A stretch of 60,832 bases of DNA, filler included, from Asterionella formosa (taxonomy: Eukaryota): the NCBI GenBank assembly GCA_002256025.1. It is 16 parts of 16 records of this genome, joined end to end, with 100 filler letters (N's around TTAATTAATTAA, not from the genome) between each part and the next. Parts side by side here need not be neighbours in the genome. Positions count along the whole stretch, not along the records: positions 3,823 to 7,541 come from NKIB01013952.1; 15 more parts are not named here. One strand, written 5' to 3'. The notes under the pieces were generated by a model. It was not told the DNA's origin. It saw nothing but the letters and a program-made list of their open reading frames with translations, and ran no database searches. Made by a program: the position numbers and the translations under genes. Positions 1 to 60,832 of this stretch are shown here, in pieces; position 1 is the stretch's first letter; each line of letters starts with the position of its first letter.

Positions 1-1367
1 CATCTGGGGTGAAGCTTCTCTCGAAGAAGCAGTCGAGGATGTGCTGACCGTCCCTTCTGATGACATGCTCCTTGGACGAGAGTTGTCCATTTTCAGAACT
101 GATGTCACAAGGCCGTGAGCAATGCAACGCAGATTTTATCAATAAAGAAATTCGGGATGAACCGTAATACAATATATGTCCATGTACCCCGATACCCAGT
201 ACCTCGTACATGGTACATATACGCTGTTTCTCTATCATTCAATGGTAGGTACTCCAGCCGTAGCAGGGCAGGCACCATGTGACCATGTACTACATGTATA
301 TTGCAACAACCACCACTAGTAACTACTCCGTAGGTATTGAACTACAGGTACCAAGCTTTCTATAGCAGACTCAGGCACGACCGGCCGGAGGTATTTCGTC
401 CCCGCGCACAGCGGAGTATTCAGTATATTTGTTTCCCTCCTTTGTTCCGCCTGCATGACAACAGATGATCGTTGCTGAACAAAAAATTCAAGGCATTTTC
501 ATTCCTTCGCCTACGACTAGAATAGTGTTACCTTGTCCGTTGAGGACACATTTGGACATTTAAATATCACGAACTATTTAGAGCACCACATCATCACGCC
601 GCGGTCGTGCGTGGATTCAAAAATCTACGTAGACTACAACCCGATGCGTCAATGGTCAATGTATACAGATAGAGAGGTAAAACAATTGTTTCCACATTGC
701 CTTGTAGTGCACTCAGATCCGGGTTTCCTACATCACCTATACATGTAGATTCTTTGCCCAAACTGTGTTTTATTTTACTCGATTGTTACCAAAAAATCTA
801 TTTTTTATTACTTTTGTTGATACAATATCAAAACAGTAGTATCCATACAGTATTTGTCAAGAATTCGTTTGGACCTTGCATACTATCAATCACTTCAAGT
901 TCTCATCGCTCTGTCCGGTGATCCTCCTCTTGTTTCAACCCACTACACAGGTATTGTGGAGATTTCATAAAAAGATTTCATATTTACTGTTTCAGGTAGT
1001 CACGCCAAGAGGTTGCAGCTGATGTTCTGCATTTAGGTAGAGGAGAAAGCATCATGATGACGTGTGTCATTGCATATTTTGTACCAGCAAAAAAATCTGT
1101 TTGGACACTAAATGAATCTAGTGATGGAAATACTTTCTGATACCTGTATACATATATAAAAGGTGACACCAGCTGAATGGAGTAAAAATAATTTTAGCTT
1201 TGACAGCAACCTTTGGGACTAAATACGCAAGCCGCAAGCTAATTGACGAGTTCAAAGCACAATCATTCTTGGATAATACATAAATGGCTACAGTACAAAA
1301 TTGCCTGAATAATTTTGTTCCTATCTAGAATATTTAGTCCAAAAAGTGAATTTATTCGATTGGACAT

Positions 1368-1419
1368 TGACTCTCAGTTCAAAATCTTCCAAACGTTGAT
1401 TCTCAGTTTTTAGGTGGTA
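1368..1419 (-). mobile_element. DNA transposon terminus, TA|CCACCTAAAAACTG family (Tc1/mariner-pogo type)
   Basis: Reverse complement reads TA|CCACCTAAAAACTGAGAATCA, with a second subterminal copy 30 bp inward. The same terminus occurs at 29364-29422 and 49851-49904. Confidence 0.7.
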
Positions 1420-1769
1420 CTCAGTCTACGTGCGCTGCTATACGCTGCAGCTGACCAAAACCCTTTCCACCATGTCCTCTTCGGATGATGCCGCATCAGC
1501 CACTCCCCTCCCACATCTTCCGCTCCCCTCCGCATACCTTCCTCCGGCACTCACAGTGAATCAGAAGAAAACCCCATCGAAATCCTCCCTCACCAACCTC
1601 AAGAAGACAAAAACCAAGGTTTAAACAATATGCAATACCTATTTCAAGTGCCAACCGCTTCTGTCATCCACACTCCTCTCTCCCACTGAAACTTCTCTTA
1701 TCTCCACATCTCCTCTTGACAATAGAAACATGAAGAAGCGCACAGCAACAGCCAGTCACAACCTCCACA

Positions 1770-2945
1770 GTTTATTGGTACAACCGCCAGAAAAAACGCC
1801 AGTCAAAAATGATCACCCAAATTTGGGTGGCCCACTATGATAAATTGGGTTACATACATAATTTAAAGGTATGACATCAAATATAAAATGTGATGCATCA
1901 TAGAATATATATGATAGGAGTGAATTGCGACAACTTCCATAAAAATTTATAAACCCACATAAATTTCGGGGCAAACTAACAATATTTTTGTATGCCTGAT
2001 AATATATTTTCTGTAGCAATGACCACAATTATTGTTTGCAGCAATCAACTATAATTTCTGTAAAGAGCAAAGTAAAATGACAATGCTATTGCAATATTAA
2101 TGTTGTTGTCATATTTATTCAAACTATATTTACAATATTTGACTAGCTACTGCAACCAATATTAGTTGCAAAAATCGCTGAACAGCGGCATGCAGATTTA
2201 GAATCACTGCTCCACTTGCTTGTGTTGTTGGCAACTTTCTATCAATTTTCTAGAAACAATCATCATAACACAACTTTGTCTTGACGCAAAGCATTAGCTG
2301 CTGTTTTCACTGCCATCTGGTGATCTGTAGTCATGGATGATTGTTGGATGAGAAGCATTAATTCCTGCAAGTAGTACAGAGATAAAAATGTTAGAGTTGC
2401 GAAATTGATTACAATGGCAAAGCGCACAGACTAATCATCTTGGTTCATACCTTATTTTATATTGGAGCTGTCAAAAAGCATTTTAATTTCTGATGAACAA
2501 GCTAGACAACTTGTGTGAGTGTTTGCAATGAACAAAAGGCAAGGCATAAGTGAAATAACAATCAACATCATACCAAGAAAAGCGCCAACAAAACAACCTT
2601 GACAGCGACTTCAATTCTTAATTGAATCTTGAATTTTCTTTCATGAGAAGTTGTAATTAAGAAAGGAGAAATAGGTGTGAGAAGTAGAAGATCAGAAAGA
2701 GTTACAATCAAATCAAACTGACCATGCAGAAGCAACCTTCATCATTGCGTTTTTCCTTGATTTCGGCATGATTTTACAGTGATGTGGCGCAAGAAGAATG
2801 ATAAAGATGACAATATAATAGCTAGATTACCAGTCTTTAATTAATTAATTAAATATGGGGGCGGTCAGTTGTGCTCATTTCCTAGACTCCTGTAAAACGA
2901 ACACGCGAACAATACTGGCGCGGTCTGCAGTGTTGTCCAAGTGTA
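1770..2945 (-). repeat. About 1.2-kb dispersed repeat carrying a decayed intron-containing gene; homolog at 31400-32640 in the opposite orientation
   Basis: Colinear similarity by eye, e.g. GATCACCCAAAT..TTTGGGTGGCCCA, ACTTGTGTGAGTGTTTGCAATGAACAAA, GGTCTGCAGTGTTGT. GT..AG introns at 2365-2450 and 2490-2573 (minus strand). Confidence 0.8.
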
Positions 2946-3722
2946 ACATGAGGTCCTCCAACAATCACAAGCACTTTCAACACATAGGCTATGCTAAAGA
3001 ATAATTTACCATTTTAAATTGTCTGGTGATAACAAGAATCCATTGGAAACGAAGTGCCGACTTTCTACCAACAAAATCATGGTAACCTTGATGTCAACTC
3101 AAATAAACCTTGATGAATAGAATGTGAACATTTATTCCCCTTCATGACTAGGTTTATATCTATTTTTTCTAAATTTGTGGGTTTGCCCAGCTATAAAAAT
3201 GAATTCGGTAGAACTCTTTCAAAAATGAAAATGAATTTGTTATGCAATGTTAAGGAAAATATAGTAATACCCTAATAAAAGCACCTGGTCCACTGGACCA
3301 GGAGCTGATAATAATACTGTGTTTTAGGAGTAGCATAGATAGCTGATCCTGTACTTGGAATTCCAGCATTTTTGGTACTGTGGTCAGGTCTAGTTTCAGT
3401 CCCTGTTACATAACTGAGAGCATCCCCAGCAAAAAATCACTTGTATGTATAGCCAGTCTTTCAACTGCTACAAAAACTGATCTGCAGTAGCTACAAGTCT
3501 TGGAACAAACAATTCATGGGCATCACTTTCTTTATAACAAATTGCATTTTTGCTAAGTGGACACACCAGTTTTGTTGACGGACAAAATTAGACTTTCCTG
3601 ACTTGTCTGCCTGTGCCTTAGCCACATTCTGACCCACTGCAGTGCAAATGCACAGCCAAAACTGTAGTACATTACAGTATTAAGTCTGCCAATCTTAACT
3701 TGTGCATGGTTTACATTAAAGA

Positions 3723-3822
3723 NNNNNNNNNNNNNNNNNNNNNNNNNNNNNNNNNNNNNNNNNNNNTTAATTAATTAANNNNNNNNNNNNNNNNNNNNNN
3801 NNNNNNNNNNNNNNNNNNNNNN
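3723..3822. other. Artificial contig-joining spacer (first of 15)
   Basis: 44 N + TTAATTAATTAA (stops in all six frames) + 44 N. The others start at 7542, 11359, 15177, 18995, 22809, 26622, 30432, 34242, 38051, 41856, 45660, 49462, 53258 and 57043. Contigs between them are 3685-3722 nt and roughly length-sorted. Confidence 0.99.
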
Positions 3823-4217
3823 GTACCCTACATATAAATTCATTACGTACATGCCCTGCTGGAAATACATACCACGAACTGCGAATAGCAGTACCGGTAG
3901 GCAGCTGCCCTATGATTCTCAAAATGGTGACCCGCAGCTGTCTCAATATGGTACCAGGTACCTGGTGAGGGAGCATACCTCTACCTATTGTGCCTCCTTG
4001 CAGAATCGTAGTCCTAAGCATTGAACCAGTAGCCTCCTTGTTGAGCTATTTTGCGGGGATCTAAAGCTACCACTCAATTAAAGTTCTCTTTCTACTGTGG
4101 CAGTATTTGATTCCGCCTGATCTGCAACTGGTAACGAGAATAATATAGACAATTGTAGCTACCATATGCTCTTTCTTTATTGTGTTACTTACTCCTACAC
4201 CCAAAGGAGGCTTCATA

Positions 4218-5624
4218 TCACTCAAAATTTTTGTTCAAAAACTCCATCATGACATCATCGAATGAGGGCAAGTCAGTCACAGTAATTAGAGTCCGAAATT
4301 TCTCAGCATTTATCCTATTCGGCAAGGGTGGAAAGAATTGTTTCACCATACGTTGTACAACCCCTTGCGCAGCATGAGGAGCCACCGTCTCATGGTGAGC
4401 TCGTGACTGACACCTTGCGACACACACCGCCATGGGGTATTGAAAGATGACGGCATCCACGTCCACGCCGGTTTGTGCGGCAATATCTAAAAAGTGTTTG
4501 CGCTGGCTTGGGTCGAAATTGCATCGATCAATGATGGGGCACTTACCGTCAGCAAGTGCCTTTCGCGCCAGATCCTCGCAGGCACGTCGATTTCCGAGTT
4601 GGTCTTGATTAACCCGAACATACATCCATGGTTTACCTTGGACAAGACACGAGGCAAAAGTGCTTTTACCGGAACCGGGAATTCCAACAAGGAGTAACAT
4701 GAAAGGTTTGAATTGTTTATTCAAGTGATTTGGTGGAACAAATGCCACTTGAGGGATTGCGGGCTCACGGGTGTCGCTACTTTTATTATGATAGGCACGA
4801 GCATGATAATTGTCCCGATCATCACGACGTCGTTCAGGAACCCTCTCCCAACCACCACCACCATGATCTTGTTCCCCACTATGAGTAACACGCTGCTTCA
4901 TATATTCTGCACTGTGTTGTCGATGATTGTCACGTATAAGGGGCGCTCTTGATCGCTCCATTCTCCCTTCAAACGTTGATGATTGGCGATCATGTCGTGG
5001 AAGCGAAGGTGAACGCGGCCGATGTTCGCGTCTTGGAGAAGTAGCACGGTAATTGTAGTGATTTGTTGGGGTGTGAGAGTATGATAAAGCATGTTTGTAA
5101 TTGCTGTAGCGATATCTTTGTTCGGTTCGATTCCCACAATGCGCTGAGCTACTACGAGGAAGGTGATTCACTTCACCACTGTCGAATTCTCTGAACTGGT
5201 GGCCACCTTGATGAGCAAAGCGCTCAGTATTGTGACTACCGGTATCTCCGTGTTCCTCTAGGAATCGCTTGTCTCTTCCATAAGTGCTCTCGCTGTTGTA
5301 GCTGTAGTCGCGACGTCGTGGCGGCGACCGGGATCTCGACCGGTGGCGGCGATGGGGCGATTGTTGCGGTGGCGGTTGCGTATCAGTTGGCAATTGTTGC
5401 TTGTGCTCCCTGTTATAGGTATATCCCCTGCGAGTCGGATCGAAGTTCTTCGATATGCCTTTTCGCTTTTCCCAATTCTGCATCTCAATTGTGTTGTGAA
5501 TGGAAACAGAACTTGAAGTGGAAACATATTCCATCGACGTGGCCGAAGGACGGCCCAAAGCTGACGAGAAGTCCGCGGCTTTCTGCGGTCGCTGCTGCTG
5601 TCGACTAGTGTAGTAAGTGCTCAT
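4218..5624 (-). CDS. P-loop nucleotide kinase-like protein (AAA_33 / polynucleotide kinase-like C-terminal domain) with a long disordered Arg/Ser/His-rich N-terminus
   Basis: Walker A GIPGSGKST followed by RVNQDQLG and IIDRCNFD..QRK motifs. Likely start is the ATG at 5624 (MSTYY), not the ORF-track start at 5768. Confidence 0.8.
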   Translation of the reverse strand: MSTYYTSRQQQRPQKAADFSSALGRPSATSMEYVSTSSSVSIHNTIEMQNWEKRKGISKNFDPTRRGYTYNREHKQQLPTDTQPPPQQSPHRRHRSRSRSPPRRRDYSYNSESTYGRDKRFLEEHGDTGSHNTERFAHQGGHQFREFDSGEVNHLPRSSSAHCGNRTEQRYRYSNYKHALSYSHTPTNHYNYRATSPRREHRPRSPSLPRHDRQSSTFEGRMERSRAPLIRDNHRQHSAEYMKQRVTHSGEQDHGGGGWERVPERRRDDRDNYHARAYHNKSSDTREPAIPQVAFVPPNHLNKQFKPFMLLLVGIPGSGKSTFASCLVQGKPWMYVRVNQDQLGNRRACEDLARKALADGKCPIIDRCNFDPSQRKHFLDIAAQTGVDVDAVIFQYPMAVCVARCQSRAHHETVAPHAAQGVVQRMVKQFFPPLPNRINAEKFRTLITVTDLPSFDDVMMEFLNKNFE

Positions 5625-5826
5625 GCCCTTGGATCTTGTGACTTGACTGGTGTCTGCGAGAAGGAAGGGATCCACTGGAATGAGGCCAAGTGAGGAGCTG
5701 CTTGGAATTATGAGCGAGGGTTGAGCGAGGGTTGACCTCGTTCTACATGAACAGAAAATAATGAACAACTGGAAAAAGCATCCTAATTAACCAGGGAGCA
5801 GTCCAGTAGGGCATGTCCATACAGTG

Positions 5827-5905
5827 CCGGTACCTGGTACCAGGTAACAGTACCCTGGTACCAGGGTACCAGGTACTGGCCTACCAGGTAGTCTTTCATA
5901 CCGGT
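5827..5905. repeat. Chain of TA-CC(W)GG-TA units in the divergent intergenic region between the kinase gene and QCR6
   Basis: TA CCTGG TA CCAGG TA ... TA CCCTGG TA CCAGGG TA CCAGG TA ... TA CCAGG TA. Confidence 0.85.
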
Positions 5906-6075
5906 GTGCAGTACCGATACCGTATATTGCTTCGTCTGACTATCCCGACTGACCAACAGTCACACACCCACCCACCCACAACCAAACAAACAAACGCCAA
6001 CACAACATTTGCCACAGAATCTTTTTTCGTGAGGCCGATATCCTCGCTCTCTCTCTCGTCGTCACTCTTTCTACC

Positions 6076-6684
6076 ATGGTGCGTTTTGTTTTATTCCATT
6101 TCGTCATGCAAGCACACACGCACACACACGCATGTCAACACATACAATGAGGAGAGACTTGCATTTCAAACAAACAATCGACCAGCGACAATCGGACCAG
6201 AAAAACTCCTTTTTTGTTGGTGGATTGGAGTCGTGACGTCACCAGCTGTTGTTTCGTACTAAAGTGGTTGTACTCCGTGTTGTATTTTACCAGTTGTGTA
6301 CATCCAATGCGGCTTCCGCTCACACACACACTCTCTCACACACATTCTTTCCTCATTATTTATCAATATGTCACTCCTGAATTACACACTACATGCTCAC
6401 TTTTGTCTAAAATGATGTTGCTTGGGTCCATATGGCAGACTGATAATGACAATGATCAGCTCTTGGTGGATCCTCTCAAGGCAATGCGCAAAGGGTGTGA
6501 ATCACACTGTACAACAACATTGAATTTATGGAAAGCTTGTGTGGAACGAATTAAACATAAACCAATTGAAGAAGGTGGGAATTGTGATGATTGGTACATG
6601 GAAGCTCGTGCATGTATTGATCATTGTGTTGCTCCTAAAATTTCCAAAGTTTTGATGGAACAATCAAAGCCAAAAGGGAAGTAG
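6076..6684 (+). CDS. QCR6: Cytochrome b-c1 complex subunit 6 (hinge protein); predicted join(6076..6078,6439..6684)
   Basis: Acidic N-terminus, then LVDPLKAMRKGC..C..C..C..CIDHCVAPKI, typical of UCR_hinge. ATG|GTGCGT donor at 6079 and GCAG| acceptor at 6438 are phase-0 compatible. The exon structure is inferred. Confidence 0.85.
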
Positions 6685-7641
6685 TAATACTAATAGTAGA
6701 ATGACACCATGCAAACAGGAGCGATAGACTATTGTTGTTGAACTGAATCAAATTGGCCGAAAGGAACCGGAAAATGAAAATAAGGGAAAGAATTTTGCAG
6801 CCCTTAATGACAATTCCTCTCTGGTTCTCTTTATTCATGACTTTTTGTCGAGATGTAGCCAACTGTTTGCAAGTATTTTGGTTCCATCCTGATGAACCAC
6901 ACTCTTACTCTCCTAACATTATGCCTCAGTTCCCATGCTCTTATCAAGTAGAATTCAGCTTTCTGGTAAAAATGACATGCAGTGACTTTCGTTTCATTCT
7001 CATGGAAAACAATATCATTCCATCCTTTTTTGTAAAGTTCAATATGCCAACAAACCAGTTTTCACTGTTGTCATACATTACAGTGACAACATACCAACTG
7101 ATGGCAAGTGGCAACTCTATGTGATGTGATACTGGCTTTGGTGGACAGGAAAACGAATGTGGACCACTTTACAAAATCTAGAATGACTGGCAGAATCACG
7201 CAAGCATCATCGTAAATGCATCTATTTGGTGTAGTTTCCAAAGACATGTATACAGTGCATGGTGAGTATTTGAAGGATCAAGTTGGGAGACCCATATAGA
7301 TGATTATAATAAGTTTATGCTTAGTGCACACATTATAGGAAGTAAACAATTGGTAACTGTATTTCTCTGCATCAGGCAGGAGCATATGTGGTTTTATCAT
7401 GAAATGTTCAGCACTTGTTAATATTTTGCTTACTAAATTTATTTTTAAACCTAGAACCAGGGGGGAGAGGGGGGATGTCACTGGAATTAGTTTTTAACAA
7501 GTATTGTCTACTGCATGTAAGCAGTCATACTCTATCATTAGNNNNNNNNNNNNNNNNNNNNNNNNNNNNNNNNNNNNNNNNNNNNTTAATTAATTAANNN
7601 NNNNNNNNNNNNNNNNNNNNNNNNNNNNNNNNNNNNNNNNN

Positions 7642-8885
7642 TGAAATGCACAACATGTTAGCCAGACTTTGTCAGGTTCTGTTACTCCATGTATTCGGAT
7701 GCCTGATTTTAAAATCCGCCAGCGTCCCTTTAGTATTCCAAAGGTACATTCCACATCTTTTCTAAGTGACTCCAGCCATTCAGACCATCTAAGTTCTTGT
7801 TCCGTTTCTGGGTTTTTGGTTGGAGGCACTGTTGTAGACCATTTTAGATATCCATTGTCAAGTATCAAAAAGCATCCACTATACTTTATGGATACAACTG
7901 CTCCATTCCGATCTTTTTCTTTAAGCTCAAACTCCACATCTTTTAAGGCATCTGCACCATTCTGGATGCCTCGAGCAAAAGTATCAAAGTTGATTAATGT
8001 TTTATCATTCCATCGACAAGGATGCCCCGTGGTAGTAGACAGGATCCTCCGGCGATGATTCACAGTAGCATTATAAGTCCTGGCTGTACAAGGAAGTTTT
8101 GATGATATATGCTGGTTCCGAAGCCGATTGAAGCATCGCTCTATTGACACATGTGTAGCATCTCTTGACCCAAGACATCCAGGGAAACCTGCCTGTGTCA
8201 TTTCAAACATGTGATGCTCTGCTTCCAATGGGTTTGTTGGAGTTCTAACATATTTTTTGTAAAGGATGGTACTTCCAACTTCAATAAAGGCGTGGAAGAA
8301 TTGCCTGTGAGTCTCTTGACTGATACCAGTATTCTTCTCAATGTCATCAAAAGTCCATCCTCTCCCAAGGTACCTGAATGCTCCTAAAACCATAAGTTCA
8401 AGGGGTGATGATGCCCTTCCTGTTGCATCAGGTCGAGTCCAGCGAGGAAACCAATTTGAAACTCTAGCATCAAAAACAAATTGGAGGAACTGGTTGTGTG
8501 GTAGTCGAAATCTGCGGCAGAATTTCTTTTGAAATGACAATGATTCAATTGCTGGTCTGGAAATGTATACTAGTATATACCAGTTTGACATCACAGGAGT
8601 TATCATTTGAATTAGCCCTTTTTCATTGATGTATTCACAGACCTTGTTCTTTCCTCTCACTCTAACTCTTGGGGGTAGAGGCATATTGTTAAGACTTTGT
8701 ATTTCTGGTGGAGTGGGCACGAGTAGAGTTCTTCCGAAATCAGACAAAAACTGAAGATACTGCTGAAAGTATTTCTCTGATTCTACCTCACCATTAGCAT
8801 GTAGACATTGTACAATGTTATGTGGGCGATGGTCACATGAATCCATGTGTGCCATGTTGGTGAAATGTGGGTTTGATGATGACAT
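7642..8885 (-). CDS. PIF/Harbinger DDE transposase, uninterrupted up to the contig end (3' truncated)
   Basis: FCRRFRLP, LELMVLGAFRYLGRGWTFDDI, FPGCLGSRDATH (D), LILDNGY (D), ESLRKDVECTFGILKGRW (E). Likely ATG at 8885. Confidence 0.92.
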
Positions 8886-9094
8886 GATGATTGTGGCGAA
8901 ATCCGAGATTATTTGTTGTTGTTGTTCTCGACAGTGTGGTCCCCTGGTACCTGGTACCAGGTACCAGAGTACCGTATAGCTATTGTTGTATCTATGTATG
9001 ATATACTGGTAAATGATGCGTCCTATATGTACTGATTCTACGATGATAATAATTGGGTTTCTAGTGACTACATTCAAAGTAGTCAATATGGAAT

Positions 9095-9297
9095 CCTACG
9101 TTTAGGTAACTTTGGGAAAAAAAACCTAAACGTAATGGGTTTGGGTAACTTATTGGGATATGGGCACGGAATCCCCTAAACGTAACGCGTTTGCGTTGGG
9201 TTTTTCACTCCCGTTAGCATCGTTTTTTAGGGTTACCGAAACCAAAACACTGTTTGGTTTGCGTTTTGGTCCACCGTTAGCAACGGCCTACCGGTAA
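9095..9297 (-). mobile_element. Putative 5' TIR and subterminal region of the Harbinger element
   Basis: Terminus GGCCGTTGCTAACGG (reverse complement of 9274-9288) abuts TA(CCGG)TAA. Subterminal CCTAAACGTA repeats occur in both orientations and CCGTTAGCA occurs twice. Confidence 0.6.
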
Positions 9298-11458
9298 GCC
9301 GCGTATTACGTGAAGTGACCATCATATACCGTACCCGATCTGCATGTGCTGACAAATATTCACACACCATTAAACTCAATGAACACTTGCCCCATGGCAA
9401 GTTGATGACCAACTGAAACGCCTGATGGATCGTCATCATCTTCGTCGCTTTCGTTGCCTCCACTATCGCCTGAGCTATCGCTGGGGTTGTCTGCCGGTCC
9501 AGAGGAACTGTCACTCTGACTCCGATCGCTTGCCTGCAGGTCTGGTGCGGGGATTCGGACCTCCTGAATCACTTCAGGCCGCATTCCCACAACTCCTTCC
9601 GCCTCAACGACATCATCTGGCGGCTCCAGAATCTCATCTTCTCCCTGGGCTGCTCGAATTTGCGCAATGTGGCTCGTTGAGCTGCAATGACACGCTTTGA
9701 GACCCTACCACCCTGTCGAACCCTCTGCTTGGTTCTTGGTGACATGATTATGACCCCAACACTGAACAACGATGCGCAAAAAGCGGACTCCCAGAACGCC
9801 GAAACAAACGTTGCTCGCTGGCCAGCAGTTTTTCCTTCGAATATTGCAACAATCAACCGATAAAGGCTACTGAAGAGGCTACGTGGGTCTGATAAACCGA
9901 CCACTTCTCCTATCCAACAGGCGAGGGGGAGAAAACTGAACCTAATGTTGCAATTAGCGCTATCGAAGGGTACCACATAAAAAGAAGTGATCACAAAGCA
10001 AAATCCAACACAACTTTGTTGGACGGGAAAAACTCGACATATTCCAGACAAGGATTGCCCACTCAAGGATGACCAAAATGCACGCTGGTCCTACGGGCTG
10101 CTAGTACCAGGCGCCTGCATGTAATAAGACAGACCTCGCAGGACTACACCTAACGGTTTCCTCGCCGTTGAGCATATGAAGTACCGGTAGACACCCTGAG
10201 GTATACCCAGAATTTACCATGATGTTACCGGTACCAAACCGGCAAACATCACGTTCCAAGAACTTACCGGTACATGCTTGTAGCTATTTACAAACAACCA
10301 TATACTGACATGAAGTCAATTGTACCAGGGTGGTACCCGGTACCGGTAGTCTGGTACCGTACCATTATGAATCGGTATTTGATACCATTATGCATACAGG
10401 GATGCAAGATGGATGTACTACGTCGTACTCCTATGAATGATGCATACCCATATTTACCACGACCGCCCAGTGTTTGCACTTCTGTACATTCATACCGAAA
10501 TAGAAATGCATATAAACTAGGAGATTTCTGGAATAAGGAGTCTTGAAACTCAAAATTGCGATTAGGGGGAGAACCCCCCAATCCAAAACCCCCTAATCGT
10601 AGCAAGGTTCGGAAACAAATTATTCTTCAAAATTAGATTTTGATAGTAAAGAAATTTATTGGCCAGCGCGAAACCGTTAGAATTTTCTAAATGTCTAAGT
10701 AATATTAGCGGGGAGTCGAATATGAGTTTTTGCCGGCTCCATGTTACATTTTCGGCAAAATGACCGCAACTTGCTGGTACTTGGTACAGGTACCTGGTGC
10801 CAACAAACAGATACTTGTAGTCAATCGACAAATATCTTCGGTTATACCGGTACCTGGTACCACGAACCTGTATCCATATTCATGTTGAGAGGCTGCGCCC
10901 TACGCATGTATCCACTTAGTTACCTGGTACCAGGGGTACCGATACAAGGCATAATACGTGTACCAAATAACTTCGGGTATACTCCTATATACTGTATTTA
11001 TATTATGTACAGTTATATTTTTTGATTACCGGTATATACCGTACCCGATCTGCATCTACAGACAAATATTCGCAATATTCGGACTTTCCCGGAACTCCCA
11101 ACTCCCTCCAGGTTTGGTAACAATGGGTCACATACACGGTATAGTGCCAGTGGTACCAGGTACGGTACCTGGTACCACACGCGAAGAATAGTTCAGCATT
11201 CGCATCGATTGAGCACATCGCTCGTCAAACATGTTACAAACGCATCATAATTATTTCATTGTATGCATCGTTACAAAAGTTCACAATTGCTTTGTTCTGT
11301 TAATCAACGCAAGAATGCAATATTACAAACTACAGCCTGGGGAAAGATTGTATGGTATNNNNNNNNNNNNNNNNNNNNNNNNNNNNNNNNNNNNNNNNNN
11401 NNTTAATTAATTAANNNNNNNNNNNNNNNNNNNNNNNNNNNNNNNNNNNNNNNNNNNN

Positions 11459-11937
11459 TCATTCTGCCTCTCAAGGGGAAGGATCCAGGGATCAGAGAGA
11501 GTAAGGAGGGCAGAGGTTTCATCCATAAAATCCCAAGTAGTGGTAAGCCAAGAAGGTTCAATATATTGTGCAATAGAAGAGTAGGAGTAAGTGAGAGGGG
11601 GGAGTGGAAAGCCAAGGTGGAGTTGAAGGGTATCCAGTGTGATTTGGAGTTGAACACCGACATTGTCCTCTGCATTAAGATGGCCCAGCAAATAAGTGAG
11701 GTGTGTTGTCCCCTGGCTCACCCAAAGTTCCGGAAGGTTGAAGCCGCTATAGTGAGAGGAGCCAAAGATCAATGCTCTTGAAGTGGTGCTTGCTATTCCC
11801 ATATGAGAGAGAAAAGTGCCAGTGTAGGCTTTTTGAAGGCGGAGGCACTGGTCTCTTGTGAAGGAAGTGACTGCAAGGGGATACTCTATGGCAGGACGCC
11901 ACATTGCGCTGAAGGCGGTATAGACTTGCGTCTGCAA
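11459..11937 (-). mobile_element. Non-LTR retrotransposon fragment (region after the RT core; Ambal-like diatom LINE)
   Basis: WRPAIEYPLAVTSFTRDQC..LQ..MGIASTTSRALIFGSSHYSGFNLPELWVSQG..LLGHL resembles the post-RT segment of diatom non-LTR elements. Truncated at both ends. Confidence 0.7.
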
Positions 11938-13698
11938 ATAAAAACTATCATATTTCCATGATGCATCATAGGATTGTGATTATCTGATCATAGTTTTTCG
12001 TTATATCATCTAATAATTTTGATAAATGCCTTTGTAATTTAAATAGTAATCCTTTTGACTACATATATTTAATTATTATATGTATTGTTTCTATTTGATT
12101 CCTGTATTCGAATTTCTTGGTGGAAGAATGTACCAGTTCAAATAATGTCATTTGGCTTGTCATTTCAATCCGTCATCACTCCGATTTTTGCAACAACAAC
12201 GAAATACTACTAGCGATGACAAGCGGAATGAATGTTTGCGATAACGTCTTCAATTTGTTGGTCAAGTGATCTTTATATCTTCGAGTAATCGTCATGTGCA
12301 GTGAACCTTTGTTCATAATCAATCAATTAAGAGTTTACAGGAGAGAAGAAACCATTCGAACTCGTAATGTTTCCGCACACAGCGCACTAAGTATATCCGT
12401 TTCGTCCACTTCAGCATGACAATCTTGCCAATCAACCCGTAAACAAACACATTCTACTTGTTCTCGTTGACATTTTCAATTCTCACATGATACTACATCT
12501 AGCACTACTATTGAGATTCAGCATAGAAGGAGATACGAAAATGTGCGTAACAGACTACTGTCCACATAGCTATAGTTATAGAATGATTCTGATTAGAATG
12601 AATTTCATTTTCATATCGCTCGCTCGTTTCTGCATTTGGCATACTGTACTTGAATTAACTATTGAACTTGTCCACATCTTTGATACCATCAAGAGAGCGA
12701 AAGCAAGTGGCTCTTTTCATTGTTGTTTGCTCGTAGGAAAAATTTGATATCTGTATTGTCATTTACGTGCTTGTTGGAATTGTCCGTTGCCTCAAACCTG
12801 CTTAGCGTGTGCATGCACACACTGTCGACTTGTTTTCAATGGTATGTTGTTCTTGTATTCACTGTTGAACTTGTCCGCATCTTTGCTACCATCAATAGAG
12901 CGACAAGTGGGTCTCTTCATTGTTGTTTGCTCCTGGAAAAGTCGGTGTCCGTGTCATCCTCATCAATAGAGAGACAAGTTGCTTCTTTCGTTGGAAAAAT
13001 TGGTACCCGTGGTATCATCATTCGCTCGTTCGAACCACTGTCTGTTGCCTCAAACCTGATTAGGGTGTGAGTACCGGTATGTGCACTGTCGACTTTAGTA
13101 CATTACAGGCGGAGTGACTTCGCTACTAAATTCCGTGATATAATAATATACCCTGTAGCACGATGCAGAATACATTTGCTTCCCAATCATCTCATCATGA
13201 TTGATAAGATGATACTGTGATATCATGATAAGGTTACATCGATGCATACATCACCAAAGTATGATATGTAATATTGAATAAAGTACATCACAGAGCTATG
13301 ATACATTGATCATAAAACTATGATGATTTTATAAAATGTTTATGATATAATTTTGATCAAAATATGATCATGTAAAAATAATACAATGACATTAAATTAC
13401 GATAAAATATGTATGCAAGTGTTACCAAGACATCATAGAAAATACATCAAGCAATCATAAAGTATGTTAATTAATATATATGTTTGTCGTATGATGTATA
13501 CAGTTAAAGTCAACAGTTAATATGATATTATTATACAGTGGATAGGATCTAAGTATACAGATGCGTTGATATGTACATCACTATAATATGATTTGTGACA
13601 GCATGGAACATGGATTGATGCATATCACATACAGGTATCCTCAACAACCAGCCATCACGTTCATTGTCGTGTCGTCTTTCCTTGTTTTAGCTATAGAT

Positions 13699-14436
13699 AT
13701 GCCAGCATGTGTATTGTGTAAACACTACGCTGGCAGAACATGCATATTACACTGTGCTCTGTTCAACAATTACTACACTCGGTTACCATCACACCAGTTC
13801 CACCTCCACAAGCGCCGCAATAAGCTCCGCAAGAAGCTCCGCATTTCCCTTCCACTGTTTTACATCATAGTCTTCTGGTCCTTTGACAACTTTCCAAATG
13901 GCATTTCACGGATTTCATGGAAAGGATCAGTCAAACAAGAAACGAGACTTACTTCCATTGTTTACAATACACGACTTTATGTTTTCGGAAAAGAAGATGA
14001 AGAAAGTTATGAAATCAATCGAAGATTCCTTTGAATACACTCAAAGATCAAATGAATTTCAACAGATTCATAATACTCCAGAAAAAATTAATGAAGTATG
14101 CCAAGCGATACAATAGTGGCTGAGATTGAAAAAAAGGAAAGATTGCTTTCGAAGAGGAAACCCAAACAGTTGGTCTTCGTGGATGAAGACTCTATTCGTA
14201 CAGAGTCACAGTTCCACCATCCAGTGTTGTATTTTTCTCCTCATTCTACCGAAATCGCTGATAATGAAGAAGAACTCAGTGATTGTCATTCATTTGATGA
14301 ACAAATTCATGCGATGAATGGAAATATCGGCGGAAACGTGGCTGACAACACTTCAGAAGTAGAAATGGTTGAAAAGTTGCAAAACCAAGAAACATACTTC
14401 CATGCCTATCTCGGTTTATATACTCCTTGTGGCTAG
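13699..14436 (+). pseudogene. Frameshifted ORF remnant of unknown function, convergent with PGRL1 (also at 55208-55940, minus strand)
   Basis: Overlapping ORF pieces (SSAFPFHC..MAFHGFHGKDQ.., ..EKKERLLSKRKPKQLVFVDED..) carry different breaks in the two copies. Confidence 0.4.
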
Positions 14437-14456
14437 AGTTCATTGTGTGCGACTTT

Positions 14457-15176
14457 TTATGCTTTCGGAATGGTCGAAGCACGCAATGTCTTAAGTTGGA
14501 CACTGAATTCAGTTTTGCAGCTAGGACACTTGACTTTAGCAATGTCAGTGAAACCCTCCACACCCAAGAACTTTCCAAAGTAGACGCGGTTCTCAACTTC
14601 ACAGCTGGGGCAAGGCCCGAAAGCAATGAATTTACCAGGGAAGAGAAGCTCCTCTGTAATAAATTTAGATCCGGTGTAGAGGAACAGAGTGCCAATGAGG
14701 AGGAAGAACAACGGGTTGATTCTCAACACAGTCGACAAGAGTTCGAAACCAATACCAAGCCAAACACTTGTGAGAACAATAATGGCGGGAAGGTAGAGAA
14801 GATTTGATCTGAATTGGTCTTCTATCAATGTGACAGTGCAAATTCCAGTGTCGATGTAGCATTTTGGAGATGTTGAGACTGCAAACTTCGATCCAGTTTC
14901 CTTGAGCTCCGTCTTCAATGCGTCAAACTCAGCATCTGGCATCATCGGTTCACCTTTCAAGTATAACTGCATGGCGGCAAGATATGTGGCTTCCTTTCGC
15001 TTCATGACAACCATGTCAGATCCGTTCCATTGCAAATCTTCCTTCAATGGGTCAAACTCGTCATCCTTGAGCATTTGCCTTCCAGTGGCATAGTAGGACT
15101 GAAGCGCGTCCAGAAAGATACGCTCCTTTTCGGCTACTGTGAGACGAATGAGTTCCCCACTTTCCGGATCGACGAC
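14457..15176 (-). CDS. PGRL1: PGR5-like protein 1 (copy A, 5' end cut by the contig end)
   Basis: EKERIFLDALQSYY..LKEDLQWNGS..GEPMMPDAEFDALK, two TM helices, GPCPSC and KCPSC Cys pairs. Confidence 0.9.
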   Translation of the reverse strand, partial: VVDPESGELIRLTVAEKERIFLDALQSYYATGRQMLKDDEFDPLKEDLQWNGSDMVVMKRKEATYLAAMQLYLKGEPMMPDAEFDALKTELKETGSKFAVSTSPKCYIDTGICTVTLIEDQFRSNLLYLPAIIVLTSVWLGIGFELLSTVLRINPLFFLLIGTLFLYTGSKFITEELLFPGKFIAFGPCPSCEVENRVYFGKFLGVEGFTDIAKVKCPSCKTEFSVQLKTLRASTIPKA

Positions 15177-15276
15177 NNNNNNNNNNNNNNNNNNNNNNNN
15201 NNNNNNNNNNNNNNNNNNNNTTAATTAATTAANNNNNNNNNNNNNNNNNNNNNNNNNNNNNNNNNNNNNNNNNNNN

Positions 15277-16904
15277 CCGAAATTGAAGGAACAACGAGGA
15301 AGGTCTCGGTCACTCTGGTGAAGGAAGAGTTTAGATATTTTGTTGAACAACTGGTCAAACAGTTTTCGATTGGAATTACCCTTTACTGTTTTGGGACGCC
15401 CGATCATATAAGAATATAGCTCCATGAGGTGATCCATTATTCCTTCTTGAATGGAATGGAGTTTTTCAGGAGGAACGTGCCCATTAACACCAAGAGGATC
15501 GCCACCAAAACACAACTGATACCAAAAGGGATAGATGAATCTTTGGCTCACCTTATCCAATAAATCTTTTATGCCCCGGATTAATAGTTCCTCGTAATCA
15601 ATCTGACCTACAGGACTGCATTCATGAGATGGATTGTCCGTTTGATCAAACGGACAATCACATTCACGACACATTCTGGCAGTCTTTAGATATGTTTTCT
15701 TTCGTCCGCATTGTCCATCTAAACCTTCAGCATCACCGAGAATTAGACCAACCGGAACTTTCACATTAAGTGTAAATTGATTGCCTCCGAAATTGAAAAT
15801 GTGTTTGAATCCACCAGCTTGTTGGACATTCTTGACCCCCTCAAGAATCACACCAAGGACAGCGTGATAATCGGATTCCTTTTGATCAGGGGTTAGGGAC
15901 TGGATTTCAGATAGACTTGATGAGGTCAGCTTTGGGATCAATCCGATTGGCCGCCATGCATTGACCTTATTTCTCACATTGGTAGTAAAAATACCAAGTG
16001 ACATTAGGACAGGCTCCATTGTGTACTTTCCTTTTTCAACCGTGTGTGTCTTGTCAATAAAGAATATGAGTGGAACAAGGAAGTCATTTGGCTGAGAACA
16101 TAAATATTCATGGGCATCTATCCACCAGGTACCAGTGTGAAATTCGGATCTGACACTGGTGGGTTGCGGTGCTTTACACGGATTGACGAAATCAAATGAC
16201 ACATTTTGTGGTGACATTAGTGTGTCATTTGTCAAGAGATTCTTAACCTGAGCCATGAAATCAAAACATACAACATCAATCAGTTTTCCATCATGCAATA
16301 TGGCCTGTTTCACCTGGGGAGTTAAATCATTCATGTTAAATCGGTTTTGAAATTCTTTCAGAACAGTGGTCCTCCTGGGAGGACAAGATTCAAAAATGAA
16401 TCCAGCTTCCTGAGCTGTGCTGCAGAAACTCATGATTTGATCATACATATAAAGAGGAGAACGGGTGCCGAGCAAAAGACTAAGCAGTCGAGACTTCATA
16501 ACATCGCCAACTGAGAATGGTATACCAGGATCGGCGGAGGAAAACCTAATCCCTGTGGTGCTCAGGACTGGAATAGTATTGGTTTCATCCTGTACCACTA
16601 TTTCGCTTGTATTTTCTTCATCTTCTTTTTGATCAATGTCATATATATTGGTATGATCGCCAAAATGTAGTGTTTGAACATGACAAATTTTGGCCCTTTT
16701 CTTTAATGACGACGAAAAGTCATCAGCAGCTGATGGTGGAGATTGATGAAATCCATCATATTCTTCCTGACCGTCGTCTGGACCAGTTGCTGGTTTACGA
16801 AACAACTCAGCAGCTGTTTTGCATTCAGGGCTATGTGCGTAATGACGGTGAAGGGAAACAAATGGACCCTTACCACATATCAAACAGCAATCGTCGTCGT
16901 TCAT
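15277..16904 (-). CDS. Plavaka-like (CMC/CACTA-related) transposase with an N-terminal C2H2-type zinc finger, 3' truncated by the contig end
   Basis: CLIC..LHRHYAHSPEC, PLIFFIDKT, AWRPIGLIP, ILGDAEGLDGQCGR, RMCRECDC, PPEKLHSIQEG, HQSDRDLPR. The ORF has no stops. Confidence 0.8.
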
Positions 16905-17899
16905 GGTGATAAAACACGATTAAATAGCGATTATGTACCGATATTTGTTTAATAGAAAGAGACAACGGCCAATATAGATATTTGATTTATCATTTGTAAA
17001 ACCACAAAATAAATTATCTCATTCAATTCGATTTAACACAGCTATACATCCAATGCTACTTTCACTAAGGCCAGCCACTTGCTAGAGATATGACTGTTTA
17101 CTATTTGAAGTATCTCGGAAATACCTCTCATTTTCGACTGACTACAACGATATTCGATGAACACTAAAATAGTACCGGTATGCGACTCCTTTTTCTATGG
17201 AACTACGGGTGCCAGTATATATAAAACATATCTACCAACGTTTCTTTTGATTTGATTTGTTAACCGAATTTCATTTGATAAAATAATCATTGTAGACAAA
17301 TTGTAGCCTTTCCGAAAAGAAATTGCTTTGGTTGCAGCTCTTATTTTCTACTCAGGCCGACTACAATGACATGATCATCAGATGAACGCGAATACATGCA
17401 ACAGCTATTTCTGTGTAAAAAAATTCGCATATTCGATAACGATTCACCATGTTCGTCAGATTTTCGGGAGGTCTGCATTGCTCGCCAAAAAGTATACTGA
17501 CAAAGCATAGACTGCGCCCCAGCTTTTTGTTATGTAGAATGTACACATGGCTAGTACAAAGCAAAGGTATAGGAGGAGGACCGTCCGCGCCAGGTTTCTT
17601 TTAATGGAAAACAGCTACTGGCTAGAACGTGGTGAAGAAACAAATTATCACTTTCGTGGTAAAATGCATTATGCATTGTGGTTGTTTTTATTGCTGTCGT
17701 TGTCATTGACGTTGTCGCTATCTGTTGTTTCTGCTGTTATCCCTTTGGATCTAATTGTTTGAAACAAGGAGCTGGCTGGTGGTGCATTCTGGTTACTGTG
17801 GCTGTATACCCTTCTCTTGATTGTTCTTTGCCCTCCCTTTGAACTGAATATGCATTGTTTGTTAAGAAATACAAAAAGGTCTTGTGTGAGTTTAAACAG

Positions 17900-18930
17900 C
17901 TACTATGATCTTACTCTGTGAATCATGTTCTTCACTTCCAGAAAAGCAACGAGGACTCTGTTTCGGGCCGGTTCTGGAAGAAACAGACAGGCAATTATTT
18001 TGTTATTCCTTGTCAGTAGTACAGAAAGGATGCATCTGAAAGTTCGAGAAATATATGGTAAGCAGTTAATATTTTGGAAAATGGAGACAGGTCATGTGTT
18101 AGATTGTTGTTGTTCTTCCTCTTGTTGCTCTGCATCATCGTGTTCTTCGACTTGTGCTCTGAACTATGTTTGATTGTTGTTGTAGTTCCTCTACCTCAAT
18201 TTCGTTCTTCCTCTTTCTTGTTCCGTTTGGAATTGGAACAGTGGTCAAGTCATGAACTTACTCTGTGAACCTTGTTCTTTTCCTACGGACAATCAAAATG
18301 TTTTTGGCAGGGCAGGGTTGAACCTTGGGAAGAATGAAATGTGTCGTGCTCTGTGTCAGGCAGGCTATCAATCATTTGTTTTTCGCATTGCCGAAGCGAT
18401 TCCTCTGGTGCAAAGGGGACAATAATATACATGGTAAGCAAGTGCAATGTTTTCTTGCCTTTTGTTGCTTGATACTGTTTGCTGTTGCTTGTTGTGGGCG
18501 GATCTCCTCTCCTATTCTCCTTCGTCTTTGTTCGGAATTGTTAGCGCATGAATTGCTATTTGTAATGAATTATAAAAAGAGCTTGATTGTGTGCTTGTTA
18601 CTTGCTTGTTGATCACGAACTTACTCTGCAAACGCTGTTCTTTGTCTACAGACAATCAATCTGTTGAGCGAGAGATTTGTTGGGAATCAGGCTGCGGCAT
18701 GGTAGCTAAGCACAACGAAAATGATGCCTTTGTAACGATTGTTTGTTCATGAACTCACTCTACGATTGTTGTTCACTGATTGCAGACAATCATATGATCA
18801 GGGCTGGGTTGGCCATTGGGGAACATGGTAAGGAGCACAGCAGAAACGAAATCATGGCTTCGTAACTTTTTTTTCTCATCAACTCACTCTGCAAATGTTT
18901 CCCTCTTTCTACAAAAGACAATCAATCCGA
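17900..18930 (+). repeat. Degenerate tandem exon-intron units (decayed multi-exon gene)
   Basis: Five copies of ACT(C/T)ACTCT..pyrimidine tract..AG|ACAATCA at about 17909, 18256, 18619, 18753 and 18882, with repeated ATG|GTAAG donor-like sites. Confidence 0.6.
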
Positions 18931-19094
18931 GCAATGAGAATGAGCAGCCGGCTCATTTGCTATGAATTGATCTACCGGTAGTAGTAACATGGATNNNNNN
19001 NNNNNNNNNNNNNNNNNNNNNNNNNNNNNNNNNNNNNNTTAATTAATTAANNNNNNNNNNNNNNNNNNNNNNNNNNNNNNNNNNNNNNNNNNNN

Positions 19095-19313
19095 ATATAT
19101 TGTCACGAACACACATAATTATTGGTGTGATCACATAATTATTCGATAAGTGAAATAAATTTTTGTTTAACCCGAATAAATTAGGGAAAAAGTAGCATAA
19201 TATTTCAAAAAAGTAACATAAAAATTTAGAAAAGTAACATAATATTTTAAAAAAGTAGCATAAATACGTCACTTTAGACATAAATTCGAAAAAGTGCCGT
19301 AAACGGCGTCTTA
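19095..19313 (-). mobile_element. End of a Harbinger-like non-autonomous element interrupting the Copia gag; four 21-bp subterminal repeats
   Basis: Reverse complement TAA|GACGCCGTTTACGG at 19313-19297. AAAAGTARCATAA repeats with a 21-bp period at 19188-19265. Confidence 0.5.
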
Positions 19314-19924
19314 GATGCAAGTAACAGTGTTTGCACACGTCTCGCATCCGCAATGTAATACTGACCGTTAAGGGGGGCACGATGGATCATGCGCTCGTTG
19401 AATGAGCCATAATCGGCCTCAGCTTCGGGATCCTCCGCTTCTTTTACCACATAAGACAATGGTATGCCGCTAACGCCGGGAATGACAGCCAAGTAGTTGA
19501 TAAAGGCCTTTTCCCACTCAGGCCACTTCCTCTCATCTTTGAATTTTTCCGGATCGGCAGCCTTGGAATTAGTAGCCACAAGATCTATGTCGGACTTCCT
19601 GATCTGCGCAAGGCTCAACGATTGATACAGAATCTCAACATTGAAATCGTTGTGGTCCGGAACATCGTTAACTCGATGACAATCCTGGACCCAATGCATA
19701 ACGCCTGTCAATTTCTTTGTGCGTCCAAGTCCAAAAACAATCTTACCGTTTGCCATGCTACGCTTCGCAAATTCGTCCGCCATGTCACGAATGTCCTTTT
19801 CTACTAGATAACGGAAGTCCTCAAACTCGCTAATACCTGCTGCCATGATGTTCATACATTCGACAGCGACCTCAAAACCGATTGCCAACAGAACGTGGGC
19901 GACTCCGACCAAGTTATTCGCCAT
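19314..19924 (-). mobile_element. Ty1/Copia (CoDi-type) gag, truncated
   Basis: EKDIRDMADEF..FGLGRTKKLTGVMHWVQD..DPEKFKDERKWPEWEKAFINYL..GVSGIPLSYVV..APLNGQYYIADARRV. Confidence 0.8.
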
Positions 19925-20118
19925 GATAATGAGTGGATTTGCTGGGAAAAGAGAATGATAGTATTTCGCAAACGCAAACGCATGTCGTCAGTGGATTCCC
20001 GCTGTAACAAATAGTACTTGTGTGCAGGCAGCACAGTTACGCCAATGCCGTCGTTGAGTGATCAGTTCAACTCCGGCCACAATCGCTATCGCTCTCTGGT
20101 CGTTAATAAAATTTTACT

Positions 20119-21130
20119 TTGCAGGTTCGGAACCATTACCTCCAACTAAACTTTTTGTTCGCTCCAACTGGATACCTCCTATCAATGAAATCACTTCTGA
20201 ATTTCGTGTCAGAATTAATGCATTCAAAAAAGCACTTCCGCCACTTTTTCAACATAAACACCGTCGACATAACCTCTTACCCTCCCAACAAAGAGCACTC
20301 GACCTACTAACAAATAATGATAAACTCATTGTTTTCCGTTGCGATAAAAACCTTGGTCCAGCCATTATTGAACGATCTAGATACATTAATATGGCTCTTC
20401 ACGACCATCTTCTAAACAACAATACCTATCGACAACTTTCGGAACAACAAGCTGAAGGACGGATAAAGGCGATCACAAAACTGATTTCGAACTTTACTCT
20501 TAAACACTTCAAGCCTAAGGACACAACATCAAAGTTCCTTACCCGTTCTTTACAAACCAAAGACCCATTTGCATACTTTTACCTTTTGGCTAAAATACAT
20601 AAATCACCGCTAACAACACGTCCCATCGTCAGTGTGAGCGGAAGTATTTGCCACGGACTAGGTAAATGGCTTGATGTCAATCTTCAAAAAATCATTCAAC
20701 ATCTACCATTTATCCTATCAAGCTCCTTTGAGCTCGTTCATGATTTTCGTTCCATTAATAACATTCCAACAACTGCAACATTGTTTACTATGGACGCAAT
20801 CTCTATGTATACTAACATAGACACAACACATGCAATTTCCGTCATTAATAACTTCCTACGCTTTGATAGACCAGACATCTGCCTCAACGAAGATATTAAC
20901 ATTGATGCACTCATGCACTCACTCGAAATTATTATGCGGCATAATATTTTTAAATTCGGAAATACATACTGGCTCCAAACATCTGGAACAGCTATGGGGA
21001 CACCGCCGGCACCAACATATGCCACCCTCTACTTTGCAATTCACGAGATACAAACCATCCCAATGTTTCCACAAATATCCTTCTGGGAATTATACATCAC
21101 CACGGAAATTGAGATCGGACACCACTTCAG
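20119..21130 (+). mobile_element. Penelope-like element reverse transcriptase, internally deleted just before the catalytic YIDD motif
   Basis: CDKNLGPAII, FYLLAKIHK..TRPIVS, LFTMDAISMYTNID, NIFKFGNTYWLQTSGTAMGTPPAPTYATLY. Similarity stops at FPQISFW and another frame continues GNYTSPRKLR. Confidence 0.88.
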
Positions 21131-21303
21131 TAAGTACTCACTTACTTACGATACAACTTGATACTACACGGGATACATCAACCTCTACGAGGTCCATGCT
21201 ACCTTCCCCTCCTACTATCAATACTGCCTCCACTCCTGGTGTAATTTCACAGCCAACCACGCCTGCCCAACCCCCCGCACACACCATGACTTAAATAAAA
21301 CAA

Positions 21304-21387
21304 GACTACAGATTCAAGCCAACTGATGAAGCCCCTTCAGGCGAAAAGTAACATTAGTCTCATTACTTTTTGGCAACTTAAGTAGTC
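21304..21387 (+). ncRNA. Type I hammerhead ribozyme in the PLE pseudo-LTR
   Basis: GCCAA-CTGATGA-A-GCC(CCTTCA)GGC-GAAA-AGTAA(11-nt loop)TTACT-T-T-TTGGC. Stem I is extended by GACTAC/GTAGTC. Confidence 0.82.
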
Positions 21388-21451
21388 ACCCCATCGTCGC
21401 TTGGATAATAGTCATTGTAGCCCTCACACATACCCTAACCCTATACAAAAC

Positions 21452-21880
21452 ATGACCGATGCGTCCAATCCACAACCTCCAACATTGAAACGCGCTCGTC
21501 TCTCTAATGAAACCGAGCTAAATAAGACTCCAAATGCCGCGGGGCGTTTGGCCGCTTCAATTGGTATTGTGACGCTCCATCCGACCTTGAAACGAATCGC
21601 AGAGTTTCATCTCAACAAATTTATGAAACTCTATACCCAACAAGTGAAACAAGAAGAAAATATCGACAAACTGAACACCACAGACTTCTTACCACGCTCT
21701 GCACGCTTTAACTTCAAACTAAAAGCTTCTGATGTCACGGCTGAGACTAAACCATTCAAGGACCTTGCCACAGAAACCGACGCCCTTGTTACTTCCTTCT
21801 CCCAAGCTATAAAAGAAAAAATCAAACTTACTGCAACACTCGAACTTCAAACCACGAAGATCGCCATTGCAACTCATGTA
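21452..21880 (+). mobile_element. Probable N-terminal part of the PLE ORF (start of the next tandem unit), truncated
   Basis: ORF MTDASNPQ..DFLPRSARFNFKLKAS.. begins about 70 nt after the ribozyme on the same strand as the RT. Confidence 0.55.
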
Positions 21881-24319
21881 CCAGTTTGCTCATCTGGGCA
21901 GCATCTATGATTGTTCATCTGAACACTACTAGGCTTTCCTCCAACTACTTGCTCCAATCAGTTTGTTTTCGAACAGGAATCAAGACTCATGATCAATATT
22001 TACTGAGTTCAGATAGATCATACAAGCACAAGTTAGGTAAGAAAGGAAGGTGTCTTCTGCATGGCAAACATGTTAGTGATTCAATTCATGGCAGCACAGA
22101 CCCTGAAAACTATGTATCTTTGTAAAGATACTGACATTGCCAAACATTTTCTTAATACCGTTACCTAGCTATGACCATTTTCTTAATGCCGTGACTTAGC
22201 TATGTCGACATTGTTGTTGTTGGCAGGTCTGCAAAGGGTTGCAATAACCTGAATGTAAACAGTTCAAGCATAATAAATGGTCTGAAGTACTGCAGAGAGC
22301 TTCTTGTTGATATTGAGAAGCAGAAAGCAATCGAAATGGAACAAGTATCAAGGAGTATGGGTATGCCTGACATCAGAGGTAGACAAGTCTATTTTCATTT
22401 TCCGGAGCTAACAACTTATTACTGGGATATTTACAATCAGGATAATAAGAAAATTTTCTTTTGTTCCTCCCTTACCTTTGGATCCATCCAAGGAAGTAAC
22501 TTCTGCAAACCTACTTGACTATGAAGAAGAAGATATGGAGCTTGGAGCATTTGAAAGTTCACTAAATAAATACATATAGAATACAACCTTATATAAAAAT
22601 TCAATTACATAAATTTTGAAACTAGATTATAAATTTAACCACCCTGTTTTGACATGGTTATGACCACATATTGAATCATCAGTGTGTATGTTGTTATTTT
22701 GTTGTTTCAGTTTGGCGACAGTTTGTCCATTTATTTGCTTTATAGCTGGCAACAAAAAGAAATGAATCCATGGAGAACCACTTCTTTTACTGTTATCCAA
22801 AGCTCCTCNNNNNNNNNNNNNNNNNNNNNNNNNNNNNNNNNNNNNNNNNNNNTTAATTAATTAANNNNNNNNNNNNNNNNNNNNNNNNNNNNNNNNNNNN
22901 NNNNNNNNCAAAGGTAGCCAAAAAATCACAATAGTTAACTTTAGTATTATCGGCTTGAGACATCATCACAACTGCATAGATACGGATAAGCTAGTGCACA
23001 GTTGCTGTGCGTAAAAAAGAATGAAGGCCGTATTTCAAATTGAATTTAAACAGGATTTATCTGAAAATTTGTGATAAAAAATTCTCTTTTGATAAATGTA
23101 GATTCTTTTCTAAAGTGTTCAAGGGACAGTTAGTATCACAATGACTGATCTTTTATTAGGAAATTTGTAGATAAACGACAAGTCATCAAGCAAGCAGACT
23201 GTGTTTCATGATGCAATTTATCTTGGTTTAAATGAACATCACCAAAAACAGCAATCGAAACAACATAATGATGATGGATTTTACTATGTTTGTTGATGTG
23301 AGAAAAAACTTTAAGTATCTGGTATGTGTTGTGGCACCACCGGGGAGCAAGAAGCAGGACAACGCTTTGGAAGTTGGATGAGCCAGCTAGTTACCGAAAA
23401 AAAGGGATGAGATTTCTGATTTGTTAACAAAAAAAGGATCATCTTTATCAGCAAAATCAAGATTCAAAATCTTGACTGCAATAAAGAAATATTTGACTTT
23501 TTTCCGGGTTGATTCACCAGTCAGAATTTTTAATCAGAAATTGTCAGTTTGGAACCTTTAGATGGCTCATTGTATGATGGCACTTAAAAAAACTGGTTCA
23601 ACTAGCTGCCAGTAATCAGTACTAGTAGGTAGTCACACAACTGTCCCGGCCATTGTGCTATTTGCTTGTCTCATTTCTTATTCCTATAAAGTACCTAGAC
23701 TACACTATACCCTGACAAGGTTTTTAGTTGATCCAAGGGCGACCCCCAGCCAAATTTCACAGCCAAGACTCAATTTGACTCAACTTACTTCCAAAGCGAC
23801 CACTAGACACCAGCCTGGCACTCCAAGCGATGTACTAGTAAAACTCCTTTATAGCAAGCCTATTGTATTCTCTAAATTAAAGATTTAGAACATAATGCTG
23901 ATAGTTTTCACTCCTTATTCGATTTGATGCATCAATGATCACTGCTTGATCAGGGGCGGCAGGGTCACACAAAACCGTGTGGGGAGTAATCCCCCTTTGT
24001 GTGGTAGCCCAATAACTACCTTCAGGTTGAGTAATTCCTGTTCGTGTGATAGTCCAATAACTATCTCCAGGTTTAGGTTTATCAGATACATCGCCATTAT
24101 GGACGTACTGCATATATACAGGCATTGCGATGTGGGTAGCAGGAGTTGTATAGCAAATGCGATGCTGCAGGAGCATAATAAACCTTCACAGATCCATGCA
24201 CCAAGGGGTAGTGACGCACCACATGGGTACAGGGAGCCAGTCCTCAGCAGCAATGAACCACCTGACCCTTTATGGAAGAGGTCGAAAGTTGAGCATATTT
24301 GCGCACCTCGTCGTTTCCA

Positions 24320-24933
24320 GACTAGTAGTCCAGCAGGACAGCAATTCCAAAAGAAATGAAGACAATCAGTAGGTCCAATGCAAGCAGGGAATCCAAGAGT
24401 GCGATAGTAGTCTTGAATATGTTTAATGGAATCAACTGATTCAGGAAACACAATCCATTTGTTCTGTTTCAAGGTCATCTACTAAACAAATCCATGAAAG
24501 AAAATCCTTTTTTTGTATGCTGATTCCAGTGAGTTCCTCAAGTGAATCAAAAGGTTCATCCCTACAAGCTAGAACTCGCATTGTAGCGAAGTCAAGGATG
24601 CAACAATGATCATATGGCTCTTGTCTCTTATTGTCATTATTAAGCCTGGTATCAGTTTCACTTGAATTATTCCCTGCAGAGGCAATTGAAAACTTTGAAG
24701 GGGACCCGAAATCTGTCCCTGAAAACAGCACTAAGCCTTTAAAGTGGGTTTCATATGCTAACCGTCATAGATGTACTGTTGGTGCATTCTTCGGCCTTGA
24801 AAATGTATTGAGAGTAGAAATGTGACCTCTTTGATGGTTCAGGACCAAACTTAAGCCGTACCCTCCTCTTTTGAACATCCTTCAGTGCTGATGTTTCTTC
24901 ATCCTCTGAGCGATCCTCAGCAATCAAGTCCAT
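24320..24933 (-). pseudogene. Degenerate PIF/Harbinger transposase
   Basis: FRVPFKVF, MRVLA..FDSLEELTGIS and YRTLGFPACIGPTDCLHFFWNCCPAG are split over frames. Confidence 0.8.
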
Positions 24934-25639
24934 CGCCTCAATGACTACAACATTGTAGACAGTATCTTACCAAGGATCATCAGTAGAATCCCTCTGGGAA
25001 GACAGCAACAAGGAGGACAAGGAGGCCACGGGATGTTTTAAAATGCAAAGGTAGATTCCTCAATATATCATTCCATATGCACATCTCAATGCCTGATTCC
25101 GGTCTCATTCTTTCTTTGCCTAAAAATGCATAAGCTTCATTGCATTTCATTCCCATTTCATTAGCAACCCAAGGATTGGTGGCTGCTTTGTATATACATG
25201 ACATAAGATGAATGTTATTTGATCGCGGTGGGTCCTGATCTTTAACTTATGAATGGATTGTACTTCATGACATTTCGTTGTAAATCGAACATTTATAATT
25301 AATATATACCATGGATAGCAGGTATGATCCCATCTTTTCTTCCTTTGCCCATACTCTTTCATAAAACATGCATGATGCTCCAAAATTTTAATCCCTCAGC
25401 TTCTTGTATCCTGCAACAGAAGTACCTGGGCTTAGTACATTCTGCGAGTTTGCTCATTTGTCTAGCTGGTTAATTTATGATGGATTTTGTACAAAATACC
25501 ATGTCCTGTGTGGTGGATATATCAGTGTTTATCTGCATGTCATTGATTCTTATAATGATAGAGAACATTTACATAATGGGTTGTTGTATTTTGATACACC
25601 TATTAAGGATTATGTTTACACATGGAAAATTATAGCTGC

Positions 25640-26621
25640 AAACTATACAGATACTGAAAGCTGCTGTTATGGCTGAAATAAATGTATTTAAGCAACCACA
25701 AGTCATCAAGCACAATTCCAAAGGAAATGGTATGTTGAAGAAACTGACTCATTGGGATATCGATAAACTCCAACCGACCTCAAATGTTGGTCTTCAAAAT
25801 TAAAAAGGGATTTAAATGGAACTGGTCCATTTGTCTGGTTACCTATGCATACATCAACAAGCTTTTGAATGAATGAAAGCATTGTTAGTGGCAGATACAC
25901 TCATGTGTTATCCTGATCGTAATTTTCCTTTCCATATTTTGCTGATGTTTCTGATTTTCAATTATGAAACTTTTAAAGAATTCCGCTCTATGTCATTGAA
26001 TGCGGTTCTACATGTTCACACGACTGAGCATCGTATTTTTATTTATAATACCCTACACAGACACTCAACATCTTCTCTGGTGGAGGTTTTATCTTGAAGA
26101 ATATCTTCTTCTTACTTTTCACGATGTGAAGGGTAATGATAATGCTAACTATTACAGAGTCTATCTCTCGCCTCCCGAGGCTTGAGTCTTAGGTGGGGGA
26201 TGATATTGGGCCGAAATCTCCAGCATCAACATCCACTTCTACATTTTCAATTGAATTAGATGATGAACCTTTGCTTACCTCTTTACTCAATCATCCAATC
26301 TTGGCATGCAATATTCAATATCATATGGATTATAAATCAATACATGATAGACAATTGCTGGAGATACAATTGATTCTCAATCAAACAACACCTCTCATTC
26401 TCAATCAACAAACACATCCGTTAAAATTTCCCTCTATCAATTTTCATGATATAGATTTAAAATGTTTTGTGAAGAATCCAGGAGATACTTGGCATATTGC
26501 TATTCCTACATCACTATTGGATCCTATTATTAATTGGCATCATCAGATGTTAGCTCATGTGGGTATGACAAGATTAAATGGTACAATTTCTACACATTTT
26601 TTATTACCCTCCATTAAAAGC
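25640..26621 (+). pseudogene. Degenerate Ty3/Gypsy pol (RT end, RNase H, integrase zinc finger)
   Basis: MKALLVADTLMCYPD..PFHI, ETFKEFRSM, WRFYLEEY..VKGNDN and IINWHHQMLAHVGMTRL appear in RT-RH-IN order with frameshifts. Confidence 0.82.
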
Positions 26622-26721
26622 NNNNNNNNNNNNNNNNNNNNNNNNNNNNNNNNNNNNNNNNNNNNTTAATTAATTAANNNNNNNNNNNNNNNNNNNNNNN
26701 NNNNNNNNNNNNNNNNNNNNN

Positions 26722-27949
26722 AAAAATTTGGAACACCAATCAACTTCTTCGATGGATTCTTAGAATCATTCTTGAAAGAAAAACTGAAACGTCCAAGTAA
26801 AAGAGTATATTGTCATACTATTCCATGGAATGAGGATTCATTACCCTCATTTGATTAAAAAAATTTGGAACACCTATCAACTTCTTCGATGGATTCTTAG
26901 AATCATTCTTGAAAGAAAAATTGAAACGTCCAAGCAAAAGAGTAAATGGTCATACAAACTGTCTACAACACATTATATTATTGAGGAGTTGTGACGAAGG
27001 AAGACAATATTCACTTGCCAGGAGGAAAGTTCTCTTCCCCAGTGAATATGTTATGTCCCTGTTGGCTGGTAAAGGATGAAAATACTGATACATCAACAAA
27101 TACTGATACATAAATATCTGATGAATCTGATGTCAATGATATAGATTCAAGCGATATACCCATTCATAAGACATCCATTCTTATGAAACCCAAAATAATT
27201 CAATTCTTGGCAGAAAAAGATGACAGTGGAATTTGGTACATTTCCGGAAGGACTAAGCAATCAAAAACTGAACCAAAACAATCAGATGGGACAGTCTACT
27301 TCCGCCTATTCCGCCCTGACAACGACCACTGGAAAGCAGCGGTTAAGAACTTCGTAAACTCTGCCGTTCAGCGCTGTAATGACAAAATTTCTATTGGAAC
27401 TATATCTGTAGAGGTACTCAGGATCGATTTCTATTACCATGTTACTATTGTTTCCAAAGATGACAATGCAAAAACAATTTTGAGATGCAATCCAATTTGG
27501 AACAAAAAGGATAATAGTATTTATCAAGTAACCAAGAATTCCTGGTTTGATTGGGTTGAAGTGAATTGGGAAAGTCGGAATGGTAATTAATACACGGGCC
27601 ACTGTTTAATGGGGGAACGCACGTCATTTACTCGGATGTATTGAATCACTCCTGGCATCCTATTGTTCGTTGAGAAGCACCAAGAATATGACCGCCCATG
27701 ATCGCATGTCTTTTACTACATGAGATTATATTTGTGATGACTATACTGGTTTAAGCGTTGTTTGTTGAGCATAACAACATATTTTGCACAGCGTTTGTAG
27801 TCCCTGCTTTACCGCCAGGTACACCCAGAACATGTATGAGTTCAAGAGAAACCGTATCCGCCATGGAAAACACTGATTATTATATAGCATTGCTACCGCC
27901 ACGAGATCAATGGAAATTGATTGGTTGGGATATTTATTTAGCTAAGTAG
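26722..27949 (+). pseudogene. C-terminal part of a Plavaka-like transposase, degenerate, with a 137-bp-period internal duplication (copies at 26722 and 26859)
   Basis: HYPHLIKKFGTPINFFDGFLESFLKEKLKRP and ILRCNPIW..SWFDWVEVNW motifs, with stops and frameshifts. Confidence 0.65.
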
Positions 27950-28228
27950 CTACGGAGGCAACGATATCATCTTGCTTCACTTAAATTTAGAAAATACTCC
28001 GCTCATCAAGTGCATACTAGGTTGTTACAAATTCATTAGATATATTTTAATCATTTTTATTGCGCATTCTTACTAGTCTATTCCTAGATTTGTCTTCATT
28101 GTGCTCCATGGCCCATAGGAGGTGGGGTGTTGGGAATTTATTAGATATTTATGCATGTTCTCTTTTTTTTCGAGGACCTGATGATGAATACTATGAACTG
28201 TAATCCAAATTTGACAATGCTTTTCAAA

Positions 28229-28642
28229 TTATGCCAAGAAGCCTGTTCCTCTTTTCTTCTGTATCAATTCTGGTATTAACAACATTTGTACACTTGTCTT
28301 TGTTCTCGTCATAGTATAATTCCAAATGGAGCTCTTCCATGTCTTGTTCGATTTCTTCTTTTGTTGCTTCATCCATTTCACTATCAGCTTGGCTCTAATG
28401 TTCTCGTGTCCCTCATATTTTTTCTTCAACCATGCAACGGCTTCAACTCCTTCAAGTATAGTGAATCTCGGGCCTTTGGGATCTATAAAATCCAGCACCT
28501 TGTTTTCAAAAGACACCAATTCATTCAATTTAGCATCATGGTCAACTTCTCCATCGTCAGAATCGCAGTCAGATTCTCCTTCGTTTTCTGCATCGCTACT
28601 AAATCCCTTTTTATGGAAGCCAGCGAAGATGATTAGGTCCAC
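28229..28642 (-). pseudogene. Acidic/basic ORF remnant of unknown function, possibly an accessory gene of the adjacent element
   Basis: 137-aa ORF with an acidic tract and an apparent frameshift near the 3' end; convergent with the Plavaka-like remnant. Confidence 0.3.
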
Positions 28643-29363
28643 AATAATCTCGCCGCGACATCATGTATGCTGAGGGTTGATGAGTGATCGTTCAAGTGCG
28701 CAAATGCGCTCTTTATCATCGAATTACAGCGCCGTAGAACGCCTGTTCAGGGCCGTCCAGTCCCTCATCCGTATTGTCCTCAATAGGCTCCGACAGCTTT
28801 GATTGAGGCCATCAGAGTCAATTCGAACACAACGATGTGCATGTGTATGACTAGCAGCCGTCACGGTAGTGTCATCGAGCCAACTGATTTCCGTGAGGCA
28901 AAAAATATTGGTTGTTTATATGAAGGCTATGTACTGGTAGGCTAGGGTTTAAGGGTTTATCAAAAGAGGGGGACTAAATATCTTTTTCCTTTTATTATTA
29001 TCTGAGCGCCCATTGTTATCAGAGTTTGCCCAAAGTGGTTCAAAGAAAAAATGTCACCATGCATCTGAATTTTGCTCGAGATGACCGTTAGTGAAAATCG
29101 AAAAAGCCATAGACATTTCTTAAATGTACAGTACAGTAGTTGCCAATTATAGTCATTAGATACATATAAAAAATATACCGGTATACACATGGATCTTTGA
29201 GGGAATTTCGGTCGTTCAGTCTGTCATGTCTGTCCAACTAATTAATTCTCGGTCTGCACAATGATCTCTGTCCATGCATCATTTACCAGTAGCAAGGGCC
29301 TGTCTGTCCACCTTCTTTTCCCTTCCACAGACTCCGTCTTCCCTACCGGTATATGTTTACCGG

Positions 29364-30431
29364 TACCACTTAAAAACTGTAAGCCACCGCTACGGCGACT
29401 TTTGAACTGTAAGCCACCGCTAAACGGAGTAAACGCACGGTTTGAACTTAGTTTACAAGATACGCTATTTATTGTCACGAGCGAGTTGTTCAGATTTATA
29501 TAGCGAGTAAATACTTCCGTACTTGTATTGTTGCATTGTGTACATTGTTAATTAGGTATTATCGCCCAAAGGTTGCTGTCGACGTGAAATTGCGAAAATT
29601 GGATATTTTCACGTTTACTCGATTGAGCAAGCATCACCTTTTATATACGTATTCAGGTATGAGAATATTCCTCCGCTAGAAAACTAATTTAGTATCCTCT
29701 AAAATTTATTTAATATGACTACGACGGCATTGCGCTTTCGCTCGTGCGCCATAATAAAGAGATAATTTCATTAATGGAAAACGTCAAATAGGAATTCCTG
29801 GTGCGCCCGAATTATGAGTACAAAAATTAAATGCAAACACACAACAATCACCCATCACCCATCACAACACCAACACCATGACATCGAAAGCGCCTCGACA
29901 AGGCAATGCCTTGCCTCGAAAGAAATTGTCTCCTGAAGAGTTGGTCAGTGTTCAGATTTGTCTTAACAATGTGATTAGGGAGCTATAAGCTAAGAAGGCT
30001 AAGAATGGTGGAAAAATGCCTTATGGTGCTATTTCTAGGACAGTATCAGCTAAGCAATGCATTTTCCCTTGGATATCTGTTAACCAAGTGAAGAATGAAC
30101 TAAAACAAAGTGCTAAACTAGAAGTTAAGTCTAGTACTACTAGTATGTATACTACTTCTGGTTCGTCCCTCTTTCAGCCATCAACTGCAACCATGGTGTC
30201 TACATTGACACCTGACCATTGTGGCCCTACTAAACCCCAACTCTTGAATGCTGATGGCAGCTTTGCCTTGTTATTTCCCAGTAATCTCATTCATAATTCA
30301 TATAAAATTGTCGAGGAGGAAGAAGATGACAACAATGAAGGTGTGAGTGAGCATTATGATAGTCAGTTTACAATGATGGGCACTTTGGCATATGAAACTG
30401 GAAACAATGGTGTGCTTACCTGGGGAAGTTT
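29364..30431 (+). mobile_element. Left end of a TA|CCAC-family DNA transposon with a disrupted ORF (29878-30431, in-frame TAA at 29986), possibly the N-terminus of a pogo-like transposase
   Basis: TA|CCACTTAAAAACTG terminus; AACTGTAAGCCACCGCTA repeated at a 30-bp period; ORF ..NGGKMPYGAISRTV..FPWISVNQVKN. Confidence 0.55.
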
Positions 30432-31058
30432 NNNNNNNNNNNNNNNNNNNNNNNNNNNNNNNNNNNNNNNNNNNNTTAATTAATTAANNNNNNNNNNNNN
30501 NNNNNNNNNNNNNNNNNNNNNNNNNNNNNNNTAGTCGTTTGATTAGTTCGACTAAACTTATTCCATGCCTTGCGAGAATCTAAATCCAGGTCGTCTTAAC
30601 CAAAGGTAAAGCAGGTTGTGGTTGTTTATGTTCTGCTTGATATCTGTACTGAATAGGAAAGCGTCATTCTTGTAACAATTTCTGCTATTCTTGTCATGGT
30701 CAAGGTTAAAACAAACATGATGCAGGATGTGCCCTACAGTTGTCAGGATTCAACAAGTAGGTTCTGGGTAATTATGAGCTTAATGATTAGTGTATCTATA
30801 TTAGCTCCTAGTCCAAGGGGACTCACAAGGGTCTTGATGAGAAGGGCATGTACTAGGTGTCAAGAGTCCATGCTAGGTGTCATGTTTTTGCCTAGCATTG
30901 GTATGTCTATTCTAGAGATACTAGTAACCGTGTGTATGGCATCACGTACTAATCTTGATCACTCTCATGTACATGTATATATACTACGTATGGGTTCCAT
31001 GGTAGTCGTGTGTGTAATGTAAAAGGGTACACCTTTCACTTATGGTTGACGTGGTATA

Positions 31059-31210
31059 CATAAACAGTGTGTATTGTGTAAATCTCTACAGTGAGAGTAA
31101 ACAAGCATATGGTCTGTATAGAAGAGCCTACAAGGTTGCGGTTATATAGGACTTATACCATCTAATGATATAGTAGATCCAGCGTGGTACATACTGTACC
31201 GTAGGTCAGG
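31059..31210 (+). repeat. About 150-bp dispersed repeat (LTR-like fragment), second copy at 52450-52603
   Basis: Shared TGTGTATTGTGTAAATCTCTACAGTGA..ATATGGTCTGT.TAGAAGAGCCTA..GGACTTATACCATC..ATACTGTACC. Confidence 0.85.
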
Positions 31211-31399
31211 ATGCTCCAGCCAATCACAACAACCTCACTTTAGCTTTTTGTGTATGCAAAAGACTTGCATCATCTCGGCTAAATATTACTATCCTTTGTA
31301 GTGCTTACAAAGGGATACCTTGGGCACCCTGAGCATGAATCCAGCCATACTTATTTTGCTCCTGTAACTCTTGCTAGTGGTAGTTGAAAGGTGGATAAA

Positions 31400-32640
31400 T
31401 TAGTGGTCATCATGATACAACACTGCAGACCACAACAGTATTTTTCTGTGTCCATTTCACCGCAGTCTGGTACATTGTATTAGGAAATGAACACAATTTT
31501 TCACGCCCATTTTAATTTAATTGTAGACTCTATCATTGTCATTCTTGCACCTCATAAATCGTGAAATATGCCGAAAATACGGAAAACTGCATTGATGATG
31601 GTGGAGTCTGCAAAGTAAGTTTGATGCAATTGATGCATATTTTGAGCTTCTTCTTCTTACACCTCGTCCTCCTCTCTAAATTACAGTCTTCCATGAACGA
31701 AAATTCAAGATTCAATGAAAAATGGATGTCGTTTTCAAGGCTTTGTTGTTGGCTCTTTTCATGGTGGCGGTGTGTTGTTGGTTGTTTCATTCAATGTCTT
31801 GTTATTTGTTCATTGCAAACACTCACACAAGTAATCTAGCTCGTGCTTCAGAAAAAATGCCTTGTGACATTCCAGATTCAAAATAAGGTGCTAAGAACAA
31901 CAATGATTGGTCTGAGCGTTTTGAACTTGTTTTCAATTCAGCAACTCTCACCGATTTTTCATCTCCCTCCTATTTTAGGAATAATTGCTGCTTGTCATGT
32001 ACATTCAGTCAACAACCAGCAATGACCAGATGCTAGTGATACAGTAGCTGATGCTGGGATTCCAGTGAAAGTGGCGGAATAATGGTTGATACTGCTAGAA
32101 AGACGACCCAAAGGATTACATCAAAAGCAAGCAAGCAGGGGACTGATTCCATAGCAACATGCCTTTATTCCACAATCTTCGCACCTGTTCCCATATCAGC
32201 ATGCTCCTGTTCCGCAATTTTCTAAACTACCAATTTTACTAGCTAGCCACACAGTCTAAATATAGTCCTGGTAGCTATTACAACAATATCATTATATCAA
32301 TAGAACTTTCAGTTTAGTTTGTTTATTCATAGAAATTATAGATGATCGCTGTGAATAAGAATTGTTGTCGTTGATCAAGATATTATTTGATTGGATGCAC
32401 AAAATATTGTTAGTTTGCCCCCAAAACAATGTGGGTTTCAAAAAAAAATTATGAATGTTGTCGAAACTAATTTAGCTCATTCCTATCATAAATGTTATGT
32501 GATGTATCATATTTTTTTTTGATGTCATACCCTGAAATTATGTATGTAGCCGAATTCACAATATTGGGCCACCCAAATAATTAATTTGGGTGATCATATT
32601 TTGACTAGTGTTTTTCTGGATTCTGTACCAATAATTGGCA
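31400..32640 (+). repeat. Second copy of the 1.2-kb intron-bearing repeat, abutting the broken 3' end of a pogo-like pseudogene
   Basis: Inverted homolog of 1770-2945; GT..AG introns at 31615-31686, 31770-31851 and 31888-31978. Confidence 0.8.
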
Positions 32641-32659
32641 TTGTAGATGTGCTGTTTAG

Positions 32660-34241
32660 GATTCTGTTCAACAGGACAACAACAAAATTCATCAGCTGTA
32701 TTTCATGATTCAGCAAGCATGTATAGTTCAGCGGTCCCCAGCCTCCTCGCTCGCTCTGCAACCGCTTTTTGTTTGTGTGTAATGTAATCTCGCAAAAAAA
32801 TTCCAAGTATGTGCAACAATTCCGAATACATATGTCTTCTAGATTGCATTTGGAAGTTGGTAAAAGTCTCCTTGGTGAGTAAGTCTTTCTTTGCTTGTGT
32901 GAGGTGCATCTTGAAACATCCATTCTGTTTCATTGAATTTTCCAACTTGCCAATATGATGTTCTATAGGGGACCCCAATACACATGCCATGCATGGAGGT
33001 GATTATTGATGTATTCAAGGAAGGTCAGGTCGAATCGGGATCCGTGGCAATCAAGCAAAAGGAAGGGAGGGATGCCATCTGACCGGTCAAATGTGTTCGA
33101 TGAATCAATTTTTTCGATCATTGCAACCAAGAGTTCAGCAGAGATAGATCCAGGTTCTAAGCAGCCAAACATATTCGGCAACATGGTTCCGTTTAGCATG
33201 CATATTGTTGGCAGGAATATTGACATGAGTAGCTACCAACACATTCAGCAGAGGGATCAAGTCCTTGAACCCAACCAATCTCCATTTGTTTTGAGGCGAA
33301 AATAATTGCACACATTACAGTGCAGCCATCAGCAGCAGTGAATCTTAAAACAGAGGAATGTGCATCCTTGAGAGCACATCGTTGTTGTTGTCTTCCGGCG
33401 TCATTGACTTCAAACTTCTCACCCCCAATCTGTCCATCCTTTGCCTGGCTGGTGTTGGTTCCGACTTAGCTTCGTTTAAAAAACCAGCTTATCTAGTCTG
33501 GTCAATTTATATTTTGTTTGCAATCTAAATGTCTTCCCTTCAGTTTCAACAACACCACCTTCCTTGTTGTTTCACACCTCCTTCTCCAGCTACTCAGCAA
33601 TCTTTCCTTCGCCAACTCCTTGTAAATTTCGGGATAAATTACTTTGAAGTTCTGGTAGGTACACCAGTCCACCTGTTCGTTTTCGCCTTAACATTCAGCC
33701 CATTCCGCTTCTTGAATCCTTGCCAGTACCCCTTTCCCAATTCGTTTGTCAAATGCTACTTATCCCTGAATAAAAAACAATGATTATGACGCCAATTTTG
33801 AATGTTTGCCATTATTTACTTTCTGGTTACAAGTGAATTTGCAAATTGTAGCCCTTCTTGCTATGTGATGGGCAAATGCATTTTGCCTAACTGATCAATG
33901 AGCTCCACAATGTTATGTTCCACTGCAAGCATGGGTGAGATGTGAGCTGTGTTTGTCTCAGTTTTGTTGTTTCGGTTTGCAGGTGTTCTAACTGTTTCGA
34001 AATTATTAATGACAGCACGAGGAATGATACCAAGCGCCTCCTTTTCTCTAAATAATAGTATAGCTACAGGTAGCTAATAAGCGTATTTCTCTTGACTTGT
34101 GATTCTCCTCCCCCTTTTCTTTTTCCTCTTCTCTCACCCTCATGTATTCTGCTGCCAAATTGAAAATGCATTCTTTCACTTCTCAGACATGATGGAGATG
34201 GCTAGTACACCACTGGTAACTCCCTTTGGAAAACCATCATA
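32660..34241 (-). pseudogene. Degenerate pogo-like (Tc1/mariner, DDE_1-type) transposase
   Basis: LGKGYWQGFKKRN, WCTYQNFK, GTNTSQAKDGQIGGEKF, FTAADG..MCAIIF, PPFLLLDCHGSRFDLTFLEYIN, QNGCFKMHLTQAK, GWGPLNY; many stops and frameshifts. Confidence 0.82.
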
Positions 34242-34496
34242 NNNNNNNNNNNNNNNNNNNNNNNNNNNNNNNNNNNNNNNNNNNNTTAATTAATTAANNN
34301 NNNNNNNNNNNNNNNNNNNNNNNNNNNNNNNNNNNNNNNNNGATGGCTGTTGGATCACAGTGGGTCGAAGATTGAAGCCAAGGTTCATCGTGATGTCACA
34401 ACCTATGACACCGGTTACCTCCTGGGCACGCAATGACGTGTGGCACCGAATCCAGGTCGATGTTTAGTGATATATTTGTTTGGTTTCACCTCCCAT

Positions 34497-34690
34497 GTAT
34501 TCGAGGGGACTGAACGAATATTGCAGTGCAGTATGGGCGTGTGGATGAATGTACCGTTTCATACGGTACAGGGGACTAACTAGTCGTTAGAGTGTTTTAG
34601 CGATAATACAGCGTGCAAGCTTGGAGCAGCGAATGCGCTAGAACGGCGTAGGTTTATATATCTTTAAGTCTATCTTTTCAACCTTTATCT
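34497..34690 (+). mobile_element. Putative polypurine tract and start of a 3' LTR (Copia)
   Basis: TTCGAGGGGAC|TGAACG at 34500-34516. The LTR end is not defined. Confidence 0.35.
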
Positions 34691-34924
34691 TTCTTTCCTT
34701 GTGCACCATGTAAGTTGTTCTGCCGACAACACTAGCGTATTTATTCGAAGGAGGAGGCGGAGGATCAAAGGAAGTCGCTTAGCTACCGGTAGTCTGTACC
34801 CTGTAGTTTTTGAATAATTGTAGCACCACTTTTCCTGTAAATTCCTTATTCTTACGCAGCTAGTACTAAGCCTATCTAAACTGCCCATCAATAAATAATA
34901 TGACTATGCATTTGTAAATTGGTA

Positions 34925-34993
34925 TTTTAGGAGTCAAAATGGTTCAGGATAAATTTGAATTATCGATGCAACTGTTACTAGACAGAGGGAGTA
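34925..34993 (-). mobile_element. Tc1/mariner (Stowaway-like) terminus TA|CTCCCTCTG; related copy at 57601-57669
   Basis: Both copies read GAGT.AAAATG....GA.AAATTT.AA..AT.G.TGCAACT.TT.....CAGAGGGAG|TA. Confidence 0.65.
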
Positions 34994-35230
34994 CTTGGTG
35001 CCGGTAGTATACGCGAGATGGTACTGGCACCTGGTGGTAGTCTACCATGCATGAAGACGAATAGAATTTCGTTTACATTCCACTAGAACAAATTATATCA
35101 CCGGCATTGTTCGATTCAAAGACACTTTACCAGTACAAAAGTAAATTGCCATGTACAGCAGTACCGTAGAGCTATGGATTCGTGTTTTGGTTGTGATCTA
35201 CCATCCATTCATCAAGCAGAGGCGAGGTCT

Positions 35231-35893
35231 AATTTTGAATTTGCACACCTTGATGAAGACTCCTTGTAAAAGCGATTTCTAATAAAAAAGATCTCATTCG
35301 GTTTTTTAGGATCTGCCAACGAAGCAAGGTTTGGTCAGTAGCAGCTCTACTAGGGTCCATCGTCGTGTAGATTAAGAAATGGAAGCTGTTGGATGTAGAA
35401 AGAAGATGGAAAGACAAACGAATCAGATGCCAAATCAAAAGAATTAGGAAGCGAGATAGAAGGATCAGGAAATGATGACGACTGGATCACAGTTAGACCA
35501 AAAAGAAAGAAGGATGATGTCACCGGAGTCATGAACAAGACTGGTGTAAAAAAATACCGATTAGCACATTACGAGCATGACAATACTCATTCTATTTTCA
35601 TTCTCCGGTTTACAATTATTTTCGAGGGCAGCTACGGGTATGAAATTAGGCGACACCACCACCTTTGTCTAGAAATGTTCTTGTAAGAGGAAAGGAATGA
35701 TTTTGAATTTGCAAATCTTGATGAAGACTGCTACTCCGAGTACGTGATACTAGTAATAGCGAATAACACCTCCAGAGGCAACCGAATTTCTTTGAAAAGA
35801 TCTCATTCGTGTTATAGGATCTCCCATCCAAGCAAGGTTTGGTCAGTAGCAACTCTACTAGGGGTCCATCGTCATGTGGATTAAGAAATGGAA
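35231..35893. repeat. Imperfect local direct repeat (35231-35385 and 35700-35893)
   Basis: Shared ATTTTGAATTTGCA..CTTGATGAAGACT..AAAAGATCTCATTCG..AAGCAAGGTTTGGTCAGTAGCA.CTCTACTAGGG..GATTAAGAAATGGAAG. Confidence 0.85.
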
Positions 35894-35999
35894 GAAACAA
35901 CTAACTCACTTTTCCAACTCGACCTCATAAGTTAGAACAAAAAGTCGAAAATCACCTGATTATGCCTTTGCGAGAGTAAGATTGTAAGATCCTTTGACA

Positions 36000-36884
36000 A
36001 TGAACTTATTCTTGATTGTAGCGTCCACCATCCTTTTCTTTCCTAATTTCACTGAAGCGGGTACTGCGGAACTGGAATCGCGCATTGACGAGATGAATAA
36101 GCTCATTGACAAGATGGAGAATGATATACTTGAGTTTGCCGATGTGGTTGGCATGAATTTTCCTTTGATTGCTATCAATAAGGCTTGGGGCTCTGAAGCC
36201 GGGAATCAACAAGCTGCCATCGATCGAATTGTGAAAGAATCGACTGCCCATTGCCCTTCGTTGAACCTTACTCGTTGTGAACTGGAATCATTTCGTCGTC
36301 TCAGCTTTGCTAGTGATGAAGCGATTTGTGATCTAAACGCTTGCAACGCTAGTGGCTTTGTTCTAGATGAGGCCACCAAATGCCCTTCGGTTTCTGATTA
36401 TCCACAGTATTTGTGGTTTAAGGCCATTCTTGCTGGCATGAAATTTCTTGCAAGTAATCCAAGTCCAAGTGCTGTTATATGATATATATCAAGAAGATCG
36501 TGTCACAAAGAGAATCTCACTCACCCAAATTGCTCCTGGATTGATTCTGCTGCCTATTTGGCGAAACTTTTCCATCGGATTTCTGTCCAGTTCCTATTGC
36601 CGTTGATTCTGTTTCTGCACCAGCTAGTTCAACCAAAAGCAAAACATGGATTCTTCCTGTCGGTTGTGTTGTTGGTTCTTTTGTTTTTGGTTTTTTTTGC
36701 TGGCGTGTTTTCTATAAAAAGGTCTCTTGCCAAGAAGTCTGCAAACCCACCGCCCAACCACCAAGATGTGAACCAATCAAACCGGGTGCAGAGCATACTG
36801 CTACCAGGTACCATTCACCCAGACACAATGGTTGTGATGCCACCATCCAGTGCACCTTATCCTGTGGTGGCATTGGAACAATGA
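36000..36884 (+). pseudogene. Type I membrane protein remnant (signal peptide, Cys-containing ectodomain, TM, Pro-rich tail)
   Basis: MNLFLIVASTILFF..TEA signal peptide; in-frame TGA at 36480-36482; hydrophobic segment and PPSSAPYP tail downstream; probable frameshifts. Confidence 0.5.
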
Positions 36885-38050
36885 TGATCAAAATATGGTA
36901 ACAGTTTCTGAGAAACTAAATATTGCAGTAATAACAGGTCTTGTTGGCAAGTAGCTTCGAAGTATAAAGGTTAGGACCCAGAGGCTGATTGTCGGCGAAA
37001 GAAAGAAAACAAAAGTTTGTGAGTCACAATGCATGGATCCAAGGATAGCAACAAGATGAGTGTGAGACTTCCAAAGTTTGATGGAGACCACAAGAAATTT
37101 CAAATGTGGAATACTCAATTTAGAGCATTTGCCACTGTTAGCAGATTGCTGAGACATTAGCTCCACAGGCTATGATGCCAGCAAGAGAAGATGAGTTGAT
37201 TGATGAAACAACTGATGATGGCAGGTTGAAAGCATTGGCCATCAGGAGAAATGGTGGAGCTATGGCTAATTTGTCAATGGCTTTCACATCTGAAGTTGTA
37301 CAAGGCGATGACTCCAGAGTGGCCAGGTGGGCTTGCTTATTTGGTAATGGAAGCTCTGAACAAGAAGTATCGACCTCAAGACACAATTACAAGAGTTGAG
37401 CTCAGGCAGAAGCTCAATAAAGTGTCCATGAAAAAAAACCAAGACCCTGCTACATTGTTTGAGCAAGTGAGTAGTATTGAGAATCAATACAATGCTCCAG
37501 GGGTCAAGATAGCTAGATGAAGGTGATTTGATTGCTGTCATACTTGATGCAGCACCAGAAGAATACTATGCAGTACTTACATCGGAACAGAGACTTCGCG
37601 GTGATAAGCTAACTTTAAATGATTTAGAGACTGCAATGAATCAATTTTGGAGACAAGGGAAAACCCCAAAGACTAATGATGGCAATGATGCTGCTGAAAT
37701 ATCATTGAGTGCATTTGGAGGTGTTTGCTATAATTGCAAGAAAAAGGGACATAAAGCCAATAAGTGTCCAGATAAAGAGCATAAAGATGGAAAAGGAACA
37801 AGACCTAAGGGAAATGGTGATAAGTTCAATGGAAAATGTAACAACTGTGGAAAAGTTGGGCACAAAGAAGCAAATTGTTGGGAGAAGGAATAAAATAAAC
37901 TTAAAAGGCCAGAGGGTTTTAAGTCCAGAAGTGCAGAAACTGCAGCATCAGCAGTTGATAATGGATAAAGACTTGAATTTCTATTGTGTGGAATGACATT
38001 TCCTACTGATCAAGCAATATTGATGGATCCAAATGTGTGGATTGCAGATA
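36882..38050 (+). mobile_element. Degenerate Ty1/Copia element: LTR remnant, gag with two CCHC knuckles, start of the protease
   Basis: SVRLPKFDG..FQMW..FRAFA, WPGGLAYLVMEAL.KKYRPQD, CYNCKKKGHKANKC, CNNCGKVGHKEANC, DPNVWIAD; stops and frameshifts. Confidence 0.88.
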
Positions 38051-38150
38051 NNNNNNNNNNNNNNNNNNNNNNNNNNNNNNNNNNNNNNNNNNNNTTAATT
38101 AATTAANNNNNNNNNNNNNNNNNNNNNNNNNNNNNNNNNNNNNNNNNNNN

Positions 38151-38783
38151 TGCTTTTCCATACCACATCTTTAATCCAGTCCAGGCATCATGTCCACTCT
38201 GGAGCCCATTTGCATCAATTATATGATGTGCAGTCCCCTTATACAGTGCTTTCTTCAGCATGTTGTATAATTCACGGTCACGTGCCATACCTACTGTATC
38301 AGCTGGTACTGGCTTGCCTGTACCTGTCAAAAGTGTTGCATATGCCGTCTGCCCAAGTGTTGCACCTGTACCAATGTACCATTCCTCCCAGTTGATTGGA
38401 TCCCCGGAAAAATCCTAGAGTGAATCAACATATATTTTCGGGGCCCCACGCGTAGGGTCTATAGGCATGGCTGGTACTGCTGGTACAACTGCTTGTGCCG
38501 CAGTGGCCATGGGCATGCTTAGTGTCACCATGACATTCTGCATAGTTGTTTGGACGTTTACGACATGTCCTCTTGCGAGAAATGTCCCAAGTCTTGCCAA
38601 CTTGCGCCTAAGCAGGATAGAAGAGTTGGGAAGTAACTGGACGATGTCCGCTTCTTCGAGGACGGAAAGGTTGTCTGTATTTGTCAAACCGGCGTTTGCG
38701 AGTGTTTCCAACTCATGTTGAGTCATTCCAGACAATTCCACCACTTTCGGATCCATGGTTCTACTAGCTCTTCGTCGACTCAT
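38151..38783 (-). mobile_element. Copia (CoDi-type) gag with one in-frame TAG (38415-38417), 3' truncated by the contig end
   Basis: ..GAPKIYVDSL*DFSGDPINWEEW..ATLGQTAY..DRELYNMLKKALYKGTAHHII..SGHDAWTGLKMWYG. Confidence 0.8.
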
Positions 38784-38794
38784 GAACTAGTAGA

Positions 38795-38990
38795 CTCGGT
38801 CTCATAATCTGATAAGATAGTATCTAAAGACGAATTGGCCTGTTAGTGCCCTGCTGTAATGGTAGGTCCAACAAGTTGTGACTTGAGCCCGTTCCAGCAG
38901 TACATTTTACTAGGTTAGTATGTATCTACGTAGATGGTACAACCACGTTGTACCAGTACCCATCAAGTACTATGGATATCTGATTCATCA
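38795..38990 (-). mobile_element. 5' LTR (38810-38990, TGAT..ATCA) and primer-binding site (38795-38809)
   Basis: The minus strand reads TGATGAATCAGAT...ATCTTATCA|GATTATGAGACCGAG immediately upstream of gag. Confidence 0.7.
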
Positions 38991-39349
38991 GTTGGTGCGG
39001 TAAGCGGTAAGTCACCAATTCCCCGGAGAACCCGAGCAATCTTGTTCCCGTATTTATCAAATGCATGGACCACCGAATATACCGGTACCGGTATATGCAT
39101 GAAAAAAATAGTCACACAAGAATGATTGTAACAAGCAGTTAAGCAACCAAAGTATGAAACGGAAATCGAAAGGTAAGACGTTAAAATGACAAGCAGGGAG
39201 TAGAATAAAAAGTGAAAAAGAAAATGGGTCAGCGGAAAAATCGTGTGAAAATTTGTCAACGCATTTTCATTAACAATTTTCAACTCACACTTTTTTGTCG
39301 TTGCAACGACAAAAATTTCAGAAATGTTCAGATTGGGCCTGGAGGAGCA

Positions 39350-40100
39350 GAAACCGATGCCTGAATTGATTTAGAGGCAGTGCTGGCTTCTTTATTGATT
39401 CGGACTTGTGGTTGTGGAGGTGTTGGAGGAGCAACAGCTTGATAGTGGAGGTTTGGTGCTGGCGATGCAGACTTCTGGTACCTGGTAGTATCCGGCAGGA
39501 GGAGGAGCAGGATGCGTCGAAAATTTACTGGCTGATGTGGGCATTTGTGGCTTGGAAAATTGAGGAAGACAGGTTTGAGTAGATTGATAGGAGCAATGGA
39601 GTGATATGTTGTTGGTGCTGGCGAGATATGTTGCCCACATTTTTTGCGACCTGAAGACTTTGCAATCTTTGTGTGAGTTTCAATAAAAGTGGCTTGCTAG
39701 CATTGGGAAACAGGAAAAGAATAATGGTAGTGTGTGTTCATTATGCCTCGTGAAAACAACAATCAACTGGCAACATATTTCACCTCATTGGACAAGCTGG
39801 TTTGACCAGTGGATACTGATTTGTTCCATTGTCAGGAAGTGGAGGAGTAACATGACAATAGCTTTCATCAATGTTCTGAAGAGGAAGAAATATGTTTCAT
39901 AATTAATAAAATCGACAATGGCGGGAACTCAAATATGACAACAACGATCAACAAGCACATACCTGTCCTCTCTTCCTTGTTGAATATGAGTTAATGCAGA
40001 ATACCGGTTCCGTCATGTTCCGGCTGCTTTGCGGAGTTTGCCATAGCTCATTGAGATTGACGACTTTTCATTGTCATTGTGGAAGATTATGCAGAAGTAA
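39350..40100 (-). pseudogene. Intron-rich low-complexity gene remnant of unknown function
   Basis: Canonical-looking introns at 39651-39783 (GTGAAA..CTCAC..TTCAG) and 39876-39962 (GTATGT..TTCAG); Pro/Ser/Thr-rich last exon. Confidence 0.35.
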
Positions 40101-40699
40101 CAAAAGAATTATTGTGATTAGAAAGCAATGAAACAATACTATTGTAGAGCAGCGGAAAAAAGCCAACACATGAGCACTAAAACTTGCTGCCGAGATCTGA
40201 TTTGAGATAAGGTAGAACACGTAGAAAACATACTACAAAGATATAGTTAAAATTTAATGGCTGATCATATCTGACAAAAATACCGGTTCAATGACGAGAT
40301 GGAAGCCTAACTTTGACATACCATAACGTTTCGAGTTTTGATACCCAACGACTCATTGAGGTCGCTTTTGAACAATCATTAATTTATTTATCACTAAATA
40401 TCAAATCTAGAGAAGTATTTGGCCGAAAAGGCTCAACAGAAAGGGCAACCGAAATTTTGGTGCCACCATGATGAAGCAAGCACGATGCAATGATATGAAT
40501 CATATGAGAAGTTGAATTATCCAACAACCAGCCAAATCCATTTGATGAAGAGTCAGTACTTGAGACATCAATGACCAGATTTTGTATACATCGGAGCATG
40601 CTGGAAGATAGCAGGGATGTAAATAGTTGAATTACCATCAACACTTTTAAGAAAACCATCATTTTGTGCCTTCATGTAGCTCCTCCTACTCTTGTCCAA

Positions 40700-40960
40700 T
40701 TCGGCAGTCGATTTTCCTTAAGTAAACGACAGTCAATTGAGGGGCTATAGATATCAGCAATCAAATTCCCTTGAATAAACGGCAGTCGATTTCGGAATTA
40801 AATTCTAGGGGCTATTGAAAATATTGAAGGTAGTTTGGCAGTCGAAAAACGGAGCACATGAAATACACAAAATATGTTTTGTATGATGGGGAATTGCAGG
40901 ATTGAGTAATCCAAAAGTACATATGAAATATACAATATTTGTTTTATATGATGGGCAAGT
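40700..40960. repeat. Cluster of CGGCAGTCGA(T) and GGGGCTAT motifs (transposon subterminal-like), followed by a two-copy repeat of about 64-bp period
   Basis: G(G/A)CAGTC(G/A)A four times in 40700-40847; ATGAAATA.ACAA.AT.TGTTTT.TATGATGGG twice. Confidence 0.55.
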
Positions 40961-41428
40961 GGCTAGTTCGCATCCAACATACAAACTATCTAAAATAGGT
41001 TTTCACTGTTAACTGAAAGGGCAATGTAGTGGCGAAAAGCGCTCCGATAGCTAGTTTGTGAATTGCCTAGGTAATTGCTTAGCATATTTAGCTCTACTAG
41101 ACTAGGCATACCGGTAACGGTACTACCAGTACCAGGTACCAAGGTACTGGTAATGGTAAATAAGAGACCTATATATATAGATAGCTACATACAAAGTTTT
41201 ACATTTTCTACATGTCTAGTCATCACGAAAAATAGAAGAGGTAAACAATACCATCGAAGCTATTGAGACATATCATAGTCAAGGATCGGTCTTGACGTCT
41301 GATCCTCCAGAGAGTTATCTCACCGATGGGGGTTTATGCATCTATGTTATAGGGCTCTGATTTGCGAGTGTGAAGATTTGATATAATAATCATCGGCGAC
41401 GAAAGTCTCAGAAATGGAACCTTTCTCC

Positions 41429-41855
41429 ATGCGAAACACAACTTTGATTCTGATTCTGATACATCTTGGCCCAGGACTCTCCTGGGCCTTTCGTTCCCAG
41501 AACCTGCTTGCTGGGAAAATGCCCATCGTTTTGTACAGCATGATCAGCAGCAATGATGAAAACAATAGCATGATTGGCGTCCCGTCTGCAGAAAAAGCAT
41601 TACAGTCGTCCGGTATGGCCAAAAAACTTCGAGCCTACCGATCGAGTCGAGGCCGAACACAGACCCAACAAAAATCCATTCTTGCAAAAAAGGTAGTAAT
41701 CGAGAAAGTTCCAACAAGTCCTTGTAGACGGAATGGGGATTACCTACCCTACGAGTCGGCTTTGGCTGCACTCAGAGTCTATCACTCCCTTCATGGGAAT
41801 TTGGTCATTCCACGACGATATCTAATTCCTGCACAAGACCCCTACCCGCCTGAAT
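41429..41855 (+). CDS. Helicase-associated (HA) domain protein, probably plastid-targeted; 3' truncated
   Basis: Hydrophobic signal peptide ending SWA-F (ASAFAP-like), a basic Ser-rich transit region, then YESALAALRVYHSLHGNLVIPRRYLIP...YPPE. Confidence 0.7.
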
Positions 41856-41955
41856 NNNNNNNNNNNNNNNNNNNNNNNNNNNNNNNNNNNNNNNNNNNNT
41901 TAATTAATTAANNNNNNNNNNNNNNNNNNNNNNNNNNNNNNNNNNNNNNNNNNNN

Positions 41956-42237
41956 GTAGTCTCCAGGTATTTCCATTGCAAAGTAGATTTTTTTATCATC
42001 ATAGGAGCACTTAAAGCCAGCGTTCCCATCAGGATACGGAGTAAACCCGCCTATCTGGTACATCGTTGTGTCCATTCTAGTCCCGGCATTCCATTCGCTA
42101 AGATCGGCATCAATCTTTGGTGGAATCAGCGTAGGCAGACATGTCATGCTCTCGAGCAGGGGAGAGCACTGCCGCTGGCCATAGGCGCATGTTGTCGAAG
42201 CAACAACGATGGTAAGAGAAGTAGCAACGATCTTCAT
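41956..42237 (-). CDS. Secreted EB_dh/DOMON-like (CBM9-fold, putative heme-binding) protein; 3' truncated
   Basis: Signal peptide, then PKIDADLSEW and FKCSYDDKKIYFAMEIPGDY. Confidence 0.6.
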
Positions 42238-43404
42238 GCTGTAAGATTACAACTTATGAGACTGCAGTTAAGGTTGTTTCCGATGTACTTGGTATTGCTA
42301 CTAACTCAAGTTCTGGCACATTTCGAATACAAGTACCAGCCAGTGAGTGTATACCCATACCTGGTAAGTACTCTGGTAGCAAGCAGCAGGCTCGAATTCT
42401 TCAATGGTTGAGAAATATCTGAAGATTTGCTTGCTATTATAAAGGTCGGATTCATACCAGGTACCTGGTACATTCCAATGGGACATAATTATACATCGCC
42501 GGTATCAGAGAGGCTGAAGTTGCCGTTACATCCACTATCTGGCAAATTAGTCAGGAGCACGAACACGTCCAGTCCGCAAAATGGGGTCATACATGCGGTC
42601 AGCAAGATCCTGAAACGAAATTGCACCGTGCAGGTTTTTTGAAGTTGATGACAACGAGATCTTTGTAAATTGCATTCTATACCGGTAGCCACCTTTGCAA
42701 CGAGAGATGCTGCCGATGTTTCCACATGCTCACCGGCGATATGTAACTAAAAAGAATGTGTGCACATTTTATATTGTGTATAAAATTCATATGCGTAAAA
42801 GCGGTATTGCTACCTGTATAATGTGAGACGGACGCATTGTCTAATGCATATTTTGAATTTTATCATGAAAGAGAGAAGATTCTCTTGCGAAGCGATACCG
42901 TACTCCGCTATTATTCATGACCTCGTGTGTAGAACACCGGTAATTGAATAATTAAATATTTATTTATACAAACATGCGTGCATGTACCACGGATGCATGG
43001 CATCATGCACATTTTGAATTGTGGACTCCATTGTAATCCAATGAGTCGAATCTTGCATTGCCACACCAATCAGCTGTCTAACGAGATTGATGATTGAAGA
43101 TTTCTAAGGAAATCATAAGTGGAAATTCGAAGAGAGTCTTAAAACGTCTTTGTGAAAAGCAAAGATGCATGGAAAGAAAGCATTTAGTTTAGATTATAAT
43201 TTTAGATTATCAATTGAGTAAACAGTGTGTTAATTGACAGGAAGGTCAATAAGTTTATTTAGCAGGAAGGCTAGAAGAATAGAAGAGAGAAAAAGTAAGT
43301 GGTACTAGGTAGTAATAGAAGCAAGTAAGAGCCTACCGTATGAAGAGACCCAGCCCATGGGAAGAAGTATGGACCTTTTTAACAATGCACATTTTAAATT
43401 TTTC

Positions 43405-43517
43405 TTGGCTAACTGTTTCGCTGTTACTGAGATATATTTGTGAACTGTATCTCTACATAGAAGATACAATTTAAAAATAAAAATAATTATTTGTATCTCT
43501 GTTAAGACCTGCCCTAA
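43405..43517 (-). mobile_element. PIF/Harbinger terminus TTA|GGGCAGGTCTTAACAGAGATACA; relatives at 51003 and 51068
   Basis: About 110-bp similarity to 51068-51180, TWA-type flank and internal (A)GAGATACA repeats. Confidence 0.75.
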
Positions 43518-43583
43518 GCAGCCAAGGATTGTCCTGGCTTTGTCGATGTCGTGATGGCTGGCTTGCTTCTAAAAGGGAGTGAA

Positions 43584-44076
43584 TCGTCTTGCCACCGGGG
43601 TACTTCTAAGTTATTTTTGTTAAGGGGCAATATAGGTCACATATCGAATTTTCCGGCATCTAAATTTGCAGATTTAGCATGACAGCATCCAGAATTGCTA
43701 ACGGTGATGTGCATACTAACAGAAATGGTAAAACAAGCATCAAACACACGAGAATAATTGTGACATGTAAAATGAATGAAAATTGAACATGAAATTTCGA
43801 GCGACCACAGCATGATATGCTATGTAACAAGTTTCATCAAATGAGAAATGGAAAATATTGTTTTGGGTTAGAAATGAAGTAAAAAATATGAGTTTCAGTG
43901 GAGACATTTGCATTGTAGTACCTTTACAGGCAACATTGGCTGGCTTTCATCACACAATCAAAGTGCGAAATAATATAGAGAAGAAAGAAAAAGCTGAATC
44001 CAACTTAGATCTACATCGTTATGAAGTGTAGATGATCCGGTTGCTGCAACCATGCACATAGCTGTTGCCTGACACA
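43584..44076 (+). repeat. About 500-bp non-coding dispersed repeat; inverted copy at 45909-46435, partial copy near 39113-39160
   Basis: Shared CATCAAATGAGAAAT.GAAAA.ATTGTTTTGGGTTAGAAATGAAGT and GGTTGCTGCAACCATG; common boundaries ATCGTCTTGCCA and GCCTGACAC. Confidence 0.9.
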
Positions 44077-44584
44077 AGTAGCAGGAGTGCTTTAGCCACA
44101 TTCATTCCTCCCACAAAACAAGCAACCCTGATCATTCCATTCCATTCTGAGCAAGTGCTGTGCTCTCCAGGCTGCTCCACCGCTATCGAATCCCTCTAGA
44201 TATTTCTGACCAAAATCTTGCAACACACTTAGTAGAAGTATTGTTGTCCCTGTGGATATAAATGTTTGTGGTTTGTCATCAGTATATTTTATGTGCCAAA
44301 GAACACATTCAACCCCTGGGACATACTCATGAGTGGACTCCACATGAACCCTACATAGTAGTATTTAATCCGCCAGGAAGGTCCGGTAATCAGCAAATTG
44401 CGCGCACTATATACTAAAAATTCCAAGTAGCAGTTTCAACCTACTTCATTGGAAGTCTGTCCAGCTCACCAATTCCGAAATGATGAAAATCTCAAATAAT
44501 TTCAATTTATTTAGATTACCTGTAACCGTCATAAACTTTCAAACGGAAAAGCGCTGCCACCTTTCACCGCAGAATTGCTGCCTA

Positions 44585-45078
44585 CCAACTTCAACTTGCT
44601 GACTGCGGCGGTCTTATTGTTGCTAACTGCTGACTTGATTTGCTGAAAATTTGAAATATTCGCTGACTGCTGACAGCTAACTTCAACATGCTGACATCAA
44701 ACAAGCTAATTTGTACATAGGAAGAGACCGACTACCAATACTGGTGTACGAATTGTGTCTACTTTTCATATTAGAATAACAATGGAAATGCATCATCTTT
44801 TTGTTGTTGGGATACTAAAAGCGATGCCTTCTACATCGTTCATACTATACTATTGGGAGTAACATAGACGTACCTGGTACCTGGCTGGTACTCCGTACAT
44901 GATAATAAACTGTGAAATCAACATTGATGCCTAAAAAATTCATTGCTATCTACTTTGTGATATTGCTACCACCATGTACTGGTACTATCGTAAAAATGCT
45001 GACTTCAACTTGCTAACTACTGACTGCAGACTTGATTTGCTGAGATTTGAAAAAATTGCTGACTGCTGACTTCAAGTT
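44585..45078. repeat. Two blocks of GCTGACT/GCTAACT-rich direct repeats (44585-44700, 44996-45078)
   Basis: ACTTCAACTTGCT.ACT..GACTTGATTTGCTGA.ATTTGAAA..GCTGACTGCTGAC occurs in both blocks. Confidence 0.75.
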
Positions 45079-45759
45079 CATTTTCACAATAAAACGAGTA
45101 ACGGCTTAACGTCTATGTAAACGACTATTTAAAGAATATTGGAGTGGCGCAAAATTTAGGGGTTTGACAATTTTTGGGGTATACCCCTTCCTTTTTCTTG
45201 TACGTGAATCGATGAACAGAAAACAAGCAACCTGCACGCTATGTGTGCTGATTAACGGACATTCCAGTGTCAAGATTTAGTACTGCGTGCATATTAGTTC
45301 AGTCGAACTAATCAATCTTGAATAATATTCCAGCCAAAATTCCCGTATTGAAATGCTGTCAGAATTTGAACAGCATTGATTGCCAAGAACTATATCAGCA
45401 AACCAAGGTAAATATTCGAATGGAGAATGTTCTAAGTAATCAATATTTCAATGAAGGAAAGGTATATATGCAATGCAGATAGCATTGAATATTCACGATT
45501 GTTCTACTAAGTGAGTGGAGTTGAGTTGTCAGTTGAGAATTGAATGTCTAACAACACAATGAATATCTATATACAAATTTGGGAAGAGAACCTTAATAAT
45601 TGGTCATGTGAACGATTACAAGATAGATCAAATAAGCTCACAATAAGGTGGGATTAGAANNNNNNNNNNNNNNNNNNNNNNNNNNNNNNNNNNNNNNNNN
45701 NNNTTAATTAATTAANNNNNNNNNNNNNNNNNNNNNNNNNNNNNNNNNNNNNNNNNNNN

Positions 45760-45760
45760 C

Positions 45761-45834
<74 letters not shown>

Positions 45835-45835
45835 C
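45760..45835 (+). repeat. (CAA)n microsatellite, about 25 units, at the contig start
   Basis: Perfect CAA run. Confidence 0.98.
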
Positions 45836-45843
45836 GAGTAAAC

Positions 45844-46435
45844 GAAAAGAGAAAGGATGACGCCTAGAGGCGTCTTCCCTTTTCCCTAACCCTAACCCAA
45901 ACCCTATGGTGTCAGGCTACTACAGCGATGCACATGGTTGCAGCAACCAGACCATTTACCCTACATAACTATGCAGTTCTAAATTGGGTTTAGCTTTTTT
46001 TCTTCTTCTTTTGGTCTTTGATTGTGTGGTGATGGAAAGTCAATGTTGCCAGTGTAAGTACACTAATTCACAATGCATACATCTCCATTGAAACTCCAAT
46101 TTTTCACTTCATTTCTAACCCAAAACAATTTTTTCTATTTCTCATTTGATGCAACTTATTACATCGCATTTCATACTTTGGTTGCTCCAAACATCATGTT
46201 CAATTTTCATTGATGTTGCATGTTGTTACAATCATTCTCGTGTGTTTTATGCTTGTTGTAACCATCCTATGAATATTACCGTTATTCTGGCTGTGTCATG
46301 CTAAAAATCGGCAATTTTAATGCCGAAAAATTCGTTTTTTTTTCGATGTGCCCCATATTGCCCTTAAATAAAAATTACTTAAGAAATTACTTAGAGCCTA
46401 AAAATTACTTAGAAGTACCAGAATGGCAAGACGAT
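45844..46435 (-). mobile_element. Copy of the 500-bp repeat ending in CCCTAA-like repeats and a GC-rich hairpin (Helentron-like terminus)
   Basis: GAAAAG..GGATGACGCC-TAGA-GGCGTCTTCC-CTTTTC hairpin at 45844-45884, followed by CCCTAACCCTAACCCAAACCCTA. Confidence 0.5.
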
Positions 46436-46940
46436 AGCTGGAGCGGGAATTGCTCCAGGTGCACATGTGTTGAAATGTATGGCGCCTACTCTAGCGCGCT
46501 CCAGTACTGCCCTGGAATGACCGATCAAGATCTTTCTCACGCCGCTCGTCTGGAGATTCTTCTGCTATATAAATCCTGTCTATTTCCGTTTAGACATTCC
46601 TCAGACTACCTAGTCTTCGGACACCTGTCGACATCAACAGCCTAACAGACACACTCTGACACACATGGTGTGTGGTATGATTAGATTCCGAAACACCAAG
46701 GTACTGTTACGAGGGTACCAGTACCTGTTACCAAAACACATTTATTTCTTGTCCTGGACTTACTGTATTTTGATACTGGTAGCTATGTACAGACACAGTA
46801 TTCCTCCTACATAGGAATTGCAATCTTGGGTGCAGGATTCAATCTACATATTATTTCAGAAAAAAGTGAACACGAGAAGCACCGGCCGGACAGATCAAAC
46901 ACCTTTCTGTTTCAAAGAATCCAAAGATTGATCATCGAAC

Positions 46941-48780
46941 ATGCCACAGGCGACTTTACAAGATACAGTTGCACATGGGAACGCCCCTGCTCAACAGTAT
47001 ACTCCAATTGGTAATGAACATCGAGTGCAAGTAACCCTTGCAGGCCAAGAGTACCGTCCAATTAACGGAGACATCTAGCTTCGTAAGAAGACCGTGATGG
47101 AAACCTGGAAAACAGTGCATGAGAGCTTCCCAGAGTGCAGCTCTCATCGCGAAATCACACAGCAATCTTTGCTTGAAGATTTTCGTCCCCAAATGACGAC
47201 GACTCCAATTGAGCATCAACAACAAACTCAAACTCCTAATATCGGTGAAGATATTTTAATGATGCAAATGAATGTATCCAACGTTGGCATTCAAAATGAA
47301 AGTCTTAAAAGGCTTTCAAACTTTGCTACGAATGAGAAAAATCGTGTTGCTATTGCTGCAACAGGAGGCATTGATGCCATACTATTGGCTATGCAAAGGC
47401 ATGCATCAAATGCAGATGTTCAAGAAAATGGTTGTGGAGCACTTATGAACTTGTCTGTGAATGGCAACAACCAGGCGTTGATTGCTGAAGTAGGAGGCAT
47501 GGATGCCATTATATTCACTATGCAAAGCCATGTGTCCAATGCTTATGTTCAAGCACATGGTTGTGGAGCACTTATGAACTTGGCTATGAATGGCAACAAT
47601 CACGTGGCTATTGCTGCATCAGGAGGCATTGATGCCATTCTATTGGCTATGCAAAGTCATGTATCCAATGCTTATGTTCAAGAAAATGGTTGTGGGGCAC
47701 TCATTAATTTGGCTACAAATGAAAACAACCAGGCGTTGATTGCTGCAGCAGGAGGCATGGATGCGATTCTATTGGCTATGCAAAGCCATGTGTCCAATGC
47801 TTATGTTCAAGAAAATGGTTGTGGAGTGCTTCGGAATATGGCTAAGAATGGTAACAACCGGGTGTTGATTTCTGGAGCAGGATGCATTGATGCCATTCTA
47901 TTGGCAATGCAAAGTCATGTATCCAATGCTTTTATTCAAGAAAATGGTTGTGTAGCGCTTTGGAACTTGGCTGAGAATGACAAGAACAATTTTCTGATTG
48001 CTGCAGCAGGAGGTATTGATGCCATTATATTGGCAATGCAAAGTCATGTTTCAACTGCTGATGTTCAAGAAAATGGTTGTGTAGCACTCATTAACTTGGC
48101 TAATAATGCGAACAATCAAGTGGCAATCGCTGCAGCTGGAGGCATTGATGCCATACTATTAGCTATGCAAAGTCATGTGTCAAGTGGTGATGTTCAAAAG
48201 TATGGTTGTGGAGCACTTTTGAACTTGTCTGTGAATGGCAACAACAAGGTGGCGATTGCTGCAGCAGGAGGTATTGATGCCATTCTATTGGCTATGCGTA
48301 GCCATGTGTCCAATGCTGATGTGCAAAAATATGGTTGTGGAGCATTTCTGAACTTGGGTGAGAATGGCAACAACAGGGTGGTGATTGCTACAGCAGGTGG
48401 CATCGGTGCCATTCTAGCTATTGGCTATGCAAAGTCATGTGTCAAATGCTGATGTTCAAAAATATGGTTGTGGTGCACTTGGAAACTTGGCCATTAATGA
48501 CAACAACAATTTTCTGATTGCTGCAGCAGGAGGCATTGATACCATTCTATTGGCTATGCAAAGGCATGTGTCAAATGCTTATGTTCAATCATATGGCTGT
48601 GGGGCACTACGAAACTTGGCTGTAAATTACAAAAACAAAGGGGCTATTGTTGCAGCAGGTGGAATCAATAGGGTTCTGATGGCTATGCGCAATCATGTGT
48701 TTAATCCTTTCATTCTAATATTTGGTCTCGGAGCACTTTGGAAATTGACTTTGAGCGACCGCAACAAGGGTTGCTATTGA
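46941..48780 (+). pseudogene. Armadillo (ARM) repeat protein gene, about 12 repeats of 42 aa (126 bp), disrupted
   Basis: Repeat IAAAGGIDAILLAMQSHVSNA.VQENGCGAL.NLA.N..N. The upstream ATG at 46941 is in frame but blocked by TAG at 47076; a 4-nt insertion at 48417-48420 shifts the frame. Confidence 0.85.
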
Positions 48781-49235
48781 TGCAGAGGAGATGACAACAT
48801 TTCCCATGTATCTTTTGGTAAGGCAAGCCATACATCAAATCCTTAGTTCTCGTTCTGACTCTCATTGATATGACTTCCCCACCTAGTTTTCCTCTTTGCA
48901 GATGCATGCATCTGATGCTCTGTTGTTAATAAGAAACTGCTCCTGAAGTCTGATTCACACTCCGTCTCAATATCACAAACATTAGTTTTCACAATTGAAG
49001 AATACGAATGTAATCTTTCTAAATTGTTTTGTAAATATTATTTATGAGCAAATCGAACATGACTTGCACGAGACTAGAAATTATTGATCAGCAACCCTTC
49101 TTTTCATATTTTCCCCCTCTTGATTATTGAAACAAAATTGAAGTAGTGCACGGTACTAGAAAAAACAACCTCAAATTGGCTATAACTTGTGAGATGAAAG
49201 GATCAATATTTTCAATGATTAGCCCCTGCCTTACC

Positions 49236-49461
49236 CTACAATTCATCTTCCTCTGAATCAGAATTACTTACATCAATTCCTATTTCGACGTCGAACATAA
49301 TTCGATACCTTTCCATTTCACGACTTGCAAACCTTTGTTCCAATGATATGCAGGACATGTTCATACACGCCACAGCGAAAGCGTCGAATGCATCTGCAGA
49401 ACTATTGTGCTTCAACATGAACTTGTATAGGAATCGGACTTGGTCCTTCGATGCACATTCT
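49236..49461 (-). CDS. 3' end of an unidentified ORF (5' end cut by the contig end)
   Basis: Open frame ECASKDQVRFLYKFMLKH..SDSEEDEL runs to the contig edge; no recognisable motif. Confidence 0.3.
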
Positions 49462-49850
49462 NNNNNNNNNNNNNNNNNNNNNNNNNNNNNNNNNNNNNNN
49501 NNNNNTTAATTAATTAANNNNNNNNNNNNNNNNNNNNNNNNNNNNNNNNNNNNNNNNNNNNATGCCATAGTAATGATGCGGAAAAGTCTTGAAACAAGCT
49601 AATTATTTATATAACTTCAGCTTCTCCTATGTGTTGAAAAAGTCATGCAGGCTCAAAGGGGTAAAACTGATTTGGACCAAAAACCGTCGACAGCCAATTT
49701 TGGGCTACTATAACTAAAGAACTGGTACGAGATTGCAGTGTTCAAGTACGAACAATGCTGTTCCTTATATGCACAGGAAGAACTTTGTCTAATACAGATT
49801 TATAATATTACAAATATTCGTCTCAAACCGTGTGATTACCCCGTTTTGTT

Positions 49851-49904
49851 ATGACTATCAGTACAAAACTGAAAGTTTGTATGACTCTCAGTTTTTAGGT
49901 GGTA
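49851..49904 (-). mobile_element. Third terminus of the TA|CCACCTAAAAACTG family
   Basis: ATGACT(A/C)TCAGT at 49851 and 49881 (30-bp period), then TTTTAGGTGG|TA. Confidence 0.7.
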
Positions 49905-51067
49905 CCGGTAGTACATAATCTTGGTTCATGACGATGGAAGACAGGATGAAACTAGTACCAGTACCGGTGTACCTGGTACCGATACTGATTTTACATGCTG
50001 GTATACAGTATATCCAATACTTGTGGCTCAAGTGTGGCTGGCGTGTTTTTACAAGACCGGAATACTTCAGCCAATCTGGAGCAGGTGAGTAAATTCAATT
50101 CAACCAATCAGAATATGTGTTGTGACGCGGTAACATGACCTGGAGTCTTGTCGGACTGAGAATTATTCAGCAAAACATACCTACGCAAGACAGTAAGTCT
50201 ATGAGAACGTTTTGCAAATACAAATTCCGATTCCAATATTTTGGCGAATGTTGAAAAAGCCGATTGGGTCGACTTTTTGGAGGAGGATTGCTCTACATCT
50301 GCGGGGTTTCATCAAGATTAAAGTAGATAGCCGTGTACCCTATAATGTCACGTGTACCCTATAATGTCAGGAGTTAACTTCTGAAGAGAAACTGCAGTTA
50401 TGTACCTAGTTCTCCACTAGCTAGTTTTCGACAACACTTTAATCTACTTTTAGATTAATCTCTTTCAATGTTGTGATTACTTCAGATTACTTTTTCTATC
50501 AATCTTACCAAATTCTATCAATCCTGCCAGGTATCTTAGATTTTAAAAAAGCTTCGTAGCCCCTTTTTTTGATTATTTTTGCGATAGTTACGATTCTACA
50601 ATACATAACTGCAGTGTCTTTCCAGAAATGAGGTCCTTAGCATATCCGAAGATAGAACATACCCCTAAGTCGACCCATGACTGTATATAAGCATGTGCAA
50701 AGTGGTCGTACTGGTGAAAGCTAAAGTTACCTTCAACTATTTTATGTTGTACTTAATGTGTGGATTAAGGTACATCATAAAATTATTTTGGGAAAGTACA
50801 GCCCTTGCAATGTGTAACTGCGGGGCCGCAACCTTAAATTAGAAATATCAAGGAAACACAACAATGACTGGGGTAATAGAGGGGCGGTCCGAAAATAGTA
50901 AGCAAAAGTAAGCCAGTCTTGCTTGCTTGCTTGCGTTGCTTTATTCTCTCCAAACTCAAAATCATTCTCCTTTTCTGGCCGAAGTGATGAAAACAACTTA
51001 TCTTAGGGTAGGTCTCAACAGAGATACAAAAATTTTTAAAAGGTTGCTTCACCCAATTTTTTGTTGC

Positions 51068-51915
51068 TCAGGGCCAATCTTAACAGATATACAAATTATT
51101 TTTTGATGTATCTTCAGAAAAAAATGAATCTTAACAGAGATACATTTCACAAAATATCTCTGTAACGGCAAAACAATTCGCTGTTTTCTTTATGTCTCTG
51201 CAAACATGTGCATCAGACTCGAAAAACAGCAAAAATATTGGCAATTTGCGCCTCAATAATAAAACCTGTCAGACCATCATCATAACTGAAACGACAATGA
51301 CAAATCGACTGGAAGAACGTGACAGTTGGATTGTCATTGACAATCTGGATTTAGAACAGGAAATTGAAGCAGAACAACAGAGTTTTCTGGTTCTTGCAGC
51401 AGTTGCATTATAATTTTTGGAGTCCTATGAACAAAACTCGAAGCCAGTGTGAATTCCAAATGGGTGCATAAACAAATTGACTGGAATGAGCATGTCACAA
51501 AGCTTCTTCATGAGAATAGATTTCATTGTGAATATCGCATGTCCCTTCAAGCTTTCAATCACCTACTGGAACTACTTCGACCTTCCATCACACTTGATGT
51601 TGTCAAATCCAGTCCAGGTGCCGGTTGATACAGCACAAATCGGCATATTAATCCCAAGGTGATCCTTGACATTGGCCTTTGCTGGCTTGCAGGCGGAAAA
51701 CTCATAGACATTTTGTCAAGTCTAGCTAGTATGGAGTTTCTTATCCATCTGTGTATGCAATCACTAAAACATTCCTTGATGCTGTGAACTCTTGCAGAGC
51801 GCTATCTACTTAATTTCCAGCAATAAACAAGGAGAAACAATCAGTGATGGATGGATTTCTTGAAAAAATCGAGCAGCAACTATTTTTTGGATGCATTGGT
51901 GCTATAGATGGGTAA
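51068..51915 (+). pseudogene. Degenerate HARBI1-like (PIF/Harbinger) transposase (from 51297) with upstream TIR
   Basis: DWNEHVTKLLHENRFHCEYRMSLQAFNHLLELL, IGLCWLAGG..IDI, FFGCIGAIDG; stops and frameshifts; TIR at 51071. Confidence 0.82.
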
Positions 51916-53869
51916 TTCTTTTCATCACTTGTAAACGACTTGCGCAATGGCATCATTTGAATCTTCAGACAATGAAACTTCTTATGCTGCAGCAAGGAAA
52001 CAGGATGACCAATGGGTTGCAAGTATCACTCCTGCTGGTGCTGATTATTTCATTGACAACTAAGGGTGTTTGACTTGTATACAAGGTACCAGATACTTAC
52101 TGGTAAGCAAAAAATTTTGAAATCTCATCACCATCATGCTTCCATCATCCCATCTCACAATGACTCCATTTTGCGGCGTCTATACAAGCAATTTAATCTA
52201 GGCTGATTAAAAACTTGTTTCACATCTTTTGCTTTACTTAATCATGTTATTGTTTAGTCGCCTTTATAGTGTCTAATCTGCTGATAGCATAATCGCTTTG
52301 AACTGTGAATCGATAAATTAATCATTAAAAATGCGCTAGTGGCTATGTTAGAGTTATTACAACTTCTCTTTTACGATTGTATTTACTTTATCATGCTCAA
52401 TAGAGTATATACCCAATAGCAAAGCGTCGTTTTTCATTTTTCACAAAGTCATAAACCATGTGTATTGTGTAAATCTCTACAGTGACTGTAAGAACAAGTA
52501 CTATATATGGTCTGTGTAGAAGAGCCTAGTGGTTGACATTATTTTGGACTTATACCATCAAATATAGTGTATCTAGCAAGGAAAATACTGTACCAAAGGT
52601 CAATATTTGTAAGATCCATCAAACAAAGAGGATGTTTTTAATTTGCAGATTGTAGATGGGTGAAGATGATGAGGGAAGGAGACTGAATGGTGCTGAAAGT
52701 AGGCACCAGACAGGTTGAAATTTCCAACTTCCAATAATTTTGATTATACTACTAGTATGGTATGAGAAGTATTGAAGGAGCAGCAACCTTGATAGGAATT
52801 TCAACCAGAAAATCTTAATATTATGTATTTACAGGAAATATTACTGGTACAATCTTCATGGTACAGAAAAAGATACATTTTAAACTAATAGGTAGACAGT
52901 AACATTATACCTCTATCAAAGTATACTGTCATTGTTGATGCAGTACTTTCGTTTGACAACTGAAAAACTAAATGTTTGTTTAAGTGAGCTAGGAAAACAT
53001 GCACATGGCCAAGAAAACACATCAAGATTTCCAATATCAAAATTGATGAGCATTGCGAAAAGGCCTGAAAATAAAATACTACGTGTAAAAATTGAGGTTC
53101 CACATGAAATACCTCACTTTCCATTGATTGTTTTTCCATTGATGGCAGATGATGTCTATGAGAGCTGCTCTCCATCAGGGGCATTTTCACGAGACGGAAT
53201 GGTCGTCGAGACGACACCTGCATCAATAGTTTTGCTAATGTGCTTGGTGTGTTTTCGNNNNNNNNNNNNNNNNNNNNNNNNNNNNNNNNNNNNNNNNNNN
53301 NTTAATTAATTAANNNNNNNNNNNNNNNNNNNNNNNNNNNNNNNNNNNNNNNNNNNNTTATGTATTGCGAAAATTTTCTTTTCTTTTAATGTGCTTTACT
53401 ACGACGTATCTTTTCATGAAGCAGCAGGCATTGTTTGTTAACATGACAGAACGATTTCAAAAATATATATGCCATGCATATAGTAATAAAATTTGTAAAT
53501 ATATATATATATATTAAGTGTTATACATTTATAAAATTCAAACGCGCTCTCGGTATGGAACATCTGATATGGTTGAGATGATCATACTCGCATATACATA
53601 ATTCAAAAATACTCAATGCACTATATTTCCATTGTTTTCCACGACTACGTGAACCGGAATTGTTTCTGAAATTTGTTTGCATCGATATTTTCTACGTCCG
53701 TTGAAACTAATTATTTAGACCGTTCAATTGCCGCAAGGGTTTTGGTAGCAAATTGTTTAAGCCCCTTTTTTGGTTGGGAGCTCTTCATGTGTACCAGTAC
53801 ATCATATGACAATAACAATATATCATATATATATACAGAGTACCAGTAGCAGGTAGTAAGTGATATACT

Positions 53870-54295
53870 GGGGGTAGTCGGAGTAGTAAACTAGCAACAG
53901 AACACCATATGTTCAGGACTGTTGGTACTGCAGTCATCATAGTTTTAGGATCGAATGATCATAAAACTAAAAACCAAAAGAACACCATATGTTCATGATT
54001 GTTGCAATCACAGTGGGACAGTAAATCATCATAGTTTTAGGATCATATGATCGTAAAACTAAAAACAAATAGAACACCATATGTTCATGACTGTTGCAAT
54101 TACAGTGGGACAGTAAATCATCATAGTTTTAGGATTGTATGATCGTGAAACTGAAAAGCGGTACCGGTAGTCAGAGTAATAAGCAAGCAATAGAACACCA
54201 TAGTAAATCGTCATAGTTTTAGGATTGTATAAATAGAACACCATATGTCTATGACTGCTGCTACTACAGCGGGACAGTACCGGTAAATGAATTTA
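53870..54295 (+). repeat. Irregular tandem repeat (about 5 units) directly upstream of PGRL1 copy B
   Basis: AGAACACCATA at 53899, 53979, 54071, 54192 and 54235; ATC(A/G)TCATAGTTTTAGGAT in most units. Confidence 0.9.
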
Positions 54296-54356
54296 AGATC
54301 ATCAAACTTTAAGGAAGACAACGACAACAGCTGGTCGTGTTGCTGGTCCACTTTTA

Positions 54357-55187
54357 ATGGCCAAAGAAGGAAGCGACAAAAAGATCACCATTACAAGCGG
54401 AACGAGAGAAATCGCTTATGACGCCAAGTCTGGACGATTCTTTGAGACTAACTTGCATGAAGAAGAATGCATTCCTGACAAGGAATACTGTGTCGTCGAT
54501 CCGGAAAGTGGGGAACTCATTCATCTCACAATTGCCGAAAAGGAGCGTATCTTTCTGGACGCGCTTCAGTCCTACTATGCCACTGGAAGGCAAATGCTCA
54601 AGGATGACAAGTTTGACCTATTGAAGGAAGATTTGCAATGGAACGGATCTGACATGGTTGTCATGAAGCGAAAGGAAGCCACATATCTCGCCGCCATGCA
54701 GGCATACTTGAAAGGTGAACCGATGATGCCAGATGCTGAGTTTGACGCATTAAAGACGGAGCTCAAGGAAACTGGATCGAAGTTTGCAGTCTCAACATCT
54801 CCAAAATGCCAGATCGACACTGGAATTTGCACTGTCACATTGAAAGAAGACCTTCCCGCCATTATTGTTCTCACAAGTGTTTGGATTGGTATTAGTTTCG
54901 AACTCTTGTTGACTGTGTTAAGAATCAACCCGTTGTTCTTCCTCCTCATTGGCACTCCGTTCCTCTACACCGGATCTAAATTTATTACAGAGGAGCTTCT
55001 CTTCCCTGGTAAATTTATTGCTTTCGGGCCTTGCCCCAGCTGTGAAGTTGAGAACTGTGTCTACTTTGGAAAGATCTTGGGTGTGGAGGGTTTCACTGAC
55101 ATTGCTAAAGTCAAGTGTCCTAGCTGCAAAACTGAATTCATAGGCCAACGTAAGACATTGCGTGCTTCGACCATTCCGAAAGCATAA
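54357..55187 (+). pseudogene. PGRL1: PGR5-like protein 1 copy B: no signal peptide and an 8-codon in-frame deletion
   Basis: Near-identical to copy A but lacks QFRSNLLY (24 nt, ACC microhomology). The upstream in-frame KTTTTAGRVAGPLL looks like a transit-peptide remnant and is preceded by TAA (54294) and the tandem repeat. Confidence 0.8.
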
Positions 55188-55890
55188 AAAGTCGCACACA
55201 ATGAACTCTAGCCACAAGGAGTATATAAACCGAGATAGGCATGGAAGTATGTTTCTTGGTTTTGCAACTTTTCATCCATTTCTACTTCTGAAGTGTTGTC
55301 AGCCACGTTTCCGCCGATATTTTCATTCATCGCATGAATTTGTTCATCAAATGAATGAGAATCACTGAGTTCTTCTTCATTATCAGCGATTTCGGGAGAA
55401 TGAGGAGCAAAATAAGACACTGGATGGTGGAACTGTGACTCTGTACGAATAGAGTCTTCATCCACGAAGACCAACTGTTTGGGTTTTCTCGTCGAAAGCA
55501 ATCTTTCCTTCTTTTCAATCTCAGCCACTATTGTATCGGCATACTTGCTTCATTATTATTTTTTCTGGACTATTATGAATCTGTTCAAATTCATTTGATC
55601 TTTGAGTGTATTCAAAGGAATCTTCGATTGATTGATTTCATAAGTTTCTTCATCTTCTTTTCCGAAAACATAAAGTCGTGTAGTGTAAACAATGGAAGTA
55701 AGTCTCGTTTCTTGTTTGACTGATCCTTTCCATGAAATCCGTGAAATGACATTTGGAAAGTTGTCAAAGGGCCAGAAGACTGTGATGTAAAACAGTGGAA
55801 GGGAAACGCGGAGCTTTTTGCGGCGCTTGTGGAGGTGCAACTAGTGTGATGGTAACCGAGTGTAGTAATTGTTGAACAGAGCACAGTGTA

Positions 55891-56026
55891 ATATGCATGT
55901 TCTGCCAGCGTAGTGTTTACACAATACACATGCTGGCATATACCGGTATATAGCTAAAATATGCATGTTCCGCCAGTGTAGTGTTTACACAATACACATG
56001 CTGGCATATACCGGTATATAGCTAAA
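55891..56026 (+). repeat. 68-bp tandem duplication specific to copy B
   Basis: ATATGCATGTTC..GCATATACCGGTATATAGCTAAA occurs twice here and once in copy A. Confidence 0.92.
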
Positions 56027-57785
56027 ACAAGGAAAGACGACACGACAATGAACGTGATGGCTGGTTGTTGAGGATACCGGTATGTGATATGCATCAATCC
56101 ATATCACAAATCATATTATAGTGATGTACATATCAACGCATCCGTATACTTAGATCCTATCCACTGTATAATACTATCATATTAAGTGTTGACTTTAACT
56201 GTATACATTAAACAACAAACACATATATGAATTAACATACTTTATGATTGCTTGAATTATTTTCTATGATGTCTTGGTAACATTTGCGTACATATTTTAT
56301 CGTATTTTATGTCATTGTACTATTTTTACATGATCATATTTTGATCAAAATTATATCATATACATTTTATAAAATTATCATAATTTTATGATCAATGTAT
56401 CATAGCTATGTGATGTACTTTATTCAATATTACGTATCATACTTTGGTGATGTATGCATCGATGTAACCTTATCATGATATCACAGTATCATCTTGTCAA
56501 TCATGATGAGATGATTGGGAAGCAACTGTATTCTGCATCGTGCTACAGGGTATATTATTATATCACGCAATTTAGTAGCGAAGTCACTCCGCCTGTAATG
56601 TACTAAAGTCGACAGTGCACATACCGGGTACCGGTACTCAAATGCTAATCAGGTTTGAGGCAACGGACAGTGGTTCCAACGAGCGAATGATGATAGTACC
56701 ACGGGTACCAATTTTTCCAACGAAAGAACTTGTCTCTCTATTGATGAGGATGACACGGACACGGACACCAACTTTTCCAGGAGCAAACAACAATGAAGAG
56801 ACCCACTTCGTCTGCGTCGCTCTATTGATGGTAACAAAGATGCGGACAAGTTCAACAGTGAATACAAAGAACAACATACCATTGAAAACAAGTCAACAGT
56901 GTGTGCACGCACACGCCAAGCAAGTTTGAGGCAACGGACAATTCCAACAAGCAAATGACGATACAGATATCAAATTCTTCCTACGAGCAAACAACAATGA
57001 AAAGAGCCACTTGCTTTCGCTCTCTTAATGGTATCAAAGATGNNNNNNNNNNNNNNNNNNNNNNNNNNNNNNNNNNNNNNNNNNNNTTAATTAATTAANN
57101 NNNNNNNNNNNNNNNNNNNNNNNNNNNNNNNNNNNNNNNNNNGACCTGTACTATTTGCAGGAAAGCTAGGCAAATTTGTCACTTTCCTCTAACTGATAGG
57201 AGGTAAGTGTGTGATTCCATATGTGTGGCTGGTATAGTACTCTCATTATCATCTAACCTAGTATGTGACAAGAATTGCTTTAACAGTTTCTGGAACCAAG
57301 ACAAGCTGGTCGTCTTTTTGGTCTCATCTGTTGGGTCCTCTTTTGAGGTTCTGTAAACCATTATCAAGAATCATTTGATGCTCTTCTACTGACAAATCCC
57401 ACTTCATATTTTTGTTAACAGTGATTAGTTGCAAAAATGGGATCAATTTTGCTCAAGATGGGCAAAAGTGAAAATCAAATTGCCAAAAAACCTTTTTGGA
57501 ACTTAGTTGCCAATTTTAAAAATTTACTACATATGTCTTATACATGATAGATTGATTGTTTTTTGGATGGCACACTTTAGGGCAATTGAGCCAGAGAAAA
57601 TAATATGAGTTAAAATGCCACCAGAGAAATTTTAAGAATTGCTGCAACTATTTTCAACCAGAGGGAGTACCAGGTATAGAATCCTGTCACTTTGAATAAG
57701 CCATATTTTGTTTAACTACTTCAAAAAATGTTGAAGAATAAATGCATCACAAAACTTGTATGCAGTATTTGGAAGAATATATTTT

Positions 57786-60662
57786 CTAGTCTGCAATGGG
57801 GGAAATCAAAGGCACTGGAGCAGTGTACTTCCCAACAGCCAGCAATAGATTTCGTTTGGTATACTGTAAGTCTAACAACATAGTTTGACGAGTCTTGAAA
57901 GAGCGGTTTGGTTCCTTCATTCCCATCCGGTTTGCGTGTTGCACCAATGCCACATTAGCCAATGGAGCAGATTCTCCCCATCCCTGCTTTTCTGCGTAAT
58001 CTGAATTTCCCATGTGATTCGCAGCCCCACGAACGTCCCAGATGCGAACCACGCAATCATCCCCACCAGCAGCCAAAGCACTTCCACATGGACTGTAACA
58101 TAATGAGTTAATCATTGAAGCATTCGAAATTCCAGAACGATCTCGTTTCAAATTGGCGGGGGGTCGATACTCGTTCACTTTTTTACCGCTTCCTAAATCC
58201 CAAACATGTATCACTCCAGCATAATCGGCGCCAGAACAGAATTGTCCAGAGGGTGAAACAGCAACAACATTAATACCACAGCTACCCCCGGTCAACAATC
58301 GAACACAATGTCCACTCTGAACATCCCACATGCGCACAGTTTTGTCGTCGCATCCTGTAACGACATAGTTGCAATTTGGGTGCCACTCGACGGCATTTAC
58401 TGACGCATTGGTATGCCCGGAGAGAATCCTAACCGGAGTGGGCTTGTCTGTTACCCAAATGCGAGCCGTTGCATCGGCTGCAGCTGTGGCAAAATAATAG
58501 CCAGAGGGTGATGATGAGACAGACCAGATCGGGACAGATGGAGCATGCCCTCGGTAAACTGCTAACGCAGCTCCGCTAATGATCTCAGTTGTTTCAGCCT
58601 TGAGCCCCAGAATCGACATCCCCTGCTCGTCAGGTTTGTCCACACCGTCGCCAGGTTTCGAAGGAGCAAAACGACTTTTGGGCTTAACGAGAGTTCCAAA
58701 AGGACCAACAGCCATTGTGTCCCACAATCGAACAGATCCATCGCCGCCGGCACTAAGTAAAGTTCGGCCGTCTCTGTTCCAAGACACGTCAAAGACGGGG
58801 AATCCATTCTTGTGACCCAAGAAGACAATGGAGGTCTCCTTGACCTCGTCGTCGTCGCCTCCTTTTTTCCGAGGATCAAAGATTGACCAAATTCTAACAG
58901 CCGAGTCGTCACAACCGGCTGCGATGCGACGGCCGTCAGGACGGCATAGCTTCGCGCAAGTAATGCCAACTCCCGATTCTTCCCAAATCGATGAAATATC
59001 TGAAGGGCCTGAGCGACTACCACTCCCGGACGACGATGACGAGCAAAGAGTCGATAAGAGGACTGACGGCTCCAAGGGGCTCACGATACTCGCCGGAGGT
59101 GCTTCTTCCGCTGTTCTCATTCCAGAGTCATATTCAAATTTTCGCTCAAGGGCCTCCAAGCGTCTAAATCCATTTACTAACAGACACCGATTAAAGTCAA
59201 CATTGATTTTGGCTTGTCCTGCCTCTTTTGATGAGTTGTATGACTCGTCGAGATACAATCGAGGGAAAGGAAGCTTGTCCGATTCCACAATATTGCCAGT
59301 TTCCGCAGCTCTTGCGTTGGCAGCAATTGGAGCCGCCCACTGGACGTCTTCTTCGTTTCTAGACTTGTGGCGCTTGCGACTGGAAATTACAAAATCGTCC
59401 AAGAGACACGGTGGTGTGTACGGGAGAGGATCTCTACGCTCCACTTGAATTTCGCATTTGGTCTGCAATAGTGTGCTCATGGGCAAGAGCGATTCCCGTG
59501 AGGACAAAAATTGAGCCAAAAGGGCGTAGGACGATGAACTCAACGTCAATTGCCAACGAACAGCGCGGGCTCGTCGAAGAAAGGGATATTCTTTCATCTT
59601 ATTGAAGGCAATTGTCGCTTGTTTCGCCATCTCTTGGTATTTGGCTTGAAGGTGTGCAATGTGTTGATCGTATTCTGCGAGTTTGTTTTTCTTTGCTTGG
59701 CTTGAAGTGGAGGACACAGTGTTACTGTCACCTTTTAGCTCCTCTGTCTTAAGCTGCAGATTAGCCACCTGGATCATGATTGACTTGAGACGTGACAAAC
59801 AATCTAGATGCTGAGAATTATATGAATTGAGGCGGACCATGTCGTCGGTTGTTCTGCAAGCGTCGAGATCCTTCAATTCCTCAGCATACAGTGGCTCGTA
59901 AATCGTGCGGAAGGACCCAAGCATAGCTTCAGCAGTCGATTCCATGCCTACTTCAATGATTTCGCAATAAGTCTGAACAAAGAGTGCGAATGTGACTGCC
60001 AATAACTCGGGTTTTGTGGAAGGAGGCATGATCATGTTCGTGCCGAATTCATCAAGAAATTCTGCGGCTTTGAGCACTTTGTCAGGAAGTGCTTCATCGC
60101 CAGCAGCCGACCTGGCCAGCGATGCTATGGAGATCCCAGTGGTATCCTGTCCTGAAAACTTCGGCATGCTCTTCATGGGAATAGCAGGATCGTCTGGCAA
60201 CGTCAAGACCCACGTCTGAAGCGCAGTGAAACTGTCTAGATAGGCTTTTGCTTCTTCCAACCCCATTCGATCCTGCAATAACCTCTCCTTTCCCGAGTCC
60301 AGCTCAACTGACAGATTGACATCTGGAACTCCCCATTGCGGTACTTGCGCAGATCCATCTTGATCATATCCATATCCCCCTCCGGTACTTCGGGCCAGCA
60401 ACGTTCGCTGCGCTCTAGATTCCGCTTCCTCCATGTCCATGCGCTCTCGTCGTGTTTCAGGCTCAACATTCGATGCTCGGATTATTTTCGTAAGCTCGAG
60501 AGCTGCACTTCCTAGTCCTCGCTTGCGTAAGTACGACAAGACGGCTTCATCGGTTGGTTCGACGACCTCATTCTCGGTCGGCGTCGGAAATGAGGTCGCA
60601 GCTGGCGTTTCTTCTGAAGTTTCCGGTGGAATGGGTGTTGCTGCTTCTTCTGTTGACTCCAT
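57786..60662 (-). CDS. TAF5: Transcription initiation factor TFIID subunit 5 (958 aa, apparently intronless)
   Basis: LisH-like DEAVLSYLRKRGL, NTD2-like (AYLDSFTALQTWV, KPELLAVTFALFVQTY), and C-terminal WD40 repeats (AVYRGH..IWSV..SPSGYYFATA, VRILSGH..WHPNCNYVVTGCDDKTVRMWDVQSG.CVRLL, FKTRQT). Confidence 0.92.
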   Translation of the reverse strand: MESTEEAATPIPPETSEETPAATSFPTPTENEVVEPTDEAVLSYLRKRGLGSAALELTKIIRASNVEPETRRERMDMEEAESRAQRTLLARSTGGGYGYDQDGSAQVPQWGVPDVNLSVELDSGKERLLQDRMGLEEAKAYLDSFTALQTWVLTLPDDPAIPMKSMPKFSGQDTTGISIASLARSAAGDEALPDKVLKAAEFLDEFGTNMIMPPSTKPELLAVTFALFVQTYCEIIEVGMESTAEAMLGSFRTIYEPLYAEELKDLDACRTTDDMVRLNSYNSQHLDCLSRLKSIMIQVANLQLKTEELKGDSNTVSSTSSQAKKNKLAEYDQHIAHLQAKYQEMAKQATIAFNKMKEYPFLRRARAVRWQLTLSSSSYALLAQFLSSRESLLPMSTLLQTKCEIQVERRDPLPYTPPCLLDDFVISSRKRHKSRNEEDVQWAAPIAANARAAETGNIVESDKLPFPRLYLDESYNSSKEAGQAKINVDFNRCLLVNGFRRLEALERKFEYDSGMRTAEEAPPASIVSPLEPSVLLSTLCSSSSSGSGSRSGPSDISSIWEESGVGITCAKLCRPDGRRIAAGCDDSAVRIWSIFDPRKKGGDDDEVKETSIVFLGHKNGFPVFDVSWNRDGRTLLSAGGDGSVRLWDTMAVGPFGTLVKPKSRFAPSKPGDGVDKPDEQGMSILGLKAETTEIISGAALAVYRGHAPSVPIWSVSSSPSGYYFATAAADATARIWVTDKPTPVRILSGHTNASVNAVEWHPNCNYVVTGCDDKTVRMWDVQSGHCVRLLTGGSCGINVVAVSPSGQFCSGADYAGVIHVWDLGSGKKVNEYRPPANLKRDRSGISNASMINSLCYSPCGSALAAGGDDCVVRIWDVRGAANHMGNSDYAEKQGWGESAPLANVALVQHANRMGMKEPNRSFKTRQTMLLDLQYTKRNLLLAVGKYTAPVPLISPIAD

Positions 60663-60832
60663 TGTATTGGGTCAGCGAGACTACTATGACAAGGACAGGT
60701 CGACTGAAGGGAGATTAAGTAAATAGCGAATGATCGACGTCGACTGGGGAAAAAACAGTTCCCTTTGTCGTCCATGCCATTGTCAAGATACCTGGTACCA
60801 TACCGGCACCTGGTACTACGGTTTGCTAACTA

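Follow-up and report, generated by a model that had tools for sequence, protein, structure and literature searches.

The window analysed here (60,832 nucleotides of the diatom Asterionella formosa) consists of 16 contigs of about 3.7 kb each, joined by N-linkers, from an assembly of 68.4 Mb in 15,436 contigs. In one of them, a chain of short palindromic units, mixing CCWGG, CCCTGG, CCAGGG and CCGG between TA dinucleotides, occupies positions 5827..5905, between divergent genes for an AAA_33 protein and for QCR6. Eight further tracts, like the first without strand, were listed in the first-pass annotation of this DNA, and all nine are found where it placed them. They lie at 8944..8976, inside a PIF/Harbinger element, towards its 5' side, and one 7-nt unit longer than in L199, the single paralogous copy that can be aligned; at 10781..10940, abutting the end of a CWG-duplicating element; at 11151..11176; at 41109..41158, preceding an ORF start by 256-305 nt; at 42454..42472, a CCAGG/CCTGG dimer that precedes an ORF start by 217-235 nt; at 44870..44900; at 49953..49985, 50 nt off the end of an element whose terminal inverted repeat (TIR) starts with CCAC; and at 60789..60820, 127-158 nt upstream of the start of a TAF5-like ORF. 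Runs of units had been described as present in most contigs, which holds for single units (11 of 16 contigs) and not for the listed chains (six of 16). Some of the gene labels have to be changed as well: the supposed kinase matches AAA_33 in Pfam, and the names 'HA' and 'EB_dh' find no Pfam confirmation on the truncated ORFs. The PIF/Harbinger element (7642..9288, minus strand), which is cut by a contig end, encodes a DDE_Tnp_4 transposase and has a TIR starting GGCC, TWA-type flanks, and a CCGG unit in its flanking duplication (9289-9296). An unclassified high-copy repeat spans 11929..14396 (plus strand), with a second copy within contig 53358-57042.

The units are far more frequent than a second-order Markov model built on the window predicts. 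TACCGGTA is found 27 times for 0.57 expected, TACCWGGTA 21 times for 0.50, and TAGCTA 30 times for 10, so that the enrichment anticipated by the first-pass annotation is present in the window for all three words; the first two are its most over-represented 8- and 9-mers. Genome-wide, the CCWGG dimer TACCWGGTACCWGGTA has 5,576 sites, compared with two for its reversed control, and the two units share the same orientation in 3,074 of these dimers (55%), the other 2,502 being of mixed orientation. Fixed tiles from five large contigs, 200 kb in all, contain 79 CCGG and 71 CCWGG units, and the density in the tiles examined is about 750 units per Mb.

The direction of change was read from four repeat families, represented by 80 copies and 117,561 aligned bases, each copy being compared with the majority sequence of its family. 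The set comprises 29 copies of the unclassified repeat (one duplicate excluded), 29 copies of a 1.4-kb element (without one duplicate and without copies that matched over a short length or were identical in sequence), 10 Harbinger copies, and pogo copies from 12 of 15 loci. Among insertions no longer than 30 nt (n = 245), lengths of 3, 4, 5 and 6 nt account for 59, 48, 21 and 32 cases, respectively, versus 22 cases of 1 nt, and the commonest deletion length (n = 106) is 1 nt (36 cases). Nearly half of the six-nt insertions (15 of 32) add CCGG+TA at a TA, in varied contexts, with just one at GGTACC. Against these 15 gains stand three apparent losses of CCGG, each common to 4-8 copies; these may in fact be gains of greater age that the majority sequence has retained. 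Two gains of CCWGG+TA and one of a triple unit were also recovered, all at GG-TA-CC, and one homologous site in the 1.4-kb element holds anything from no unit to about 20 nt of mixed units, depending on the copy. The units are, therefore, gains of X+TA at a pre-existing TA, and the polarity is that of insertions, as first proposed, rather than of deletions. An assembly artefact is an unlikely source, the units being dispersed, polarised, and decayed. The unclassified repeat (L026-L055) also contains 3-bp duplications with a C/G filler of 1-2 nt at non-TA sites (AAG-C-AAG, TTG-GC-TTG, TGG-CC-TGG), as well as TA-C-TA and TA-GC-TA gains; these non-CCGG duplication-plus-filler insertions are probably scars of further families, Harbinger-like and others.

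Two classes of unit can be told apart by their neighbours. In the fixed tiles, GG stands at the left or CC at the right of 54 of the 71 CCWGG units, compared with 9 of the 79 CCGG units (Fisher p = 2e-16): CCGG is mostly solitary, and CCWGG mostly chained. As CCGG units make new TAs and yet rarely chain, new TAs alone do not make chains. The data support at least two element classes behind the units, CCG-ended for CCGG and CCAC-ended for CCWGG.

For the chained CCWGG class, the best source is the CCAC-TIR family, whose existence had been guessed in the first-pass annotation and which proves to be real: the TIR CCACYTAAAAACTG marks 460 ends genome-wide, and its control none. Flanks were taken for 43 of the first 100 listed ends, 41 of them distinct, with two pairs of near-duplicates. 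In 36 of the 41 distinct flanks, the end is bordered by TA, in keeping with a TA target duplication. G precedes this TA in 32 of the 36 and GG in 26, while 14 ends abut a unit and eight a full TACCWGG; the corresponding background, itself drawn from loci already chain-rich, is 8.5% for GG and 3.2% for a unit. Frequencies of G at -1, G at -2 and T at -3 are 0.86, 0.68 and 0.54 at 28 CCAC ends and 0.82, 0.63 and 0.44 on 142 sides of CCWGG units, versus 0.25, 0.21 and 0.32 at all TAs. To judge from these flanks, CCAC elements sit preferentially at G-TA-C or GG-TA-CC, and the flanks of CCWGG units are alike.

The window holds three ends of this family. The 5' part of one element (29366..30431, plus strand), which includes the start of a transposase ORF (29989-30429), is inserted in a TACCGGTA unit, at its second TA, and shows 94% identity over 812 nt (29405-30210) to a 2.9-kb element in L204, in which 24-bp TIRs surround a broken ORF. 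A second end (49562..49902, minus strand) likewise lies at a TACCGGTA unit, and the third (1404..1417, minus strand) has the flank G-TA. The copies read closely are all broken, and in L206 two elements stand head-to-head with one TA in common. At the chain bordering 49562..49902, which lies in a repeat, the CCAC element of the window follows the first unit, in the position where the paralogues L161 and L185 have CCAGG/CCTGG units and common downstream sequence; L180 contains a different CCAC subfamily further along the same chain. The filled window element, one flank of which is off-contig, and the unit-bearing L161 and L185 make a suggestive pair of insertion and scar.

The transposase of the CCAC family has 154 matches in the genome and 233 homologues elsewhere; among the 120 homologues listed for a transposase of this genome, the one organism named is Fragilaria crotonensis, with two entries. 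Sequencing runs that contain the DNA are mostly metagenomes of freshwater or algal origin, in keeping with a freshwater diatom. An older, frameshifted relative lies at 32693..34067 (minus strand), with 33-40% amino-acid identity to P0001, a CCAC-family protein of 723 aa. No meaningful Pfam match was obtained for 61 aligned members of the family, none of which matches DDE_1, and BLASTP detects no similarity to the DDE_1 pogo transposase of the same genome. Three aspartates (D79, D228 and D266) are conserved in at least 90% of the 61 rows, with DD37D spacing, in a motif layout that we take, by eye, to be pogo-like. The protein is, nevertheless, not a Passer-like pogo transposase, which would combine a DDE_1 match with DD35D. 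In the structure model (pLDDT 87.6), the top matches are the catalytic domains of Mos1, SETMAR and Sleeping Beauty (Z 11.2-12.5), with integrases at Z 9.0 or below; the match to Mos1 (Z 12.5, rmsd 3.3, 194 aligned) is one at the level of the fold. A Foldseek search with this model gave no match at E<=0.001, the best being 7e-3. The protein is thus predicted, on the strength of the model, to be a transposase of Tc1/mariner fold that works like the Tc1/mariner/pogo type.

CCG-ended elements are found among the pogo transposons. A search for DDE_1 returned 93 matches in the genome, and led to two TA-flanked families with TIRs starting CCGT (2,460 and 2,331 bp) and a third, also TA-flanked, starting CAGT. 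In the first CCGT family, the ORF is intact (DDE_1, E 1e-21), and numerous copies are 99-100% identical. Contigs often break at the pogo copies L115-L124, which show this level of identity, and their family was probably very recently active. Comparison of a filled copy (L132) with an empty paralogue (L109) reveals the TA duplication, and the family of L132 is pogo by its DDE_1 transposase, its TA duplication and its short TIRs; for the CCAC family, no empty site was seen, and the comparison is between a filled element with its far flank off-contig and unit-bearing paralogues. GG precedes TA at none of 19 ends of the CCG families, and the flanks of CCGG units are near background. A or T occupies -2 in 87% of 23 pogo ends and 64% of CCGG units, which is a loose match. 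Since the match is loose and further CCG-ended ends exist beyond the two pogo families, CCGG is assigned to a class, and not to one family; other CCG or CCA families may contribute to it. The words TACTGGTA and TACCAGTA, with 67 sites compared with 2-12 for other one-base variants, are probably a mixture of CCGG units altered by CpG decay and 4-nt scars of a CCA family, given that their flanks are partly G/C-rich. Two same-orientation ends of the form TA-CCGTACCCGATC, at 9329 and 11039, belong to a small CCG-ended family with six sites in the genome. CCGTACCCGATCTGCA was discarded as a major family, having only six sites. DDE_3 (Tc1-type) has no match among 16 genome candidates, which falls short of demonstrating its absence. 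The PIF/Harbinger element of the window is a host of scars and not their source.

The units are probably excision scars of a stereotyped kind, left by TA-duplicating transposons of the IS630-Tc1-mariner/pogo type, and the chains probably grow by a target ratchet. In sequence terms, the units look like footprints on both counts, being composed of TA, terminal TIR bases and TA, and arising as gains at a TA. The proposal of the first-pass annotation that CC-terminated, TA-duplicating elements insert and excise repeatedly is borne out as far as the gain polarity and the matching elements go; excision itself is what we infer from them. The Sleeping Beauty scar is TA-CWG-TA, and Tc1/mariner overhangs are 2-3 nt long. 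Excision would leave short 3' overhangs of terminal TIR bases on both flanks, in agreement with the TIR-derived overhangs described in PMC4423477. CCA ends would be unable to pair over three bases, and one A would be trimmed or mispaired, giving CCAGG or CCTGG; CCATGG, the outcome expected of a full 3+3 join, is present but rare (in L161, and once in 200 kb). CCG ends would pair on CG, or join 2+2, and give CCGG. A CCWGG scar at GG-TA-CC would yield GG-TA-CCWGG-TA-CC, turning one preferred target into two, and the enriched site would draw further insertions, with a gain of about 7 nt per cycle. The CCWGG class would then be the only one to chain because its scar rebuilds the target of its element, whereas CCG-ended elements lack the GGTACC preference, so that their scars would stay solitary. 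The idea that each event provides a new TA, and thereby makes the arrays grow, needs to be amended accordingly in one respect: the arrays do grow, and the probable driver is the re-created GGTACC target, and not any new TA. Against the scar model, a scar length of 5 nt exceeds the 2-4 bp reported for Tc1/mariner footprints (PMC7913693), and in rice, excision footprints are heterogeneous and not stereotyped (PMC4423477).

The chains could instead be mainly microsatellite-like, the product of 7-bp tandem duplication (slippage) at GGTACC-centred seeds on which elements merely land. This explanation is unlikely. A scar formed at TGGTACCA, the preferred target, coincides letter for letter with a 7-bp tandem duplication. 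Relative to L199, the tract at 8948 has gained a perfect 7-bp duplication; the same may be true of the two clean CCWGG gains that were polarised, and same-orientation dimers are in excess. In the fixed tiles, 30 of the 71 CCWGG units have the five matching flank bases compatible with a fresh duplication, but the other 41 do not, 23 of them having two matching bases or fewer, and 75 of the 79 CCGG units lack the four flank bases needed (four have them). Scars simulated from CCAC flanks appear duplication-like in 35% of cases, compared with 42% observed. Moreover, the units within a chain vary (CCGG, CCAG, CCAGGG, CCATGG), and pure runs do not extend far (130 monomers, 37 dimers, seven trimers and one tetramer). 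The chains are not head-to-tail copies of one unit, as a microsatellite would be, with 45% mixed dimers and heterogeneous units; the argument that these mixed dimers rule out slippage is weakened, since two duplications of the palindromic TGGTACCA seed also give mixed dimers. Target preference predicts more T-A than A-T dimers, and the difference observed (19 versus 9) is not significant (p = 0.09). Slippage, finally, gives no reason why the repeat unit should coincide with transposon termini plus TA. It probably adds a minority of the units to those left by excision, and is likely incapable of being their main source.

A non-transposon process of break and repair, in which a TA-cutting nuclease and a stereotyped addition of C/G write the units and the CC-ended elements are coincidental, is slightly less credible again. 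It would accommodate the many other 3-5-nt duplication-plus-filler insertions without matched elements (TA-C-TA, TA-GC-TA, AAG-C-AAG, TGG-CC-TGG), but both filler and flank preference follow the element families, CCA ends going with G-TA-C flanks and CCG ends with none.

Many of the runs of units were placed by the first-pass annotation 50-350 nt upstream of start codons, and five tracts do lie 59-305 nt before the first in-frame Met, among them 5827 (203-281 nt, AAA_33 protein) and 8944 (59-91 nt, Harbinger transposase). The tracts at 10781, 11151, 44870 and 49953 are not tied to such a start, 10781 and 49953 being at or near transposon ends. Chains had also been reported as absent from intact coding sequences, and none is present in the eight long ORFs checked, one of which contains a solo TACCGGTA (5237). 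With crude gene models (ORFs of at least 200 codons, and an upstream zone of 500 nt), the fixed tiles contain 1.94 units per kb upstream, compared with 1.09 downstream and 0.79 elsewhere, and 0.07 within ORFs; for tiles picked for chains (190 kb), the values are 3.7, 0.9, 1.4 and 0.14. CCWGG units occur upstream only for 15 ORFs and downstream only for four (47 ORFs pooled, p = 0.019). The same comparison is not significant for CCWGG in the fixed tiles alone (26 ORFs, 8:2, p = 0.11) or for CCGG (13:7, p = 0.26), and gives 6:8 for the TAGCTA control. The claimed 5' concentration, thus, stands as an approximately two-fold excess that is weakly significant, and falls short of significance in the unbiased tiles. 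The 5' bias is modest, and the exclusion from coding DNA strong; insertion into open chromatin, together with removal from coding DNA, would probably account for the excess. That the units are cis-regulatory sites (transcription-factor motifs), kept in promoters by selection, would also fit this upstream excess, but is very improbable, as they are private to single repeat copies, present inside transposons, and different between homologous sites.

The CWG-duplicating element against the 10781 chain is a miniature element (MITE) with a CAAG-type TIR, CAAGTTGCGG. The window contains the 5' part of a 1.4-kb non-coding copy (10218..10773, minus strand), with its CWG target duplication at 10774-10776; the family, whose core is about 88 bp and whose copies reach 1.4 kb (window 10218-10773; L062-L111), has 934 ends genome-wide. 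The 3-bp repeat at paired ends is direct in 20 of 35 cases, inverted in two and neither in 13. In L073, two such MITEs have just CAG between them, and flank conservation falls outward over G, W, C, C, A, T, G, G from 0.90 to 0.55. Taken together, the paired-end repeats, L073 and the outward decay indicate a CWG duplication, and insertion into TAC-CWG-GTA units, and the CWG duplication at paired ends led to the rejection of this MITE as a TA-duplicating, CCWG-ended source of CCWGG. That the CCWGG units are footprints of the MITE itself is scarcely tenable: it is abundant, and of its 57 TA-flanked ends 33 are at GG-TA and 23 abut a unit, but its duplication shows that it inserts into a pre-existing unit, and the doubled-CWG footprint expected from it has no occurrence in 200 kb. 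In the scar model, the MITE would use finished units as targets. No autonomous partner was found, the 1.4-kb copy being non-coding and the Harbinger element of the window being rejected for this role, as its TIR differs and its flanks are TWA. NuwaI elements (PHIS superfamily) also duplicate CWG, but usually have TIRs starting GGG and were reported only in animals (PMC4482050); the MITE starts with CAA, prefers TAC-CWG-GTA, and shows a NuwaI-like duplication outside animals.

Footprints, re-insertion beside a footprint, and the preference of pogo elements for a GTAC core and for the 5' ends of genes are all known. Sleeping Beauty, ZB, Passer and Mos1, elements of the Tc1/mariner/pogo type, likewise leave a TA duplication around a few terminal TIR bases; the units described here differ in being 4-5-nt palindromes of nearly fixed sequence, numerous (about 750 per Mb), and chained. 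ZB leaves footprints of 0-4 bp (PMC7913693), as does Passer, a pogo element that targets the TA in AAGTACTT and is biased to gene 5' ends (PMC9976928). Passer (DD35D) resembles the CCAC family in the GTAC core of its target; the CCAC family, in contrast, is DD37D, lacks a Pfam match, prefers GGTACC, and has a predicted scar that rebuilds the target. For Stowaway elements in the beta-amylase gene of Triticeae, re-insertion at the TA beside an earlier footprint, with repeated gain and loss at one site, has been documented (PMC1925063). That case concerns one locus over the history of a tribe and, in the accessible portion of the article, no scar-made preference, whereas thousands of loci are concerned here. 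A literature search, mostly outside subscription papers, found no report of these motifs, of genome-wide scar chains, or of scar-made targets in diatoms. Nor did it find one of stereotyped scar chains at genome scale, or of a scar that rebuilds the target of its element.

Footprints are usually treated as rare, heterogeneous, and invisible, and here they would provide a record of past excisions that can be counted. They also make up a large class among the small insertions. Should the ratchet hold, it would be a route to a new kind of tandem sequence, produced by cut-and-paste cycles instead of slippage, and would account for insertion hot spots with no need of targeting factors of the host. 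Motif finders would mistake TACCGGTA and TACCWGGTA words for promoter elements. The Pfam-invisible transposase lineage, with its 233 homologues, offers a possible GGTACC-biased integration tool. As a tentative extension, which we regard as possible but rather doubtful, the CCAC lineage (DD37D) may have evolved a preference for the sequence of its own scar, building, autocatalytically, safe landing sites in promoter DNA that other elements use (the CWG MITE, further pogo, Stowaway-like), and the growing chains would contribute, directionally and to a major extent, to the cis-regulatory variation of this diatom.

Several other features were observed. TA-flanked ends starting CTCCCTC, which we take to be Stowaway-like, occur in L203, L009, L015, L018, L025, L150 and L182, several of them at GG-TA. 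They could be the source of TACTAGTA (21 observed, 2.9 expected), for which double CpG decay of TACCGGTA is a rival origin. Two near-identical ORF copies without a Pfam match adjoin the unclassified high-copy repeat (14457-15176 and 54297-55187), and pieces of the former are also found in L044, L045 and L049-L051; these ORFs presumably derive from a host photosynthesis gene, PGRL1-like in appearance, and gene capture is possible. Lastly, an ORF for a Plavaka transposase lies at 15277-16919, and an Armadillo-repeat ORF made of tandem units of about 126 nt at 47079-48780.
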